In this document: positions 1-53,561 of the stretch, piece by piece
Position numbering within the stretch: position 1 is the stretch's first letter
Layout of the letters: the number at the start of each line of letters is the position of its first letter
Source of the DNA: Candidatus Asbonarchaeum danakilense
GTDB taxonomy: Archaea; Nanohalarchaeota; Nanosalinia; Nanosalinales; Nanoanaerosalinaceae
Assembly (NCBI GenBank): GCA_034190465.1
Contig: JAXINV010000003.1
Span: forward strand, 46,047 to 99,607
DNA: 53,561 nt
Reading direction: 5' to 3'
Program-made: the position numbers and the translations under genes
The notes under the pieces: generated by a model
Database searches by the model: none
Told to the model about the DNA's origin: nothing
Seen by the model: the letters and a program-made list of their open reading frames with translations, nothing else

Positions 1-173
1 TTCCCATCGTTCTCCGGCACGTCCGTCAGGAACCTGTACATCAGGTGCGGCGAATGCACATTGACATCGTGCTCCTCCAGCACATCCCAGAACTCCTCCA
101 GGAACGCCTTCTTCTCCTCATTCGCCTTCTGCGGGTTGATCGAGATCGGCCCGGCGAAATACACGTTCTTCAT
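1..173 (-). CDS. nucleoside 2-deoxyribosyltransferase-like protein, N-terminal fragment (gene runs off the window start)
   Basis: Not in the ORF track (only 57 codons before the edge). Minus-strand ATG at 173-171 with GGAGGTG 7 nt upstream. Translates MKNVYFAGPISINPQKANEEKKAFLEEFWDVLEEHDVNVHSPHLMYRF... The VYFAGPI start is typical of NDT/Rcl-fold proteins. ATGA start/stop overlap with the deoC-like stop (170-172). Confidence 0.45.
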   Translation of the reverse strand, partial: MKNVYFAGPISINPQKANEEKKAFLEEFWDVLEEHDVNVHSPHLMYRFLTDVPENDG

Positions 174-865
174 CGTGCCTCACCTCCAGCGATGGCGACA
201 CCGCGCAACGCACCGATACGGAACCGCTCCGGATCAGGGTCGAACCCCGAGGCCTCAAGCATCCTGGACGCCTCCTCCGCATCCTTGATACCGCCAGACG
301 CCTTGATACCCGTCCCCGCATCCAGCTCAGCCAGCGTCTCCGCCATCAGCTCGACGTCATCGGCACGGGCGCCATGGACGCCAAAGCCTGTCGACGTCGC
401 GATGAAATCAGCATCCGCCTTCACCGCCGCCCGGTACGCCTGCACCTTCTCAGCATCCGTCAGATTACAGTTCTCACAGACCACCTTCAGCGTCGTCCCC
501 GGGACCGCCTCACGGACAGCCCGGAGATCCTCCACGGCCTCCACGAGCCGTTCATCCCGGATGTAGCCCTGATTGATCGGGACCTCAATCTCATCCGCGC
601 CATCGGCGACCGCTTCCTCCGCCTCACCGGCCTTAACCCTCGTCACGCAGCGTCCGTGGGAGAATCCAGTGACAGCACAGACCGCCACATCCCGCCCAAG
701 GCGGTCAGCAGCGAACGCGACATCCCCACCGTACACACAGACCGAGGCGAACCCGTACCGCTCAGCCGCATCGCACAGCTCCGCAAGATCGTCGCTCCGT
801 GCATCCGGATACAGGTTCGTGTGGTCGATCAACGGTGCCAGTTGCTCAGATCTATCGTCATCCAT
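170..865 (-). CDS. deoC: deoxyribose-phosphate aldolase (DeoC/DERA) family protein with atypical active site
   Basis: IDHTNL, LKVVCENCNL, ADFIATSTGF and GIKASGGI line up with DERA motifs, but the Schiff-base Lys is Ala. ATG 865 has GAGGTG about 9 nt upstream. The track start at 880 is GTG. Confidence 0.75.
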   Translation of the reverse strand: MDDDRSEQLAPLIDHTNLYPDARSDDLAELCDAAERYGFASVCVYGGDVAFAADRLGRDVAVCAVTGFSHGRCVTRVKAGEAEEAVADGADEIEVPINQGYIRDERLVEAVEDLRAVREAVPGTTLKVVCENCNLTDAEKVQAYRAAVKADADFIATSTGFGVHGARADDVELMAETLAELDAGTGIKASGGIKDAEEASRMLEASGFDPDPERFRIGALRGVAIAGGEAR

Positions 866-1847
866 CCCCGTACACCTCACGCAGCGCCTTCAGGCATTCC
901 TCCTCACTGTTGAACTCCCTTTCACAGTTGAAGTCCGTGAACGGCCCGGCATGGCCTTCCGGCTTGATGATCCACACCGGCTTGCCCGTCCGGGACGCAT
1001 AATTGACCTCGTACTCCACGCCCGAGGAATACACCATCTCCGGAAAGTTCACGATCACCATATCCGCCTGATCGATGAACTGCTGGTCACGCTTCACCGT
1101 ATGGTTGTTGATCAGCTCAGCGATCCTTTCGTTCTCGAAGTCCCGGACATCGATCTCAATCGGGTCGAACACCACCGCATCGTCCCGAAGCTCCTCCACA
1201 TACTCCTGCACATCGTCCAGCGTCTCCCTGTCCAGGTTCGTGATCGGGAAGCTCTGGTACACCTTCGGCAGGTGGTCGTTGAACACGATGTTGTACAGCG
1301 ACTCCGCTGGATGCTGTCGGGCCAGCACGTAGAACGGGCGGCGATGGAAATCAGACAGGATGCGGTTCGTGTACCGCTCCACCTCCTGCCAGCGGATCAC
1401 CTCCTCCAGCGACGGCTTCCGCTCCTCCGGCAGCTCCTCGTTCTCCTGCAGCCGGTCCTTGATGTCCGGCTCATAGTCGATGATCTGGATGTAGACATCA
1501 GGATCCAGCTCCTGCAGATAGCTCGTATTGATAGCCGGTTCAGGGCCGTTCTTCACCCAGAACGACGCATGCGCGTCCAGCACATGTACCGTATCCTCGT
1601 CATCAGGGTTGATCTCCGACGAGATCGACTCGAACGCAGCTGCACGCCACGCATTCACCGTGGATTCAGGGAAGCCCATCAGATCGTACTTGCCGAGATC
1701 CGGGTAGTCCTTCCGCCCGATCTCCAGGATCTTCGACCCCAGATCATGGATCTCGATATCCTTACCCTTCTCCTCGCAGAGCCGTTCGAACTTCTCCAGG
1801 TACTCCTTCTCACCACAGCCAGCGATCCCATTGGAAAAGACGAGCAT
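858..1847 (-). CDS. fusion protein: archaeal adenylate-kinase-like domain with degenerate P-loop plus nucleoside 2-deoxyribosyltransferase-like C-terminal domain
   Basis: N-terminal GIAGCGEKE and LDAHASFWVKNG..LDPDVYIQIIDYEPD resemble AdkA (GxPGxGKST, DTHA..PD.I). The C-terminal KVYQSFPIT ... ADMVIVNFPEMVYSSGVEYEVNYA resembles the NDT motif (DSGTxxExGYA). TATA (rc GTTTAAAA, 1867-1874) lies 20-27 nt upstream of ATG 1847. Overlaps deoC by 8 nt. Confidence 0.5.
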   Translation of the reverse strand: MLVFSNGIAGCGEKEYLEKFERLCEEKGKDIEIHDLGSKILEIGRKDYPDLGKYDLMGFPESTVNAWRAAAFESISSEINPDDEDTVHVLDAHASFWVKNGPEPAINTSYLQELDPDVYIQIIDYEPDIKDRLQENEELPEERKPSLEEVIRWQEVERYTNRILSDFHRRPFYVLARQHPAESLYNIVFNDHLPKVYQSFPITNLDRETLDDVQEYVEELRDDAVVFDPIEIDVRDFENERIAELINNHTVKRDQQFIDQADMVIVNFPEMVYSSGVEYEVNYASRTGKPVWIIKPEGHAGPFTDFNCEREFNSEEECLKALREVYGDG

Positions 1848-1915
1848 GGTATTACACGATAATACCTTTTAAACTGGTGGTTTAAATCGGTTTGTGCAGG
1901 TAACAGCCAGCCACC

Positions 1916-3370
1916 TCACTGGATGTAGTCCGTCGTCGCCGGATCGAGCTCGTCCGCATCGACGTCGTAGACCTCATCAAGTTTCTGCTCGAACCGCTCC
2001 CAGTCGATCTCGTCTGCAACCTCCTCGCCGGGCGCGGGCGGCTCCTCATCCGGGTCAAGTTCCTCCAGCGCGTACTCCATCGCGGTCTCCTTCACGACCG
2101 CCTCAATCCGGGCACCGCTGTTGACCGCCTGGTACTCCTCATCGCCGAACACCGTCTCGACGATCCGGTCCGCATATTCTTCCGGAGCGCCGTTCGCGAC
2201 CGCGAGCTCGCGGGACGCCTCCTTGTCCGGCTGCGGCACGTGGACCTTCTCCATCCGTCCAGGTCGGAGCAGCGCATCGTCGACCTTGTCCACCTGGTTC
2301 GTCGTGCCGACGACGTTCACATCGGCGTCCTCCTTCAACCCGTCAAGCTCGGCAAGCAGCTGGCCGACGATCCGTTCACTGGAACCGGTATCATCGTTGA
2401 CATCAGCACGGTCGACAGCGAGCGCATCCAGCTCATCGATCATAACAAGCGACGGCGCCGATTCCCGGGCCTTGTCAAAGATCTCACGCACCTGTTCCGG
2501 TGCATCGCCGACGTACCGGCTGACCAGTTCAGGCCCCTCGACCTTGATCAGCGACCGGTCCTCCTCGTTCGCCATCGCCTGCACCGTCATCGTCTTTCCA
2601 GTACCCGGCGGCCCGTAGAGCAACGCGCCCGTCGATTTGTCGATATCCCATTCCTCGAACATCTCCGGATGCTGCTCCTGCAGCACCGTCTTCCGCCGGA
2701 GCTTGCTGATCTGGTCGTCCAGCCCGATCACGTCCTCATAGCCGACGTCCGGGAGGTCATCCTTGACCTCGAACCCTGTCTCCTTCTCATCCGGCATCGC
2801 GTGGACACCGCGGATCGCGCCGCCGTTGGCATCGACCTCGACCTCAGCGCCCTCGACCAGCTGCGTGTACAGATCCTCGCCGAGAGGGACCTTGTAGGCC
2901 TCCTTCGCCTGCACGTCAGGATCCAGCCAGGCAGCGTAGCCGGTATCGGTGTTCTCATCCTCGACAAGCTCATCGACCGTCGCCTTGTTCACCTCATCCG
3001 ACTGGTACTGCTCCACCTGGTTCTCCAGCATCTCGACCTTCATCTCCAGCTTCTCGACCTCGTCCTCCGTATAGCCGTTGACCGTCGCCTCGACCGATTC
3101 CTCGGCCGACTCGCCGGCGCTTCTCTCGGCAGCGATCTGCATCTCGGTCTCACCCGTGTCCTGCGCACTCTTATAATCTGACAACAGACCCTTCGCCTGG
3201 TTCATCGAGGAGACCTCGTAGGAATCATCGTCGAACTCCATCTCGATAGTGAAATCGTCCGCAGTCTCCGATAGCCCCTTCACATAGTCCGACTGCTCTC
3301 TGAATTCCTCAGCGCTTTCATACATCTCCTCCTCGCCGTCTGCCGTCACACGGATTGCATCAAGTTCCAT
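1916..3370 (-). CDS. AAA+ ATPase with PAN-like layout (acidic N-extension, coiled coil, OB-like segment, one AAA domain)
   Basis: Walker A LLYGPPGTGKT, Walker B LVMIDELDA, second region VDDALLRPGRMEK. Heptad-rich EVEKLEMKVEMLENQVEQYQ precedes PDVGYEDVIGLDDQI. GAGGTG lies 7 nt upstream of ATG 3370. Confidence 0.8.
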   Translation of the reverse strand: MELDAIRVTADGEEEMYESAEEFREQSDYVKGLSETADDFTIEMEFDDDSYEVSSMNQAKGLLSDYKSAQDTGETEMQIAAERSAGESAEESVEATVNGYTEDEVEKLEMKVEMLENQVEQYQSDEVNKATVDELVEDENTDTGYAAWLDPDVQAKEAYKVPLGEDLYTQLVEGAEVEVDANGGAIRGVHAMPDEKETGFEVKDDLPDVGYEDVIGLDDQISKLRRKTVLQEQHPEMFEEWDIDKSTGALLYGPPGTGKTMTVQAMANEEDRSLIKVEGPELVSRYVGDAPEQVREIFDKARESAPSLVMIDELDALAVDRADVNDDTGSSERIVGQLLAELDGLKEDADVNVVGTTNQVDKVDDALLRPGRMEKVHVPQPDKEASRELAVANGAPEEYADRIVETVFGDEEYQAVNSGARIEAVVKETAMEYALEELDPDEEPPAPGEEVADEIDWERFEQKLDEVYDVDADELDPATTDYIQ

Positions 3371-3454
3371 CGGTTGGCACCTCAGCGTAGCGTTACTCCT
3401 TGCGCATAATCAACAGAACGACGCTTATAAATGTAATCCGAACAGGTTGGCATC

Positions 3455-3468
3455 TTTACAAATGTAAA
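3455..3468. promoter_or_regulatory. inverted repeat TTTACA-AA-TGTAAA (copy 1)
   Basis: Lies in the 233-nt divergent spacer between AAA ATPase 1 and ORF 3604. The same half-sites recur at 45757-45770. Confidence 0.35.
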
Positions 3469-3603
3469 TTACAGATCGTCGCTGAGTTCGGCTTCCAAAA
3501 CATCCGGACAGAAACACGGACGCCAGATGCCCCATAGACATTAAACCAGACGAGGGAACACACGTATATTCTTAACTGTATCCCCCGGCAGTGTGACACA
3601 GCC

Positions 3604-3975
3604 ATGGAATCGATCGAACTTGAGGACCTCGGAGACTTGCTGGACGGGGACATGGACCCCGGCGAGCGCGTCCTGTTCGACGGCCGGATCAAAGTCATCG
3701 GGGACAGGGGAAGCGATCTCCGGTTCCAGTACGACGGTGAGATCGAAATCGCCCACGAACGTATCGGCGGCTACGATTTCACAAGCCAACACGACTACTT
3801 CCTCGACGGAGACGACGTCCTGTACCCGATCACGACAGAAGAATCCGGAGCCACGTACAGGGACTCCAAACCAGTCTCCCCGCATTCAAAGGGCTGTTCC
3901 GAACGTCTGACCGTGGAGCTGGACGAGCCGGATGCCCGGCTCATCATCGAGGACTACGACAGGATCGCGTACTGA
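3604..3975 (+). CDS. hypothetical acidic protein (123 aa)
   Basis: Acidic, GC3-rich ORF. TATA-like GTATATTC (3563-3570) lies about 35-40 nt upstream of ATG 3604. No recognisable motif. Confidence 0.55.
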   Translation: MESIELEDLGDLLDGDMDPGERVLFDGRIKVIGDRGSDLRFQYDGEIEIAHERIGGYDFTSQHDYFLDGDDVLYPITTEESGATYRDSKPVSPHSKGCSERLTVELDEPDARLIIEDYDRIAY

Positions 3976-4082
3976 GCTGGACCAGCGCCACCGGACGGCT
4001 AAGCCAACAGCGGTCGAAGGGCGCAGTCGCCGCCATGTCGAATTTAAAGTGTCGACGACCACACAACGTTCCAGGAGATACC

Positions 4083-4706
4083 ATGATGGTGACAACGCAC
4101 GCAGTCATCGGCCTCCTCATCGGCACCGGGGCCGCAGCAGTCCTGCCCGGCACCGTCCAGATCCTCGCCCTGGCCGGCATCATCGGCGGCATCCTTCCCG
4201 ATCTTGACATCTTGTTCCAGCACCGGAAGACGCTGCATTTCCCGATCTTCTACTCCATGATCGCCCTCCTGAGCACCGGTGGCGCCCTCTGGCAGCCGGG
4301 GACCGCTACCACCGCTACAGCCACCTTCATCACCGCAGCCGCCATCCACTCCCTCATGGACATCTTCGGCGGCGACCTCACCCAGGAACCGTGGAAACAG
4401 CAGGGCTACCGCGGCGTCTACGACCATGTCAGACAGGACTGGATCCATGCACGGCGCCGCATCCCCTACGACGGCGCTCCAAACGACCTCGCCGTATTCC
4501 TCGCCATCACCGCCCCACTGCTCCTCCACTACACCGGCCCCATCCAGTACATCCTCATCGTCCTGACGACCATCTCCCTCACCTACACCGCGTTCCGGAA
4601 AGACTTCGTCGCACTGTTCCCCGACGCCCTCATCGGCGGCACCTTCATCACCATCCTCGGCCGGCGGTGCAGGGACCGGCTCCTGGGACGGCAGAAGACC
4701 TTTTAA
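4083..4706 (+). CDS. membrane-bound metal-dependent hydrolase (YdjM/DUF457-like)
   Basis: MMVTTHAVIGLLIG...GGILPDLDI matches the DUF457 N-terminal His/PDxD pattern, and the protein has several TM helices. TTTAAA (4043-4048) lies 35-40 nt upstream of ATG 4083. The track start at 4035 is rejected. Confidence 0.6.
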   Translation: MMVTTHAVIGLLIGTGAAAVLPGTVQILALAGIIGGILPDLDILFQHRKTLHFPIFYSMIALLSTGGALWQPGTATTATATFITAAAIHSLMDIFGGDLTQEPWKQQGYRGVYDHVRQDWIHARRRIPYDGAPNDLAVFLAITAPLLLHYTGPIQYILIVLTTISLTYTAFRKDFVALFPDALIGGTFITILGRRCRDRLLGRQKTF

Positions 4707-4729
4707 CGTCCCGCGAGAAAACTGTACCG

Positions 4730-6169
4730 ATGCGCAAGACCAAGGTCGTCGCCACCATCGGCCCCGCCTCAGACAGCCAGGAACGGCTGCAGCAGCTTGC
4801 CGACGCCGGCATGGACGTCGCACGGCAGAACTTCTCCCACGGCACCCACACAGACCACAAGAAGATCAAACAGCGGGTCGACGACCTCGACGGCAGCGTC
4901 GCCACCATGGTCGACACACAGGGCCCCGAGATCCGGCTCGGACAGGTCCGCGACGACACCGAGCTCGACGAGGACGATGAAGTCCAGCTCGTCCCAGGCG
5001 GCGACTTCGAAGGCAACCAAGACAGACTCCCAGTCCCGTACGAAGACCTGCTCGACTACCTCCAGCCCGGCGACACCGTCCTCATCGACGACGGCAACGT
5101 CGAGCTCGAGGTCGACAGCATCGACGATGTCGCGCACTGCACCGTCATCTACGGCGGTCTCGTCTCCACCAAGAAATCAGTCAACGTCCCCGGCAAAGAC
5201 CTCGGACTGCGTGCCCCGACCGACAAAGACCTCAAAGACATCCGGTTCGGTGCCGAGCACGACTTTGACTTCCTCTCCGTCTCGTTCGTCAAATACGCCG
5301 AAGACCTGGAACGGATACAGGAGATACTCGACGAAAAAGACAGCCAGATGGACATCATCGCCAAGATCGAGCACAAGAAAGCGGTTGACAACTTCGACGA
5401 GATACTGGACATCGCCGACGGTATCATGGTCGCACGGGGCGACCTCGGCGTCGAGACACCGGCCTCAGAGGTCCCCATGCTCCAGAAAAAGATCATCAAG
5501 CAGTGCAACCAGGCCGGTAAGCCCGTCATCACCGCCACCCAGATGCTGAAGACCATGACAAAGAGCCCACAGGCAAGCCGTGCCGAGGTATCAGACGTCG
5601 CCAACGCCGTCATCGACGGGACCGACGCCGTCATGCTCTCAGAGGAGACAGCCGTCGGCGACTACCCCGTCAAATCCCTTGCATTCATGGCCGAGGTTGT
5701 CAGCAAGGTCGAGGAATCCCTCAGCGACCAGGTCCACCACACCGTCAAGGAGCGAAGCCGCGACATCGAGGACATCATCTGCAAGAACATCTGGCAGGCC
5801 TCGCGCGAGACCGACGCACGGTACATCATCGCGCACACCTCCTCCGGCTATACGGCGGGGCACATCGCCAAGTTCCGGCCCGGCACCGACATCATCGCAC
5901 TGACCGATTCCAAGAAAGTCGAACGGCAGCTGAACCTCGTCTGGGGCGTCAAGGCCCTCTACACCGAATTCCCCGACAGCGTCGACGAGATGATCGCCGG
6001 ATCAGCCAGCTTCCTCAAAGAACGCGACCTCGTCGATGACAGCGACATTTTGATCCTCAGCGCCGGCGTCCCGACCTCTGTCTCGGGCACAACCAACATG
6101 ATGGAGATCAGAACCGTCAAGAGCCTGCTCCAGGAGAAAGAAGACATCGACAGGCGGAAAGACACGTGA
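4730..6169 (+). CDS. pyk: pyruvate kinase
   Basis: MRKTKVVATIGPAS...ARQNFSHG...MVARGDLGVE...TQMLKTM are canonical PK motifs. The in-frame upstream extension to 4391 is Pro/Arg-rich shadow. Confidence 0.9.
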   Translation: MRKTKVVATIGPASDSQERLQQLADAGMDVARQNFSHGTHTDHKKIKQRVDDLDGSVATMVDTQGPEIRLGQVRDDTELDEDDEVQLVPGGDFEGNQDRLPVPYEDLLDYLQPGDTVLIDDGNVELEVDSIDDVAHCTVIYGGLVSTKKSVNVPGKDLGLRAPTDKDLKDIRFGAEHDFDFLSVSFVKYAEDLERIQEILDEKDSQMDIIAKIEHKKAVDNFDEILDIADGIMVARGDLGVETPASEVPMLQKKIIKQCNQAGKPVITATQMLKTMTKSPQASRAEVSDVANAVIDGTDAVMLSEETAVGDYPVKSLAFMAEVVSKVEESLSDQVHHTVKERSRDIEDIICKNIWQASRETDARYIIAHTSSGYTAGHIAKFRPGTDIIALTDSKKVERQLNLVWGVKALYTEFPDSVDEMIAGSASFLKERDLVDDSDILILSAGVPTSVSGTTNMMEIRTVKSLLQEKEDIDRRKDT

Positions 6170-6409
6170 TCACTCGTTCCCGAAATCGTGCTGGATATCG
6201 TCCTTCCCCGCCTTCTGCACCACGATCATACCTTCGCGGACACGGACGAAGACCTCGTCACCGATCTCCAGCCCGGCCGCCTCCAGCTCATCCTTGTGGA
6301 TGTTCAGGTGTGCGTTGTTGTAGTTCCCGTCGCTGTCCTTCGCGCCCGACGGACTCAATTTCTTCTTCCTGACCACTGCAGCAACCCTGTACCACAACGT
6401 TGGGACCAT
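6170..6409 (-). CDS. AbrB/SpoVT-like small DNA-binding protein (start uncertain: ATG 6409 or GTG 6376)
   Basis: RKKKLSPSG...YNNAHLNIHKDELEAAGLEIGDEVFVRVREGMIVVQK fits the swapped-hairpin AbrB pattern (RKvq.sG...lpk.....gl..GD.v.v). Lies directly downstream of the PiT gene. Confidence 0.45.
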   Translation of the reverse strand: MVPTLWYRVAAVVRKKKLSPSGAKDSDGNYNNAHLNIHKDELEAAGLEIGDEVFVRVREGMIVVQKAGKDDIQHDFGNE

Positions 6410-6453
6410 CCACACTTAAAAACTACCGGCCAGCCTAGCCCTCCGCTGAGCGA

Positions 6454-7512
6454 CTACAGCAGGCCCAGCACCATCGCCCCACGGAACACCGCAAACGCCA
6501 GCAGACCAGCGATGAGCGGTGTCAGCATCCAGGCAGCGATGACACGGCGCGTAATCGCCGTATCGTACAGATCCAACTCATCCTCCTCACGGCGCCTCCG
6601 GTCCTCCTCCGTCCTTTCCTCGATACCAATCTCGTGACTCAGGGGCACCCGCCTCGTCGCCCGGCCCCAGCCGAGCCCGATGACACACATCGTCGCACTG
6701 ATCGCCAGGCTCGCCGGGATGCCCGCCTGACTCAGCAGCGTGATGATCGTCGCCGCGATCAGCTCAACGATCAGCGCCGCCTCCAGCGTCAGACTGGTCA
6801 CCTCCTCACCGATCGTCTCCATCGTCCGGGACCCCAGCAGGAACGCACCGGCACCGATCGCCAGCCCCGCCAGCACAACACCCTGCGTCATCCCGAGCAC
6901 ATCGGAGCCGACCAGCGGCGCCACAGCGTTCGCAGCGTTCGACGCACCCGCCGAGAACGCCATGTAGCAACCTACACCCAGGACCAGCACCTTCGCCCCC
7001 GTGTTCCGGCTGGCGCTTTCGAATTGCAGCACCTCAACGATCCTGTCGTACAGGTAGCGGCCGATCACCGCAGAGATCCAGAACGCCACGATGGCGGAGA
7101 AAACCCACCACATCGCCACTCTTCCCAGCAGCGACCAGTCAAGCACACCGAGGGCCGCCCCCATGCCGACGATCGCACCGACAGCAGTCTCACTCGTGCT
7201 GACCGACACCTTGAGGATGTTGCCGACCAGGATACCGATCCCCGTGAACAGCAGCACCGCGATCGACGCCGTCAGCGTGAAGTACCGGGGCTCGACGAAC
7301 CCCTCACCCAGCGTCTCCACGACGTGGGGGCCGACGATCACACCGCCCAGCATCGCGAACACGGCCATCAGCACCGCCGCCTTGCGCTTGGAGATGATAT
7401 TGCTCCCTGTCGCCGGGCCGAACGCCACACCGGTCGACGAGCCACCGATATTGACCCCGACGAACACAGCGACAAGGATACCGATACCGAAAAACAGGGC
7501 CTCCATACCCAT
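6454..7512 (-). CDS. pit: inorganic phosphate transporter, PiT (PHO4) family
   Basis: GVNIGGSSTGVAFGPATGS and GASNAANAVAPLVG repeats, about 10 TM helices. Confidence 0.85.
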   Translation of the reverse strand: MGMEALFFGIGILVAVFVGVNIGGSSTGVAFGPATGSNIISKRKAAVLMAVFAMLGGVIVGPHVVETLGEGFVEPRYFTLTASIAVLLFTGIGILVGNILKVSVSTSETAVGAIVGMGAALGVLDWSLLGRVAMWWVFSAIVAFWISAVIGRYLYDRIVEVLQFESASRNTGAKVLVLGVGCYMAFSAGASNAANAVAPLVGSDVLGMTQGVVLAGLAIGAGAFLLGSRTMETIGEEVTSLTLEAALIVELIAATIITLLSQAGIPASLAISATMCVIGLGWGRATRRVPLSHEIGIEERTEEDRRRREEDELDLYDTAITRRVIAAWMLTPLIAGLLAFAVFRGAMVLGLL

Positions 7513-7553
7513 CACCTACAGAAATGAAAGAAAAACGGTCGTGACCCGCCCGA

Positions 7554-7766
7554 TCAACCGGGCAGGCTTCCAGACTGTTCCTGAAGCAGTTTGCCGCCAA
7601 CAGGAGCGTTCGCAAACATCCCCTGATACATTAGACCGGCAGCCATCAGCGAACCACTCATCAACGTTTGACTCAGGGACAGAGAAGTCACAGCCCCCAT
7701 GAGCGCCCCTGCAGTAAGACAGGCCGGAATCCCCAGAAGAATCTTGTCGTAGTATTCCATCGTCAT
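7554..7766 (-). CDS. small two-TM membrane protein
   Basis: MTMEYYDKILLGIPACLTAGALMGAV... followed by a second hydrophobic segment. An AT-rich promoter region lies immediately upstream. Confidence 0.45.
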   Translation of the reverse strand: MTMEYYDKILLGIPACLTAGALMGAVTSLSLSQTLMSGSLMAAGLMYQGMFANAPVGGKLLQEQSGSLPG

Positions 7767-7927
7767 TTAACCTAATTAGATATTGTTAATTAACAATTAA
7801 AAACCTTCCGGGATCATCGCTGTTTTATCTACATAACTTATGCATATTCAATCCTGCAGACAGAGGCGCAACCCGTGAGCTTTTTTATCCGAGCAGCCCG
7901 CACCTTGAGACAGAGAGGGATCCGCGC

Positions 7928-9013
7928 ATGCCCAGACAAGAAGCCTTCAGCGGCGACATCCAGCACCTCCAGATCCTCGACAAGGACGGCAACGTCGACG
8001 AAGACCTGGAACCAGACCTCAGCGACGACGAACTCAGGGACATGTACTGGTACATGATCCTCGGCCGGATATACGATCAGAAAGCCATCAAAATGCAGCG
8101 ACAGGGACGATTAGGAACATACGCCCCCTGCAAAGGCCAGGAAGCGGCACAGGTCGGATCAGCCTACGCCATGGACGACAGTGACTGGATGTTCCCTGCC
8201 TTCCGCGAGACAGCAGCCTACTTCGTGCGTGATTACCCCCCAGAAAAACTGACACAGTTTTGGCAGGGCGATGAACGCGGCTCCGCGATTGAGGGGCAGG
8301 ACGAGAACTTCATGGTCTCCGTCCCCGTCGGTTCACAGCTTCCACACGCCGTCGGCGCCGCCTGGGCATCCAAGAAGAACGATGACAACATCGCAACCCT
8401 CGTCTACTTCGGCGACGGCGCCACCAGCGAAGGAGACTTCCACGAAGGCATGAACTTCGCAGGAGCCTTCAGCACACCGACAGTCTTCCTCTGCCAGAAC
8501 AACCAGTACGCCATCTCCGTCCCACGTGACGAACAGACCGGGAGCGAGACACTGGCACAGAAAGCACTGGCCTACGGATTCGACGGCATCCAGGTCGACG
8601 GCAACGACGTCCTCGCCATGTGGAAAGCGACGAAAGAGGCGCTCCAGAAGGCCAGAAAGGAGAACGAACCCACCATGATCGAGGCCGTCACCTACCGCCG
8701 CGGCGACCACACAACCGCCGACGACGCAGAGCGGTACCGGGACGAGGAAGAGGTCGAATACTGGCAGGAACGCGACCCCATCGACCGTTTCGAAGCATAC
8801 CTCAAGGAGAAAGACGTAGCGGACGACGACTGGTTCGAAGAACAGAAAGAAAAGGCCAAAGAACAGGTGAACGACGCCATGGAGACGGCCGAGAACGTCG
8901 AAGCGCCCGACATCGAGGACATCTTCACCTACCACTTCAAAGATACGCCACCAGAACTGCAGGACCAGATGCAACATCTCAAGCAGCTCGAACAAGAGCG
9001 TGATGAGGCATGA
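7928..9013 (+). CDS. 2-oxoacid dehydrogenase E1 component alpha subunit (TPP-binding)
   Basis: YFGDGATSEGDFHEGMNFAGAF...CQNNQYAIS is the TPP motif. GAGGGA lies 7 nt upstream of ATG 7928. Confidence 0.85.
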   Translation: MPRQEAFSGDIQHLQILDKDGNVDEDLEPDLSDDELRDMYWYMILGRIYDQKAIKMQRQGRLGTYAPCKGQEAAQVGSAYAMDDSDWMFPAFRETAAYFVRDYPPEKLTQFWQGDERGSAIEGQDENFMVSVPVGSQLPHAVGAAWASKKNDDNIATLVYFGDGATSEGDFHEGMNFAGAFSTPTVFLCQNNQYAISVPRDEQTGSETLAQKALAYGFDGIQVDGNDVLAMWKATKEALQKARKENEPTMIEAVTYRRGDHTTADDAERYRDEEEVEYWQERDPIDRFEAYLKEKDVADDDWFEEQKEKAKEQVNDAMETAENVEAPDIEDIFTYHFKDTPPELQDQMQHLKQLEQERDEA

Positions 9014-9984
9014 GTGAGATGAACATGGTCCAGGCGTTGAACCGCGCCATGCAGGAGGAGATGGAACAGGACGAGGACGTCGTCGTCATGGGCGAGGACG
9101 TCGGCGAGGATGGTGGTGTGTTCCGCGTCACCAAGGGACTGCACGACGAGTTCGGGCCCGACCGGGTCATCGACACCCCGCTCGCCGAATCCGGCATCGT
9201 CGGCACAGCGCTCGGCATGGCGGTCTACGGCATGAAGCCGATCGCCGAGATCCAGTTCATGGGCTTCAGCTACCCCGCGTTCGACCAGGTCATCTCCCAC
9301 GTCTCACGGATCAGAAACCGGTCCCGAGGCGAGTACAACGCACCGATGGTCATCCGTGCCCCGTACGGCGGCGGCATCCACGCACCCGAGCACCATTCCG
9401 AGTCCACCGAGGCGCTGTACGCCCACACGCCCGGCATCAAGGTCGTCATCCCGTCCGGACCGGACGATGCCTACGGCCTGCTCAAATCAGCCATCCGCGA
9501 TCCCGACCCCGTCTGCTTCTGGGAGCCGAAGAAGATCTACCGCGCGTTCAAGGAGGACGTCCCCAACGACGAGCACACCACCCCCATCGGCGAGGCCGAC
9601 GTCAAGCGCGAGGGCAGCGACGTCACCGTCGTCTCCTGGGGCGCGATGCTGCAGGAGGCGCTCGACACCGCGGACAAGCTCGAAGGCGAGATCGACGTCG
9701 AGGTCATCGACCTGCGGACCATCTCCCCCATGGACATGGAGACCATCGAGGAGTCCGTCGACAAGACCGGCCGGTGCGTCGTCGTGCACGAGGCACCGCA
9801 GACCTGCGGCGTCGGGGCAGAGATCTCCGCACGACTGACCGAAGACGACATCCTGCACCTCGAGGCACCGGTCAAACGCGTCACCGGGTTCGACACCATC
9901 TTCCCGATGTACAAGCTGGAAGAGAAGTACCTGCCGGACAGCTTCCGGGTCGAGAAAGCGGTCAGAGAGGTCCACACGTTCTAG
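9010..9984 (+). CDS. 2-oxoacid dehydrogenase E1 component beta subunit
   Basis: MGEDVGEDGGVFRVTKGL..RVIDTPLAESGIVG..IQF is typical of E1 beta. ATGA overlap with the E1 alpha stop (9010-9013). Confidence 0.85.
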   Translation: MSEMNMVQALNRAMQEEMEQDEDVVVMGEDVGEDGGVFRVTKGLHDEFGPDRVIDTPLAESGIVGTALGMAVYGMKPIAEIQFMGFSYPAFDQVISHVSRIRNRSRGEYNAPMVIRAPYGGGIHAPEHHSESTEALYAHTPGIKVVIPSGPDDAYGLLKSAIRDPDPVCFWEPKKIYRAFKEDVPNDEHTTPIGEADVKREGSDVTVVSWGAMLQEALDTADKLEGEIDVEVIDLRTISPMDMETIEESVDKTGRCVVVHEAPQTCGVGAEISARLTEDDILHLEAPVKRVTGFDTIFPMYKLEEKYLPDSFRVEKAVREVHTF

Positions 9985-10304
9985 GACCGCTGACCGTGGC
10001 CCGCCTCAGCGGCGAACGTCTCCCTGTCACCACGGTACACCCGATCGAACAGCGCCTCCTCGTCCTCGATATCGTACTCCAGATGGTTGTCCATCTCCAT
10101 CTGCCCCAGGATCGGGCGCCGCTCCCGGCCCCAGACCTTGACCCACTGCTCATCGCCGTCACGCATAGCCGCATCGTCAAGGTATCCCAGCACCTCGTTG
10201 TACAGCTCCTCGCCCTCCTCCTGACCGTATAGCTCATAGAAGTACTCCTCCAGCTCTTCCCTCCGCCACCAGACCGGGTCCTCGTACAGATCGTCGGCTG
10301 ACAT
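9981..10304 (-). CDS. hypothetical acidic protein (107 aa)
   Basis: MSADDLYEDPVWWRREELEEYFYELYG... TTTAAATA (10335-10342) lies 31-38 nt upstream of ATG 10304. The track start at 10412 would run through that promoter. Confidence 0.5.
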   Translation of the reverse strand: MSADDLYEDPVWWRREELEEYFYELYGQEEGEELYNEVLGYLDDAAMRDGDEQWVKVWGRERRPILGQMEMDNHLEYDIEDEEALFDRVYRGDRETFAAEAGHGQRS

Positions 10305-10411
10305 CGGCAGAATCCAAGCAATGGAGGCGGGATGTTTAAATATGTTTTGTTCTTCGGCGTAGAGAGAACAAACGTTAACCAAAAGCCTTTCTTCATACAA
10401 ATTCGTAAACA

Positions 10412-11494
10412 TCAGAACTCCGTCAGGTCTCGCTGCCCGGCAGCGTCCTCCAGCCCCGCCACCCGGAGCCCGAGTCGCCGAAACGCGGCATCCGTCTCGT
10501 CCAGCAACCGGTCCAGCAGGTCTCTGGCCTCCGACAGCAGGATCTCCCCGTCCTGCACGGCCGTCGTGAGCGACGTGGAACGCGTGTGCATCTGCATCCC
10601 CGTGTCGATCGCCAGCAGCACGACGCGGCCGAACACCACCTCGTGCTCCGCCACCTTCGCCAGCAGGTCGTCCGCGAGACCGTCGAGCTCTGTGGCCAGG
10701 CGCTCCCTGCTCCGGGTATCCTCCCTCAGCGTCGTCAGGCAGGAGAGCTGCTGCCGCTCCCGTTCCTCCACCGGTGCATCGTCAGCACCGCGTGCCGTCG
10801 CGATCAGCTCCAGCCCCCGCTGCTCGCCGAACTCTCTGACCATCCGCTGCCGGTCCGCATCCGCAAGCTCCTCAACCGATGTGATACCCAGCTCCTCCAG
10901 GCGTTCGACCGACTTCTCACCGACACCGTGCAGGTCGTCCAGCTCCAACGACCGCATGAACGCCTCCACCTCATCCGGGGCGACGCTCGTCAGACCGCCC
11001 GGCTTGTCCCGGTCCGACGCCATCTTCGCCACCAGCTTGTTCGGCGCCACACCGATCGAGCAGGAGAGATCGAACCGCTCCATGATTCCCTCCTGCACCT
11101 GTTCCGCAACCCTTACTGCCTCGTCGAACGTCGCTGCCCGCTCAGTAATATCGAGGTACGCCTCATCGATCGACGCCTGCTCGACCGTCGCTGCCGCCTC
11201 TTCGAACACCTCCGCGCGGATATCCGCCGAGACCTGGCGGTAGTACTCCTTGTCCACCGGGACGAAGGCCATCCCCTCGTCGGCGTCCTCCGCCACCCGC
11301 TTCGCCCGCTTAATCGGCATGCCCGCAGCGATGCCGAGTTCCCGTGCACCGTAGCTCGCCGTCGAGACCGCGCCCGCGTCCTCCGACCGGCCGGAATAGA
11401 CACATACCACCACCGGGCCGTCGATCCCGCGGCGCCGCTGCTCCAGCGAGGCGAAGAACGCGTCCATGTCCACATGGAGGATGCGGCGAGGCAT
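10412..11494 (-). CDS. dinB: Y-family DNA polymerase IV (DinB/Dpo4)
   Basis: MPRRILHVDMDAFFASLEQRR, SIDEAYLDIT and the HhH-like LDDLHGVGEKSVERL. Start set at ATG 11494. Confidence 0.85.
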   Translation of the reverse strand: MPRRILHVDMDAFFASLEQRRRGIDGPVVVCVYSGRSEDAGAVSTASYGARELGIAAGMPIKRAKRVAEDADEGMAFVPVDKEYYRQVSADIRAEVFEEAAATVEQASIDEAYLDITERAATFDEAVRVAEQVQEGIMERFDLSCSIGVAPNKLVAKMASDRDKPGGLTSVAPDEVEAFMRSLELDDLHGVGEKSVERLEELGITSVEELADADRQRMVREFGEQRGLELIATARGADDAPVEERERQQLSCLTTLREDTRSRERLATELDGLADDLLAKVAEHEVVFGRVVLLAIDTGMQMHTRSTSLTTAVQDGEILLSEARDLLDRLLDETDAAFRRLGLRVAGLEDAAGQRDLTEF

Positions 11495-11513
11495 GGTCGG
11501 GGCTTGACAGAGG

Positions 11514-11522
11514 ATATTTATA
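11514..11522. promoter_or_regulatory. single central TATA element (ATATTTATA) shared by the divergent pair dinB / DUF2270 gene
   Basis: Lies 20-28 nt from ATG 11494 (minus strand) and 23-31 nt from ATG 11545 (plus strand). The midpoint of the 50-nt spacer coincides with the element. Confidence 0.5.
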
Positions 11523-11544
11523 CAACCAGCGGGCATCCCTCGCC

Positions 11545-12228
11545 ATGGCCGAGGCCCCGACCGACAAGATCGAGCGGTACTACTCCACCGTCCAGCAGCT
11601 CTACAGGGGCGAGATGCAGCGTGCCAACCTGTGGCGGGAGCGGCTGGACACCACGACCAACTGGGCTGTCATCATCACCGCAGGCGTCCTCACCTGGGCG
11701 TTCTCAAGCCCTGCCAACCCGCACATCATCCTGCTGCTCAGCGCCGTGCTCGTCCTGTTCTTCTCCGTCATCGAGGCCCGGCGGTACCGGTTCTTCGACG
11801 TCTGGCGCAGCCGGATCCGGGTCATCGAAGAAAACTTCTTCGCACCCGCCGTCAACGCCGAACATTCCGTCAAGAGCTCCGAGTGGACCCAGGCACTGGC
11901 CGACGACCTCGAACAACCCGGCTTCAAGATCAGCTTCCTCGAGGCCTGGAGCCGCCGCGTCAAGCGCAACTACTTCTGGCTGCTCTCCGTCCTGCTCGGC
12001 GCCTGGATCATCAAAGTCGTCATCCATCCCTCCTTCACCCCCAGCATCGGCGGCTTCGTGCGGTCCGCGGGCAGCTCCGGCATCCCCGGCACCGTCATCG
12101 TCGGCGTGGTCGTCCTGTTCTACGGCCTGCTCGGCGGGCTCGTCGTCAGGGAGGAGCTCCGGTCCCGCGAGGCGAAAGGCAAGATGAGCTCCGAACAGCG
12201 GAAGGACTACGACTGGCAGGACGTCTGA
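11545..12228 (+). CDS. DUF2270-type integral membrane protein
   Basis: YRGEMQRANLWRERLDTTTNWAVIITAG...IEARRYRFFDVWRSRIRVIEENFFAP matches my memory of DUF2270. Appears leaderless from the shared TATA. Confidence 0.6.
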   Translation: MAEAPTDKIERYYSTVQQLYRGEMQRANLWRERLDTTTNWAVIITAGVLTWAFSSPANPHIILLLSAVLVLFFSVIEARRYRFFDVWRSRIRVIEENFFAPAVNAEHSVKSSEWTQALADDLEQPGFKISFLEAWSRRVKRNYFWLLSVLLGAWIIKVVIHPSFTPSIGGFVRSAGSSGIPGTVIVGVVVLFYGLLGGLVVREELRSREAKGKMSSEQRKDYDWQDV

Positions 12229-12269
12229 GGGGAAAACCAATTTAACCGCAGAGGAGAGAGTACCTCCCG

Positions 12270-13037
12270 ATGGCCCACACATTCCACGACCTCAACATCC
12301 AGTCCGCCCTCTCCAGCGGCGACGACCCACCAGAGGAGATCGCAGCGCGGGCTGAGACACTCGAACTCAACCGTATCGCCATCTCCGACTACCTCACCGA
12401 TCATGAACACTACGAAGAGCTCGCATCCAAGATCGACGACATCGAGACCGACGTCGACATTCACACCGGGGTCAAGATCCGGGCCGACGACCCGAAAGAA
12501 CTGAACGACAAGATCAGCGCGTTCCGCGACAGGGTTGATGTCGTCCTCGTGCACGGCGGCGACGTCCCAATCAACAGGGCGGCATGCGAGGACGGAAGGG
12601 TCGATATCCTGGCACATCCCGAGTTCAAGCGGAAGGACTCCGGCATCGACCACGTTCTGGCAAAAAAGGCAGCCAGCAACCGTGTCGCCATCGAGCTCAA
12701 CTTCAAATCCGTCCTCAAGACGTACGGCAAACTGCGGTCCCAGATCATGAACCACATGCAGCGCAACATCCGGCTAGCGGAGAAGTACAACGCCCCAATG
12801 GTCCTCTGTTCCGGGGCACGGCGGGTCGAGGAGATGCGTCATCCGCGTGACATGGCCGGGTTCGCCAACTGCATGGGCCTTGACCTATCAGACGCCTTCG
12901 ACCTCGTCGAGAAACACCCCCGCCAGATCATCCAGCGGGTCGAGGAAGCTCATTCTGACGAACAGGTCCGCCCCGGTGTCGAGGTCGAGGAGACCAGCCA
13001 GACAACGCTCGACGAACAGGGTGAAAGCGATGAGTGA
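12270..13037 (+). CDS. rnp3: RNase P protein component 3 (Rpp30)
   Basis: FHDLNI...VDVVLVHGGD...VDILAHPE...AIELNF...MVLCSGA fits the Rpp30 TIM-barrel pattern. AATTTAAC lies 24-31 nt upstream. Confidence 0.75.
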   Translation: MAHTFHDLNIQSALSSGDDPPEEIAARAETLELNRIAISDYLTDHEHYEELASKIDDIETDVDIHTGVKIRADDPKELNDKISAFRDRVDVVLVHGGDVPINRAACEDGRVDILAHPEFKRKDSGIDHVLAKKAASNRVAIELNFKSVLKTYGKLRSQIMNHMQRNIRLAEKYNAPMVLCSGARRVEEMRHPRDMAGFANCMGLDLSDAFDLVEKHPRQIIQRVEEAHSDEQVRPGVEVEETSQTTLDEQGESDE

Positions 13038-13392
13038 CGGCCTCCAGACCATCCCTGCCGCGCTCCGTCGGAAGGAGCGGTACATCCTGTTCAAGATCGA
13101 AGGCGACCACGACTTCGGTCTCGGCGACGTCGTCGACGCGATGTGGAAGGAACTGATCAGCTTCCTCGGCGAACAGCAGGTCTCCAAGATCGACCCGTGG
13201 ATCATGGGCGACCTGTTCAGCCAGGACAAGCAGGTCGGCGGTATCCGGGTCAACAAGGACTACGTCGAAGAGGCACGGACCGCCATCGCCCTCATCGACA
13301 GGATCGGCGACACCAACATCTGCATCCACGTCCTCGGCGTCTCCGGAACCATCGAATCCGCCCGGGACAAGTATCTCCAGGCGCTCGACTAG
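13030..13392 (+). CDS. rnp2: RNase P protein component 2 (Pop5)
   Basis: LRRKERYILFKIEGD...VLGVSGTIESARDKYL is Pop5-like. 8-nt overlap with rnp3. Confidence 0.7.
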   Translation: MSDGLQTIPAALRRKERYILFKIEGDHDFGLGDVVDAMWKELISFLGEQQVSKIDPWIMGDLFSQDKQVGGIRVNKDYVEEARTAIALIDRIGDTNICIHVLGVSGTIESARDKYLQALD

Positions 13393-13418
13393 ACCATGCC
13401 GGGGAGATAAAAGAGCGA

Positions 13419-13514
13419 TTACACCAGGAACGTCGCGATCTGCATCACCGGCAGCCCGAACTGGAGGATGCTTGCCGGGACCGTCAGCGCGCCGATGAAC
13501 GACGGCACACCCAT
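13419..13514 (-). CDS. candidate 31-aa hydrophobic micro-protein
   Basis: Below the track threshold. Translates MGVPSFIGALTVPASILQFGLPVMQIATFLV*. TTTAAAT (13534-13540) lies 20-26 nt upstream of the ATG, the same geometry as verified minus-strand genes. Sits in an otherwise empty 199-nt gap. Confidence 0.3.
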   Translation of the reverse strand: MGVPSFIGALTVPASILQFGLPVMQIATFLV

Positions 13515-13591
13515 CACAGCGACCTCGGACACGTTTAAATCTGCCGCGCTCCCAAACGATTAAACAGGCACAGAACCCACATCGTGGTAGT

Positions 13592-14665
13592 ATGCTCGCC
13601 GGTCTCAGCTTCCAACTCCAGCTCATCGTCGGCTTCATCGCGATGTTCATCCTCGTCTTCGGCGCGGAGAAAGCCGTCGGCAAGATGGTACGGATTGCAG
13701 CATACTACAACATCCCAGACGTCGTCATCGCCGTCTCCTTCATCTCAATCGGGACCAGCCTCCCCGAGATCGCCTCCCACCTCACCGCATCCATCGGCAT
13801 CCTGACCGGTTCCCTCGACTACGAGATCGCATCTGCAACCGTCCTCGGCGCCAACATCGGCTCCGACGTCGTCCAGCAGACCCTCGTCGTCGGCATCGTC
13901 ATCCTCGGCACCATCGTCATGAACATGCTCCGATCCTCCGAACTGCAGGGCGGCATAACCTCCAACCTGGGGAACACCCTCCAGGTCGCCCGTAACACGC
14001 ACTTCGAGTTCTCAAAGAGCTTCCTCAAAAAGGACTACTTCCCCATGATCGGGACCACCCTCATGTGCATCGTCCTCGGCTGGGACGGCATCTACTCCCG
14101 GATCGACGGCCTCGTCCTCTTCGGCAGCTTCCTCGGCTACATGTACTACATCTACCACACACGCAGTGAACGGCTCGACACCGACACAGAGGAAAGCACC
14201 AACATCGTCCAGGACCTCCTCATCGGGATCGGGGCCATGGCGGCAGTCCTCATCTCAGCCCACGTCGTCCTCTCCGTCGCAGAGACAGTCGTCGCCAGGA
14301 CCGGGCTCGGCGGCTCCCTCATCGGTGTCTCCACCATCGGGATCGTCGCAGCTCTCCCCGAGATGATGACCGCGCTCAGCGGCGTGCGGCACGGGGCCGA
14401 AGGTATCTCCCTTGGCACCTTGATCGGCAGCAACATCACCAACCCCCTGGTCGCCATCGGCGGTGGCGCAATCCTCTCCACCTACTGGGTCCCCCGCCCG
14501 CTCGTCCTCTGGGATCTCCCCATGGAGACAGTGACCGCAGCCATGCTGCTCGCCTACCTGCTGTTCGTCTCCGACAGAAAACTGGGCTGGAAAGGCGGCC
14601 TGTACCTCGTCGGCCTCTACGTCTTCTACATCGTCGTCAGGTTCACCTACTTCGCAGCCGACTGA
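13592..14665 (+). CDS. Na+/Ca2+ exchanger (CaCA, YrbG-like) family membrane protein
   Basis: Two alpha-repeats: GTSLPEIASHLTAS..GANIGSDV and AALPEMMTALSGV..GTLIGSNITN. Confidence 0.8.
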   Translation: MLAGLSFQLQLIVGFIAMFILVFGAEKAVGKMVRIAAYYNIPDVVIAVSFISIGTSLPEIASHLTASIGILTGSLDYEIASATVLGANIGSDVVQQTLVVGIVILGTIVMNMLRSSELQGGITSNLGNTLQVARNTHFEFSKSFLKKDYFPMIGTTLMCIVLGWDGIYSRIDGLVLFGSFLGYMYYIYHTRSERLDTDTEESTNIVQDLLIGIGAMAAVLISAHVVLSVAETVVARTGLGGSLIGVSTIGIVAALPEMMTALSGVRHGAEGISLGTLIGSNITNPLVAIGGGAILSTYWVPRPLVLWDLPMETVTAAMLLAYLLFVSDRKLGWKGGLYLVGLYVFYIVVRFTYFAAD

Positions 14666-14889
14666 TGCTGGCGATCCACACGGAGCCCACGGAGGATCAC
14701 AGCCGCCACACCGACAGCGACGATCACCGCCGCTGCCCGGTTGTCCGTCCGCGGTTCCCGGGGCCCAATCCCTTGCAAAAACTCCGGCCCTGAAACATTA
14801 ATCCGGGGTTCCATGGCAGCACCGAGACTGGGCGCAAAGAGCACGAGAACCAGCACCAGCACCGCCAGGCGCATGACTGTACGGAGCAT
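14647..14889 (-). CDS. small protein with N-terminal signal peptide and C-terminal TM anchor
   Basis: MLRTVMRLAVLVLVLVLFAPSLGAA ... AAAVIVAVGVAAVILRG. Not acidic, and overlaps the CaCA 3' end by 19 nt. Weak. Confidence 0.35.
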   Translation of the reverse strand: MLRTVMRLAVLVLVLVLFAPSLGAAMEPRINVSGPEFLQGIGPREPRTDNRAAAVIVAVGVAAVILRGLRVDRQHQSAAK

Positions 14890-14963
14890 TATGCCTCAAG
14901 GGATATTAAACTCATGGCCCTGACAGCGCCAGCTTTAAGAGAACCGCGCGCCAACACTACCAC

Positions 14964-15563
14964 ATGGCCGGCAACGACGAACAGTACGCCGCCCAGTACA
15001 GCGACGACGAGAAAGTCCAGGGATGGGTCGGCAAGGTCGAAGACATAGCAAAACAGCTCAGCGCAGACTTCGAACCGTTCGACGACGAAGAAGAGCAGAA
15101 ACATATCAAAGGCCCGGGCCTCTACGTCGTCTTCTACAAAGGACACGACATGGATGAGGACGGCATCGCCGAGCCCATGACCGGCGAAGGTAACGTCTGG
15201 CACGACCTCAGCGAAGACGACGACACCACCCGGTACATCCAGGACCCGATCGAGGAACAGTACGACGAATGGGAGGAGGCAGCGTACGACGACGGCGCGA
15301 TCGTCGTCTTCATGAACGGCAAACTCCACCCCTACATGATGAACCTCTACACACCGCCCGAAGACGTGCGGGATGAGGTCAACTACCAGAACAAGGACGG
15401 CGGCACACGACACACCAGCGCAGCCCAGAACTCTGCACGTGACGAGATACTGACAGCCATCACCCTCAGCGAGGAACGAGGTGACGTCACCGTCTTCGAA
15501 GACGGGGAGGCCGAAGAATACGTGCGTGAAGAGTTCGCAGACGACCACGACATCCTCGCATGA
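14964..15563 (+). CDS. minimal diadenylate cyclase (DAC/DisA_N domain) protein
   Basis: GLYVVF...DDGAIVV...GGTRHTSAA...TLSEERGDVTVF parallels the CdaA motifs GALIVI/HDGAVII/GTRHRAA/VVSEETGxIS. CTTTAAGA lies 24-31 nt upstream. Confidence 0.6.
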   Translation: MAGNDEQYAAQYSDDEKVQGWVGKVEDIAKQLSADFEPFDDEEEQKHIKGPGLYVVFYKGHDMDEDGIAEPMTGEGNVWHDLSEDDDTTRYIQDPIEEQYDEWEEAAYDDGAIVVFMNGKLHPYMMNLYTPPEDVRDEVNYQNKDGGTRHTSAAQNSARDEILTAITLSEERGDVTVFEDGEAEEYVREEFADDHDILA

Positions 15564-15643
15564 GGCCGGACAGCGGACGCCGCGCAATTTATAAATATTG
15601 GTCAAGAACATGCTAGCAGTTCTCGAATCATGGTGAACACCTC

Positions 15644-16357
15644 ATGCAGCTAGGCGGAAATGAAAATATGCAGTACGACCGGGCGAAAACGATCTTCAGC
15701 CCAGATGGACGACTGTTTCAGGTCGAGTACGCACGGGAAGCAGTCAAAAAAGGATCAACCTCCCTCGGACTCATCTACGACAACGGCGTCCTCCTCGCCG
15801 CCACGCGGCAGACACCGCAGCTCCAGGCGAGGAACCCGGAGAAGGTCTTCAAGGTCGAAGACCACGCCGCGGTCGCCACATCAGGACTCGTCGCCGACGG
15901 CCGCGTCCTCGTCGACGAGGCGCGTGAACGGGCACAGCAGAACGAGATGACCTACGGCGAGCCCATCCCGACCAACGTCCTCGCCAAGTTCCTCGCGGAC
16001 AGGAAACAGATGTTCACACAGTACGGCGGCGTCCGACCGTTCGGCCTCGCCATGCTGACAGGCGGTGTCAACGACGGCACCCCCGAACTCTACCAGTCCG
16101 ACCCCTCCGGCATCCTCAAAGAATGGCACGCCGTCGCCATCGGACGGGGCGGTGAAGACGCCAAAGAGATCTTCCACGACGAATATGAGGAAAACATGAG
16201 CGAAGACGAAGCCGTCGAACTTGCCGCAAAGACACTTGCACAGGTCGAAGACGCGACCATCGAACTCGAGAACATCGAGATGTGTCTCGTCGACGGCGAC
16301 GACAAGTTCCGGCGGGTCATGCCCGACGACCTGAACGAGCGAGGCATCGAACTCTGA
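15644..16357 (+). CDS. psmA: proteasome subunit alpha
   Basis: YDRAKTIFSPDGRLFQVEYAREAVKKGST. GGTGA lies 7 nt upstream of ATG 15644, and the TATA TTTATAAATA is at 15588-15597. Confidence 0.9.
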   Translation: MQLGGNENMQYDRAKTIFSPDGRLFQVEYAREAVKKGSTSLGLIYDNGVLLAATRQTPQLQARNPEKVFKVEDHAAVATSGLVADGRVLVDEARERAQQNEMTYGEPIPTNVLAKFLADRKQMFTQYGGVRPFGLAMLTGGVNDGTPELYQSDPSGILKEWHAVAIGRGGEDAKEIFHDEYEENMSEDEAVELAAKTLAQVEDATIELENIEMCLVDGDDKFRRVMPDDLNERGIEL

Positions 16358-16363
16358 TCCAGG

Positions 16364-16786
16364 ATGCTGGAGGACCTCAAGCTCTCACATCTCCAGTTCG
16401 CCTTCGTCGTGCTCATCCTGCTGGTGATCGTCGGAGGGATATACTTCTACTCCGACCTCATCAACCGGGCGCAGCGACTGACACGGGAGAACTACGAGTG
16501 TGACAGCGTCGGGTCGCTCCGCACCATCAACCAGAGCATCACCAACAGGAGCCAGGCGCGGCAGTACGTCGCCAGCTACCTGCAGGAACGGAACATCAGC
16601 GTCAGCGCCTCCTCCCTGACAGCGTTCGCACAGGAGGACAGGTACCGTGTCACCGTGCCCGAAGCCCTGTACAACGGAGAGACCTGCACCTGGCGGCGGA
16701 ACGGCACACAGCCGCCACAGTGCCTCGGCAAGTGGTTCGACATCACGAACGGGCGGCTCCTCATGCAGTACGAGGTGCCATGCTGA
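16364..16786 (+). CDS. N-terminally membrane-anchored Cys-containing protein
   Basis: A TM helix (FAFVVLILLVIVGGIYFY) followed by a soluble part with 4 Cys and several NxS/T sites. No family recognised. Confidence 0.5.
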   Translation: MLEDLKLSHLQFAFVVLILLVIVGGIYFYSDLINRAQRLTRENYECDSVGSLRTINQSITNRSQARQYVASYLQERNISVSASSLTAFAQEDRYRVTVPEALYNGETCTWRRNGTQPPQCLGKWFDITNGRLLMQYEVPC

Positions 16787-17562
16787 TGGGACACTTCCTC
16801 CACCTCATCGCCGACTACGGCAACGGCGACCCCGCGTTCAGCGAGGTCATCCACCGGCTCACCCGCCACGACCCCGATATCACCGTCCAGCCGACATCCG
16901 TCAATCCATTTTCCTCCCTCGCCACCGGCTTCTGGATCGCCCAGTACGGCCTCCACAACCCCGCGTTCGACGACATGGGGATCTACGCCAACACCGCGCC
17001 CCGGCGCTCCGAGGGCCCGCAGCCGGACAACCGGGGCGAAGAACTGGTCTACGCAGAACTCGACAGCGGCATCCCCGTCATCGCCGTCGACTCCGGCTAC
17101 ACCTTCTCATTCGTCAAAGATCACCTCTCCACGTTCCGTGAGGTCAACGTCGCCGACAGCGGCTCACAGTTCCGGTCCAGGGACTTCTTCCCCGAAGCCG
17201 TCATCGGACTACTCAACGGTGAAAGCAGCTGGCTCGGCAGCGAACGAGATCAGGGCGACCTCCCAGAGCCACCGGAACGCCGGATCGCCCATATCGACGG
17301 CTACGGGAATATCAAGACCACAGTACGGCAGTCAGGAACAGACTTGGAACCAGGAGATAGGGTCAAGATCTCTCTCAACGGGGTAGAGCGACAGGCGCAG
17401 TACCAGAAAAACGCCTTCGAGGTCGAACAGGGCACGCTTGCGCTGGCGCCCGGCTCCGCGGGCGGCGACGACCCGTTCCTCGAACTGGTTCTCAGAGGGG
17501 ACAGCGCCGCCGACACGTTCAACGAGGCCAGTGTCAGTGACACCCTCCGCTTCAACACATAA
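16780..17562 (+). CDS. SAM hydroxide adenosyltransferase family protein (DUF62, chlorinase/fluorinase-like)
   Basis: LIADYGNGDPAFSEV at the N-terminus and IAHIDGYGNIKTTV in the C-terminal domain. 7-nt overlap with the upstream gene. Confidence 0.7.
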   Translation: MLMGHFLHLIADYGNGDPAFSEVIHRLTRHDPDITVQPTSVNPFSSLATGFWIAQYGLHNPAFDDMGIYANTAPRRSEGPQPDNRGEELVYAELDSGIPVIAVDSGYTFSFVKDHLSTFREVNVADSGSQFRSRDFFPEAVIGLLNGESSWLGSERDQGDLPEPPERRIAHIDGYGNIKTTVRQSGTDLEPGDRVKISLNGVERQAQYQKNAFEVEQGTLALAPGSAGGDDPFLELVLRGDSAADTFNEASVSDTLRFNT

Positions 17563-17587
17563 AAAGCTGCGAAGGCACTGATACACC

Positions 17588-18271
17588 ATGGACTCCGACG
17601 ACGCGATAAAGGTCGAATACAAGGGCGACAAGGACTTCGAGATCCTCGTCAAGCCCGATGAAGCACTCGCCTATAAGGACGGCGAGATCGACGACTTCGA
17701 AAAAGTCATCTTCGTCCGCGAGATATTCACCGATGCACGTGCGGCAGAGAAAGCATCAGCAGCCGATATCGAGGACGAGTTCGGCACCAAGAACGTCCTC
17801 GAGGCCGCCGAAAAGCTGTTCGACAACGGCAGCATGGAACTGACCACCGACCAGCGGAACGAGCTGCGGGAACAGACCTGGAACCAGGTTGTCAACATCA
17901 TCGCACGTCGGGCCATGAACCCGCAGAACAACACACCGCATCCGCCGCAGCGGATCGAGAACGCCATGGAAGAAGCCGGCGTCCAGGTTGAGCCGATGGA
18001 GTCCGCCGAGAGCCAAGTCGGGGACATCGTCGACAAAATCCGGCCCAAGCTCCCCATCACTATGGAAGAGAAAGAACTGGCCATCAAGATCCCCAATGAA
18101 TACGCCGGCAAATGCTACGGCAAGCTCAAGGACATGACACAGGTCCTCGAAGAGGAATGGGGTGACGACGGCCTCATGGCCCGTGTCAAGCTCCCCGCCG
18201 GGGCCAAGTCCGAGCTCGAGTCCGCGCTCAACAGCGTCTGTCACGGCGACCTCGAGATCCGGGACCTCTGA
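17588..18271 (+). CDS. SBDS-family ribosome maturation protein
   Basis: FEILVKPDEALAYKDGE, IARRAMNPQNNTPHPPQRIENAM, and the three-domain length (227 aa). Confidence 0.85.
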   Translation: MDSDDAIKVEYKGDKDFEILVKPDEALAYKDGEIDDFEKVIFVREIFTDARAAEKASAADIEDEFGTKNVLEAAEKLFDNGSMELTTDQRNELREQTWNQVVNIIARRAMNPQNNTPHPPQRIENAMEEAGVQVEPMESAESQVGDIVDKIRPKLPITMEEKELAIKIPNEYAGKCYGKLKDMTQVLEEEWGDDGLMARVKLPAGAKSELESALNSVCHGDLEIRDL

Positions 18272-18336
18272 AACCCGGCCGCACACCGCCGTCACGTGTT
18301 TAAGCTTTGCTCACCAACACTGCCGCGGGAGCAACG

Positions 18337-18546
18337 ATGGCAGCCATCAGGGAATGCAACGGGTGCGGCAAGAAGACCGATTTCTGGACAGAGATAGTCG
18401 GTAAAACAGCAGAGAGCGACCAGATGCAGAAGAAATGGCGCATCATCCTCTGCCAGCGGTGCGCCGAGCGCGAGACCGTAGAGAGCGCCATGGAACACGC
18501 CGACGAGCACGTCACCCAGCACTGCCAGAACGAGGGCAAAGCCTAA
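18337..18546 (+). CDS. small zinc-ribbon protein (69 aa)
   Basis: CNGC...CQRC pairs. TTTAAG (18299-18304) lies 33-38 nt upstream of ATG 18337. The track start at 18307 is TTG. Confidence 0.55.
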   Translation: MAAIRECNGCGKKTDFWTEIVGKTAESDQMQKKWRIILCQRCAERETVESAMEHADEHVTQHCQNEGKA

Positions 18547-18574
18547 TAACACTGGAGCCCGCCCATGTGACCCG

Positions 18575-19834
18575 ATGGCGGAAAAGCACAAATACGTCCA
18601 CCTCGCCAGAGACATCCGGCAGAGCCCGCCCGAAGAGGCCGCCGAAAAGCTCAAGGCTGTCGACCGGGAGACAAGCATCAACGCCCTCCGCGAAGTCGAC
18701 ACCCGGCAGGTCGCGGACATCTTCGAGGAACTTAGTGTCGAGACAAGCGCCGACTACCTCCTCGAACTCCCTCCCGACGACGCAGCCGACATCATCGGCG
18801 CGCTCAGCCACCGGTTCCGCATCCGGCTGCTCAACAGAATCGACAAGGACGAGGCCGAGGACATCATCGAGCTACTTCAGTACCCGCCAGACACCGCCGG
18901 CGGCCTCATGACAACCGACTTCATCTCGTTCTCCCCCGACACCACAGTCAAGGAAGCGCGGGACCACCTCCAAGAGAACTACGCCGACGCGGAGACCGTC
19001 TACTACGCATACGTTCGGGAAGACGAACAGCTGGTCGGCACCGTCTCACTCAAAGAACTCACCCTCGCCAGCTCCAGCAGCGAGCTGCGCGACATCATGA
19101 CGACAGACCTCGAGACACTTGAGACAGACGTCGACAGCGAAGAAGTCATCCGTATCTTCGACCGACACCACTACCAGGCCATGCCCGTCGTCGAGGACAG
19201 CGAGATGCGGGGCATCATCACGTTCGACGACGTCATCGACGTCATGCGGGAGGAGGCCACCGAAGACGTCCAGAAATTGGCAGGCGGGTCCGGCCACGAA
19301 CAGGTCTTCTCCAAGTGGACGTACAAGGTCCGGAAACGCGTCCCCTGGCTCTACTTCAACCTCATCGCCGCGTTCCTCGCCGCAGGGGTCGTCGCACTGT
19401 TCGAAGGCACCATCGCACAGGTCGCCATCCTCGCCGCCTTCCTCCCCATCCTCAACAACCAGGCCGGTAACACCGGGATGCAGGCACTCAGCGTCACGAT
19501 CCGCGGCCAGGCCACAGGCGAGATGGAGTACAGCCGGATCCTCACCGCCGTCGGCAAGGAACTCGTCACAGGCATCGTCAACGGCGTCCTCGTCGGTGGC
19601 GCGATCGGCGCCATCACCTACTTCTGGCAGGGCAGCCTGCTGCTCGGCGGGGTTGTCGCAGGCGCCATGATCCTCACCATCATCGTCGCGACCATGGCAG
19701 GACTTCTCGTCCCCGTCCTCCTCGAGAAGACAGGCAACGACCCGGCGATGGCCTCCAGCATCTTCGTCACAGCCGTCTCCGACATCTCAGGCATCTTCTT
19801 CCTCCTGATCCTGGCACAGATGTATCTCGTCTAG
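18575..19834 (+). CDS. mgtE: magnesium transporter MgtE
   Basis: MgtE N-domain, a CBS pair (MTTDF..., PVVEDSEMRGIITFDDVIDV), and a TM domain with NNQAGNTGMQ. Confidence 0.85.
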   Translation: MAEKHKYVHLARDIRQSPPEEAAEKLKAVDRETSINALREVDTRQVADIFEELSVETSADYLLELPPDDAADIIGALSHRFRIRLLNRIDKDEAEDIIELLQYPPDTAGGLMTTDFISFSPDTTVKEARDHLQENYADAETVYYAYVREDEQLVGTVSLKELTLASSSSELRDIMTTDLETLETDVDSEEVIRIFDRHHYQAMPVVEDSEMRGIITFDDVIDVMREEATEDVQKLAGGSGHEQVFSKWTYKVRKRVPWLYFNLIAAFLAAGVVALFEGTIAQVAILAAFLPILNNQAGNTGMQALSVTIRGQATGEMEYSRILTAVGKELVTGIVNGVLVGGAIGAITYFWQGSLLLGGVVAGAMILTIIVATMAGLLVPVLLEKTGNDPAMASSIFVTAVSDISGIFFLLILAQMYLV

Positions 19835-20139
19835 GAGCCGTCTTGGAAGGCGTCCTGAAGCTCATCCAGCGCTGCATCGATCGAAGAATCCTCATCAAGC
19901 GCCTGACGGACCTCATCGATACTTTCACGGACACTTGATGACTCCTGGTCTCTGGTCCTGTCTGCGAGCACCTTGAGATCGTTCACATGTTCGTCGAGCT
20001 CTGTGTGAAGCCTGGCAACTGCCTCCTGAACCCGCCGAGCCCTGGCCAGGTGTTCCTCGATCAGTTCATGCGCCCGGTCTTCATCGTCCTCCTCCAACTC
20101 CTCCAGCGCCGTCAACAGATCTTTGCGCAGTACATCCAT
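19831..20139 (-). CDS. acidic coiled-coil protein (102 aa)
   Basis: All-helical, heptad-like, Asp/Glu-rich. Shares CTAG stops with mgtE. Confidence 0.5.
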   Translation of the reverse strand: MDVLRKDLLTALEELEEDDEDRAHELIEEHLARARRVQEAVARLHTELDEHVNDLKVLADRTRDQESSSVRESIDEVRQALDEDSSIDAALDELQDAFQDGS

Positions 20140-20201
20140 CCTGTATCACAGATAGAGATGCGGTAGCCACGGATAAAAACCTCCACCTCCCCGCCATCCC
20201 C

Positions 20202-20471
20202 ATGGACGTCCACGTCGACCTGGCCAAGCGGAACCTCCGTATCGGAACCGTGCACCGTCAGCTCTCCGACATCAATATCCAGCAGCTGCGCCAGCTCTGT
20301 GACAGCGGCTTCGACGACAGAGCGGCAGAAAAGGCAATCCATGACGTCATCAACGACCAGATAACGCCGTTCCTCCGCGATGCAGGCATCGAGCCCTCCC
20401 AGGAGGCGATCGAGCGCGAGGTCAACGAGGCGTTCGATACGCACCTCTACGTCTACGTGGACCCCGACTAG
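20202..20471 (+). CDS. hypothetical acidic protein (89 aa)
   Basis: GATAAAAA (20172-20179) lies 23-30 nt upstream of the ATG. Preferred over the opposite-strand ORF 20112-20495 on composition. Confidence 0.45.
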   Translation: MDVHVDLAKRNLRIGTVHRQLSDINIQQLRQLCDSGFDDRAAEKAIHDVINDQITPFLRDAGIEPSQEAIEREVNEAFDTHLYVYVDPD

Positions 20472-20536
20472 CCGGTAGCGGAAGCAGCGGAACATCCACC
20501 CGCCCGCTTATATGGGCTCGAGCGTCAATTCCCCCC

Positions 20537-21145
20537 GTGACCCTCCGAACCGGCATCCCCTGGCTCGATAGAGACCTTACCGGCATCGAAACATGCTACC
20601 TCTACACCCCTCATACAGAGATCCGGCAAGCTCTCCTGCAGCGCGCCGTCACAACCGCCATGCGCGACGGACCGACCCTCCTCCTCAGCCCCGTCAACCA
20701 GAAGACCGGCTACTACAGCTTTGAACCAGACCGTCTCTTCCCCCACATCAAGCAGAAAGCAGGCACGTCCAGAGAGAACCTCACCATCCAGCGGGTCGAC
20801 AGCCAGAAAGCAGTTACTGAAGGCTACTGGGCGGGCCTGGAGCACCACGACACCATCCTCGTCGACCGGCTGACCAACCTGCGTGCCGGCAAGCTGGGTG
20901 AGAGAGCACTCGAACGTGCAGCCGATGGTATCGACCGCAGCAAAGCCTCCTTCCTCCTCATCGACACCGATCCACCGTTCAGAGCCCTTTCAGATGCGAT
21001 ACAGACCGTGGAACGTCTCAGCTGGGACAGCTCAGGGCCCGTCAAGGAACGGATGCAGCATCCGGACCAGCCCCCACTCCGCGAACGCATCCGTCTCGAC
21101 GGACAGAAAACACTGCACCAGTTCGCAGAAGCAGCCCTCCTCTAG
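20537..21145 (+). CDS. RecA/KaiC-like fold protein lacking a Walker A motif
   Basis: LRTGIPWLDRDLTGI resembles the KaiC/RadB N-terminus (TGIPGLDxLLGGG) but is followed by CYLYTPHTEIRQ instead of GxxGxGKT. ILVDRL is Walker-B-like. GTG start, with CTTATATG 23-30 nt upstream. Confidence 0.4.
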   Translation: MTLRTGIPWLDRDLTGIETCYLYTPHTEIRQALLQRAVTTAMRDGPTLLLSPVNQKTGYYSFEPDRLFPHIKQKAGTSRENLTIQRVDSQKAVTEGYWAGLEHHDTILVDRLTNLRAGKLGERALERAADGIDRSKASFLLIDTDPPFRALSDAIQTVERLSWDSSGPVKERMQHPDQPPLRERIRLDGQKTLHQFAEAALL

Positions 21146-23352
21146 CCATACTTCTCCTGCATCGCCAGCACATATCCTGCCTGCGCCCATCCCAGCGGCG
21201 CACCGAAGTAGTGCTTCCCCTCCTCCGTCGCCATCTCAGCCAGATTACCCGAAGCCGTCTGTTCATCCGCCAGGCGGTCCACCACATAGTCGCCGCGTTC
21301 CTCCTCCCCTTCATGGTAGAAAGCCGCCGCTAGCATCATATCGCCCGGCACCCAGTGCCCCCCTTCCAGGTCAAAGTCCTCCCAGTACGCGTCCACCATC
21401 GTGTCGCTCACCCCATAGTCCTCCGCCCACCCCGTCGGCCAGACAGCCGTTCCAAATATCGACGTTCGGGCCTCATGTGCACCAAAAGCCCCGAGAACAG
21501 TATCAAAGTCTCCTTCACCCGAAACAAATTCCTCATAGGTCGCATCACCCACCTGCTCCGCCAGCCGTTCATAGTCCTTCTTCTTCCCGAGTTCCCTCGC
21601 CAGATAATCGCCTTGACGGAACGCATCATAGGTATGGACCGCGGTGAAGATACTCTGCCTGATATCCGTTGGCATCTCCGCAAAGTCAGGTGTCGCAGCC
21701 GGGAGACCGTTATCGACCAATGATCCTTCCATATACTCCAGCGCATCTTCGACAGCAGGCCAGACCCGCTCCAGGAACTCATCACTACCGCCCGCACGGT
21801 ACGTCGCCGCGACCGACTCAACGAAGATCGCCGGCTGATCGTTCTCGATCTCCACGATCCCCGCAAAATCACCGGTCGCATCGTAGCACTGTTTGAAGCC
21901 ACCATCGCCCTCCTGAACCGCAGGCAAGTACTCACCCAGGAACGCCTCCGCTATCTCCTCCTTCCCCGCCCGTGCCATCGCCATGCTTATGAACGAAGAA
22001 TCCCTGATCCACGACGGATAGTACATCGGCTGGAGATTCGGCGCAGCAGGGATGCTCCCTGTCTCCGGATCGTGCATCATCCCCAGCGTGCCGACCGCGC
22101 GACGGTACCGTCGCTGCGCCTGTTCACTCATCCCGTCGCGGCCAATACCTTCAAGCCAGTCATCCCAGTACTTTTCAACCTCCTCCTGGCGGTCCTCAGT
22201 ACTCATAGCCCTCAGATCATCTGGAACAGCAGCCTCCTCACCGCCCTGCACAAAAACAGAAAATTCAGCCTCCTCCCCCGGCTCCAGCTCCATGTCAAAG
22301 CTGAGCGTGCCCCCCAGGTAGCGGCCCTCGAACTCATCAGCATCCAGCACGACCGACACATCCTCCACCACCTCGCCGACGATCTCCTCGTACAGCTCAT
22401 CCCCCGGGACCAGCGCCTCGGCCAGCGGGTCGTCGGCAACCTGATCAGCGAGCTCGATCGCCGGCACCACCACCTCCGTTTCGTCCGCCGGGCGATCACC
22501 CGCGATCGCAAGCTCATACTGACCTTCCAGATCCTCCCAATGCAGTTCGTCGTCCGCCTCGATCCGGTTCCGGCTTGACTCCCAGACGACAAAGTTCTGC
22601 TGTGCGTCATTCACGTTCGCCCGGGTATAGTACAGGAACTCGCCGTCGACCGGCTCATCCGACCGGTTCCGGACCGTGAAATCCCTGACAAGCGTCTCCT
22701 CATCCGGCATCACGTAGGACGCCTCCTCAACATCCACATCGTCGCCCAGATGGTCGAACTCCATGATCCCCGTCCCCTGCCGGTACCGCATATCATGCCG
22801 GAACGGCTCCTCCCAGAGCCACTGCCGGCCCTCACCGAGATCGACACCTGCGAACCCTCCCTCCATCTCCTTCGCCCCTTGGAGCGGGCCGTCACCATGG
22901 GTGTAGTATGGGATATGGGTCGTAAAGCCGGTGTACGGGAAGAAAAGAGAGCACATCCTGCCCTCAGGGGTAAAGGCAGCACCGATACCGTCGTCCGGCG
23001 TCGAGACAAAACCCTCCGAGGCGCTGTACTTCTGGAACTCGTTCATCGTCCCGCCGTCCAGCACCCCCTGGACGAACACACTCACCTTCTCCCAGAACTG
23101 TTCCTCGTTGTACTCCCAGTCCAGCTCGTTCGACCCCTGTAGCACATCGACCCCGTTCGGCAGCATCTTCAGATTACGCCAGTCCACACGGGAGAGGAAC
23201 TCCAGGCTGTAGCTCATGTCACCCATACTCGTCAGCTCCCAGCCCGGGTCCTCCCAACCACCCTCAGTCAGGTCATCGACAGCAGCCGCCGCAGAAACCG
23301 CCCCGAGCGTCTTCACAAAATCCCGCCGTGTCACGCCATCGCTCCCCATCAT
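21142..23352 (-). CDS. GH15 glucoamylase/glucodextranase with twin-arginine signal peptide
   Basis: MMGSDGVTRRDFVKTLGAVSAAAA is a Tat motif. ...YYPSWIRDSSFISMAM... and the C-terminal WAQAGYV are typical of archaeal-type GH15. Confidence 0.85.
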   Translation of the reverse strand: MMGSDGVTRRDFVKTLGAVSAAAAVDDLTEGGWEDPGWELTSMGDMSYSLEFLSRVDWRNLKMLPNGVDVLQGSNELDWEYNEEQFWEKVSVFVQGVLDGGTMNEFQKYSASEGFVSTPDDGIGAAFTPEGRMCSLFFPYTGFTTHIPYYTHGDGPLQGAKEMEGGFAGVDLGEGRQWLWEEPFRHDMRYRQGTGIMEFDHLGDDVDVEEASYVMPDEETLVRDFTVRNRSDEPVDGEFLYYTRANVNDAQQNFVVWESSRNRIEADDELHWEDLEGQYELAIAGDRPADETEVVVPAIELADQVADDPLAEALVPGDELYEEIVGEVVEDVSVVLDADEFEGRYLGGTLSFDMELEPGEEAEFSVFVQGGEEAAVPDDLRAMSTEDRQEEVEKYWDDWLEGIGRDGMSEQAQRRYRRAVGTLGMMHDPETGSIPAAPNLQPMYYPSWIRDSSFISMAMARAGKEEIAEAFLGEYLPAVQEGDGGFKQCYDATGDFAGIVEIENDQPAIFVESVAATYRAGGSDEFLERVWPAVEDALEYMEGSLVDNGLPAATPDFAEMPTDIRQSIFTAVHTYDAFRQGDYLARELGKKKDYERLAEQVGDATYEEFVSGEGDFDTVLGAFGAHEARTSIFGTAVWPTGWAEDYGVSDTMVDAYWEDFDLEGGHWVPGDMMLAAAFYHEGEEERGDYVVDRLADEQTASGNLAEMATEEGKHYFGAPLGWAQAGYVLAMQEKYG

Positions 23353-23463
23353 CCATTCACCATACCATCAGCCCTACTCCGTCAGCATCGGTCATCCAGG
23401 TCAAACGTGTGGATGGAGCTATAAGAAGCTGTAGGCAAGGGACCCCGGACGCATCACCGCTTC

Positions 23464-24180
23464 TTACTCCTCGATGTAGAGACGGGCATTTTGACCTGTC
23501 GAATCGAGACCGGTTTCGTAAGGCTTATCCAGACGCTCAAGCGTCTTCTTCACCTCGACAGCAATATGGTCCCCCCGGACCTGGCCGATGTGTTGCTGCT
23601 TGAAACGACGATCTATCTCAAGCTCGCCCTCCTCCTCCAGCAGATCGATCACATCGCTGAAGACCTCCGCCTTCGTCTCCCAGCCTCCAGAAACGTCGAT
23701 ACCCGACGCATCACCTCCCTCAGGGGCGTCCCACTCCAGCACCGCACTGTACATATCGCCGAGGAGCGTCGGATAGATGCTTTCAACATCCTCCTCCGAC
23801 ATGTATCCCCCAGTGTCCGGGTCAATCGCCTGTCTGACCCCAAAACTATCCTTCTCAGAATCACAGTAGGCCCACTGGCAGCCCTCCTCCGTCGCCACCA
23901 GCATGTCGCTCTCCGTCGCACCCATGACCCAGTACTCCTTCACCTCACCGTCATCCGTTCGGACCGACATGATACCTGTCTCCGGATCGGCCCGGTACTC
24001 CTCGACGTTCTCCGTCTCATAGCCCTCGAACGTCTCATACGCCACATCCCCGGCCTCCTCCTTCGCACGTTCAAGAGGATCAGTGATACCTCCCTCATAG
24101 AGAAGTGCCGTGAGCTGGCCGATATCATCAACCCCGTCCGCAAGTACCGAACTCCGGTAGGCCAGATCGCCCCCAGTCAT
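23464..24180 (-). CDS. hypothetical acidic protein (238 aa)
   Basis: Long acidic ORF with an AT-rich promoter (24196-24215) directly upstream. No motif recognised. Confidence 0.55.
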   Translation of the reverse strand: MTGGDLAYRSSVLADGVDDIGQLTALLYEGGITDPLERAKEEAGDVAYETFEGYETENVEEYRADPETGIMSVRTDDGEVKEYWVMGATESDMLVATEEGCQWAYCDSEKDSFGVRQAIDPDTGGYMSEEDVESIYPTLLGDMYSAVLEWDAPEGGDASGIDVSGGWETKAEVFSDVIDLLEEEGELEIDRRFKQQHIGQVRGDHIAVEVKKTLERLDKPYETGLDSTGQNARLYIEE

Positions 24181-24301
24181 GTTGTTACTATAGTGTAAAT
24201 TTATTTATAAATATTGTGGTTCTGGTCGGCGTGGGCAGTACATACAGCACAGCAGTTAACACACGTCAACCTAGCGGCAGGATGGTTTAACACCGCCTTC
24301 C

Positions 24302-25126
24302 TCAGCCGTTCCACGGCGCGAACCCGGGATCGACCATCTTCGGACGCTGCTCGATGCTCCCTATCCGGTCCAGCTCGTCGGCGGTCAGCTCGAGCTTCTG
24401 CGACCTGAGGTTCTCCCGCTGCAGGTCCTGCGGCTCCGCCTTCGGGATCGCGACCACGTTCTCCTGCTGTGTTAGCCAGCGGAGCGCCACCTGGGCCGCT
24501 GTCGCGTCATGCGCCTCACCGATCTCCTGCAGCACCGGATCATCCGTCACCCGCCCCCTGGCCAGCGGCGCGTACGCCGTCAACGCCAGGTCATGCTCCA
24601 CGCAGTAGTCGTGCATATCGCGCTGCTGGAAGAACGGGTGCATCTCCACCTGGTTGACCCGCACATCGTCCGCATGACTTCGGGCCTCGTCCAGCAGCGG
24701 CTCCGTGAAGTTGCTGACACCGATGTGGCGGACCCAGTCAGATCGCTTCAGCTCGTGCATCGCATCCAGCGTCTCCTCGATCGGCACAGCAGGGTTCGGC
24801 CAGTGCACCAGCAGCAGGTCGACATAGTCCGTCCCGAGCCTGTCCAGGCAGGCTTCTGCCGTCTCGATCACGTCGTCGTGGCGCAGGCGGTCGTGCCACA
24901 CCTTCGTCGTCAGGAAGACCTCCTCCCGGTCGACCGCCGCCTCCGTGACGCCCCGACCGACGGCTTCCTCATTGCCGTACATCTGGGCCGTGTCGACGTG
25001 CCTGTAGCCCATCTCCAGCGCGTTTGCTACCGCTTCAGCGCATGCCCGGCCCTCCATCCGCCACGTCCCAAGACCGAGCGCCGGGATCTCCAGCTCACCG
25101 ACCCGTTTCACAGGTGCCTGTTGCAT
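24302..25126 (-). CDS. aldo/keto reductase (2,5-diketo-D-gluconate reductase-like)
   Basis: GYRHVDTAQMYGNE, LTTKVW, LLVHWP and IPKA match the AKR catalytic tetrad context. Confidence 0.85.
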   Translation of the reverse strand: MQQAPVKRVGELEIPALGLGTWRMEGRACAEAVANALEMGYRHVDTAQMYGNEEAVGRGVTEAAVDREEVFLTTKVWHDRLRHDDVIETAEACLDRLGTDYVDLLLVHWPNPAVPIEETLDAMHELKRSDWVRHIGVSNFTEPLLDEARSHADDVRVNQVEMHPFFQQRDMHDYCVEHDLALTAYAPLARGRVTDDPVLQEIGEAHDATAAQVALRWLTQQENVVAIPKAEPQDLQRENLRSQKLELTADELDRIGSIEQRPKMVDPGFAPWNG

Positions 25127-25215
25127 GGTGCAAAAAGTGGCGCGCAGCTATTTCAAGCCAGCGGCGTTACTACCTCAAAGTAACATTTATAAAGTAAGGG
25201 TGCGCAGTACGGACC

Positions 25216-25815
25216 ATGGGTCTCGACTACGACATCATCGACCACGACGACCGCCATACCGCAGGGGCACGGTTCTCCCTGGACGGCGGCGAGGCAGGGC
25301 TGCACGCCACGATGAGCGACGACTACCCGCCCAGCTCATCCGGCCGGGCACGTCTCTCCCTCAGCTACGGCGACACCACGTTCGAGGCCTACGCACGTGA
25401 GGGCGAGACACCGCATCTGAGAGTCAAGGACGACAGCTGGGGCGACACCGTCGACGGCTACAGCGGCGAACCCATCAGCGACGAGGCCATCGAGGACTGG
25501 AACGACGCGGCTGAGGCCGTCGAGTTCGCAACAGGCGACGTCAACGTCCACGCCGGCACCGAAGTCTTCTACAGCGGAGGCATCGACTGGAAGGAGGAAC
25601 GCGCCTCAGAGGACAGGATCCAGGACGGCATCGACTACGACGTCGACCTGCACAGCAACACCTCCCGGGTCGAGGGGAGAGGAGAACTTGACGAGTTCGA
25701 ACAGATCATCGCCACCTACAAGCCCGAACTGGCGCCGGTCGTCGAGCACGGAGCGATCGAGATAGCCTGGGAGCAGACCATCGACGCCTACGAGGACGAA
25801 GAATTCCTGTTCTGA
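25216..25815 (+). CDS. hypothetical acidic protein (199 aa)
   Basis: TTTATAAA (25186-25193) lies 23-30 nt upstream of the ATG. No motif recognised. Confidence 0.55.
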   Translation: MGLDYDIIDHDDRHTAGARFSLDGGEAGLHATMSDDYPPSSSGRARLSLSYGDTTFEAYAREGETPHLRVKDDSWGDTVDGYSGEPISDEAIEDWNDAAEAVEFATGDVNVHAGTEVFYSGGIDWKEERASEDRIQDGIDYDVDLHSNTSRVEGRGELDEFEQIIATYKPELAPVVEHGAIEIAWEQTIDAYEDEEFLF

Positions 25816-25853
25816 CCGTCACGGATAAAACAGTCCGCCGCGAGGTAGCACAC

Positions 25854-26813
25854 ATGATCCGGCAGAAGGACGGCATCCACTTCCAGCTCAATGACACCAT
25901 CGTCGCGGACAGCAGGAGCGCGGAGGGCGACATCAACATCGTCACCCACGGCCACAGCGACCACGCACCGTCCAGCGACGGCAGCGTCGTCTGCTCCGAC
26001 GAAACCGCCAGGATCGTCGAGGAGCGGAATGACATCGACGTCGAGCACGTGGACGGCACCGACCGGATCGAACTGCACAGCGCCGGCCACATCGTCGGCT
26101 CGCGTGCAGCACTGATCCACGGCGAGGACGACATCCTCTACACAGGCGACGTCGCCACACGGGACCGCGCCTACTTGGACGGCTTCGAACCTATCGACGC
26201 GGACGTGCTCGTGACCGAGGCCACCTACGGCATCCCCGCCTACACCTTCCCGCCGCAGGACGAGATCGAGGAGCGTATCAGGCGGTGGATCACGGAACAG
26301 GACCGCCCACTCTTCCTGTTCGGCTACTCCCTGGGCAAGGCACAGAAGATCCAGCACCTCGCCCAGCAGGCCACCGAACAGCCGATCATCGCGCACGGCG
26401 CCGTCCACGCGATGAACCAGGTCGTCGGACAGGCCACCGACCTCACGTTCGACGCCGTGCCGTACAGCGAGAACAAAGAATTGGTCGAGAACGGCCTCTT
26501 CGTCCTCCCGTCGCGACTGTCCAGGGCCGACTGGGTCGACGAGCTCGCCGACGAACTGGACGCGGTCAAGGCCGGGTTCTCCGGCTGGGCGGCACAGGAC
26601 AGCTACCAGTACCGCGGCGGCTACGACGAGGCGTTCACTCTCTCCGACCACTGCGACTTCGACGAACTGATCGACCTCGTCGAACAGGTCGACCCCGACC
26701 GGGTCTACACCCAGCACGGCTTCGACGAGGCCCTGGCCTCCCGGCTGCGGAAGGAGCACCGGGTCAACGCCCGGCCGCTGAAGAAGAACCAGTCCTCCCT
26801 CACCGACTTCTAA
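25854..26813 (+). CDS. MBL-fold (beta-CASP-like) nuclease, resembling ligase-associated DNA-damage-response exonuclease
   Basis: VTHGHSDH, HSAGHIVGS, TEATYG, and the C-terminal LSDHCDFDEL...VYTQHG. Confidence 0.65.
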   Translation: MIRQKDGIHFQLNDTIVADSRSAEGDINIVTHGHSDHAPSSDGSVVCSDETARIVEERNDIDVEHVDGTDRIELHSAGHIVGSRAALIHGEDDILYTGDVATRDRAYLDGFEPIDADVLVTEATYGIPAYTFPPQDEIEERIRRWITEQDRPLFLFGYSLGKAQKIQHLAQQATEQPIIAHGAVHAMNQVVGQATDLTFDAVPYSENKELVENGLFVLPSRLSRADWVDELADELDAVKAGFSGWAAQDSYQYRGGYDEAFTLSDHCDFDELIDLVEQVDPDRVYTQHGFDEALASRLRKEHRVNARPLKKNQSSLTDF

Positions 26814-26844
26814 GTTTTTAAGCCAGCAGCGATAACGTTGCCGC

Positions 26845-27316
26845 ATGGTGCGGCGCCCCGATTTCGCGCTCGACGACGTCATGCAGCAGCTCGTCGGCGG
26901 TCGCAGATTTCTCGGTGAGAAATCTGCTCGAACAGCATTCAGAAGAATGCTGTGACTTCATCCTCGCCGGACCGTTCATCGTCACCGAAGAGGTCTGGAC
27001 CCTCGCCGGCAACATGGGGGCCATCCACACCGCCATCGCCAACCTGCTCGTGTTCGGTATCGGCTACGGGGCGCTGTTCAAGGCAGACCGGGGCCGCGAC
27101 GAGGAAGACGAAAACGACCTCCTCGGCATCCCGCTCAGGTTCATCTCACTGCTCCTCGTCACCTACGGCTCCGTCATCATCCTCGCTTTCCTGTTCACAG
27201 CACCAGAAACGTTCGGCTACGGCACCCTCACAGACTGGTACACCGTCCTCAGGGCGACCAGCGTCGCCGCGATCTTCAGCGTCGTCGGGGCAGCCACCGC
27301 CGACTCCGTCTTCTGA
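26845..27316 (+). pseudogene. TIGR02587/DUF2391-like membrane protein gene split over two frames by a 55-nt double-hairpin insertion (track ORF 26915-27316 is the downstream part)
   Basis: TATA TTTTTAAG (26815-26822) lies 23-30 nt upstream of ATG 26845. Frame 1 stops at 26953-26955. The +1 frame carries FILAGPFIVTEEVW and 3-4 TM helices. See the corresponding finding. Confidence 0.45.
26903..26953. repeat. two adjacent perfect hairpins (11-bp stem with 3-nt loop; 9-bp stem with 4-nt loop)
   Basis: GCAGATTTCTC-GGT-GAGAAATCTGC (26903-26927) and ACAGCATTC-AGAA-GAATGCTGT (26932-26953), separated by TCGA. Confidence 0.9.
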
Positions 27317-27352
27317 CCGGCAGCTAAAAATGTTGCGGCCCAAGCAGGGTGC

Positions 27353-28342
27353 ATGAGCGACGACGTCGACGAGTCACGGGACCACACACTGCCCGGCACG
27401 GACGGGGAACTCGACACCCCTGCGGTCGAGGGCTACAGCTTCGACGGAGACGTCTCCCTCTCAGAGCTGCTCGACTCCTACGAAACCACAGGCTTCCAGG
27501 CCACACATCTGCACGAAGCCATCCAGATCATCCGGAAAATGCAGGACGAGGACGCCAAAATATTCCTTACCTTCACGTCCAACATCATCTCCTCGGGACT
27601 ACGGGAGACCATCGCCTTCCTCGCCCGGGAAGACCTCGTCGATGTCATGATCACGACATCCGGCTCCCTCACCGAGGACGTCATCAAGACGATGAAGCCC
27701 TTCCGGATGGGCGAGTGGGACGCCGACGAGGCCGAGCTCCGCGAACAAGGCATCAACCGCCTCGGCAACATCTACGTCGAATCCGACTGCTACGTCAAAC
27801 TGGAGGAATGGCTGAACGAGGAGTTCTTCCCCGAGTTCTTCGACGAGGAGAAGCTTCGCACCCCGACAGAGGTCGCGGAGGGTCTCGGCGAACGGCTGGA
27901 CGACCACGACTCCTTCCTCAACCACGCCGCCGCCAATGACATCCCCGTCCACTGTCCCGCGCTGACCGACGCCGAGATCGGTAACTTCCTGTTCTACTAC
28001 CGCCAGGAACAGGACGAGGACATCGGCATCGAGATCCTGGACGACTGGGACAACCTCATCCACGAGGCGATGGACGCGGAGAAGACAGGCATCATCACCG
28101 TCGGCGCCGGCGTCCCCAAGCACCACGCCATCATGAGCAACCAGTTCCGTGGCGGGGCCGACTACGCCGTCTACATCTCGACAGGCATGGAAGGCGACGG
28201 CTCCCTCTCAGGCGCACCGCCGAACGAGGCCGTCTCCTGGGGCAAGATCAAGGAAGAAGACACCAACTACACCCAGGTCGAGGCAGAGGCCACACTCGTC
28301 CTCCCGTTGATCGTCGCCGGCGCGTTCAAGGACCTGGACTAG
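27353..28342 (+). CDS. dys: deoxyhypusine synthase
   Basis: TTGFQATHLHEAIQII, FLTFTSNIISSGLRE, GAGVPKHH and EAVSWGKI are DHS motifs. Confidence 0.85.
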   Translation: MSDDVDESRDHTLPGTDGELDTPAVEGYSFDGDVSLSELLDSYETTGFQATHLHEAIQIIRKMQDEDAKIFLTFTSNIISSGLRETIAFLAREDLVDVMITTSGSLTEDVIKTMKPFRMGEWDADEAELREQGINRLGNIYVESDCYVKLEEWLNEEFFPEFFDEEKLRTPTEVAEGLGERLDDHDSFLNHAAANDIPVHCPALTDAEIGNFLFYYRQEQDEDIGIEILDDWDNLIHEAMDAEKTGIITVGAGVPKHHAIMSNQFRGGADYAVYISTGMEGDGSLSGAPPNEAVSWGKIKEEDTNYTQVEAEATLVLPLIVAGAFKDLD

Positions 28343-29136
28343 CTCGCCGCATCGGAGAACGTGTAAGACTGCTCCACCACGACCTCGTAGTCCGCGTCGA
28401 CCACATCACCGAGCGCGTCCAGGTACTCCTGCATCTCCTCAAGGTAGTCAGGCGTCGCCGCCTCGGGCTCGTCGAGATAGGTGTCGTCGAACAGCTCGTC
28501 GTACGTGAACGTCCTGTCGGTGTCGTACCGTGACGGCCCCTCGTACACCGCCGTCTCGCCGTAGACGTCCGGCTCCATGACGTACTCCGCGACCAGCTCC
28601 TCGTCGATCCCGAGGTCCTCATCCAGGTCCAGCCCGAGCTCGTCCAGCGTGTCCTCGAACCTGCGGGTCTCGTACGGGTAGAAGTACCGGCCCTTCCGCT
28701 CGCCACCCGGCACCAGCCGGTTGGTCAGCGCCTGGGTCATGCCCTCGCGGAGGTCGTTCGGCGCGCTCTGCTGGTACTCGGACAGCAGCTCCGCCAGCTC
28801 GTCCGACACACCGAACTTCTCCTGGAACTCCTCGCCGAGATCCTTCTTCACCTGCGTGCCCTCCAGAATCTCGTGCGCCGCGGTGACAAGCTGCTGATCC
28901 TCCGGCAGGTAGAAGAACGAATCGTTCGCCACGAACTCGGCGTGCGAGCCGTAGACCGGATCGTCGTAGAGCCGGGTCGCGGCCGGCACGTTGTCAGGGA
29001 GCGACGGATCGACGGTTATGTCGTCGAAGACATCAGAATCAAGCCCTGTAACATCTTCTGCCTGGTCCAGCGTCTCCTCGATCGTGTCCGTCGACGCTGT
29101 GTCGCTGCCGTACCGGCCGTGGCTGCCACCGAGCAT
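28339..29136 (-). CDS. hypothetical acidic protein (265 aa)
   Basis: ATG 29136 has GGAGG 5 nt upstream. The track start at 29163 is TTG. No motif recognised. Confidence 0.55.
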   Translation of the reverse strand: MLGGSHGRYGSDTASTDTIEETLDQAEDVTGLDSDVFDDITVDPSLPDNVPAATRLYDDPVYGSHAEFVANDSFFYLPEDQQLVTAAHEILEGTQVKKDLGEEFQEKFGVSDELAELLSEYQQSAPNDLREGMTQALTNRLVPGGERKGRYFYPYETRRFEDTLDELGLDLDEDLGIDEELVAEYVMEPDVYGETAVYEGPSRYDTDRTFTYDELFDDTYLDEPEAATPDYLEEMQEYLDALGDVVDADYEVVVEQSYTFSDAAS

Positions 29137-29182
29137 GTATGCCTCCTTCACGCCAGTATACAAAAAACGTCGGGTCGTCAGG

Positions 29183-29190
29183 ATTTAAAT
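29183..29190. promoter_or_regulatory. palindromic TATA-like box ATTTAAAT in a divergent spacer
   Basis: Lies 24-31 nt upstream of ATG 29214 (plus strand) and 47-54 nt upstream of the SD-led ATG 29136 (minus strand). Confidence 0.45.
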
Positions 29191-29213
29191 TGAGCGAACC
29201 CCTATACACCGCC

Positions 29214-29453
29214 ATGGGGATCATCGGGAGCATCACCGGGTTCATCGGCTGCGGTCTCGTCACCACCGTCATGAACCTGTTCACAAGTATCACCACCGGG
29301 CTGCTGGGTAGCTTCGGTGGCGGCAGCATCGGCGGCTTCCTCCTCCCCGGCATCCTGCTCCTCATCCTGTTCCAGTTCTCAAAGGGTCACGCGATCCTCC
29401 TGACACTGATCTTCGGCATCTCCATCGCGATGTGCGGCGCTTCACCCATCTGA
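29214..29453 (+). CDS. small Gly-rich membrane protein (79 aa)
   Basis: MGIIGSITGFIGCGLV...GSFGGGSIGGFLLPG..., 3 hydrophobic segments. Start set from the TATA spacing. Confidence 0.5.
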   Translation: MGIIGSITGFIGCGLVTTVMNLFTSITTGLLGSFGGGSIGGFLLPGILLLILFQFSKGHAILLTLIFGISIAMCGASPI

Positions 29454-30479
29454 GCTTTCAGCATCGCGCATATGCACGTCACGCTGCGGGAACGGGATCT
29501 CGATGCCTTCCTCATCGAGGCGCTTGTAGATCGCCTGGTTCAGCCTGTCCCGGGCCACAACGTCCTGCAGCGGTTCATCCACCCAGCAGAGAAGTGAGTA
29601 CTGCAGCGCCGAGTCTCCGAACTGCCTGAACCGGGTCCTGGGCTCCGGCTCCTCACGCACAGTCTCTTCCTGTGACGCGATATCGAGTAACACCTCCTCA
29701 AGCCGGCCGATATCAGTGCCGTACGCGACACCGACCGAGACATCGATCCGCTTGTGCTGCTCAGGGGCTGACTCGTTGACAATCCGGGCGCTGTTCAGCA
29801 CGGAGTTCGGCACGGTCAGCAGCACGTCATCCCTCGTCTTCAGCGTCGTGCTCCGTATCCCGACATCCGTCACCGTCCCCGCCTGGCCGGAGTCCAGCAT
29901 CACGTAGTCCCCGATCTTGTACGTGTCATCGAAGTACAGCGCCAGCCCGCCGAAAAAGTTGGCGACCGTGTCCTTCGCCGCGAAGCCGACCGCGATACCT
30001 GCGATGCCGGCAGATGCCAGCAGCGGTGTTACATCGATGTTCCAGTAAGTAAGAAGGGCGAACAAACCGCCGAGGAGGATGACGAACGTCCACAGGTTCT
30101 CGAAAACAGGTGCGAGATCGCTCTTGAACCGTGCATGCTGCTGCGACTCCCGGACAATATGTCGACCCGTCCGTATCAAGGCCAGCGACCAGTACACCGT
30201 CACGATGCTCAGGGTGCCGGATTCCAGCACGAAACGGGTCAGCCCATCCAGCACAAGCACCTTCGCCGACAGCATGATGCCGACCAGCGCGACCGAGAGA
30301 TAAAGCGGGCGGCGGATATGGTCGTGGATGATATCATCGATACTGCTATCCGTCACGGAGACCGCTCGACGTATCAACCGTCCCAGTACGACCTGGACCG
30401 CCTTTGCCCCCACCAACGAACCCGCAACACCGAGAAGAAACTGCTGGACCGGGGGCAAAGAGGTGAACGCAGGGAGCAT
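29442..30479 (-). CDS. mscS: mechanosensitive ion channel, MscS family
   Basis: GFAAKDTVANFFGGLALYFDDTYKIGDYV...GTVTDVGIRSTTLKT..D...VPNS. Confidence 0.8.
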   Translation of the reverse strand: MLPAFTSLPPVQQFLLGVAGSLVGAKAVQVVLGRLIRRAVSVTDSSIDDIIHDHIRRPLYLSVALVGIMLSAKVLVLDGLTRFVLESGTLSIVTVYWSLALIRTGRHIVRESQQHARFKSDLAPVFENLWTFVILLGGLFALLTYWNIDVTPLLASAGIAGIAVGFAAKDTVANFFGGLALYFDDTYKIGDYVMLDSGQAGTVTDVGIRSTTLKTRDDVLLTVPNSVLNSARIVNESAPEQHKRIDVSVGVAYGTDIGRLEEVLLDIASQEETVREEPEPRTRFRQFGDSALQYSLLCWVDEPLQDVVARDRLNQAIYKRLDEEGIEIPFPQRDVHMRDAESSDG

Positions 30480-30564
30480 ACCTTACTACACACAATGCAC
30501 CAATAAAAACCTGGCGCCGTCAGCAGCCCATTTTATTAAATACTCGGCTCCAGTGTTTGGCACC

Positions 30565-31032
30565 ATGCGGCGGTACATCCTCTCCCTGGTCAACACCATC
30601 CAGAACTGGGCAAGCGCGAGCAGGGTTGAACGGGAGCACGTGCGTCGTTCATTCTGGATTTCCCTCAGCCTCCTCCTCATCCCTCTCGGCTCAACGGCAG
30701 CATTGTTCGCTGCTTTCCATGGGGAGAGCTGGGTCATCTACATCGGATTCGTCCTCTTCTTCTCAGGTTACAGACTCGCCCAATACGGGATCTATGAACG
30801 GAAAACAGGTCAATGGCTCCCGAAACAACCAGTGCGGCTTATCACCGATATTGATATCCTGAGCAAAGAGACAGCGATGATCTTGGGAGGCGGGGCCGCG
30901 ATCTCCTACGGGTTCAAAGCCCTGACACAGAGCCTCACCGCATCCCGTCCAGCAGTCGCCATCGGGGCTGCCATGCTGATACTCGCCGGCTACATGGTCG
31001 CGCACCTGGCGACCAACAACACGCTGATCTAA
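30565..31032 (+). CDS. membrane protein, tandem paralog A (155 aa)
   Basis: TTTTATTAAATA (30531-30542) lies 23-34 nt upstream of ATG 30565. Ends ILAGYMVAHLATNNTLI. Confidence 0.5.
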   Translation: MRRYILSLVNTIQNWASASRVEREHVRRSFWISLSLLLIPLGSTAALFAAFHGESWVIYIGFVLFFSGYRLAQYGIYERKTGQWLPKQPVRLITDIDILSKETAMILGGGAAISYGFKALTQSLTASRPAVAIGAAMLILAGYMVAHLATNNTLI

Positions 31033-31033
31033 G

Positions 31034-31438
31034 ATGACACAGACATCCCAAAGCTATAACAGTAAAAAACGGGCACTCGGGTTCTACGGAGGGCTCGCAG
31101 GTCTCAGCATATCGATCGCATGGGGGCTCCTCGCAGCGAAACAGGGACACCCCCTCCAGGCCTGGACGTCCATGACAATCGCCTGGAGCGGGTACCTGGT
31201 CTCCCACTACGCCGAAACAGGGCGCTGCATCGATCCCAAGTACAGAGAGCCACAGGTCCCTGAGGACACCAGCAACATCAGCGGCTCGCTGATAGGGATT
31301 GTCACCCTCCTCATCGGCGTCATCGTGGCAGCAAACGGACTCCACAGCACCGACTTCCTGCTCACCGTCCTCGGGTCAACGCTCTTCGTCGCCGGCTACA
31401 TGATTGCGCACCACTCGATGACCGACCTTCTCCTCTAG
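31034..31438 (+). CDS. membrane protein, tandem paralog B (134 aa)
   Basis: Starts 1 nt after paralog A. Ends FVAGYMIAHHSMTDLLL, with the same TM layout. Confidence 0.5.
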   Translation: MTQTSQSYNSKKRALGFYGGLAGLSISIAWGLLAAKQGHPLQAWTSMTIAWSGYLVSHYAETGRCIDPKYREPQVPEDTSNISGSLIGIVTLLIGVIVAANGLHSTDFLLTVLGSTLFVAGYMIAHHSMTDLLL

Positions 31439-32946
31439 GCATAGGTCTTCCCGACCTGTTCGCCCTCATCGACCTCTTCCTCGAGCTCATCGAGCGCATC
31501 CTCAAAGTCATCCATCGTCACGCCGCGGACCTCATCGCCTTCATCACGGTCGAACGCATACTCAGTCGCCTCCGTGACCAGGTACTCCAGATCCGCGCCC
31601 GTCTTACCCTCGGTCGCTGAAGCGAGCTCATCGAGGTCGACATCCTCGGTCAACGGCTTATCCTCAGTGTGGATCTCCAAGATGTCGCGGCGTCCCTCGT
31701 AGTCCGGGGCATCGACCTCGAACTGCTTCTCGATCCGTCCCGGTCGGAGCAGCGCGTCATCGACCTGGTCGAGGCGGTTGGTTGCCGCCATGACCGTCAC
31801 GTCGTCCATCTCCTCGAGCCCGTCGATATTCTCCAGCAGCGTCGCGACCGCGCGGTCCATCACACTGTTGCCCGCATCGCCACCCCGCTGCTGGCCGACA
31901 GCCTCGAACTCGTCGAGGAAGACGATCGAGTGCTCGTCTTCTTCCTTCGCATCCTCAAAGATCTGGTTGACAGATGCCTCAGTCTCACCGACCCACTTCG
32001 ACGTGAAGTCGTTGATGCTGGCGGAGTAGAACGGCATGTCCGCCTCCGAGGCCAGCGTCTTCGCCGTGAGCGTCTTCCCGGTGCCAGGCGGCCCGTACAA
32101 CAGGACGCCGCTCGGCACGTCGAGACCGTATTCCTCGGCCTTCTCAGGGTTCTCGATCCTCTCCAGCAACTGGGACTGGAGCGTGTGCTTGACATCTTCT
32201 AAGCCCCCAATATCGTCCCAGCTGTAGCCGTCCAGCTCCTTCCGGAACCGGGACGAGGAACTGTTCTCCTCATCCTCCTCGATCTGGGCGTCAAGCGCCT
32301 CGTACAGCCCCTCGATCTCCTCCTGTTCCGTCGAATGGATCGTGAACGCAATATTGCTACCCTTCCCACTGACATGAAGCTTCAACGGGCCTTCTTCGCC
32401 TTCGATGTCGAAGTGACCTTCGCTGTAGAACGTCTCACCGTCGCTGGTCATCCCCTGCTTGACATCACCCGACCGCTCAACGTTCTCCTCACCGTACAGC
32501 TCCTTGAGCCCCTCTTCCAAATTAGTAAACGCACCAGGCTCACTGTATGCCGTCGAAAAGGTAATCGTGTCTTCGTCCGCAGGCAGGAAACGGGCATCCT
32601 CATCCTCATCGTTCCGGACGAGATCATAGACATCGATGACCGGGTCCACTTGATCTGCCTCGATCCGGATGTCGAACTTACCGCCCCCGCGGGCATCCTT
32701 CTCGGAGACGTACAAAGAAGCGCCTTCACCGATATCGATGTCAACTGTCGCTTCCTTCAGGTATTCTCGCCCGTCAGGTAGGACACCGTCCTCATAACGC
32801 TCCGTGCGTCGGTCCTCATACGCTGAGAAGGAAAGATTCTCCTCACCGTACCGTTGCTCCAGCGACTCGCGGAGCCCTACGAAGTTCTCTGCCCCTTCAA
32901 CCGTCTCCGTCAACACCTTGTCCGGATTTTCGGGAATTTTAATCAC
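31435..32946 (-). CDS. AAA+ ATPase (single Cdc48-D2-like domain) with a duplicated acidic N-terminal module
   Basis: LLYGPPGTGKT, IVFLDEFEA, VDDALLRPGRIEK. GTG start immediately after an in-frame TAG. TTTATC lies about 28-33 nt upstream. Confidence 0.8.
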   Translation of the reverse strand: MIKIPENPDKVLTETVEGAENFVGLRESLEQRYGEENLSFSAYEDRRTERYEDGVLPDGREYLKEATVDIDIGEGASLYVSEKDARGGGKFDIRIEADQVDPVIDVYDLVRNDEDEDARFLPADEDTITFSTAYSEPGAFTNLEEGLKELYGEENVERSGDVKQGMTSDGETFYSEGHFDIEGEEGPLKLHVSGKGSNIAFTIHSTEQEEIEGLYEALDAQIEEDEENSSSSRFRKELDGYSWDDIGGLEDVKHTLQSQLLERIENPEKAEEYGLDVPSGVLLYGPPGTGKTLTAKTLASEADMPFYSASINDFTSKWVGETEASVNQIFEDAKEEDEHSIVFLDEFEAVGQQRGGDAGNSVMDRAVATLLENIDGLEEMDDVTVMAATNRLDQVDDALLRPGRIEKQFEVDAPDYEGRRDILEIHTEDKPLTEDVDLDELASATEGKTGADLEYLVTEATEYAFDRDEGDEVRGVTMDDFEDALDELEEEVDEGEQVGKTYA

Positions 32947-33025
32947 CTACGCCCTTTAGCAAACATTTGTTAGGATAAACTAATAAAAACTTAATGGGTC
33001 TTGCAGCATCGGGAGTTAACAGGTG

Positions 33026-33094
33026 TGAAGAAAAACGGCGGCCAGGCACACCCGGGATCGGTCGGGAAAGACGATCCGGCACAGATAGGAAAAA
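33026..33094 (-). terminator. candidate terminator: T5 run, hairpin, T5 run downstream of the pentapeptide-repeat gene
   Basis: On the minus strand there is TTTTT at 33094-33090 (33 nt after the stop), a 6-bp GC-rich hairpin at 33055-33060/33072-33077, and a second TTTTT at 33035-33031. Confidence 0.35.
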
Positions 33095-33126
33095 CAGACT
33101 GCAGATCCTATGAACCAGGGCCGATG

Positions 33127-33840
33127 TCACAGATACCCGGCAAACGCCTCGCCCCGGTCCGTCAACTCGTACGTCTCCGCGTCGAACAGCTTTTTCCGCT
33201 GCAGCGAGCCGGCAGCACCAGCATACCGCGGATCAGTGGACGTTTTCTCATCGAAACTGCCGTCCAGGACCGCATACATCGCGTCCCGCTCCAGCAGTGT
33301 CGTCTCCTGGTAGACTGTGATGCCTTCCAACCCCTCCGGCACCTCGTCGAACACGGTGCCCTCGTCGACCACGAAGCCGTAGTCCTGGTCCACCTGCAGC
33401 TCGCCGACGGACGCGCCTGAGAGATCGAACTCCTCGACGGCCGCGTCCTCCACGTGCAGCAGATCCACAGCCGCTCCCGAGAGATCAACCGTGTCGAACT
33501 CCGCGCGGGAGAACTCCGCCCGGTCACGGACCGCTGTCCCGCGGGCGATGAGGTCGTCCCCGTCCGCGCTGCGGAGGTACAGGTTGTCCATCGAGCCGTG
33601 CGAGACATCGACCTCCGCGTCAAACGACCCCGACCAGGCGTAGACGTTGTCCTCGACCTCGACACCCATCATGTCCAGCTTGCGCGCATCGAGATCCACA
33701 GAACGCATATCCACGCCGCCGACAGACCGCCGTGGCATGCCGAGATAGGCAACATCGGCCTCCTCGTGCCCCAGGTCGATCTTTTCGTCGGTGTCCTCGT
33801 TCAGCTGGACGTAGTCGGTGTCGTCGAAATCAGGCTCCAT
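33127..33840 (-). CDS. acidic pentapeptide-repeat protein
   Basis: AEFSR-AEFDT-VDLSG-AAVDL-LHVED-AAVEE-FDLSG-ASVGE-LQVDQ shows 5-residue periodicity with a central F/L/V. ATG 33840 follows TTGATAA by about 35 nt. Confidence 0.5.
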   Translation of the reverse strand: MEPDFDDTDYVQLNEDTDEKIDLGHEEADVAYLGMPRRSVGGVDMRSVDLDARKLDMMGVEVEDNVYAWSGSFDAEVDVSHGSMDNLYLRSADGDDLIARGTAVRDRAEFSRAEFDTVDLSGAAVDLLHVEDAAVEEFDLSGASVGELQVDQDYGFVVDEGTVFDEVPEGLEGITVYQETTLLERDAMYAVLDGSFDEKTSTDPRYAGAAGSLQRKKLFDAETYELTDRGEAFAGYL

Positions 33841-33922
33841 TACGAACCCCGCCACCGGTACGGCCTCCGACACTTATCAACCTGTCCACGCGCCGGAGAA
33901 CCAGCTCACACGTGTGAACCTG

Positions 33923-34468
33923 TCAGGTCGAACACCACTCCGCGTACTCAGAGTCCTTCCGGCGGAGCAAGGTCGTGACGTACCCGTTCTCCATCATATC
34001 CTGCTCCTCGACACCGACTGAGGCAAGCACCTCCTTCGCCTCCTCGACCGACGTCTGATCCGGGTCCAGCTTCACCTCGATGAAATGGCCGAGATCCTCG
34101 ATCGAATCGATGTGGAACCGCATCCCGTCCAGGCGGTACGAGCGGCGGGTCTTCGACACCTCAAGCACCCGGTCCAGCCCCATCCGCTCAAAGATCTTCT
34201 TCGCCGCCTCAGGGTCGTTGATGATCGTCTCGTACTCCTCCCACATCCCGTCCTCAAGCTCCGACTTGTAATTGATCATCATCGTACTGTCCTGCTCACG
34301 GACGCGGACCAGGAAGAACCGGCCAAGATCCTCGTACAGATCGATCAACCCGAAATACGTGTCACGCTGCTCGATGACATCGATCTCGCGTGCACCCGCC
34401 TCCTCGATCAGGCGTTCCGCCACATCGTCCGGATCATCGATCGTCGCCCGCAGTTCCTGTTGTGCCAC
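33923..34468 (-). CDS. CYTH-domain protein (CyaB-type class IV adenylate cyclase / triphosphatase fold)
   Basis: ELRATI near the N-terminus, FLVRVRE, RRSYRLDGMRFHIDSIEDLGHFIEVK. GTG 34468 has GGTGAT 3 nt upstream. Confidence 0.7.
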   Translation of the reverse strand: MAQQELRATIDDPDDVAERLIEEAGAREIDVIEQRDTYFGLIDLYEDLGRFFLVRVREQDSTMMINYKSELEDGMWEEYETIINDPEAAKKIFERMGLDRVLEVSKTRRSYRLDGMRFHIDSIEDLGHFIEVKLDPDQTSVEEAKEVLASVGVEEQDMMENGYVTTLLRRKDSEYAEWCST

Positions 34469-34538
34469 CAATCATCACCTGGATGGCAACCCTTGTCCGG
34501 GCAGACTTAAAAGCCTTGTCAGGGCCTGCAGCCCCCCC

Positions 34539-35255
34539 TCACATCCGTGCATCGAACCACGACAGCGCCCGCCGCACCGCCTCGTCGTCCGCTGCATCGC
34601 CGAACCGGTGGCCCTCCCCGTCGAACATCACGTACTCCTTCTCACAGCTCAGTGCATCGAAGAAACGGCGGGACGACCCCGGATCCACCACATCATCCTC
34701 GCCGCCGTGCATGATCAGCGTCGGCACCGCGATGTCCTCCACGATCGCCTCCGTGCTGTACCCGTCAAGATCGTCCAGGAACCGGTCATCCACCCACTTC
34801 CCCGGCAGCTGCTCATACCGGCCGTCCTCCTCGATCGTGCTCCGGATATCGTCCAGCACCGACAGGAACGTCACCGGCGCCCGCAGCGCCAGCGCATCGA
34901 TCCGTTCGTCCCGTGCAGCAGCGTGCAGCGCCACCAGCCCGCCGAAACTCGAGCCGTACACCCCGACCGCTAGGTCCTCCACCTCATCCACGACCCGGCG
35001 GAGATCCGCTATCCTCGTCGACAGCGTCGCCTCGTGGAACTCGCGTGACGACTCGTTGTTCCCCCGGAAATCGAACCTGATCGCGAGGAAGCCCTCCTCC
35101 GCGGCCATCGTGGCGCGGCGCTCATAGCTGCCAGCCTTGTCCGAGCCGAACCCGTGCGCGAACACGACAGCCCGCTCCGGCGCAGCGTCAGGGCGGTGGA
35201 CCACTGCGGCGACCTCCTCCCCGTCGATCCCGAGGCAGCGTTCCTCCGTGCGCAT
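34539..35255 (-). CDS. alpha/beta hydrolase (dienelactone hydrolase / S9-like)
   Basis: VVFAHGFGS, nucleophile elbow GSSFGG, C-terminal GEGHRF. rc CTTAAAAC (35279-35286) lies 24-31 nt upstream of ATG 35255. Confidence 0.7.
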   Translation of the reverse strand: MRTEERCLGIDGEEVAAVVHRPDAAPERAVVFAHGFGSDKAGSYERRATMAAEEGFLAIRFDFRGNNESSREFHEATLSTRIADLRRVVDEVEDLAVGVYGSSFGGLVALHAAARDERIDALALRAPVTFLSVLDDIRSTIEEDGRYEQLPGKWVDDRFLDDLDGYSTEAIVEDIAVPTLIMHGGEDDVVDPGSSRRFFDALSCEKEYVMFDGEGHRFGDAADDEAVRRALSWFDARM

Positions 35256-35330
35256 GGGACCGACTTGGCCGGCCGCCGTTTTAAGCCTCACGGAGCCGGA
35301 TTTTTAAACGTGGAGCGGGAAGGTCTTCCC

Positions 35331-35702
35331 ATGCAGATCGAACGCATCGACGAGGAGGACTTCTTCAGCGGGCTCAACGAACGCATCGCAGACCTCGCCT
35401 TCGAGATCGAGGAGACCGCCAAAAAGATCAAAGAGAACCCCGACTCCTCCACCTACCACATCGACAACTTCTCCTACCCCATGAAGGTCATGCGCCAGCT
35501 CCAGCGTCTCAGGGACAAGGCACGGGCCTTCAAAGAGAACGAGGACGAAGAAGTCGTCTACATCCAGAAAGAAGCCGAAGGCGAGAAGCCCAAGTACTAC
35601 TACCTCCCCAAGAGCGACTACGACAAGAGCAAGCTCTCAGAGATCGTCAAAAAGATGGAGAAACGGGAGGACACCGAAACCGACCTCGGCTACATCAGCT
35701 GA
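35331..35702 (+). CDS. hypothetical Lys/Glu-rich protein (123 aa)
   Basis: TTTTTAAA (35301-35308) lies 23-30 nt upstream of ATG 35331. Confidence 0.5.
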   Translation: MQIERIDEEDFFSGLNERIADLAFEIEETAKKIKENPDSSTYHIDNFSYPMKVMRQLQRLRDKARAFKENEDEEVVYIQKEAEGEKPKYYYLPKSDYDKSKLSEIVKKMEKREDTETDLGYIS

Positions 35703-36411
35703 CAAGCCAGACCAGCAGCCGCGGCAGCACCAGGTAGATCGCCACCGGGACAGCGTACAGCAGCCCGTACCGGTACCGTTTCTCGTACCGCCGCAGCCAG
35801 ACCACCAGGAACGGCAGATTGAAGCACACCAGCCCCACAGCGAACAGCACACCGATATCCGGCGTCCCCGCAACCAGCCGCTCCACCGACGCCTCGACCG
35901 CCCCTTTCTCCGCCAGCGACACCGCCATCCGCCGCAGCCCGACCTGGAGCGCCCTGTCAAGCGAGAAAAACGCAGCAAACAGCGACGACCCGCCGACAGC
36001 GGCCACCACGTACCGGAGCCCGTCTCCAGACACCGCATCGAACACCAGCGCCGCCAGCACACCGGCAGCCATCGACACCGTGACAAGAACCGGGAACGGC
36101 CCCACAGCAGCACTGAAGCCGCTGTACGGCACAAGAAGATAGACAATGACCGCCGCAGGGAACAGGAAGACCACGAAAAGCAGCGAAAAGAGATCCTCCG
36201 CGGCGAACAGCCAGCCAGCGACCGCCAGGCCGAACACCGCGACAGCCGCAGAGAGCAGCCGTCCCGCCAGCACCGCCTTCAAACCGCCGAAAACCGAGAC
36301 AGCAGTGAAAGCGAACAGCGAAACGTACAGCACAGCAGCGAACAGTCGTCCGTGGCCAGTAATCCTTTCATGCAGTGTCCGCAGCCGCTCCCTCAGGTCA
36401 GAACCGTTCAT
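35695..36411 (-). CDS. polytopic membrane protein (238 aa)
   Basis: About 7 hydrophobic helices. ATG 36411 overlaps the upstream gene by 14 nt. Confidence 0.5.
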   Translation of the reverse strand: MNGSDLRERLRTLHERITGHGRLFAAVLYVSLFAFTAVSVFGGLKAVLAGRLLSAAVAVFGLAVAGWLFAAEDLFSLLFVVFLFPAAVIVYLLVPYSGFSAAVGPFPVLVTVSMAAGVLAALVFDAVSGDGLRYVVAAVGGSSLFAAFFSLDRALQVGLRRMAVSLAEKGAVEASVERLVAGTPDIGVLFAVGLVCFNLPFLVVWLRRYEKRYRYGLLYAVPVAIYLVLPRLLVWLVS

Positions 36412-36907
36412 CCAGCTTCTCCTCCCACGTCGACATGATCTCCTCCAGTTCTTCATCCTCGAACCCGGCGAACGCCAGCTTCTCATCGTGGTGGTAGACC
36501 ACATCCTCCTCCGGCAGCTGGAAGAACACATCGTACAGCCCCAGCGCGCCCGTCTTCCTAATCTGCTTGAACAGCCCTTCCAGATCCTTACGCCGGAGAT
36601 AGAACTTCACAGCCGAGCTGTACTCAACATCGTCCTCCCACGGCGTCCCATCCATCTCCGTGTAGGCGAAATCCACGTCCGCCTCCCGCAGGATCGTCTC
36701 GAAGAAATACGGCACGATTGACGCCAGCGACATCTGGAACGCCTCCGGCAGCACGCCCGACTCCAGCACCAGCCACGGGATGATCGACACCCCGTCCTCC
36801 GCGTAGGAGACATCGACCGCGGCGAACCCGTCGTGTTCCTTCCATGCCAGCTCCGGGCGTTCCTCCAGCAGCTCGAACTCGTCCTCGCCGATCACCAGGT
36901 CGGTCAT
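36398..36907 (-). CDS. hypothetical acidic protein (169 aa)
   Basis: ATGA overlap with the RNase Z stop (36904-36907). No motif recognised. Confidence 0.55.
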   Translation of the reverse strand: MTDLVIGEDEFELLEERPELAWKEHDGFAAVDVSYAEDGVSIIPWLVLESGVLPEAFQMSLASIVPYFFETILREADVDFAYTEMDGTPWEDDVEYSSAVKFYLRRKDLEGLFKQIRKTGALGLYDVFFQLPEEDVVYHHDEKLAFAGFEDEELEEIMSTWEEKLDERF

Positions 36908-37824
36908 CCTTCTCCCTCCGGCCTGTGCGGCCTGACCTCGAACTTCTGGCCTTCATCCGCCGCCTCGACGTTCCCGAAGACCTCCTGTGCCTCATCCACC
37001 AGCTTTTGCGTATCGGTATCGAACCTGCGGGAGAAATGCGTCAGCACCAGCCGCTCCACGCCAGCAGCCTTCGCCACTTCCGCCGCCTGGCGGGCAGACG
37101 TGTGACCGTACCGGCCCTCGTCCACCAGCTCCTGTGAGAACGTCGCATCGTGCACCAGCAGGTCCGCATCAGCCGCCGCCTTCACGACGGACTCAGTGTA
37201 CTCCGTATCGCCCGTGTACACGATCTTCCGGCCCGGCATCTCCTCGATCACATCGTCGGGCTCGATCGTCCTGCCGTCGACCTCCACCGTCTCACCGTCC
37301 TTCAGCCGTCCGATCTTCGGCGACGGCTCCAGCCCGAGCTCCTCCATCCGTGCGTGGGACGCCTTCCGCTTCGCATCCTCCTCGAACACGAACCCGACCG
37401 ACGGCACGCCGTGGTCCGTCGCGAACGCCCGGACCTCGTAGTCATCGTCCGCCACCCGGTCGCCCGGCTCCATATCGTCCACAAAGATCTCGTACCGGCG
37501 GTCGAAGTAGCCCAGCTCCAGCAGGCGCTGCGTGAACTCCTCAGTGCCCTCCGGCCCGTAGATATACAGCGGGCGGTCACGACCCTCCATGCCCATCGTC
37601 TGCACCAGGCCGAGCAGCCCCGAGAAATGGTCCGCGTGCCAGTGCGTGATGAACACCTTGTCGATATCCATCAGCCCCAGCCGCTGCCGCATGATCGTCT
37701 TCTGCGCGCCTTCACCGCAGTCGAACAGCATCTTCTCGCCCTGGAAGTTCAGGAAGTTCGCCGACAGATCTCTGCGGGACGTCGGCACAGCGGACGACGT
37801 TCCCAGCGTGTAAAACTCGATCAT
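36904..37824 (-). CDS. rnz: ribonuclease Z (tRNA 3' endonuclease)
   Basis: MIEFYTLGTSSAVPT...NFLNF...LFDCGEGAQ...ITHWHADHFSGL. GGAGG lies upstream of ATG 37824. Confidence 0.85.
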   Translation of the reverse strand: MIEFYTLGTSSAVPTSRRDLSANFLNFQGEKMLFDCGEGAQKTIMRQRLGLMDIDKVFITHWHADHFSGLLGLVQTMGMEGRDRPLYIYGPEGTEEFTQRLLELGYFDRRYEIFVDDMEPGDRVADDDYEVRAFATDHGVPSVGFVFEEDAKRKASHARMEELGLEPSPKIGRLKDGETVEVDGRTIEPDDVIEEMPGRKIVYTGDTEYTESVVKAAADADLLVHDATFSQELVDEGRYGHTSARQAAEVAKAAGVERLVLTHFSRRFDTDTQKLVDEAQEVFGNVEAADEGQKFEVRPHRPEGEG

Positions 37825-37855
37825 GTGCCCGTCCTGCCTCCTCTCGCGAAGCTTC

Positions 37856-38818
37856 TTAACCTTTGTCCCCGTCCGGCTCCACCACGTACAGGTGGCGCGA
37901 AAGGCTCTTATGAACGTAGATCTCGAACCGCGGCTCCAATCCCGCCACATCGTCCCTGTCGCTCATGAACACCACGCTGCCGTCCGTCACACGGCGTGCC
38001 TGCTCCACAAACACCTCTGCGATCTGTTCGCCCTCCTTCCGCGACGCCCGGCCGTACGGCAGATCCGCCACCACCGCGTCGAACGTGCGGTCGACCGAGG
38101 CTGCCAGCTCGTGGACGTCACCCTGGCCTAGCGCCGCCTCCACGCCGTACGCCGCCAGGTTCTCCTTCGCTCCTTCCACCATCTCCGGGTCGACATCCCG
38201 GCCGTGCGGCTCCAGCCCGATCAGTCCCGCCTCCAGCAGCAGCCCGCCAGTGCCACACAGCGGGTCCAGCACCGACTCGCCGCGTGACAGCCCGGCCAGG
38301 TTCACCATCGCCCGGGCCAGCTTCGGGTGCAGCGACACAGGCGACGAATACGGGCGGAGATGGCTGCGTCGTTCCTCAAAGCTCCCCGTATCGATGTCCG
38401 CCACCTGCCGGGTCACGAAGAGCCGGTCCTCTGCCGTCAATGCCCGGAACAGCACATCCGGCTGCTCCAGGTCGACCTGGTTGTCCGTCACCTCCTCGAT
38501 AAGCGCGCCCAGCTCCCCCTCCAGCTCCTCGTCCGGCTCGGCATCCAGTCCGGAGGCACGGACCGCGAACGAGCCGTTGAACGAGAGGTCCAGCTCCTCT
38601 ACCGGTCCCAGGTCATCCCGGCCGCAGACGCACAGCACCTCGCAGACCTCATGGGTCATCGCCAGCCGTGAGAAATCCGCCTGCTCCGCCTCCACAAGGA
38701 CAGCATCCTCAAACGTCTCCTCGACAGTATGGTCCGCTCCATCCGCTTCAAGGACCGTGAGGAACTCCTCGCGGGGAAGCGTCTCGTGTTCACCGGACAA
38801 CAGGGCCAGGAACCGCAT
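37856..38818 (-). CDS. THUMP-domain SAM-dependent tRNA (guanine-N2) methyltransferase (Trm-G10/Trm11/Trm14-like)
   Basis: N-terminal THUMP-like part, then VLDPLCGTGGLLLEA and VADLPYGRAS. rc GTTAAAAA lies 23-30 nt upstream of ATG 38818. Confidence 0.7.
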   Translation of the reverse strand: MRFLALLSGEHETLPREEFLTVLEADGADHTVEETFEDAVLVEAEQADFSRLAMTHEVCEVLCVCGRDDLGPVEELDLSFNGSFAVRASGLDAEPDEELEGELGALIEEVTDNQVDLEQPDVLFRALTAEDRLFVTRQVADIDTGSFEERRSHLRPYSSPVSLHPKLARAMVNLAGLSRGESVLDPLCGTGGLLLEAGLIGLEPHGRDVDPEMVEGAKENLAAYGVEAALGQGDVHELAASVDRTFDAVVADLPYGRASRKEGEQIAEVFVEQARRVTDGSVVFMSDRDDVAGLEPRFEIYVHKSLSRHLYVVEPDGDKG

Positions 38819-38840
38819 ACCCGGAACTTGCCCTGCCAGC

Positions 38841-38868
38841 TTTTTAACAGGCCGGACCTTGTTTAAAC
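38841..38868. promoter_or_regulatory. back-to-back TATA boxes in a divergent spacer
   Basis: rc CTGTTAAAAA (38841-38850) serves ATG 38818 on the minus strand. The palindrome GTTTAAAC (38861-38868) serves ATG 38890 on the plus strand. Both are 22-32 nt from their start codon. Confidence 0.45.
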
Positions 38869-38889
38869 CTGGCACGGGCACTACCCGCC

Positions 38890-39714
38890 ATGCCCGAGAA
38901 GGTCGACCTCAACGTCGTAGGACTGTTCCTCCTCAGCCACATCTACGGCATCACCGCCGGCGTCATCCTGCAGCAGTCATTCCTCGCGCAAGGCACACAG
39001 GTCGTCAACCAGCAGCCTACGTCAGGCATCACCCTGTTCCTCATGATCGGTGTCGCCACCGCGCTCATGTTCCTCCTCTACCAGTTCGAACTCACCGGCC
39101 TGATCAAAGCCTGGCACCTCTCCGCCCTGTACCTGACCGCCCTCATCTTCTTCAGCGTCTTCTTCCCCTTCCTCATCGCTGCAGGACTTGCCACCGCCAC
39201 GTTCGCCATCAAGCACTTCACAAAAGACTACTGGATCCGGAACGTCCTCGAAACCTTCTCCTACGCCGGGGCAGGAGCCCTGTTCGGCACCATGCTCGGC
39301 GTCACCCCCGCCCTCATCTTCATCGGCGTCCTCGCCCTGTACGACATCATCGCCGTCTTCCTCACCAGACACATGCTCGACCTCGTCGAAGGCGGCCTCT
39401 CAACCGGCACCTTCACAGGAATCATCTACCCCAAAGAAGGCAGTTTCGACACCATCTCCACCGATGGGGAGATCAGTGGCGACGGTGAGAACAAGATAGG
39501 TATCGTCGGGGGCGGCGACATCATCGTCCCCATGATGTTCTCCATCTCCCTCCTCAAACTGTACGGCCTCAGCGCAGCAGTCACAAGCTCAGTGTTCGCC
39601 GCCGCAGGCCTCGGGCTTCTCATCTACAAGGCAGAACAGGACACCTTCTACCCCGCCATCCCCATCGTCGGCGGCGCATCAATCATCGGCTGGCTCCTCG
39701 TCCTCGCCCTCTGA
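38890..39714 (+). CDS. presenilin/signal-peptide-peptidase-like intramembrane aspartyl protease (A22 family)
   Basis: LALYDIIAVF (YD), GIVGGGDIIVP (GxGD) and YPAIP (PAL-like), about 8-9 TM helices. Confidence 0.7.
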   Translation: MPEKVDLNVVGLFLLSHIYGITAGVILQQSFLAQGTQVVNQQPTSGITLFLMIGVATALMFLLYQFELTGLIKAWHLSALYLTALIFFSVFFPFLIAAGLATATFAIKHFTKDYWIRNVLETFSYAGAGALFGTMLGVTPALIFIGVLALYDIIAVFLTRHMLDLVEGGLSTGTFTGIIYPKEGSFDTISTDGEISGDGENKIGIVGGGDIIVPMMFSISLLKLYGLSAAVTSSVFAAAGLGLLIYKAEQDTFYPAIPIVGGASIIGWLLVLAL

Positions 39715-40002
39715 GCCGTACGGGAACCGCATCTTCTCGCCGCACTCCTCGCAGGTAATCACCTTCTGCCGGTTGTCCTCATCCAGCCGGACGCGTGCAT
39801 TGTTGCCCGGCACCAGGTAGGCGCCGCAGTCCGAGCAGAACCGCATACGGTACTTCCGCGGCAGCGACAGCGTGTACTTCATCGCGATCTTCCGCGCCAG
39901 CTCCACGTAGCGCTCCGCGCGGTCCGGATGCTCGTCGTAGACCTCCGATGCCTGCTCGAAAAGGATATCGATCCGTTCCCGCGCGATCTCCTCTTCCTCC
40001 AT
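39679..40002 (-). CDS. rnp4: RNase P protein component 4 (Rpp21/Rpr2)
   Basis: IARERIDILFEQA...RYVELARKIAMKY...RMRFCSDCGAYLVPG.NARVRL...ITCEECG. Overlaps the convergent protease gene by 36 nt. Confidence 0.75.
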   Translation of the reverse strand: MEEEEIARERIDILFEQASEVYDEHPDRAERYVELARKIAMKYTLSLPRKYRMRFCSDCGAYLVPGNNARVRLDEDNRQKVITCEECGEKMRFPYGSEGEDEEPADD

Positions 40003-40007
40003 CACGA

Positions 40008-40298
40008 TCACAGCCGGAACTTGTCCCAGAGGATGAAGCCCGCCACCAGCAGCAACGCACCCGCCAGGACCTGCACGACATAGGCTGCCATCGACAGCTT
40101 CGGCATCGCGACCACAGCAGCGGCCGCGAACAAGAAATGTGAGATCGCAAGGCCCGCGATCCCCGCCAGCAGCATCTTCCACTCCAGCGGGAACTTGTCA
40201 GGGGCAAAGAAGTCGCGGTAAAACACGAACGCAAGCACTCCTGCGCCGATCCATGCCAGTGCAACAACACCGTAGAGCACACCCTGTGTCAGCGTCAC
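40008..40298 (-). CDS. three-TM membrane protein, tandem paralog 2 (96 aa)
   Basis: GTGA start/stop overlap with paralog 1. FVFYRDFFAPDKFPLEW compares with FLFADEFFMQEPYAEW in paralog 1. Confidence 0.5.
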   Translation of the reverse strand: MTLTQGVLYGVVALAWIGAGVLAFVFYRDFFAPDKFPLEWKMLLAGIAGLAISHFLFAAAAVVAMPKLSMAAYVVQVLAGALLLVAGFILWDKFRL

Positions 40299-40579
40299 AG
40301 CAGACCACCTGCAGACCGTCGGTACGCCTCAGCGAACCCGGCAAGGGTCAAAACCGCACCAGCAAGCAGCACCGTCGGCACAACCGTCGTCAGGCCGGGC
40401 GGGACGAATGGTCGTATCGCCGTTCCGAGCGCCGTTACTGCAAACCCGAGCGCGACAGCGTACCACTCAGCGTAGGGTTCCTGCATGAAGAACTCATCTG
40501 CAAACAGGAAGAGGAAGATAGCTGCAGCTAAGAACATCACACCTGACCCAACCGAAAGCGTTACGGTGAACCAATCCAT
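40295..40579 (-). CDS. three-TM membrane protein, tandem paralog 1 (94 aa)
   Basis: Start set at ATG 40579 (MDWFTVTLSVG...). The upstream part of the track ORF is Arg/Ser-rich. Confidence 0.5.
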   Translation of the reverse strand: MDWFTVTLSVGSGVMFLAAAIFLFLFADEFFMQEPYAEWYAVALGFAVTALGTAIRPFVPPGLTTVVPTVLLAGAVLTLAGFAEAYRRSAGGLL

Positions 40580-40586
40580 GGATCGA

Positions 40587-40736
40587 TCAGAACTGGGAGG
40601 AGAACATCCGTGCGAACTCCTCCATCTCATTGGTTATCTCGTCAACGACCTCAAAGGTCAGTTCACGGACCATCTGTTCCGTCTGGGGCGACAGATGGTG
40701 CTCGACCTCGACCTTGATCGTCTGATCTTCAGGCAT
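40587..40736 (-). CDS. candidate small acidic protein (49 aa)
   Basis: Below the track threshold. Translates MPEDQTIKVEVEHHLSPQTEQMVRELTFEVVDEITNEMEEFARMFSSQF*. GGAAGTG lies 4 nt upstream. The stop is 7 nt before the next gene in the same operon. Confidence 0.4.
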   Translation of the reverse strand: MPEDQTIKVEVEHHLSPQTEQMVRELTFEVVDEITNEMEEFARMFSSQF

Positions 40737-40798
40737 CGTACACTTCCTTGCGTCGAAAACACACTTAAGGTTTTCCGCAGTCGCCCTACCGCTCCGGG

Positions 40799-41794
40799 CT
40801 ATGACTCATAACGAGCCACCACCAGATCCTTCAGCGTGATGATGAACAACGGTCCCAGGACCAGCCCCTTCACACCGAACACGATCGGCCCTGCAACCAG
40901 TCCAAGGATCATCACGAAGAACGACTCATCCAGCTGCGTCGACCCGATATACGGCAGCAACATCGCCGGAAGCACCCCCAGGAACGTCATCTGGAACACC
41001 ACCAGCCAGAACACCATCCACGGCTGGTTCTGCACAAAGTAGAACACCATCAACGGCCCCGTGAAAATGAACGAACCGATCCCCTCCAAGAACGCCGCCA
41101 GCCCGATCAACAGCCCCCACACCCAGTAGAACGGGATCGGATGACCCATCACAAACTGACCGATCAGATAGTACCCTGCCCCGCCGATGAAACCCATTAT
41201 GATCGCCATCGTCCCGTAAACGACGAAAACATTCCTGATAAGATTCGTCATGGACTTCTTGACATCCAGAAGCATCTCAGCCTCCTCTTTCGGCAGCCGC
41301 TCGATGATCGCGACTACCCTCTCATTGATCCTATCCCCCTCCCTGTACAGGTAGTAGACCACCAGGAAATACGTCACCAGCTGTAGCACCACCCAGGGCA
41401 GCGACGCCGCCACGCTGAACAGCGCCTGCCGCATGTACCCGCTCAGCGCCGAAATCGACTGCGAGATATACTGCGAGACCATCGGAAGATCATACGGTGC
41501 CAGAACCGCATTGACGTTCGTGATGAGGAGCTGGGAGAGGCGGATGACCTCCACAACGACCGTTGATACATTCGAAACCACCAGATACACCCCTGTCGTC
41601 ACCGCCAAGAACAGCCCCGACAACAGACTGAACTCCGCCACCTCCCTGTCCATGAATCGGGACATCCTGCGGACGAGGACGCGGAGCCCGTATGCCGTCA
41701 CCGCCCCGATCACGATAGCATCAGAGAGCGGCATGACGATGTACACCGACGCCGCGAGAAGCACGATACCGAGCACATTCGACCGCCGTCTCAT
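40799..41794 (-). CDS. AI-2E family transporter (PerM/UPF0118)
   Basis: 8-TM layout and family-like length and motifs (GLLIGLAAFLEGIGSFI, LVLGPL). Confidence 0.75.
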   Translation of the reverse strand: MRRRSNVLGIVLLAASVYIVMPLSDAIVIGAVTAYGLRVLVRRMSRFMDREVAEFSLLSGLFLAVTTGVYLVVSNVSTVVVEVIRLSQLLITNVNAVLAPYDLPMVSQYISQSISALSGYMRQALFSVAASLPWVVLQLVTYFLVVYYLYREGDRINERVVAIIERLPKEEAEMLLDVKKSMTNLIRNVFVVYGTMAIIMGFIGGAGYYLIGQFVMGHPIPFYWVWGLLIGLAAFLEGIGSFIFTGPLMVFYFVQNQPWMVFWLVVFQMTFLGVLPAMLLPYIGSTQLDESFFVMILGLVAGPIVFGVKGLVLGPLFIITLKDLVVARYES

Positions 41795-41877
41795 CACCTC
41801 CACCTTAGTCGTGATCGTTTATCAACATACGCAAGACTCTTAACCCAGCACCCGCCATCCATACCCGGTGACCGACG

Positions 41878-42153
41878 ATGATCGACGAGATGGACCTCGG
41901 TATGGTATCGATGCACATCCTCCACCACGGCCAGGACCAGGAACTCGACCCCGGCTGGATGGCGGACGAACTCCAGGAACACGGCTACCAGTATGACCGC
42001 GACGAAGTCGAACGCGCGATGCGGAACCTGGTCGCCAAAGGCCTCATGGAGACCGACGAAGACCAGTACTGGACCACCGATCAGGGCAGCGACTTCCTCG
42101 CCGACATGAAACAGAAAGGCAGCGAACTGCAGGCCGAAGTCCTCCAGGCATAA
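41878..42153 (+). CDS. PadR-like winged-helix transcription regulator
   Basis: MHILHHGQDQELDPGWMADELQEHGYQYDRDEVERAMRNLVAKGLME fits the PadR pattern (iL..L.....hGY.i.....l..Le..Gl). Confidence 0.6.
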   Translation: MIDEMDLGMVSMHILHHGQDQELDPGWMADELQEHGYQYDRDEVERAMRNLVAKGLMETDEDQYWTTDQGSDFLADMKQKGSELQAEVLQA

Positions 42154-42179
42154 AAATATCAGCGACCAGGAACACGGCA

Positions 42180-42584
42180 ATGCTCGGCACACTCCTGCTG
42201 CTCTTCATCGTCCTGCCTGCCACCGACCTCTTCCTCCTCATGAAACTCGCCCAGTGGCTGGGCCTCTACCAGACACTGATCATCATCGTCACCACCGGCT
42301 TCGCAGGCGCCATCCTCTACCGGACCCAGTCCTGGCTCAACATGCGGAAGATGCAGGAGACCATGGCACGCGGCCAGATGCCGGACAAAGAACTCATCGA
42401 CAGCATCCTCATCATCGCAGGCGCCATCCTGCTCGTCACCCCCGGCGTCATCACCGACGGGCTCGGCTTCCTCGTCCTGCTACCGATCACACGGCCGCTC
42501 GTCCGGAAGCTCGTCGTCGCCTGGTTCCGCCGCAAGGTCAACAGCGGCGACATCCAGGTCCAGATCGGTGGGAGCTCATTCTGA
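42180..42584 (+). CDS. FxsA family membrane protein
   Basis: LLLLFIVLPATDLFLLMKLAQWLG...LLVTPGVITDGLGFLVLLP.TR. Confidence 0.7.
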   Translation: MLGTLLLLFIVLPATDLFLLMKLAQWLGLYQTLIIIVTTGFAGAILYRTQSWLNMRKMQETMARGQMPDKELIDSILIIAGAILLVTPGVITDGLGFLVLLPITRPLVRKLVVAWFRRKVNSGDIQVQIGGSSF

Positions 42585-43982
42585 CTCGAAGAACTCCCTG
42601 CACGCCCGGTACGTGTGGTACACATCCGCCTTCGACGACACCTCGTACGGCGAATGCATGCTCAGCAGCGAGAACCCGAGATCCACTACATCCGCGCCGC
42701 GGCGTGACAGGTACTTCGCCACCGTTCCCCCGCCGCCCTGATCCACCTTGCCCATCTCCACAGGGTACCACGGGATGTCTTCCGCGTTCAGCAGCTTCCG
42801 CACCTTCCCGACGAACTCCGCGTGGGCGTCGTTCGCAGCGTACTTCCCACCGCGACCCGTGAACTTGACAAGGGAAACGCCCTGGCCCAGGTTGATCGCA
42901 TTCTTCTGGTCGTGCACATCCTGATACGTCGGATTCACCGCCGCAGCCACATCCGTCGACAGCGCCTCAGTCCTGTCGAACGCCTGGTAGACGCCCGAAT
43001 GCGGCCGGTCGACGCCCTCAAGCTCCAGCAGCTCCGCGATGAACCGTTCCAGGAACTCGCTCTGCGCCGAGGTGTTCCCTTCACTGCCGATCTCCTCCTT
43101 GTCAAAGAACCCGGCGATCGCCGTCACGGACGGATCAGCGTCGAAGAACGCCTCCATCGTCGTGAACGACAGCCCCTTATCGTCCTGGCCGTAGGCCGCG
43201 ATCATCGAACGGTCCAGGCCCAGGTCTCGGGGCTCCGTCGCCGGCACCGCCTCGAACTCCGCAGATGCCAGGTCCTCCTCCGTCAGACCGTGCTCCTCGT
43301 CCAGGTACTGCAGGATCTGGAGCTTCACCGCGTTCTCGACCTCATCGTCGTCGACCGGCATGTTCCCGACCACCAGGTTCAGTTCCTCGCCCTCGATCGC
43401 CTCCTTCAGCTCCTTCTGCAGCTGGTCCTTGCTCAGGTGCGGAAGCAGGTCAGGTACCAGGAACACCGGGTCATCGCCGCCCTCACCGATCACGATCTCG
43501 TGGCTATCACCGTCACCGTCGACCACGACCCCGTGCAGCGCCAGCGGCACGTTCGCCCACTGATACTTCTTGATACCGCCGTAATAATGCGTATCCAGCA
43601 TCGCCAGGTCAGCATCCTCGTACAGCGGCTGCTGCTTCAGATCCAGCCGCGGCGAATCCAGGTGGGCCACCGTCATCCGGATGCCGTCCAGCAGGCCGTC
43701 ACCGAGCTCCGCGAGCAGCACCTGCTTCCCGCGGTTGACAGCGTACACCTTCGTCCCCTGCTCGTATTCGTCGACCTCGTCCAGCGGCACGAAGCCCTCA
43801 TCCTCCGCCCGCTCGACGATCTCGCTGGCCGCCTCGCGCTCAGTCTTCGCCTCCGCGAGGAACGTCTTGTACTCCTCCGCCAGCGACTCCAGCGTCTCCT
43901 CGTCGATATCCTCGAGCCATCCTGATTCCGCGTTGAACGACAGTTCTTCCTCCAGCTCCTTCAGTTCAGATTCCTCTGCCAT
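42576..43982 (-). CDS. M18 family aminopeptidase (aspartyl aminopeptidase-like)
   Basis: AHLDSPRLDLKQ, GQDDKG, EEIGSEG and SMHSPYE are M18 signatures. Confidence 0.8.
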   Translation of the reverse strand: MAEESELKELEEELSFNAESGWLEDIDEETLESLAEEYKTFLAEAKTEREAASEIVERAEDEGFVPLDEVDEYEQGTKVYAVNRGKQVLLAELGDGLLDGIRMTVAHLDSPRLDLKQQPLYEDADLAMLDTHYYGGIKKYQWANVPLALHGVVVDGDGDSHEIVIGEGGDDPVFLVPDLLPHLSKDQLQKELKEAIEGEELNLVVGNMPVDDDEVENAVKLQILQYLDEEHGLTEEDLASAEFEAVPATEPRDLGLDRSMIAAYGQDDKGLSFTTMEAFFDADPSVTAIAGFFDKEEIGSEGNTSAQSEFLERFIAELLELEGVDRPHSGVYQAFDRTEALSTDVAAAVNPTYQDVHDQKNAINLGQGVSLVKFTGRGGKYAANDAHAEFVGKVRKLLNAEDIPWYPVEMGKVDQGGGGTVAKYLSRRGADVVDLGFSLLSMHSPYEVSSKADVYHTYRACREFFESE

Positions 43983-44028
43983 GGTAGAACCTCGTACCAG
44001 AATGGGCGCGCCCGGTTAAAAACAGTTG

Positions 44029-45696
44029 CTATTCCACATCGTCCACACTGATGTCGATCCCCTTCTCCTTCATCAGCCGCATCTGACGCTTCACAAAGCC
44101 CTCCTCGTTGCTTCCCTTCGTCGCCACGAAATGAACCTTCGCATCGCCCTTCGGACGCATCACACGGCCTGCACGCTGCGTCGCCTGTCTTCGCGACCCG
44201 CCCTGCCCGCTCATGATGATCGTCGCATCCGCATCCGGGATATCCAGACCTTCATCCCCGATCCTCGAGATAATCAGCCGCATCAGATCGCCGTGGCGGA
44301 ACCGTTCGATCGCCTCCTGCCGCTCATCGTGCGGCGTCTCACCCGTGATGAACTCGATCCCGAACTCCTCCGACAGGTTCTCCGCCTGGTCCAGCCAGTC
44401 AGCGAAGATGATCGTCTTGTCGCCCTCATGCCGGTCCAGCAGCTCCTGCAGCTTGCCGTGCTTCTCCGGGTTCTTCGACGCGATGATCTGCTTCTTGATG
44501 CCTTCCGCCTGCTCGTACTTCCTGCGCCAGCCTGGATCCCACGTCACGAAATGGATCGTCACGTCCGGCTTCAGCACGTGGCCCTCCCGGAAGAAGTAGC
44601 CCCAGTCACCGCCGATCTCCGGTCCGATCAACGCGAAGATGTCCTTCTCCTTCGAATCCTCCCGGACAGGCGACGCAGACAGCCCAAGACGTCGCTTTGA
44701 CTGCAGATCCGCCGTCTTCCGGAACACCTTCGACGGGATGTGGTGCACCTCGTCGAAGATAATCAGGCCCCAGTCCTGGCGGAACAGCGGGGTCTTCGAC
44801 GACGCGATATGGTACGTCGCCAGCGTCACATCGTTCATCTCCTTCGTATCGCCGTGGTACTCCCCGATCTGGTCATCCGTCAGCGTCGTCTTATCCAGCA
44901 TCTCCTCCCGCCACTGCGGGATCAGCGAGCGCTGCGGCACCAAGATAAGCGTCGGCGCATCCACCTTCGCTATCATCCCTATCGACGTCACAGTCTTGCC
45001 CGAACCCGACGGGTTGGCAAGGACGCACGCCTTCCGCTCCCACGCCTCATCCAGCATCTGCTCCTGGTAGTCGCGCAGCTCACAGGTTAGCTCCGCTCCG
45101 ATCGACTCGTCCACCTCATCGAACTCGTACTCGTCCTGCACCGGGTAGCCCTTCCGGATCAGCGCCTTCTTGATGGCCGCGCGGGACTTCGAACCGAAAT
45201 CGATCCGTGCCTTCGTATCCGACAGACCCATCACCAGGTTCTCCTCCACCTCGTCGATCTGCTTCGCGTACTCCATCCGCTCCGCGGAGTCCGCCTCCAG
45301 CACGAACGCGTTGCCCTCGCGCTTGATCGAATAGATATGCTGGCGCTCGTAGACCCGCTCCACCCACTCGAAGAAGTTCGGGTAGTCGCCGATCAGGTCG
45401 CGGAAGATCGCCTTGATCTCCTCCAAGTCGCGGCTCGAGTTCCAGACATCCATGTCCTCGACCTGGAACTTGTACATCGTATCCGACGAACTCTCCAGGT
45501 GCGCGACATCGGACAGCTGCCTGAGCGTCTCCGGGTCGGCGTCGATCAGCACGATCTCCCGACTGGCCTCGAAGAAGAACACCTCCCGCTGCTCACCTGA
45601 ATGCTCCTCAAAATCGTTCACGAACGTATCCGGGAGCTCGTATTCCTGCTTCAGGCGCTCCCACACATCACTGTCGATCGCAAGCCGCTCAGACAT
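44029..45696 (-). CDS. XPB/Rad25-type DNA repair helicase
   Basis: LRDYQEQ, NPSGSGKT, FDEVHHIP, the RED motif (SPVREDSKE) and QRAGRVMR. rc GTTAAAAG lies 25-32 nt upstream of ATG 45696. The track start is TTG. Confidence 0.85.
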   Translation of the reverse strand: MSERLAIDSDVWERLKQEYELPDTFVNDFEEHSGEQREVFFFEASREIVLIDADPETLRQLSDVAHLESSSDTMYKFQVEDMDVWNSSRDLEEIKAIFRDLIGDYPNFFEWVERVYERQHIYSIKREGNAFVLEADSAERMEYAKQIDEVEENLVMGLSDTKARIDFGSKSRAAIKKALIRKGYPVQDEYEFDEVDESIGAELTCELRDYQEQMLDEAWERKACVLANPSGSGKTVTSIGMIAKVDAPTLILVPQRSLIPQWREEMLDKTTLTDDQIGEYHGDTKEMNDVTLATYHIASSKTPLFRQDWGLIIFDEVHHIPSKVFRKTADLQSKRRLGLSASPVREDSKEKDIFALIGPEIGGDWGYFFREGHVLKPDVTIHFVTWDPGWRRKYEQAEGIKKQIIASKNPEKHGKLQELLDRHEGDKTIIFADWLDQAENLSEEFGIEFITGETPHDERQEAIERFRHGDLMRLIISRIGDEGLDIPDADATIIMSGQGGSRRQATQRAGRVMRPKGDAKVHFVATKGSNEEGFVKRQMRLMKEKGIDISVDDVE

Positions 45697-45756
45697 GGCT
45701 TCCAACCATTCGCAGCAACTCTTTTAACGGTGGCGACACCGCCGACACCGGCCAGG

Positions 45757-45770
45757 TTTACACTTGTAAA
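45757..45770. promoter_or_regulatory. inverted repeat TTTACA-CT-TGTAAA (copy 2)
   Basis: Lies in the divergent spacer between the XPB and FNR-like genes, 61 nt from each start. Confidence 0.35.
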
Positions 45771-45830
45771 TACGCCCACCCAGGGGTAGCAACCATTTTT
45801 TATGTCCAGTCCGACCGAGACTCCTACAGA

Positions 45831-46799
45831 GTGATCGGCATGGGACTGACCGCGACAATCATCGACAAGGAACGGGTGGACGACCAACGGGAGGACTTCT
45901 TCAACGACCTGAAAAAGGACCTCGAGAACCACAGCGACGGTCCCGCCTACCACTACACCCCGCGGTCAGACCAGGCAGGTATCGACCTCGACGACATCGA
46001 CATGGACCTCGACCGGCTGGAGGAGAAGGTCGACGGCCGGCTCGACCGCGAGGAACCGTCCCTGCTCCGGATGCGGGTCGAACCCTCCGACGACGTGGAG
46101 TTCGAAGAAGGACAGTTCATCGGCTTCCAGTACGAACGTGAACAGGACGACCGCCCGCTCGTCCGACAGTACTCCATCGCCAACTCATACGACGACTACC
46201 AAGAGACAGGCGAGATCGAGCTGTTTGTCAAGCTGGTCGAGGACGGCAGATTCACCCCTGAACTGTTCGACATGGACGAGGGCACCACCCTCGACATGAT
46301 GCCGCCCGCCGGCCACTTCACCATGGACGACAACGAGAACGACCGCGTCATGATCTCGACAGGGACCGGGGCAGCGCCGTTCGTCAGCATGGTCGACGCC
46401 ATGTACGACGTCCCCGACGCCGACGACATCCAGGACGACCACGAGCAGGACAGCTGGCTGGTCTACGGCACACGGTGGGAGGACGACCTCGGTTACAAGG
46501 ACGAATTCGACGCCATCGACGAAGCATACGACAGCTTCCACTTCGTCCCCACCCTCAGCGCCGAACCTGACTGGGACGGTGAACGCGACTACGTCCAGGA
46601 GGTCGTCAGACAGCGCGTCGAGGACGGCACCTTCGACGACGATACAGAATACTACATCTGCGGACTCGGCGAGATGGTCGGCTACACCGCACAGATGCTG
46701 ACCGGCAACCAGGTCGACGGCGCCGACGAGATCCCCGACGAACAGACTCTCGACGACCCGATCGACCCCGACAACGTCAACTTCGAACTCTACAGCTGA
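45831..46799 (+). CDS. ferredoxin-NADP reductase-like FAD/NAD(P)-binding oxidoreductase
   Basis: RQYSIANS (RxYS) and ISTGTGAAPF (GTGxAP). TTTTTTATG lies 27-35 nt upstream of GTG 45831 (alternative start ATG 45840). Confidence 0.7.
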   Translation: MIGMGLTATIIDKERVDDQREDFFNDLKKDLENHSDGPAYHYTPRSDQAGIDLDDIDMDLDRLEEKVDGRLDREEPSLLRMRVEPSDDVEFEEGQFIGFQYEREQDDRPLVRQYSIANSYDDYQETGEIELFVKLVEDGRFTPELFDMDEGTTLDMMPPAGHFTMDDNENDRVMISTGTGAAPFVSMVDAMYDVPDADDIQDDHEQDSWLVYGTRWEDDLGYKDEFDAIDEAYDSFHFVPTLSAEPDWDGERDYVQEVVRQRVEDGTFDDDTEYYICGLGEMVGYTAQMLTGNQVDGADEIPDEQTLDDPIDPDNVNFELYS

Positions 46800-46836
46800 A
46801 ACCCGGCCGGAAGAAACGGTCCTTCAAAGGGAGGCG

Positions 46837-47247
46837 CTACGACCCGTACTCGTCCAGGAACTCCTGCACCTTCTCCTCGATAGCGTCACGCGCCTTCCGG
46901 ACCTGCTTCAGCGATTCCCCCTCCGTCGACGGGACACGCCAGACAACGTTCTCCGCGTCGAAGCCCTCCACGTTGACACTGCTGGCCTCGAACCCGATCG
47001 TGATCAGCACATCAGCGTCCGCCAGATCCTCTTCCTCCATCTCCCGCGGCACGATCCCCGTGATGTCCAGGTCCGTCTCCTGCATCGCGCGCCTGACCTC
47101 CTCCTGGACCGTCCCCGCCGGATCAGTGCCGCCCACAACTACATCGATGGCCGTTTCCAGCTGGCGGCGGTGCAGCTCCCTGACAAAGAACGCGTACGCC
47201 ATCAGGCTCCGGCCACTGTTCCGCTTCGACAGGATCGCGACCTTCAT
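46837..47247 (-). CDS. LMW phosphatase / ArsC-fold protein without any cysteine
   Basis: VAILSKRNSGRSLMA aligns with (V/I)xFxCxGNxCRSxMA, with both Cys replaced (Ser, Gly). There is no Cys anywhere in the 136 aa. Confidence 0.6.
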   Translation of the reverse strand: MKVAILSKRNSGRSLMAYAFFVRELHRRQLETAIDVVVGGTDPAGTVQEEVRRAMQETDLDITGIVPREMEEEDLADADVLITIGFEASSVNVEGFDAENVVWRVPSTEGESLKQVRKARDAIEEKVQEFLDEYGS

Positions 47248-47285
47248 ACAGGGACGTTGGACGCGGCCGCCTTTCAATCCAGCGG

Positions 47286-48818
47286 TCAGTACACCGCGTT
47301 CACGATCGCCTCATCCAGGTCGTCGAACCGCTCCAGGTATGCGCGGCGTTCGGCCAGCAGCTGCTGCCGTTCCTCCTCGAAGTCGTCCAGCCGCTGTTCC
47401 GGCAGGAACTCGTCGACATCCAGGCCCGGCACCTCGTCCGGGACCTCCAGCGACACCTCGCCGCCGTCAGGGTCCTCGTACGTCTCCTCCTGCCAGGAGA
47501 CCTCGCCGCGCGTGACCGCCTCAAGGATCGACACCGTCTCCGTGACCCCGATGTCCCTCCCGGCGACCGTCCCCGTGTTCAGCAGATACGTCTCCACGTC
47601 GTCGTCCGCGATCAGCTCGTGGAATCGGTTGCCCTCCGCGCCGCGGGAGCCCATGATGAACGGGTTCACCCCGACGACGCGGACCGCCTCGCCCCTGCTG
47701 TCCGGATCCGCGGCGCCGGTCTCCACCGACTCTCCGAGCATGAACGTCGCCGCGGCCTGTTCGTCGTCCAGCCGCGTGATCGGCGCCATGTACGGGTTCC
47801 GCGTGATGAAGAAGTACTGGTCCACCGACCCCATGTTGATGTCCTCCGAGGCGCTGGCCAGATCGTCACGCAGCACCACGGCCCGGCCGTTCGACGTCCG
47901 GGAGCCATCAGGAAGCTCCTCCGCATCGAAGTCGACCTCGCCGTCCTCGACCGCGACGTTCTCCAGCACCGCATCGGTCGACGTCGCCGCATCGTACAGC
48001 TCCGGCTGTTCATCGTCCAGCCCGTTCGTCTTGATATAGAGGCCGCGTCCCTCGCTGCCGTTGAACGCCAGGCCGTCCTCCGTCGGCATCAGCGCGCCGA
48101 CATCGTCCCCGATCATCTCCGCGGACTCGGGCTCGTCCAGCCAGAAGCCGTGCCCGGTCAGTGTCGACTTGCCGGTGCCGCTGAGGCCCTGGTAGACCTG
48201 GCCCACCTCCCGGAGCTCGCCGCCGTCCTCGATCGTGACGCGCTTGGCCCCAGCGTGGACGCCCAGCCCGCCCTGCTGCTTTGCATCGTACATGAACTGG
48301 CGGAGGAACGACTTCTTCGCCTCGCCGGTGTAGTCGCTGCCAGAGACGACCGTCGTCCCGGTCTCCGGGTCCGCGACGATCTCCAGCTCATCCCTGTCCG
48401 GCAGCTGGACCGTGTAGAAATCAGGGTCGTCGGCCTCGACCGGCTCCATCAAGTTGGTCAGCGACAGCGCGATCCGTGCCTGGTCCTTCGGCACGAAGTA
48501 GCGTCCGACGGCCGCGTTCGCCGAGTCCTCACCGACCCTGACATCGACACAGACCATCTCTTCGTCATCCAGCGCCTGCCCGACATCGTCCCACAGTTCG
48601 TCCATCGCGCTGTCATCGATATCGTGGTCGACCGTGGTGCGGGTGTGGTCGGAGCTGCGTGACTTGTACTCGCTGATGTACGACGGGCTGCCGTACTCCG
48701 TCGGCCTGTCCAGATGCGAGGAGTACTTGAGCAGCTGGCCCTGGGTCGGGTTGTGGACGATGTTTGCAGCGTCAGCGGGTTCAGGGAGGTCGTCGGGCGT
48801 GAATGATTCGTCGGTCAC
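47286..48818 (-). CDS. pckA: phosphoenolpyruvate carboxykinase (ATP)
   Basis: GLSGTGKSTL kinase-1a, typical length, NTGTVAG near the C-terminus. GTG start. Confidence 0.85.
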   Translation of the reverse strand: MTDESFTPDDLPEPADAANIVHNPTQGQLLKYSSHLDRPTEYGSPSYISEYKSRSSDHTRTTVDHDIDDSAMDELWDDVGQALDDEEMVCVDVRVGEDSANAAVGRYFVPKDQARIALSLTNLMEPVEADDPDFYTVQLPDRDELEIVADPETGTTVVSGSDYTGEAKKSFLRQFMYDAKQQGGLGVHAGAKRVTIEDGGELREVGQVYQGLSGTGKSTLTGHGFWLDEPESAEMIGDDVGALMPTEDGLAFNGSEGRGLYIKTNGLDDEQPELYDAATSTDAVLENVAVEDGEVDFDAEELPDGSRTSNGRAVVLRDDLASASEDINMGSVDQYFFITRNPYMAPITRLDDEQAAATFMLGESVETGAADPDSRGEAVRVVGVNPFIMGSRGAEGNRFHELIADDDVETYLLNTGTVAGRDIGVTETVSILEAVTRGEVSWQEETYEDPDGGEVSLEVPDEVPGLDVDEFLPEQRLDDFEEERQQLLAERRAYLERFDDLDEAIVNAVY

Positions 48819-48868
48819 GGTCGATCCCTTGGACGAGAACTTCCTGTAATACGACGTAATACTTCGTA

Positions 48869-49279
48869 TTATTTAAACCTTCGGTCGTCGTGGAGCCGCT
48901 CCAGCGCCGCCTCCAGCTCCGAACGCGGGCCGGCAACGAGATGCGAGCGGCAGTCGCAGTCCGAACAGCCGAAGTCCGGTACCGGTTCGCCGGGCAGCGA
49001 CCGGGCGACCCGGCACTCGATGTCCTCACCCTCCGTGGCGTAGACGGCGGCCAGCTCCGTCGCACTGTTGTCGGCCAGGTAGTCAATATGCCAGTGCGGC
49101 TGCTTGACACCGTCCGCGAAGCTCTCACGGTGGCGGTCGATCCGCGCGAACCCACCGGGCCCGAACGCCGAGCCGCTGTACACGTACCAGCCGTCGAACG
49201 ACAGCCCTCCCAGCGCCCCGACCTCGATCTCCCGCGGACCGTCCACTGCAATCAGCAACGCATAGCTCCCCTCCGCCAT
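48869..49279 (-). CDS. DUF123 / GIY-YIG-superfamily (Uri-like) endonuclease
   Basis: GSYALLI...GWYVYSGSA...RIDRH...HWHIDYL. Confidence 0.7.
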   Translation of the reverse strand: MAEGSYALLIAVDGPREIEVGALGGLSFDGWYVYSGSAFGPGGFARIDRHRESFADGVKQPHWHIDYLADNSATELAAVYATEGEDIECRVARSLPGEPVPDFGCSDCDCRSHLVAGPRSELEAALERLHDDRRFK

Positions 49280-49332
49280 GTGAGAACAAGGCGGGCGGAA
49301 CCTACTTCAAACTTGGCGCGAGACCTCACCCC

Positions 49333-49749
49333 ATGGACATCTACTTTTGCGGCTCCATCCGGGGCGGGCGGGACGACACCTCCCTGTACCAGCAGATCAT
49401 CCAGCTGCTCCAGCAGCACGGCACCGTGCTCAGCGAACACATCGGGGACGAAAACGTCGAGGACGACGGCGAGCAGGGCATGACCGAGGACGAGATCCAC
49501 AGCCGGGACCTGGACTGGCTACAGCAGGCCGACGCCATCGTCGCGGAGGTCACCACCCCGAGCCTCGGTGTCGGCTACGAGATCGCCAAGGCAGAGGAAT
49601 GGGGCATCCCGATCCTCGCACTGTTCCGGCCCGGCAGCAGTCACGCACTGTCGGCCATGGTCCGTGGCAGCGACGGGACACGTGTCCACGAGTACAGCGA
49701 CATCGACGAACTCGCACAGCCGATAAGCGACTTCCTCGACCAGGCATGA
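49333..49749 (+). CDS. 2'-deoxynucleoside 5'-phosphate N-hydrolase (DNPH1/Rcl-like, NDT superfamily)
   Basis: IYFCGSIRGGRDD...LDWLQQADAIVAEVTTPSLGVGYEI is near-identical in pattern to animal DNPH1 motifs. Confidence 0.75.
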   Translation: MDIYFCGSIRGGRDDTSLYQQIIQLLQQHGTVLSEHIGDENVEDDGEQGMTEDEIHSRDLDWLQQADAIVAEVTTPSLGVGYEIAKAEEWGIPILALFRPGSSHALSAMVRGSDGTRVHEYSDIDELAQPISDFLDQA

Positions 49750-49762
49750 CCAGGGTGAAGCC

Positions 49763-50971
49763 GTGACACACGAACTCCAGCACTTCCTGAAACAGCGGCA
49801 CAACCTGGAGAGCGTCACCAGCGTCGACAGCATCCAGCCAGCCGTGGAGACGATGGACGCGATCGGGAACCCGCAGGACAACTTCCCCGCGTTCCACGTC
49901 GCCGGCACCAACGGCAAGGGCTCCACCTGCACCTTCATCGCCCGCGTCCTCGAACAGGCAGGCTACACGGTCGGGCTGTATACCGGGCCGACGGCACGGG
50001 GCTACCTGTATGAATTTCAGATCGACGGCGAGCCCATCCCGGAGCAGACGTTCCTCGATCTGGCCGACGAGATCGACGCCGTCGCCGACCCGTCGATGTA
50101 CGAGATGACGACGGCGATCGCGTTCCTCCACTTCTCCAGGCAGGACATCGACGTCGCGGTGATCGAGACCGGTATCGGCGGTAGGCTGGACGCCAGCAAC
50201 GTCCTTTCCGCCGAAAACTGCGTCATCACGCCGATCGCGAAGGACCACACCGAGCTGCTCGGTGACACCAGGGAATCGATCGCCGCTGAGAAGGCAGCGA
50301 TCATCGACGAGGGCGCGAACGTCGTCACCAACGTCGCCGACGACGTCATGCACGTCTTCCACGACCGGATCGACGAGGTCGGCGCCACGCACGTCCCGCT
50401 CCGGGAACCGGTCAACCTGGAACATGAAGGGCTGCGACAGACCGCAGCGTACCGCGGCGAACGGCTACAGACCCAACTCCTCGCCGGCTACCAGGAGGAG
50501 AACATCAACACCGCCTTGACAGCGTTGGACGCCGCGGACTTTACCTACACCCGGGACGATGTCCGGGAGACATTGCGCACGTTCACGTACCCCGGCAGGA
50601 TGGAACTGGCCGCGGAAAACCCCGACACCGTTCTGGACGGCGCCCACAATCCGGCCGGCATCGAGGCCCAGCTGGCGACCATCGAGAGCTTCGACCGGGA
50701 CATCATCGCCGTATTCAGCGTCATGGGCGACAAAAAATGGGAAGAGATGCTCGAAAAACTATCCCCCGCCGTCGACGAACTCATCCTGACCGAGGCATCC
50801 AAGGACAGAGCAGCCAGCCCGGAAGAACTTGCCGAATCATTCGAAGATGCATCTATCATCGAAGAACCTGCTGCGGCCGTCCATGCAGCACGGCAGCGAG
50901 CAGGCGAGAACAGCATCGTCCTTGTGACCGGGTCACTGTACCTCTGCAGGGATGTGCGGCCGGAACTCTGA
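49763..50971 (+). CDS. folC: folylpolyglutamate synthase / dihydrofolate synthase (Mur ligase family)
   Basis: FHVAGTNGKGST, ETGIGGRLD, DGAHNP. GTG start. Confidence 0.8.
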   Translation: MTHELQHFLKQRHNLESVTSVDSIQPAVETMDAIGNPQDNFPAFHVAGTNGKGSTCTFIARVLEQAGYTVGLYTGPTARGYLYEFQIDGEPIPEQTFLDLADEIDAVADPSMYEMTTAIAFLHFSRQDIDVAVIETGIGGRLDASNVLSAENCVITPIAKDHTELLGDTRESIAAEKAAIIDEGANVVTNVADDVMHVFHDRIDEVGATHVPLREPVNLEHEGLRQTAAYRGERLQTQLLAGYQEENINTALTALDAADFTYTRDDVRETLRTFTYPGRMELAAENPDTVLDGAHNPAGIEAQLATIESFDRDIIAVFSVMGDKKWEEMLEKLSPAVDELILTEASKDRAASPEELAESFEDASIIEEPAAAVHAARQRAGENSIVLVTGSLYLCRDVRPEL

Positions 50972-50993
50972 AGGTCTCCGAGCGGTCGGACCG

Positions 50994-51938
50994 TCAGTCG
51001 ACCCGGTCGACCTGCTCCCGGAGCACGTCCCGGTGCCCATCGAACACGCTGTCGTCGAAGTCGAAGGCGTTGTCCTGGCACCAGGTCAGTGCTGCGGCCT
51101 GGTCGATGAGTGCGCCGAGGCGGTAGACCTCGTACAGCCTGTCGTCGATCGGTTGGCGCTGTTCGTACGACGCACGGAACCGTTCCCTCGTCCGTTCGAC
51201 GCGTTCATCGTCGGCGAAGCGTCCGGCGAACGAGTGCTCTGCACGGGCGTAATCGTACAGCGGGTCGCCGGCGAAGGCGTTGCCCCAGTCCAGCACTGCA
51301 GCGATCTCGCCGTCATCCTCCACGAGGTTGTCGGGGTCATAGTCACGGTGGACGATACTGGTGTCAGGGTCAACAGGCACGTTGTCGATCGTGGCATCGA
51401 CCGTGGCGCGGAGCTCGTCCGTCAGGTCGTCCCGGTCCAGCGGTCCGTCCTCGACCGTGTCCAGCATGTCGTGGAGGAAACCACGGTAGAACGAACGCCA
51501 GGAGTCCGCTGCATCGACCTCAAGGCCGTTCTCCGTGCCGTACAGCCAGCCACAGTCGTCCATGCTGAGTTTGTCGTGCGCTGCAGCCAGGTAGCGGCCT
51601 GCTTCTTCGACCACGGCCAGCCGCGTACTGTCGGGCATCTCGTGGTATCGGTCGTTGAGGTTGTCCCCGTCAATCGCCTCCACGACCTGGTACGGCACCT
51701 CCTCGTCCGCGGCGTCGTAAACGACGTCGGGCGACGGGACCGCGGTGTCGCTGAGCCGGTCATAGACCTCCCGCTGCTGGTGCAGCCGCCATTCGTCGCC
51801 GGTATCGACGGTCTGCAGGATATAGCTGTCGCTCTCGGTATCGATCCGGTATGTCGTCTTGATGGCACCGCTCTCGATCGGAGCTACGTCGGCGTCTCCG
51901 TGCAGGATCCCTCCCCCTATATAGTCGTCCCAGTCCAT
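50994..51938 (-). CDS. aminoglycoside/choline-kinase-like phosphotransferase (APH family)
   Basis: VHRDYDPDNL...VLDWGNAFAGDP (HxDxxxxN...D). Confidence 0.75.
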   Translation of the reverse strand: MDWDDYIGGGILHGDADVAPIESGAIKTTYRIDTESDSYILQTVDTGDEWRLHQQREVYDRLSDTAVPSPDVVYDAADEEVPYQVVEAIDGDNLNDRYHEMPDSTRLAVVEEAGRYLAAAHDKLSMDDCGWLYGTENGLEVDAADSWRSFYRGFLHDMLDTVEDGPLDRDDLTDELRATVDATIDNVPVDPDTSIVHRDYDPDNLVEDDGEIAAVLDWGNAFAGDPLYDYARAEHSFAGRFADDERVERTRERFRASYEQRQPIDDRLYEVYRLGALIDQAAALTWCQDNAFDFDDSVFDGHRDVLREQVDRVD

Positions 51939-52003
51939 CACGGCACGATGACGGGCGGAGGTTTATCATCGTTATCGTTCGGTGACAACTTTTCCGGTGT
52001 TGG

Positions 52004-52019
52004 GTTCACAGCTGTGAAC
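52004..52019. promoter_or_regulatory. perfect 16-nt palindrome GTTCACAGCTGTGAAC
   Basis: Lies in the 145-nt divergent spacer between the APH-like kinase and the HExxH protein gene. Confidence 0.3.
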
Positions 52020-52083
52020 AGTCAGCAGAGGAAGCAGGAAGTTTTATTGCCTGTCGCCGCCCCTGTGCCGTACAGGTGGCCGG

Positions 52084-53343
52084 ATGGGACCGATCGACTA
52101 CCTCGGTGCATGGCGGGACCGGCTGTGGCTCCGCTACAACGGCATCAATCACGAGATTGAACTTGACGACACGCTGGACGAGGAGCTGTCCGCCTCGACC
52201 CGGCGGTCGATGGATCGGGCCGTGACCGCGCTGGACGGGATCGTCGACGACTACGACCCGGCGATCTACAAGGTCGAGGAGCTGGACGACGACACACCCG
52301 CCGTCGGACGGTACAAGGGCCGGGACGGCGGCCGGCCGCTGATAAGGATGGTTCCGGACGCGGCCAACTTCCCGGCGATCTGGGCGCACGAGCTGGGCCA
52401 CGATATCACCGCGACGCTGGACGTTCTTCCCGACGACTCCAACCTGGTGACGACCACGTTCGACGAGATGGCCGCCTATCTGGCGATGTTCGAAGTGGCG
52501 GAGCGGACAGGCGACACGCCGCTGCACCTGAGCGGGCCGTTCAGGATCAGCCATGCGGATGAATGGCAGCGGCTTCGCGACGGTGTCGAGCTGGACGACA
52601 TCCTTGCACCCGTCGAGGGAGCATTTCCCGACAGCTATGACGCGGTCCTGGACGCGGCAGCCGACATCGACCACCTGCATCCCGGGACCGCGGGACTGGA
52701 GCGGGAGACGTCGATGGTCGGCGCCTACCTGGGCAACCCTGCTGCAGCAGACCTCCAGGCGCTGGCAGTGGTCGACGACCGGGAACGGGACGAGGCGGTC
52801 GCGATGTTACAGGAGGCGTACGTCGAACGTGACGACCCGCTGCAGCGACGAGTGCAGGACACGGTCGAGGACTACCTCGAGGAAACGTTCTCCGGCCGGC
52901 ACGCGGTCGATATGCGGGAGCAGCACGACGATGTGACCGGGACCGTGGAGCAGTACGAGCAGGACCGACTCGACGAGGTGTACGACGACGTGATGGCGGA
53001 CCTGGTCGCCGAGACCCTGGATGATGCCCTGGCGGTGGAACGGCCCGATGTAGAGGACGCTGAGGACATCGTCGAGATGCTTGGCGGTGAGACCTACGGC
53101 AGCGGGGAGCACGGCTACGACGACTACATCGACCTGCCGCACCCGGTCGGCTATGAGCTGGCGCAGGAGCTGTACCGTGAAGGGACAGGTATCGCCGACA
53201 TCGTCGACGATCCGGAACCGTACGCCGATCTTGCGGAGGAAGCGCTCGTCCACACGGTGGACCACGGTCTGGACGGCGGTAGCACGAACAGCTACGATAT
53301 CGGTGAGGTGCTGGACCGACACGAACAGCGGAGAAGTGAATAA
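52084..53343 (+). CDS. acidic protein with HExxH zinc-metallopeptidase-like motif
   Basis: AIWAHELGHDI followed about 25 residues later by FDEMAAY (gluzincin-like spacing). The rest is unrecognised. Confidence 0.5.
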   Translation: MGPIDYLGAWRDRLWLRYNGINHEIELDDTLDEELSASTRRSMDRAVTALDGIVDDYDPAIYKVEELDDDTPAVGRYKGRDGGRPLIRMVPDAANFPAIWAHELGHDITATLDVLPDDSNLVTTTFDEMAAYLAMFEVAERTGDTPLHLSGPFRISHADEWQRLRDGVELDDILAPVEGAFPDSYDAVLDAAADIDHLHPGTAGLERETSMVGAYLGNPAAADLQALAVVDDRERDEAVAMLQEAYVERDDPLQRRVQDTVEDYLEETFSGRHAVDMREQHDDVTGTVEQYEQDRLDEVYDDVMADLVAETLDDALAVERPDVEDAEDIVEMLGGETYGSGEHGYDDYIDLPHPVGYELAQELYREGTGIADIVDDPEPYADLAEEALVHTVDHGLDGGSTNSYDIGEVLDRHEQRRSE

Positions 53344-53350
53344 AAAAATA
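53341..53350 (+). promoter_or_regulatory. TATA-like box for the tRNA gene
   Basis: TAAAAAAATA lies 29-38 nt upstream of tRNA position 1 and overlaps the stop codon of the preceding CDS. Confidence 0.4.
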
Positions 53351-53378
53351 GGGTGCTACATCGAACATACGGCATCAA

Positions 53379-53559
53379 GCGGCCTTGGTCCAGTGGCTAA
53401 ACCTCTGCGAGGTTCATGCCTCGAGGTAAACCCTCCCGGGTTTCCAGAGTGGCTAAGACTCCGGCCTTCCATGGCGGGTCAGCCGATATCTGCACGGACC
53501 GGCTGGGACAAGCCTGCTGGAGACAGCCGGCGACCCGGGTTCAACTCCCGGAGGCCGCA
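53379..53559 (+). tRNA. tRNA-Gly(UCC) with two introns (exons 53379-53400, 53457-53471, 53525-53559)
   Basis: Acceptor GCGGCCT/AGGCCGC, T arm CCGGG-TTCAACT-CCCGG, anticodon stem CCGGC/GCCGG, loop CU-UCC-A|intron|A. Canonical BHB at 37/38. C2-G71, G3-C70 and A73 are present. The spliced length is 72 nt. Confidence 0.8.
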
Positions 53560-53561
53560 TT

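Follow-up and report, generated by a model that had tools for sequence, protein, structure and literature searches.

The window, by which we mean the whole 53,561-nt stretch of DNA that was analysed, encodes a protein (P0001) that belongs to the deoxyribose-phosphate aldolase (DeoC/DERA) family by descent and fails the defining catalytic features of that family. Aligned with its homologs, P0001 is without the Schiff-base nucleophile, without one residue of the proton relay and without one phosphate ligand, and it is very probably not an aldolase. A second DERA, of haloarchaeal type and with a full set of catalytic residues, is encoded elsewhere in this genome. On balance we favor the view that P0001 is a native aldolase that was inactivated after or alongside the acquisition of this haloarchaeal xenolog, and that its reading frame is still under constraint.

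A DERA-family protein without its catalytic lysine

The reading frame and the codons discussed below are the following.

170..865, minus strand: DeoC/DERA-family ORF of 231 aa (P0001), assigned by TIGR00126, PF01791, PDB DERA chains and an AF2 model
398..400, minus strand: codon 156, GCG (Ala), at the position of the Schiff-base lysine (E. coli K167); the alignment has K in 239 of 240 sequences
584..586, minus strand: codon 94, GAG (Glu), at the position of the proton-relay aspartate (E. coli D102); the alignment has D in 239 of 240 sequences
578..580, minus strand: codon 96, CCG (Pro), on the β-strand shared with D102; Val in 239 of 240 homologs
206..208, minus strand: codon 220, TTG (Leu), at the position of the phosphate-binding serine (E. 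coli S238); S in 235 of 240 sequences
302..304, minus strand: codon 188, AAG (Lys), the second active-site lysine (E. coli K201), kept according to the alignment

P0001 matches the deoC equivalog TIGR00126 over residues 8-206 with 195.7 bits (cut-off 117.3) and PF01791 with 61.2 bits (1.4e-16; cut-off 23.8). PDB DERA chains match it at E 2e-41, and the alignment is gap-free near the active-site strand. The AF2 model, which was predicted from an alignment of active homologs, has a pLDDT of 93.9, and its best Foldseek matches are DERA structures (TM 0.89, rmsd 1.2-1.5 Å). P0001 is thereby predicted, with high confidence, to be a (β/α)8 barrel superposable on solved DERAs.

A first-pass annotation of this DNA had reported an alanine in place of the Schiff-base lysine, within the motif ADFIATSTGF. 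The translation confirms both the motif and the GCG codon (codon 156, positions 400-398). The register on which that report depended is also correct, in the multiple alignment as well as against known enzymes: the ADF[IV]-K-TSTG of the PDB DERAs and of E. coli DeoC aligns gap-free to ADFI-A-TSTG, leaving no lysine at the catalytic position. The family landmarks that it had listed, IDHTNL, LKVVCE (with K127) and GIKASGG (with K188), are present as described. With residues numbered after the MG1655 record of E. coli DeoC, D16, C47, D102, K137, K167, K201, S238 and S239 correspond to D14, C43, E94, K127, A156, K188, L220 and R221 of P0001, respectively.

In characterized DERAs, K167 forms the Schiff base and its exchange leads to loss of function, while D102 and K201 take part in the proton transfers (reviews; PMC6244999, PMC8403123). 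The substrate phosphate is hydrogen-bonded by S238 (PMC8403123). The changes in P0001 extend beyond the lysine that had been noted before, to the proton-relay aspartate (now E94), the phosphate-binding serine (now L220) and six near-invariant columns in all. They were assessed in an alignment of 240 DERA sequences, drawn from the best matches to each of the two DERAs of the genome, P0001 and the second copy. P0001 is the sole sequence in it without K at 156, without D at 94, without V at 96 and without I at 129, and the sole one with L at 220. Among the 26 columns conserved at 97% or more, it departs at six (P69S, D94E, V96P, I129V, K156A and S220L); 212 of the other homologs show no departure at these columns, and the maximum is two. 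In the phosphate site, both KASGG glycines (the equivalents of G204 and G205) are kept, and position 220 has leucine for serine. K127, on the LKVIxE strand, and K188 are both retained.

With lysine, aspartate and serine replaced by alanine, glutamate and leucine, covalent class I aldol chemistry on deoxyribose 5-phosphate (dR5P) should be abolished, judging from the established DERA mechanism. The first-pass annotation had considered that the protein might have changed its chemistry or taken on a binding or regulatory function, or that the nucleophile had migrated elsewhere. Its description of a DERA-fold protein lacking the canonical Schiff-base lysine stands. Migration of the nucleophile does not: P0001 has six lysines in all, none of them new relative to its sister orthologs, and the equivalents of D102 and S238 are replaced too. 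For a changed chemistry, or for a function in binding or regulation, there is no positive support. A related idea is that P0001 is still a DERA in which another residue, e.g., K188 (K201) or K127 (K137), forms the Schiff base. Both lysines are indeed retained in the active site; however, every active DERA has their equivalents, and K167 mutants are not rescued by them (review, PMC6244999). Together with the changes at D102 and S238 and the lack of any gained lysine, this makes such a rescue highly improbable.

The altered codons in independent assemblies

The gene is spanned by Logan contigs from two salt-lake runs of one study (X1 and X2), which are possibly the source of the metagenome-assembled genome (MAG) but were assembled independently. 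None of these contigs lists a difference at 398-400, and the Logan protein P0121 differs from P0001 only in its last residues. The earlier argument that a single base-call error is unlikely, as GCG lies two substitutions away from a lysine codon, is borne out by this result and by the orthologs in three related genomes, which use AAG at codon 156.

Two runs of another study (X3 and X4) contain a strain that is about 6% diverged. Among the differences listed for X3 (27 of the 37 in the 1-634 piece, none of them beyond position 589, with X4-only differences lying outside this list), none falls at codons 94, 96, 129, 156 or 220. Reading the list as complete for X3 up to position 589, this strain appears to share E94, P96, V129, A156 and L220. 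Both indels relative to X3 and X4 are 3 nt long.

The MAG is divided into 81 contigs, and no Logan contig agrees with it in the last three codons, as might be expected if the unusual residues were an artefact of sequencing, assembly or binning. Such an artefact would have to produce two changes within one codon together with five other unusual substitutions, next to flanking genes that are normal. It would also have to recur, as neither the Logan assemblies of the two runs nor the related strain from another study list a difference at codon 156. We rejected this explanation on the ground that the Logan assemblies carry the same Ala codon, and regard its probability as negligible.

Two further observations concern the comparison with the Logan contigs. 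At window positions 175, 177 and 197 the MAG differs from all four Logan runs, and at 179 from X1-X3. The tail of P0001 reads ...GGEAR and that of P0121 reads ...GGD followed by two unaligned residues, maybe a consensus or polishing difference upstream of the start codon of the downstream gene. Separately, window positions 576-720 (codons 49-97) correspond in X3 and X4 to a block too diverged to align, with flanks that are about 94% identical. The block is 3 nt shorter in these strains and in frame; it may stem from recombination or from local relaxation.

An operon whose DERA keeps the catalytic residues in related genomes

P0001 lies in a gene module with the following elements.

858..1847, minus strand: upstream coupled gene, 329 aa, with a P-loop kinase-like N-terminal half and an NDT-fold (nucleotide N-glycosidase-like) C-terminal half, assigned by Pfam AAA_17 and Nuc_deoxyrib_tr
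858..865, minus strand: ATGGATGA, 8-nt overlap between the DERA start and the stop of the upstream gene; the same overlap is found in G001
170..173, minus strand: ATGA, 4-nt overlap in which the DERA stop meets the start codon of the downstream gene; also present in G001 and G002
3..173, minus strand: downstream coupled NDT-fold (DUF4406) gene, first 57 codons, continuing beyond the window edge into a scaffold gap of 100 N; assigned from the G001 ortholog

The two overlaps, at 865-858 and 173-170, agree with the translational coupling on both sides that the first-pass annotation had described, and both the 8-nt and the 4-nt overlap of the DERA gene are common to the same-genus genome G001 and to G002. 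In these two genomes the module runs from a kinase/NDT fusion through the DERA and a DUF4406 NDT-fold protein of about 140 aa to a cytidylate kinase. The G001 ortholog of the downstream gene, which precedes that kinase, matches DUF4406 and Nuc_deoxyrib_tr. The 329-aa protein shows weak PDB matches to CMP N-glycosidase and adenylate kinase. From these assignments, the module would plausibly turn (deoxy)nucleotides into deoxyribose 5-phosphate and convert this product to glyceraldehyde 3-phosphate along with acetaldehyde.

Between our genome (G000) and G001 the 329-aa fusion is 85% identical, with its SSGVEYE motif conserved, and the DERA only 68% identical. Measured by crude identity, G000 and G001 are equally close to G002. 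Judging by the names of the homologs, P0001 belongs with Nanohaloarchaeota. Operon-type DERA is present in four of the 41 genomes searched (G000 and 40 relatives). The proteins closest to P0001 (P0002-P0011, 50-71% identity) keep the lysine, the aspartate and the serine in all cases; by this comparison, the loss of catalytic residues is confined to this species-level lineage.

Structure prediction of a complex between P0001 and the neighboring 329-aa kinase-NDT protein gave a score of 0.00; run without controls, it is neutral with respect to binding. The DUF4406 NDT-fold gene is broken just upstream of window position 1, at about L002:1153-1254, by some 100 N in a row, translated as 34 X codons and apparently a scaffold gap. 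Because of this break, the downstream frame past the N looks like a 247-aa NDT/cytidylate-kinase fusion, which corresponds to two separate genes in G001 and G002.

A second, intact DERA of haloarchaeal type

A family search of the genome (1.2 Mb in 81 contigs) revealed another DERA on contig C2, scoring 199.8 bits.

C2:5583-6263 (L001:1462-2145), plus strand: second DERA, 227 aa (P0122), assigned by the family profile and the alignment

The catalytic set of P0122 is complete, with the aspartate, the three lysines and the SS pair in place. Its gene has a PRPP synthase-like gene on one side and an AMP phosphorylase-like gene on the other. The best relatives, 70-76% identical, are halobacterial DERAs, among them those of Natronomonas, Halapricum and Halorubrum, and there is one relative of 87% identity (P0123). 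In the tree P0122 is nested among halobacterial sequences, well away from the nanohaloarchaeal operon type. No copy of the P0122 type was found in the 40 relatives, whose sole match to P0122 is the operon DERA. Since P0122 is of haloarchaeal type and was not found in these relatives, it was probably acquired horizontally from Halobacteria. Transfer from Halobacteria to nanohaloarchaea has been reported to be common (PMC9765267).

The possibility that C2 is a contaminant was ruled out, because the AMP phosphorylase-like neighbor of P0122 is 87-88% identical to a gene of G001 and the GC content of the contig is typical. In G001 this AMP phosphorylase-like gene (L013; G001:C1:326181-330611) is preceded by a different gene of 274 aa, without the PRPP synthase and the DERA, so the two species differ by a rearrangement around the acquired gene. 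Aligned with G001 at the DNA level, the C2 locus is uninformative; local synteny differs, with no simple insertion apparent.

P0001 would then be the native, operon-encoded DERA that ceased being an aldolase. Loss of the resident chemistry would be tolerable because the genome holds an intact second DERA with the full catalytic set. The simplest order of events would be that the host-type DERA was acquired and the resident copy subsequently lost its chemistry. We infer that the two events are causally linked.

Loss of the lysine in other DERAs

To place the alanine of P0001, species-representative genomes and JGI metagenomes were scanned for the coding pattern of ADF[IV]ATSTGF, which covers Ala at the lysine position within that pattern only. 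Five of the seven matches are true DERA homologs with alanine at the lysine position, from Corynebacterium pacaense (L023), an Opitutaceae MAG (L022) and metagenomes (L018, L019 and L021). The remaining two are chance matches in unrelated ORFs and were discarded. The equivalent of S238 is also lost in four of the six K-to-A cases, P0001 included.

In C. pacaense, the intact 219-aa ORF at L023:1483-2139 (plus strand) has K137T, K167A, K201T and D102G, and is the sole TIGR00126 match of its genome. The lysine is kept in all 26 Corynebacterium orthologs with a readable motif. The homolog of the Opitutaceae MAG (L022:1480-2169, plus strand) has K167A and S238D, and an intact DERA of the long, E. 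coli-like type lies 3 kb upstream on the same contig (L022, L024). Twelve orthologs from this family keep both the lysine and the serine.

The soil metagenome sequence at L021:3723-4436 (plus strand) combines K167A with D102E, as does P0001. Of its 120 closest relatives (P0242-P0361, Acidobacteria), 34 are without the lysine, which is replaced by T, E, A, Q, S, R, M or N. On the tree these losses amount to at least about 12 events, or at least four counting well-supported branches only, and the lysine-less clades have up to 12 members. A tight group of 11 sequences carries K201E and G236S in addition. In these alignments and trees, loss of the DERA nucleophile is recurrent, sometimes as a terminal singleton and sometimes as a small persistent clade. 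Literature searches on DERA pseudoenzymes, and on DERA in Nanohaloarchaeota or DPANN, brought up no specific reports.

Constraint or decay in the altered copy

The diverged strain X3 allows an estimate of recent selection on the gene. Over codons 98-228, the listed differences between X3 and G000 comprise 11 synonymous and 7 non-synonymous changes, giving an omega of 0.21 and a binomial p of 0.0015 against neutrality. Omega is 0.30 when the tail is included (codons 98-231), the estimate being based on 18-21 listed differences, and 0.24 across the whole G000-G001 path. The DERA gene thus appears to have been under purifying selection since the strain split, at a dN/dS of about 0.2-0.3.

On the protein trees and in tests with near outgroups, P0001 appears to have changed modestly faster than its sister clade. 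The P0001 branch measures 0.57 vs about 0.30 for the sister clade path in one protein tree, and 0.46 vs 0.21-0.30 in another. Tajima tests with the nearest outgroups count 25-28 unique changes in P0001 vs 12-17 (p 0.01-0.09); with distant outgroups the relative-rate tests give no signal of acceleration, owing to saturation. Five of the 17 polarised P0001-specific changes fall in invariant columns, where two are expected (p = 0.04), and the polarised changes of the sister lineage are all in variable columns. The active site looks as if it had been given up or remodelled within a barrel that is still conserved.

The main rival explanation is a redundant gene that drifts neutrally. P0001 would then be a nascent pseudogene, its ORF still open owing to the short time elapsed, the rarity of stop codons at 63% GC and the coupling to its neighbors. 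The joint alteration of several invariant residues and a branch about twice the sister clade path are what such drift would produce. The tight overlaps on both sides would keep the frame without keeping the protein, since the downstream NDT and kinase genes would no longer be coupled in translation if the frame were broken. The K-to-A variants elsewhere also speak for decay: those of Corynebacterium and Opitutaceae are single terminal twigs among orthologs that keep the lysine, a pattern which fits short-lived decay better and counts against durable retention of the dead copy. Coupling, however, cannot account for conservation at the amino-acid level. The dN/dS of about 0.2-0.3 since the X3 split is significantly below 1 and as low as the 0.24 of the G000-G001 path, few substitutions lie outside the active site, and the 1.2-Mb genome is streamlined. 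We therefore consider a nascent pseudogene unlikely, although it deserves to be taken seriously.

With its ORF intact, coupled on both sides and evolving at a dN/dS of about 0.2-0.3, the dead copy is probably retained as a non-catalytic protein, either as a structural partner or for the integrity of the operon, and not as a free pseudogene. We infer continued selection on P0001 in this limited sense. A further-reaching proposal is that it has become a selected non-catalytic DERA-fold subunit of a nucleotide-salvage module, which binds or stabilizes the NDT-fold N-glycosidase and kinase proteins or senses a sugar phosphate. P0001 would then belong to a recurrent, hitherto undescribed class of DERA-derived pseudoenzymes with further members in Acidobacteria, Corynebacterium and Opitutaceae. 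We hold this proposal to be doubtful.

The remodelled active site may also be read as adaptation, to a new ligand or to non-Schiff-base chemistry within the nucleotide-salvage module. The lineage-specific changes (P69S, D94E, V96P, I129V, K156A and S220L) cluster on the ends of the active-site strands, purifying selection is apparently ongoing, and small persistent clades of lysine-less DERA homologs exist in Acidobacteria. The enrichment is weak, however (p = 0.04; five vs two expected), and lost constraint on a useless site would give the same. The sequence shows no obvious new functional residue or motif, the change is limited to one species-level twig, and the literature searched gives no non-aldolase activity for the DeoC family. 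Repurposing of the site seems to us quite unlikely. An inactivated native aldolase, retained under constraint beside an acquired haloarchaeal one, agrees best with our observations.

Implications for annotation and metabolic reconstruction

Because P0001 scores above the equivalog cut-off, annotation pipelines will call it deoC, so that two aldolases are counted where probably one works. Such a miscount matters for metabolic reconstructions of DPANN symbionts, which rest on few salvage enzymes. The locus also offers a clean and datable example of a host-type gene, here from Halobacteria, arriving in a nanohaloarchaeal genome alongside the loss of function of the resident gene. Should selection indeed act on the dead copy, DERA would join the enzyme folds that have yielded pseudoenzymes. 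The repeated loss of the lysine in Acidobacteria suggests that the phenomenon is wider than one genome. We regard the case as one of xenologous replacement in a DPANN symbiont and as a caution for annotation, rather than as demonstrated new chemistry.

Comparison with known DERAs

P0001 resembles the canonical E. coli-type DERA in its full-length homology (about 42% identity) and its predicted TIM barrel (TM 0.89), and retains the equivalents of D16, K137 and K201, the KASGG loop and the TSTG motif. Like the canonical enzyme, it is found among genes of nucleotide and nucleoside catabolism. It differs in having Ala at the Schiff-base lysine, Glu at D102 and Leu at S238, along with V96P, I129V and P69S. 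By descent it is placed in the DERA family; with these residues, the reaction of the family is not expected of it.

Laboratory mutants of DERA with an exchanged active-site lysine are used because they are catalytically impaired. Like such mutants from E. coli (1JCJ/1JCL, matched in the family search) and B. halodurans (K184L, 6MSW), P0001 combines an intact barrel with a non-nucleophilic residue in place of the active-site lysine. Those are engineered single changes, whereas the change in P0001 is natural, accompanied by the loss of the aspartate and the phosphate-binding serine, and fixed in a lineage.

With the nanohaloarchaeal operon-type DERAs (P0002-P0011; G001, G002 and G012), P0001 shares the clade, a C-terminal insertion (DPDP...FRIGAS), the four-gene operon and the overlaps. 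It is the sole member of this group without the lysine, the aspartate and the serine that all the other members have.

The bacterial lysine-less DERAs (L018, L019, L021-L023 and the 34 of 120 acidobacterial sequences) are, like P0001, full-length homologs without the Schiff-base lysine, and the Opitutaceae genome resembles G000 in that an intact DERA is present too. These proteins arose independently of P0001 and have different gene neighborhoods. In C. pacaense all three lysines are gone and the genome gives no further DERA match. The acidobacterial lysine-less forms make up small clades; P0001, in contrast, is a single twig.

Follow-up and report, generated by a model that had tools for sequence, protein, structure and literature searches.

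We analysed a window of 53,561 nucleotides (the whole stretch of DNA presented above), in which a conserved membrane-protein gene of the DUF2391 family is divided between two reading frames by a 55-nt insertion carrying two perfect hairpins. The locus comprises the following features.

26815-26822, forward strand: TATA-like box TTTTTAAG of the DUF2391 gene, read directly from the sequence
26845-26901, forward strand: 5' part of the DUF2391 gene, codons 1-19 (MVRRPDFALDDVMQQLVGG), with a leaderless-type start; aligns with orthologue N-termini
26902-26956, no strand assigned: 55-nt insertion (CGCAG...CTGTGAC), a gap in the DNA alignment with syntenic orthologues
26903-26927, no strand assigned: hairpin 1, a perfect 11-bp stem (arms 26903-26913 and 26917-26927) with loop GGT, read from the sequence
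26915-26917, forward strand: GTG in the loop of hairpin 1, the mechanical start of a 133-aa open reading frame (P0001); non-ancestral, lying inside the insert and having no equivalent in orthologues
26932-26953, no strand assigned: hairpin 2, a perfect 9-bp stem (arms 26932-26940 and 26945-26953) with loop AGAA, read from the sequence
26953-26955, forward strand: TGA closing the upstream frame (36-aa product), made by the 3' end of the insert
26957-27316, forward strand: 3' part of the DUF2391 gene, codons 20-138 (FILAGPFIVTEEVW...ATADSVF) and stop, +1 to the frame of ATG 26845

The positions that the first-pass annotation had given for the box, the frames, the stop and both hairpins were all verified against the sequence. 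The TATA-like box TTTTTAAG lies 23-30 nt upstream of ATG 26845, a geometry that the annotation had described as shared with other starts; similar AT-rich boxes, 22-32 nt upstream, indeed recur at many ATGs in the window. The syntenic orthologues in two related genomes (L109 and L110) carry an AT-rich box (CTTTTA) at the equivalent position, and both TATA box and ATG are kept. From ATG 26845 the upstream frame reads MVRRPDFALDDVMQQLVGGRRFLGEKSARTAFRRML and is terminated by the TGA at 26953-26955; the +1 frame has no stop between 26822 and its terminator at 27314-27316, a span that includes GTG 26915. Because 55 = 3 × 18 + 1, the upstream frame shifts within the insert and the 119 native codons are left in the +1 frame.

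We investigated family membership with a conceptual 138-aa fusion of the two parts. Against Pfam DUF2391 (PF09622; gathering cut-off 22 bits, whole-protein score), the fusion scored 23.9 bits (E = 3.2e-5, residues 9-134), whereas the 133-aa open reading frame alone scored 15.9 bits (residues 23-129), below the cut-off. The 5' part, which includes the invariant residues D11, Q14, G18 and G19, thus contributes 8 bits. Against NCBIfam TIGR02587 the fusion again exceeded the 133-aa frame (33.6 versus 26.9 bits), and the HMM comparison proposed earlier came out in favour of the fusion in both models, with the DUF2391 match beginning at residue 9. The motif that the first-pass annotation had given for TIGR02587/DUF2391 is present in the fusion and the DUF2391 threshold is passed, but the assignment to TIGR02587 does not hold: the curated cut-off is 183.7 bits, and the 33.6-bit match covers only model positions 145-267 of 271. 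The haloarchaeal proteins of about 140 aa match the C-terminal half of TIGR02587 and are related to the equivalog but outside it.

Comparison with relatives fixed the extent of the insertion. The DNA alignment with the syntenic orthologues in L109 and L110 contains a single 55-nt gap at exactly 26902-26956, in agreement with the earlier proposal that deleting these positions fuses the frames, although boundaries of 26901-26955 are equally possible. Both empty sites are gap-free (L109, GGGGGG-TTC; L110, GGCGGT-TTC; here and below a hyphen marks the junction), and deleting the 55 nt gives back the invariant motif ...QQxVGG-F(I/L)LAGPF.VTEEVW. In an alignment of 19 orthologues, the junction restores G18 and G19 (invariant), F20 (nearly invariant) and L22, G24, P25 and F26 (invariant). 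The gene order in L109 is that of the window (MBL-fold, DUF2391, deoxyhypusine synthase (DHS), MscS, AAA; DHS 84% identical); in L110 the MBL-fold gene lies directly upstream and a gene pair is inserted before the DHS gene. This neighbourhood, together with collinear full-length similarity, identifies the locus as an orthologue of the haloarchaeal DUF2391 gene of about 140 aa. The insert was also absent from 80 other haloarchaeal genome loci (the best 80), each giving one full-length match; synteny, found for L109 and L110, was absent at these best-matching loci of 80 more distant genomes. A protein search returned 809 homologues, and among the matches listed these were 133-191 aa long, mostly about 140 aa, covering 93-100% of the fused query; two of them (P0002 and P0003) showed 63-64% identity to the fusion over 98% of its length. 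The protein collection held no intact allele of the same species, the next-best match after the window's own frame being 64-65% identical.

The same 55 nt occur, without a single difference, in two Logan assemblies from other runs (L081 and L082), which differ from the window elsewhere by 5 and 1 SNPs, respectively, so that three SNP-distinct assemblies carry an identical insert. Palindromes can form as chimeras in some library types, and an assembly, amplification or sequencing artefact had been listed among the first explanations of the locus; two independently assembled, SNP-differing runs with the same sequence led us to discard it, and its probability is close to nil. The insert is, moreover, not an inverted copy of local sequence, and it is presumably unlike common sequencing adapters. 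Being shared by three slightly different genomes, the insert is not a fleeting mutation.

Within the window the insert stands apart from its surroundings. Its hairpins, separated by the spacer TCGA, are the only two perfect hairpins (stem of at least 9 bp, loop of 3-8 nt) in 53.5 kb; positions 26902-26956 are the strongest GC-corrected folding outlier among all 55-nt windows (z = -5.5; next, -3.9); and the GC content is 47%, compared with 61% for the window. On these three counts the two palindromes are more than chance. The hairpins start 1 nt and finish 3 nt from the junctions, which read GGT-CG...GTGAC-T, with GTC before hairpin 1 (GT being host sequence) and GAC after hairpin 2. We found no target-site duplication, and whichever of the three junction phases is assumed, no direct repeat flanks the insert. 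The insert ends resemble each other only weakly, because both hairpins start with RCAG.

These observations show that a 55-bp, lower-GC, double-palindrome segment entered a chromosomal gene between codons 19 and 20 at the DNA level, with neither target-site duplication nor loss of host bases. Ribosomes starting at the conserved leaderless ATG 26845 would then enter the insert and halt at the TGA that it creates, yielding a 36-aa peptide. In a structural model of the orthologue P0003 (pLDDT 83, pTM 0.77), the GG-F position is part of one uninterrupted helix (residues 8-27), so that the insertion point is central to a helix predicted with confidence. The DUF2391 gene has thus presumably lost its function; most likely it became a pseudogene recently, and the population tolerates being without it. 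The 119 codons of the 3' part are intact, with every residue that is invariant among orthologues retained. This integrity fits a recent event, and it fits a gene still in use as well.

Recoding across the insert, either a ribosomal hop or a +1 shift, had been suggested earlier, and certain features of the sequence are compatible with it, among them the undecayed state of the stranded frame. With the downstream frame open from 26822 on, a full-length product would follow from a +1 event anywhere before 26953, and UGA-C closes the upstream frame right at the insert end. Candidate hops run from UUU 26908 to UUC 26957 (46-nt gap) and from CUC 26911 to CUC 26963 (49-nt gap), and both take-off codons (26908-26910 and 26911-26913) fall within the 5' arm of the first hairpin, as in T4 gene 60 (PMC5009743). 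A hop that restores the native protein is nevertheless impossible, since its take-off codon would be GGU and GAC precedes the resume codon; the possible hops turn the invariant GGF into GGRRF or GGRRFL, and joined-frame junction peptides would read ...QQLVGGFILAGPF... or ...GGRRFILAG.... Neither take-off codon is followed by a stop or a rare codon, the next codons being CUC (after UUU) and GGU (after CUC). As for +1 shifts, the candidate sites are UUU-C (26908-26911) and CUG-UGA-C (26950-26956); CUG is unable to re-pair at +1, each +1 product would carry 18 extra residues within the predicted helix, and the full signal set was present at none of the candidate frameshift sites. We know of no translational bypassing in archaea, and comparable double-hairpin blocks described below are intergenic and hence not translation devices. 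The CUC pair put forward in the first-pass annotation exists, but neither +1 recoding nor bypass gains a positive signal, and expression by such a route appears very unlikely.

Internal initiation at GTG 26915 would give a shortened protein (14 insert residues followed by native residues 20-138), with or without the 36-aa peptide. The 133-aa frame does exist, is called as a gene in two assemblies and keeps weak DUF2391 similarity (15.9 bits). This score is, however, under the Pfam cut-off, and the GTG lies in a hairpin loop, 70 nt inside a leaderless-type transcript and with no upstream ribosome-binding motif; its product would be without D11, Q14, G18, G19 and half of predicted helix 1. The idea that this GTG is the native start was rejected outright, as the codon is inside the insert, all orthologues start upstream with these four residues present, and the syntenic ones keep TATA box and ATG. 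That a functional shortened protein is nonetheless made seems highly improbable.

Excision of the 55 nt from the mRNA, whether as a bulge-helix-bulge intron cut by the tRNA-splicing endonuclease or at the RNA level in some other way, would, if exact, leave a perfectly restored protein. Archaeal mini-introns have a length range that includes 55 nt. We performed an exhaustive local search for the motif (3-nt bulge, 4-bp helix, 3-nt bulge), and no motif was found giving a 55-nt excision, or one both restoring the frame and preserving the motif; the central 4-bp helix fails in all three possible junction phases. Even at permissive thresholds there was no ribozyme or other Rfam match inside the insert (E ≤ 10). 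We regard splicing as having only a minimal chance of being correct.

We then searched for further copies of the element, as had been proposed, and none was found in the collections scanned. In the window there was no copy of either hairpin with up to 3 mismatches, nor any blastn-short match. No second copy of either hairpin was present in 185,579 reference genomes; of the host genome itself, the search covered the window. In genome contigs, hairpin 1 gave a single match, in Bacteroidetes, and hairpin 2 gave 25 non-haloarchaeal matches, which we estimate to be chance for an 18-base pattern in a large collection. JGI metagenome contigs contained no match to both hairpins together, and hairpin 1 alone matched five unrelated contigs with GC contents of 27-56%. 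Viral contigs held no copy of the insert, blastn of the insert against plasmids and phages gave nothing significant (E ≥ 2), and its six-frame translations (a 94-aa concatenate) gave nothing at E ≤ 10 against 5.8 billion proteins. Among the 20 window open reading frames scanned there was no transposase, and no RAYT gene was seen.

A sequence unique in every collection searched might be a one-off filler, synthesised by snap-back or template switching during replication or the repair of a break, that broke the gene with no mobile element involved. Stems free of mismatches and loops of the minimal 3-4 nt are what snap-back synthesis would give, and there is neither a duplication nor a transposase nearby. 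Snap-back, though, normally copies adjacent sequence, and by blastn-short the arms of neither hairpin derive from the flanks or from elsewhere in the window. Blocks of the same size and layout also recur in other haloarchaea, and in one genome homologous copies with compensatory stem changes point to copying of an element, not fresh synthesis. We therefore consider the filler explanation unlikely.

The genome with homologous copies is that of Halorutilus salinus (L031), which carries two double-hairpin inserts (A and B) of about 51 nt, neither of which its relative L004 has; the first site is intergenic and the other lies in frame inside the gene for RNA polymerase subunit D (Rpb3-type). Insert A and the reverse complement of B are homologous (z = 6.9), hence in opposite orientation, with 4 compensatory stem changes. 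Other double-hairpin indels were found in L062 (47 nt) and L015 (49 nt), and L059 contains a 112-nt block of 4 hairpins. Adjacent hairpin pairs numbered 22 in 705 kb, compared with 0-3 in shuffles. GTC/GAC is found next to the hairpins, or at their start, in several haloarchaeal blocks, and GAC follows hairpin II in L031 A and in the reverse complement of B as in the window insert, the cases being too few for statistics.

We defined this class as two adjacent hairpins with stems of at least 7-8 bp, loops of 3-5 nt, a spacer of at most 7 nt and a total of 42-55 nt, showing presence/absence between relatives with contiguous flanks. The layout of the window insert agrees with this definition (11 bp/3 nt, TCGA, 9 bp/4 nt, 55 nt in total, empty site in L109 and L110), and the insert may be grouped with blocks that have two 8-11-bp stems, 3-4-nt loops, a 3-5-nt spacer and a length of 47-55 nt. 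Sequence homology to another member was not found: against L031 A or B, in either orientation, there was no significant similarity (z ≤ 1.25, p ≥ 0.13), the features common to the window insert and the L031 elements being weak (stems starting with CAG, a GAC tail). Judged by architecture only, the window insert is probably a miniature insertion resembling REP dimers or double-hairpin elements. The L031 element had no match in plasmids, and a limited literature search turned up no account of REP-like or double-hairpin elements in haloarchaea.

Because no duplication is seen and either orientation occurs, movement of such blocks perhaps involves a single-strand, hairpin-recognising step, as in REP/REPIN and IS200/IS605-type elements; this mode of mobility is a guess.

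Considering all of the above, we give a probability of about 0.7 to the reading that a DNA-level double-hairpin insertion, resembling REP dimers or double-hairpin elements, inactivated a dispensable DUF2391 gene. Of the five explanations first listed for the locus, a pseudogene created by a miniature palindromic insertion is thus the best supported. The further proposal that the insert belongs to a new archaeal double-hairpin mobile class, the gene being simply dead, is tentative, and we would set it somewhat short of even odds. It is very doubtful that an undescribed live class of about 50 nt moves in Halobacteria, with no target duplication and into genic and intergenic sites, while the ribosome also decodes across the insert (by a hop from the hairpin-1 arm or by +1 at CUG-UGA-C) and so still makes the membrane protein.

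Taken singly, the insert represents an ordinary event, a small insertion that frameshifts a non-essential gene of unknown function, and for annotation 26845-27316 should be recorded as a single DUF2391 gene that is disrupted, in place of a 133-aa protein from GTG 26915. The noteworthy part is the type of insert: double-hairpin presence/absence differences of about 50 nt recur among related haloarchaea, and one L031 copy is tolerated in frame within an essential RNA polymerase subunit. If a mobile class is involved, it would be an archaeal analogue of REP, RPE and double-hairpin elements. Such a class would be an unnoticed cause of frameshifts, of inserted peptides and of mistaken annotation in archaeal genomes rich in GC, and a tractable system (through Haloferax genetics) for the movement of hairpin elements. 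Decoding across the insert, if true, would be the first case in archaea of an insertion that is bypassed in translation or "repaired" by a programmed +1 shift.

Among known systems, the T4 gene 60 gap and the mitochondrial byp elements of Magnusiomyces (PMC5009743) have in common with the locus an insert of about 50 nt, out-of-frame halves of a conserved gene and a hairpin at the 5' edge. The take-off codon is also within a stem-loop here, but two other hallmarks of gene 60-type bypass, matched codons giving the conserved protein and a stop after take-off, are both missing.

For haloarchaeal MITEs such as MITEHsal2 of Halobacterium salinarum, the copies on record in one study are about 405-413 bp long, belong to named IS families and produce target duplications of 5-7 bp (PMC7002104). 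Like them, the insert is non-autonomous, gene-disrupting and optional between strains; unlike them, it is 55 bp long, with no duplication, and the classical MITE signature (terminal inverted repeats of a known IS together with a target duplication) is not seen.

IS200/IS605-derived palindrome-associated elements have two different subterminal hairpins, make no target duplication and use single-strand chemistry, and their ends need about 10-20 nt between cleavage site and hairpin foot. The insert shares the two different hairpins, the lack of the usual inverted-repeat termini and the lack of a duplication, but its hairpins lie 1 and 3 nt from the junctions, and the haloarchaeal examples have no common target tetranucleotide.

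REP elements are short palindromes whose stems measure about 8-9 bp and whose loops are small; they are often paired and normally extragenic but sometimes in open reading frames; a CGTC-tagged class is listed for bacterial phyla only, has no known dedicated transposase and includes RPE-4 and RPE-6 (PMC3733652). With REP, BIME and REPIN sequences the insert shares short palindromic units, a paired layout and no evident target duplication, whereas REPs are high-copy per genome and have loops of 4-5 nt, the insert having loops of 3-4 nt and no second copy known (the host genome being represented by the window). Compared with REP dimers bearing an unpaired tag (GTAG or CGTC), it has the dimer layout and GTC/GAC at its junctions, in few cases so far. 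Rickettsia palindromic elements (RPE), of about 100-150 bp, are likewise small palindromic elements in protein-coding genes; an RPE adds a peptide, as the in-frame, translated copy in the L031 RNA polymerase subunit D gene does, whereas the window insert is out of frame and destroys the reading frame.

Mitochondrial double-hairpin elements (DHE) of Allomyces and other fungi, the repetitive hairpin-forming elements of sponges and the GC clusters of yeast are organellar and multi-copy. DHE-type elements measure tens of nucleotides, consist of two adjacent hairpins, are optional between relatives and lie in intergenic or occasionally genic sites, and the mechanism of their mobility is unknown. 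Although it differs from DHE in residing on an archaeal chromosome and in being a singleton so far, the insert shares with them the two-hairpin fold and the presence/absence between relatives.

Two hairpins lie between the two frames of a DUF2391 membrane-protein gene (ATG 26845 to stop 27314-27316), and the box, frames, stop codon and hairpins reported for this locus in the first-pass annotation were all read back exactly from the window sequence:

26815-26822: AT-rich box TTTTTAAG, 23-30 nt upstream of ATG 26845
26845-26955: upstream frame from ATG 26845, reading MVRRPDFALDDVMQQLVGG then RRFLGEKSARTAFRRML, stop TGA 26953-26955
26822-27316: +1 frame, open from 26822, coding FILAGPFIVTEEVW...ATADSVF past 26957
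26903-26913/26917-26927: hairpin 1, 11 bp, perfect, loop GGT
26932-26940/26945-26953: hairpin 2, 9 bp, perfect, loop AGAA, separated from hairpin 1 by the spacer TCGA

The box-to-ATG geometry recurs at many other starts in the window and is as expected for leaderless haloarchaeal genes. Apart from hairpins 1 and 2, the 53.5 kb contained no perfect hairpin with a 3-8-nt loop and at least 9 bp of stem. When folding energy was corrected for GC in all 55-nt windows, 26902-26956 ranked first (z = -5.5; next, -3.9), with a GC content of 47% vs 61% for the window; the hairpin pair goes well beyond chance. Elsewhere, two AT-rich (31% GC) 7-bp hairpins at 1848-1886 occupy the gap between minus-strand ORFs ending at 1847 and 1916, and overlap the TTTAAA-type promoter box of the gene at 858-1847.

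Deletion of 26902-26956 gave a conceptual 138-aa fusion, which we compared, as the first-pass annotation had proposed, with the 133-aa ORF beginning at GTG 26915. The fusion scored higher against both Pfam DUF2391 (23.9 bits over residues 9-134, above the cut-off, vs 15.9 bits, below it) and NCBIfam TIGR02587 (33.6 vs 26.9 bits, both far under the cut-off, as these ~140-aa proteins align with no more than the model's C-terminal half); the suggested TIGR02587/DUF2391 assignment held for DUF2391 and fell far short for TIGR02587. A search of 5.8 billion proteins returned 809 homologues of the fusion and, among the matches listed, these were mostly ~140 aa long and covered 93-100% of it, with a best identity of 64-65%. 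In an alignment with 19 homologues, the junction restores invariant G18 and G19, then F20 (nearly, not fully, invariant), L22, G24, P25 and F26, reproducing the N-terminal motif proposed for the fused sequence, while invariant D11 and Q14 come from the upstream piece. The DUF2391 protein was a single uninterrupted match in 80/80 fetched genome loci.

Two syntenic orthologue loci were available for comparison. L109 (JGI 3300031844, a 610-kb contig) has the gene order of the window (MBL-fold, DUF2391, deoxyhypusine synthase, MscS, AAA), with an intact 137-aa DUF2391 protein and a deoxyhypusine synthase 84% identical to the window's; in L110 (Logan SRR34348010), the MBL-fold gene directly precedes an intact DUF2391 gene, and two other genes lie between DUF2391 and deoxyhypusine synthase. 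The AT-rich box and ATG are equally placed in both relatives and the window. DNA alignment with them revealed one 55-nt gap, at 26902-26956 (26901-26955 is equally possible), across which L110 reads GGCGGT directly followed by TTC, exactly the window's flanks. There was no direct repeat at the two junctions in any phase, and hence no target-site duplication. These relatives settle the event as an insertion into a conserved gene, and the earlier option of a pseudogene created by a miniature palindromic insertion is supported. All 119 stranded codons are intact with every invariant residue kept, and the DUF2391 protein is 64% identical to that of L109, within the span of its neighbours (53-84%), which we read as a recent event and not as proof of function. 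A disrupted DUF2391 gene is the appropriate annotation for the locus.

The same insert was found, identical, in two Logan assemblies from runs other than the window's, L081 (SRR28304477) and L082 (SRR28304476), which differ from the window outside the insert at 5 positions and 1 position, respectively. Since SNP-differing assemblies carry it, an assembly artefact, also considered originally, is excluded; the insert allele is common to slightly different genomes. An intact DUF2391 allele of the same species was not found in the collection of 5.8 billion proteins. Four of the five L081 differences fall within 15 nt (25720, 25728, 25731, 25734) inside a 199-aa ORF (25216-25815); this cluster is a local variable patch or recombination tract.

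We also considered rescue of the gene. An exhaustive search of the region for bulge-helix-bulge introns gave no candidate with a 55-nt or frame-restoring, motif-keeping excision, and at the insert junctions the central helix failed in 3/3 possible phases; the insert is not an intron of this type. Rfam returned no match inside the insert at permissive thresholds. Ribosomal bypass to the native protein needs a GGU-cognate landing codon right before TTC 26957, where the actual codon is GAC; the candidate hop pairs (UUU 26908 / UUC 26957 and CUC 26911 / CUC 26963) take off from the hairpin-1 arm, and their products, GGRRFILAG... and GGRRFLAG..., change the invariant motif. Neither UUU 26908 nor CUC 26911 is followed by a stop codon, whereas a stop follows the take-off codon of T4 gene 60 (PMC5009743), and the insert lacks the defining features of gene-60-type bypass. 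The conceivable +1 recoding sites are UUU-C (26908-26911) and CUG-UGA-C (26950-26956), and any +1 product retains 18 insert-encoded residues. The predicted structure of the orthologous protein P0003 (pLDDT 83, pTM 0.77) places the GG-F junction inside one continuous helix (residues 8-27), the first half of which, with four invariant residues, would be lost by a start at GTG 26915; given this predicted helix, a native protein from a +1 product or from that GTG is unlikely. Both recoding and bypass, as put forward earlier, are therefore unsupported, and a 36-codon leader ORF with its true start at GTG 26915 is rejected, as this codon is part of the insert and so not the ancestral start.

No second copy of hairpin 1 or hairpin 2 was found in the public collections scanned, with the host genome represented by the window only. 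Adjacent short hairpins are a real feature of haloarchaeal genomes in the comparison loci: perfect-hairpin arrays numbered 11 vs 0.2 in shuffles, and adjacent pairs of 42-55 nt, one mismatch allowed, 22 in 705 kb vs 0-3. Folding z-scores of 337 indels of 20-150 nt centred on zero, with double-hairpin blocks, and a few single-hairpin indels, among the most structured outliers. Blocks that vary between relatives were as follows:

L031 223-272 and 708-758: double-hairpin blocks of ~51 nt each, Halorutilus salinus F3-133; both absent from the close relative L004
L059 1886-1997: four-hairpin block, 112 nt, Halorubrum sp. DTA46; missing from seven other Halorubrum loci, flanks contiguous
L062 1885-1931: two-hairpin block, 47 nt; presence/absence vs other Halorubrum
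L015 1935-1983: two-hairpin block, 49 nt; presence/absence vs other Halorubrum

Of the Halorutilus blocks, one is intergenic; the second sits within the minus-strand gene for RNA polymerase subunit D (Rpb3-type), where it adds 17 codons (RQTQSDEPSNSAEVRDA) without shifting the frame. Aligned in opposite orientation, the two blocks are homologous (z = 6.9). Four stem changes between them are compensatory and one change is one-sided, so they are copies from a diverse family in which the stems are preserved. The three Halorubrum blocks consist of perfect triloop hairpins; each occurs in one species and is absent from others, and the blocks occupy different positions within one ~300-nt intergenic stretch that lies upstream of a methyltransferase gene.

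The same or near-identical stems, CGAAAGAGC/GCTCTTTCG or CGRAAATC/GATTTYCG, occur at non-homologous places in different genera (L059 1890-1910 and L101 1661-1681; L059 1974-1992, L062 1911-1929 and L101 1634-1656), which suggests hairpin types common to different haloarchaea. At L031 290-460 and its L004 equivalent, a tRNA 3'-end-like fragment (TGATGCGTGGGACCGGATTTGAACC) stands in two tandem copies beside hairpin arrays; Rfam called no tRNA there, and the fragments could be what remains of the attachment sites of integrated elements. An exact 24-mer, CCGTCAGAGCAAAGCTCTGACGAG (9-bp hairpin, CGTC...GACG ends), was found at 21 sites in 20 fetched DNA stretches from at least 9 haloarchaeal genera (L089-L108, e.g. 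L097 3114-3137 and 3279-3302; L092 6470-6493), in many cases with additional hairpins after it; these differ in their stems by compensatory changes, with the loops (TCGCTYCGCTC) and the linkers (e.g. GGTGAACCG, GATGCTCAG) conserved. The whole has the look of a dispersed structured element not described before; at one locus of this set, L022 (which covers the locus of L097), Rfam had no hit at gathering thresholds. L022 also holds a ~27-G run (3440-3466), embedded in a long inverted repeat (CATGTTTTTGGCGGAGG...CCTCCGCCAAAAACATG) immediately downstream of the DUF2391 gene of Halosimplex amylolyticum; this run could be a G-tract element or an error of assembly. At L079 ~1800-2090 and the corresponding stretch of further Halorubrum loci, hairpins hold fixed positions within a conserved framework between genes, …GCGCGAGGGA(hairpin)GAGGCTGGGGAGGCGTGAGG…GGGGCGGGACTCAAAGGGGCAGTCG…; their stems differ between species and their loops are of the GGAGCGAAGCGGA type. 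The framework has no Rfam match and may be an unannotated structured RNA.

The window insert has the layout of the Halorutilus blocks (1 nt, hairpin, 4-nt spacer, hairpin, GAC tail) and, like them, stems starting with CAG, a start enriched among lower-GC haloarchaeal hairpins (9/38 vs 3/150). Its sequence similarity to these elements was not significant (z ≤ 1.25), so that it is placed in the haloarchaeal double-hairpin class by architecture only. More interesting than the locus itself is a broader lead: in haloarchaea, double-hairpin blocks of ~50 nt seem to behave as insertions, occasionally landing in genes.

The closest known kinds include mitochondrial double-hairpin elements, Rickettsia palindromic elements, and bacterial REP dimers/REPINs with their CGTC-tagged class. 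REP dimers and REPINs are recognized by copy number, whereas the insert is a single copy so far, judged from the window and public collections. The CGTC-tagged REP class is without a known transposase and is found inside ORFs (PMC3733652). The haloarchaeal MITE copies listed in PMC7002104 are ~405-413 bp long with target duplications, in contrast to the insert, at 55 nt and without duplication.

Follow-up and report, generated by a model that had tools for sequence, protein, structure and literature searches.

Introns of the bulge-helix-bulge (BHB) type are found in archaeal tRNA genes at 20/21, 22/23, 25/26 and other non-canonical positions, at times in addition to the canonical intron (Yoshihisa 2014, PMC4090602). 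Multi-intron tRNAs have been described from Crenarchaeota, Nanoarchaeum equitans, Methanopyrus kandleri, M. thermautotrophicus, Korarchaeum and ARMAN-1/2 (Fujishima & Kanai 2014, PMC4033280), a 2014 list in which Nanohaloarchaeota do not appear. In Thermoproteales and other Crenarchaeota, as in N. equitans and ARMAN-1/2, BHB introns occupy non-canonical sites including 22/23 (Sugahara 2007/2008; PMC4033280; PMC4090602), often alongside a 37/38 intron, and standard tRNA finders miss such genes. DPANN archaea mostly have alpha4-type EndAs with an extra 'L3' loop, a type that accompanies a larger number of disrupted tRNA genes (Kaneta et al. 2018, PMC5829648). Double-intron tRNAs are already known, and so is position 22/23 as an intron site (PMC4090602, PMC4033280, PMC5829648). 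On tRNA introns of nanohaloarchaea we found no text in the literature, though Nanohaloarchaea are included in a published survey figure.

The pre-tRNA-Glu(UUC) of M. kandleri contains two introns, a canonical one at 37/38 and one in the D loop at 20b/21 with a relaxed HBh' motif (Kaneta et al. 2018, PMC5829648). The gene described here follows the same plan, in which a strict canonical intron accompanies a non-canonical D-region intron whose BHB is relaxed. It is a tRNA-Gly(UCC) gene of three exons and two introns, and it makes up the last 181 bases (53379-53559, + strand) of the window, that is, of the whole 53.5-kb stretch of DNA that was analysed. The two systems differ in amino acid (Glu versus Gly), in the position of the non-canonical intron (20b/21 versus 22/23) and in host (a hyperthermophilic methanogen versus a DPANN halophile), and the 9-nt direct repeat at the D-arm intron further distinguishes the window gene. 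Splicing of the M. kandleri precursor has been shown in vitro, whereas that of the window gene is predicted from the sequence. With a probability of roughly 80%, we read the locus as a working, doubly spliced tRNA-Gly(UCC) gene of a nanohaloarchaeon, whose two BHB-type introns would be removed by proteins.

Exon 1 (53379-53400) provides tRNA positions 1-22, comprising the acceptor 5' strand, U8, G9, the D-stem 5' strand GUCC, the D loop and A22. It is followed by intron 1 (53401-53456, 56 nt), which lies in the D arm at the non-canonical position 22/23. Exon 2 (53457-53471) covers positions 23-37, with the D-stem 3' strand GAC, U26, the anticodon stem 5' strand, C32 and U33, the anticodon U34 C35 C36, and A37. 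Intron 2 (53472-53524, 53 nt) occupies the canonical 37/38 site, and exon 3 (53525-53559) supplies positions 38-73: A38, the anticodon stem 3' strand, the 4-nt variable loop CGAC, the T arm, the acceptor 3' strand and A73. All five segments lie on the + strand. CCA is not encoded; A53559 is followed by TT and then by the end of the window. Both introns are long, at 56 and 53 nt, compared with a typical median of 12-25 nt (PMC4090602).

Excision of 53401-53456 and 53472-53524 leaves a 72-nt tRNA-Gly(UCC). Its 7-bp acceptor stem pairs GCGGCCT (53379-53385) with AGGCCGC (53552-53558) and is followed by the discriminator A53559. The T arm reads CCGGG-TTCAACT-CCCGG (53535-53551), the anticodon stem pairs CCGGC (53461-53465) with GCCGG (53526-53530), and the anticodon loop consists of CUUCCA, then 53 nt, then A53525. 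Checked by script, all pairs listed in the initial annotation of this DNA are Watson-Crick or G.U, with C53402/U53450 as the sole mismatch. C2-G71, G3-C70, A73, C35 and C36 are present in the product, and we take these bases to be the glycine identity elements for GlyRS of the archaeal/eukaryal type.

The strongest indication of what the product is comes from its orthologues. A scan of one genome per prokaryotic species, with a pattern built from the T arm and the acceptor 3' strand, returned 23 loci: 14 Methanococcales-type tRNA-Gly(GCC) and nine tRNA-Gly(UCC), the latter from Nanohalarchaeota-named MAGs in five cases (QJJ-9, NHA21-24) and from 'uncultured archaeon' bins in four. Three of the tRNA-Gly(UCC) genes (L005, L009 and L023, from Ca. 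Nanoanaerosalina / Nanohalarchaeota MAGs) are intronless and 100% identical to the predicted spliced 72-mer. Exon 1 equals the first 22 nt of these genes, and exon 3 matches them at 100% identity over 36-37 nt. Three further intronless genes (L012, L017, L010) show few differences, among them a compensatory change from C-G to U-A in the anticodon stem. Two others (L001, L006) contain a 37/38 intron only, of 136 and 187 nt respectively, and L006, once spliced, gives this 72-mer as well. The canonical introns of these two genes and of the window gene differ in length and have no detectable sequence similarity to one another.

Exons are thus identical or nearly so across these nanohaloarchaeal genes, and the 37/38 site is filled in two of them as well; unlike the window gene, none has a D-arm intron (0 of 8). 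This is what came of the comparison with related loci that the initial annotation had suggested. In alignment A1 the window gene equals an orthologue plus exactly two insert blocks. The C13/A22 mismatch in the D stem is common to the orthologues and is therefore no defect of the window copy. A covariance-model score for the spliced product follows from the same identity, since the L005 and L009 genes, which have its exact sequence, reach 64.5 bits with the Rfam tRNA model RF00005, whose gathering score is 29.

The surroundings of the gene agree on the lineage. The window has a G+C content of about 0.60 and encodes very acidic proteins, with D+E at 18-28% for most. Pfam domains among its ORFs are those of an archaeal chromosome and include RNase P p30, Rpr2, proteasome alpha, SBDS, deoxyhypusine synthase, XPB, PEPCK and pyruvate dehydrogenase E1, and three protein subunits of RNase P are encoded in it. 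Among homologues of the proteasome alpha subunit, the best named ones, at 60-86% identity, all come from Candidatus Nanohaloarchaeota, Nanohaloarchaea or Nanohalobium, and the contigs that carry them, like that of L017, have a long gene order in common with the window. Syntenic relatives are represented by the ENA contig ERZ24793031 3T000.SPADES_0000000000002 and by the JGI contigs Ga0136447_1000002, Ga0496844_00001 and Ga0304726_1000002. The named MAGs with the identical tRNA are assigned to the phylum Candidatus Nanohalarchaeota, in the Nanobdellati (DPANN). It had been proposed that the locus does not come from Halobacteria, and the proteasome homologues and gene order bear this out: the window is nanohaloarchaeal/DPANN. 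The accompanying view that the tRNA is lineage-diagnostic stands for its exon sequence, which together with the proteins places the window in this group. It does not stand for the D-arm intron, which is not the diagnostic feature because all eight related tRNA-Gly(UCC) genes are without it.

Further relatives of the interrupted gene were sought by several routes. The two genes adjacent to the tRNA have few and distant homologues (40-52% identity), with no tRNA nearby on their contigs, and the proteasome gene led to syntenic nanohaloarchaeal contigs that stop about 10 kb away from it, short of the tRNA position expected some 35-40 kb downstream. A gapped pattern allowing any D-arm insert of 38-68 nt in tRNA-Gly(UCC) gave 0 matches in metagenome contigs. 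In viral contigs, neither the exon 1/intron 1 junction nor the intronless D-arm-to-anticodon pattern was matched (0 each). The 15-mer GCGGCCTTGGTCCAG gave at least 120 matches each in metagenome and viral collections; these were unrelated, with no tRNA among the matches listed. One other protein of the window was found only on Logan contigs of 1.4-1.6 kb. Across species genomes, metagenome and viral contigs and the fetched loci, the searches returned no second D-arm intron and no intron homologous to that at 37/38. Covariation support for the D-arm motif is thus none, since no second genome with such an intron was found.

The splice motifs were examined with a script that looks for two 3-nt bulges on opposite strands, 4 bp apart and flanked by an outer and an inner helix, and places the cut after the second base of each bulge. 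For intron 2 the initial annotation had claimed a textbook hBHBh' motif at 37/38, and the script returns a strict motif. The central helix (53466-53469/53519-53522) has 4 of 4 pairs, the bulges are 53470-53472 and 53523-53525, the anticodon stem serves as a 5-bp outer helix, and seven contiguous inner pairs follow (53473-53479/53512-53518). The cuts would fall after 53471 and 53524. When intron 2 was shuffled and the exons were kept, an equally good BHB that preserves the product arose in 245 of 200,000 trials (1.2e-3).

The relaxed hBHBh' motif that had been drawn at about 22/23 also has the required geometry. Its central helix has 4 of 4 pairs, two G-C and two G.U, between the 3-nt bulges AAA and AAG; the outer helix comprises the three pairs A14-U26, G15-C25 and U16-A24; and the inner helix has 5 of 6 pairs (53403-53407/53445-53449), which come after a mismatched first pair, C53402/U53450. 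The cuts would fall after 53400 and 53456. The weak points of this motif are the two G.U pairs in a 4-bp helix, the mismatched first inner pair and an outer helix of just 3 bp in competition with the D stem. A 9-nt repeat flanks intron 1, so that the junction can slide, as had been noted, over 10 positions that all give the same product. Only one of the 10, 53400|53401 with 53456|53457, yields a BHB. With the exons kept and intron 1 shuffled, an equally good product-preserving BHB occurred in 230 of 200,000 trials (1.15e-3). BHB geometry alone is not very specific, since 13 BHB-like geometries lie inside the 181 nt at relaxed thresholds.

The local fold of intron 1 reaches -20.5 kcal/mol (z = -2.2), and the local-fold z-scores of the introns are only moderate, at about -2. 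For the full precursor the predicted MFE is -89.2 kcal/mol, with the D-stem strand GGUCC paired to GGACC in intron 2 and with neither BHB formed. A fold constrained to contain the BHBs comes to -77.4 kcal/mol, 11.8 kcal/mol above the MFE, and the pair probability of both BHBs in the precursor is about 0. Once intron 2 is removed, the MFE prediction takes cloverleaf form and carries the intron-1 helix on the D arm. Because this cloverleaf is predicted only after the removal of intron 2, the folding suggests that the canonical intron may be removed first. In M. kandleri pre-tRNA-Glu, canonical-first removal has been observed (PMC5829648); in the window gene it is a prediction from folding.

The repeat around intron 1 is the single feature of the gene that stands out as unusual. 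The first copy of AGTGGCTAA (53392-53400, + strand) is a D-loop string that gives the outer strand AGU, the central strand GGCU and the bulge bases AA. Exactly two copies occur in the window, at 53392-53400 and 53448-53456, where a count of 0.07 is expected. Intron 1 consists of a unique 47-nt core (53401-53447) and the second repeat copy (53448-53456), the core holding the inner-helix pairs and two hairpins (53408-53423 and 53428-53443). Two G.U pairs allow one GGCU to pair with another, so the central helix and both AA|N bulges come from the two repeat copies; the outer helix AGU/ACU is built from the exons alone. When both repeat copies were kept and the 47-nt core was shuffled, an inner helix of at least 5 of 6 pairs formed in 3.5% of trials. 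The D-arm BHB is thus weaker evidence for selection than the figure of 0.1% would indicate, because 3.5% of shuffled cores suffice once the repeat is given.

A different reading takes the locus as a pseudogene: 47 bp of DNA landed in the D loop and duplicated 9 bp of target, the D-arm insert stays unspliced, and an intact tRNA-Gly(UCC) elsewhere serves the cell. The exact direct repeat around the insert is what such an event would leave behind, and the insert is a derived state, being missing in 8 of 8 orthologues. Its BHB is relaxed, lies outside the global MFE and asks little of the core beyond the repeat (the 3.5% above). Against this, the gene shows no decay. Its exons are 100% identical to those of orthologues despite a genome G+C of 0.37-0.41 versus 0.60, and the candidate promoter box has been kept. 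The BHB sits at the one tRNA-restoring junction that can form it, where cleavage is to be expected from an endonuclease that recognises BHBs without reference to the mature domain. Nanohaloarchaeal genomes are also small and their tRNA genes usually single-copy, which would speak against an intact second gene. We therefore consider a pseudogene unlikely and retain the reading as a doubly spliced, working gene.

Under that reading the repeat offers an idea of how intron 1 arose. An insertion that duplicated 9 bp here would be nearly pre-adapted for splicing, because the repeat and the exons supply most of the BHB. This and the fact that none of the relatives has the insert suggest a recent gain: a 47-bp insertion into the D loop that duplicated the 9-bp AGTGGCTAA and left the disrupted gene at once spliceable. 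The idea is speculative, a possibility that is more doubtful than not. A comparable case is tRNA-Thr(GGU) of Caldiarchaeum subterraneum, in which a derived intron in the D-arm region (24/25) is likewise associated with tRNA sequence repeated in direct orientation (Sugahara et al. 2012, PMC3293823). In that gene the repeated part is a 5' fragment of the tRNA, across a 1.9-kb element that encodes a recombinase, and intron gain has been linked to integration of a mobile element (PMC3293823). The window gene, in contrast, has only the 9-nt repeat and the 47-nt core, with no recombinase or element nearby. Of the features of a transposable element or MITE with target-site duplication, the 9-nt direct repeat is present, and the only inverted repeat is CUCUG/CAGAG, which spans the boundary between core and repeat. 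Unlike the introns of the crenarchaeal-type multi-intron genes, those of the window show no sign of transposition: no second copy of intron 1, and no further copy of either intron, was found in the window, in the fetched nanohaloarchaeal loci or in phage and plasmid collections. We also considered the 3' half of intron 1 as a degenerate copy of exon 1; without the 9-mer, the similarity is not significant.

It is conceivable that the 56-nt block was introduced in assembly or sequencing, as a mis-join or as a local duplication made by the assembler, for the window comes from a metagenome-type contig of 137,665 nt, and the searches for an independent assembly of the locus recovered none. Yet a repeat of 9 nt is far below assembler k-mer size, and the 47-nt core is unique and highly structured, with two perfect hairpins and a closing helix, and has no relation to other sequence in the window. 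The same organism was also encountered in two other sequencing runs, though for another gene only. An artefact thus appears very improbable.

Standard tools overlook the gene. ARAGORN at default settings found zero tRNAs across the whole window, and Rfam/Infernal gave zero matches in it at gathering thresholds, the unspliced gene falling below threshold; in permissive mode the tRNA model produced a 19-bit partial match at 53461-53559. L001 and L006, the orthologues with an intron, likewise escape both the default ARAGORN run and the Rfam gathering search. Removal of intron 1 alone is enough for ARAGORN to call tRNA-Gly(tcc) with a 53-nt intron at 37/38, i(38,53), and the fully spliced 72-mer, for which such a check had been proposed, is called tRNA-Gly(tcc). 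A hand-written scan of the window for a T arm with a matching acceptor stem left this locus as the sole plausible tRNA. The intron mode of ARAGORN gave extra calls that we rejected as spurious, for instance a 'tRNA-Asp' that lies in the proteasome gene and would have an intron of 630 nt.

On the unspliced sequence, ARAGORN -i returns gene models with one long intron at 30/31: tRNA-Arg(CCG), its intron 89 nt long, and, once intron 2 has been taken out, tRNA-Gly, its intron 57 nt long. Such a model can be dismissed as next to impossible, since neither product matches any orthologue where the two-intron product matches exactly, and no BHB lies at its junctions. The tRNA-Arg(CCG) parse is itself poor: a 92-nt product whose D stem has only 2 bp, whose anticodon stem contains three G.U pairs and whose variable region is long and unpaired.

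The inserts are likewise not self-splicing group I or group II introns, a possibility we rejected given lengths of just 56 and 53 nt and zero Rfam matches. Nor do they hold a C/D box guide RNA, the arrangement that we take to be typical of haloarchaeal tRNA-Trp: on direct reading, a C box (RUGAUGA) and a D box (CUGA) are absent from both introns. A snoR4 match at 53329-53404 is noise (19 bits versus 60; E = 2.1), and an Rfam search in E-value mode of the L001 and L006 introns, together with window positions 35000-42700, gave nothing meaningful.

The initial annotation had called this a functional doubly spliced tRNA, and the reading is favoured by a product equal to that of the orthologues, its score of 64.5 bits, BHBs at junctions that restore the product and an A/T box upstream. 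We propose a model where transcription would start from this A/T-rich promoter box about 30 nt upstream. The box, AATAAAAAAATA (53339-53350, + strand), is a 12-nt run of A/T only, separated by 28 nt from the mature 5' end, and it overlaps with the TAA stop codon (53341-53343) of the ORF upstream. A/T-only runs of at least 9 nt number only 15 in the 53.5-kb window and are mostly intergenic, and the orthologous genes have similar boxes at a comparable upstream distance; we regard it as a candidate archaeal TATA/BRE promoter element. RNase P would trim the 5' leader. EndA would cut in both 3-nt bulges of each BHB, after 53400 and 53456 at 22/23 and after 53471 and 53524 at 37/38, and a ligase of the RtcB type would join the exons. 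Domains of EndA (PF01974/PF02778) and RtcB were not found by Pfam among the 50 ORFs of the window. With addition of the CCA end, the product would be the same 72-nt tRNA that related nanohaloarchaea encode intronless, and it would probably serve as the cell's working tRNA-Gly(UCC).

Our findings on this gene overturn nothing in the current understanding of archaeal tRNA introns. They do imply that the nanohaloarchaeal splicing endonuclease would accept a relaxed BHB outside the anticodon loop, and Nanohaloarchaeota join the lineages with multi-intron tRNAs. The 9-nt repeat at intron 1 offers a testable idea on how such introns arise; if true and general, it would provide a concrete route for 'introns-late' gain and could account for the repeated occurrence of non-canonical introns in the 20-23 region, which directly follows the conserved G18 G19. 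In practical terms, nanohaloarchaeal genomes would be scored as lacking tRNA-Gly(UCC), because ARAGORN and Rfam/Infernal miss the window gene as well as L001 and L006, and this would affect both completeness estimates and claims on the host dependence of DPANN archaea.

The 5' strand of the D stem of the window tRNA-Gly(UCC), GGUCC (53387-53391), is complementary to GGACC within intron 2 (53497-53501). In predicted folds of both the full-length precursor and the precursor lacking intron 1, this long-range pairing is dominant. As modeled, it is a predicted competitor of both bulge-helix-bulge (BHB) splice motifs.

In two other nanohaloarchaeal-type genomes, the tRNA-Gly(UCC) orthologue is interrupted at position 37/38 by a very long intron, of 187 nt in one (L006:7633-7891) and 136 nt in the other (L001, minus strand, tRNA 3' end at 158-182). 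Archaeal tRNA introns have been quoted as spanning 11-129 nt (PMC4090602), and the L006 intron lies outside this range because its 187 nt exceed the upper end. Both introns have relaxed BHBs, with three of four pairs formed in the central helix in L006 and an inner helix of a single pair in L001. The L006 intron also has a very stable predicted fold (-81.9 kcal/mol). An Rfam search found no known RNA in either intron, and neither tRNA gene was detected by ARAGORN or by Rfam.

Within the window, the intron mode of ARAGORN called a tRNA-Asp(gtc) split by 630 nt of supposed intron (15815-16541, minus strand), which is a false positive inside the proteasome alpha gene (15644-16357). Further calls at 7084-7524, 10613-10778 and 36214-36491 fall within ORFs or are low-quality models. 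Over window positions 1-52000, GC skew of the plus strand is negative in all 2-kb bins (-0.03 to -0.26) and falls cumulatively and monotonically to -4.0, even though both strands carry genes. BHB-like motifs in the first 20 kb are about nine times more common on the G-rich minus strand than on the plus strand (454 vs 50), an excess that is a side effect of this skew.

Three RNase P protein subunits are all encoded within the one window: p30 (12270-13037), Rpr2/Rpp21 (39679-40182) and a probable Pop5/Rpp14. The last corresponds to the C-terminal part of the ORF at 12847-13392, directly downstream of p30, an arrangement that matches the pairing of p30 and Rpp14 genes seen in relatives (L269-L274). 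For RNase P RNA, as for every other Rfam family, no match was detected in the window.

Immediately upstream of tRNA-Gly(UCC) lies a very acidic 419-aa ORF (52084-53343) with no Pfam domain. A set of 5.8 billion clustered proteins contained just two homologues, at 40% and 30% identity, which makes it an orphan-like gene of this lineage. Nucleoside 2-deoxyribosyltransferase-like domains (PF05014) occur in two separate window genes (858-1847 and 49333-49749). Short Logan contigs assembled from two sequencing runs, SRR28304476 and SRR28304477, encode a protein identical to the 138-aa PF05014 one, and the same organism is therefore present in other public samples.
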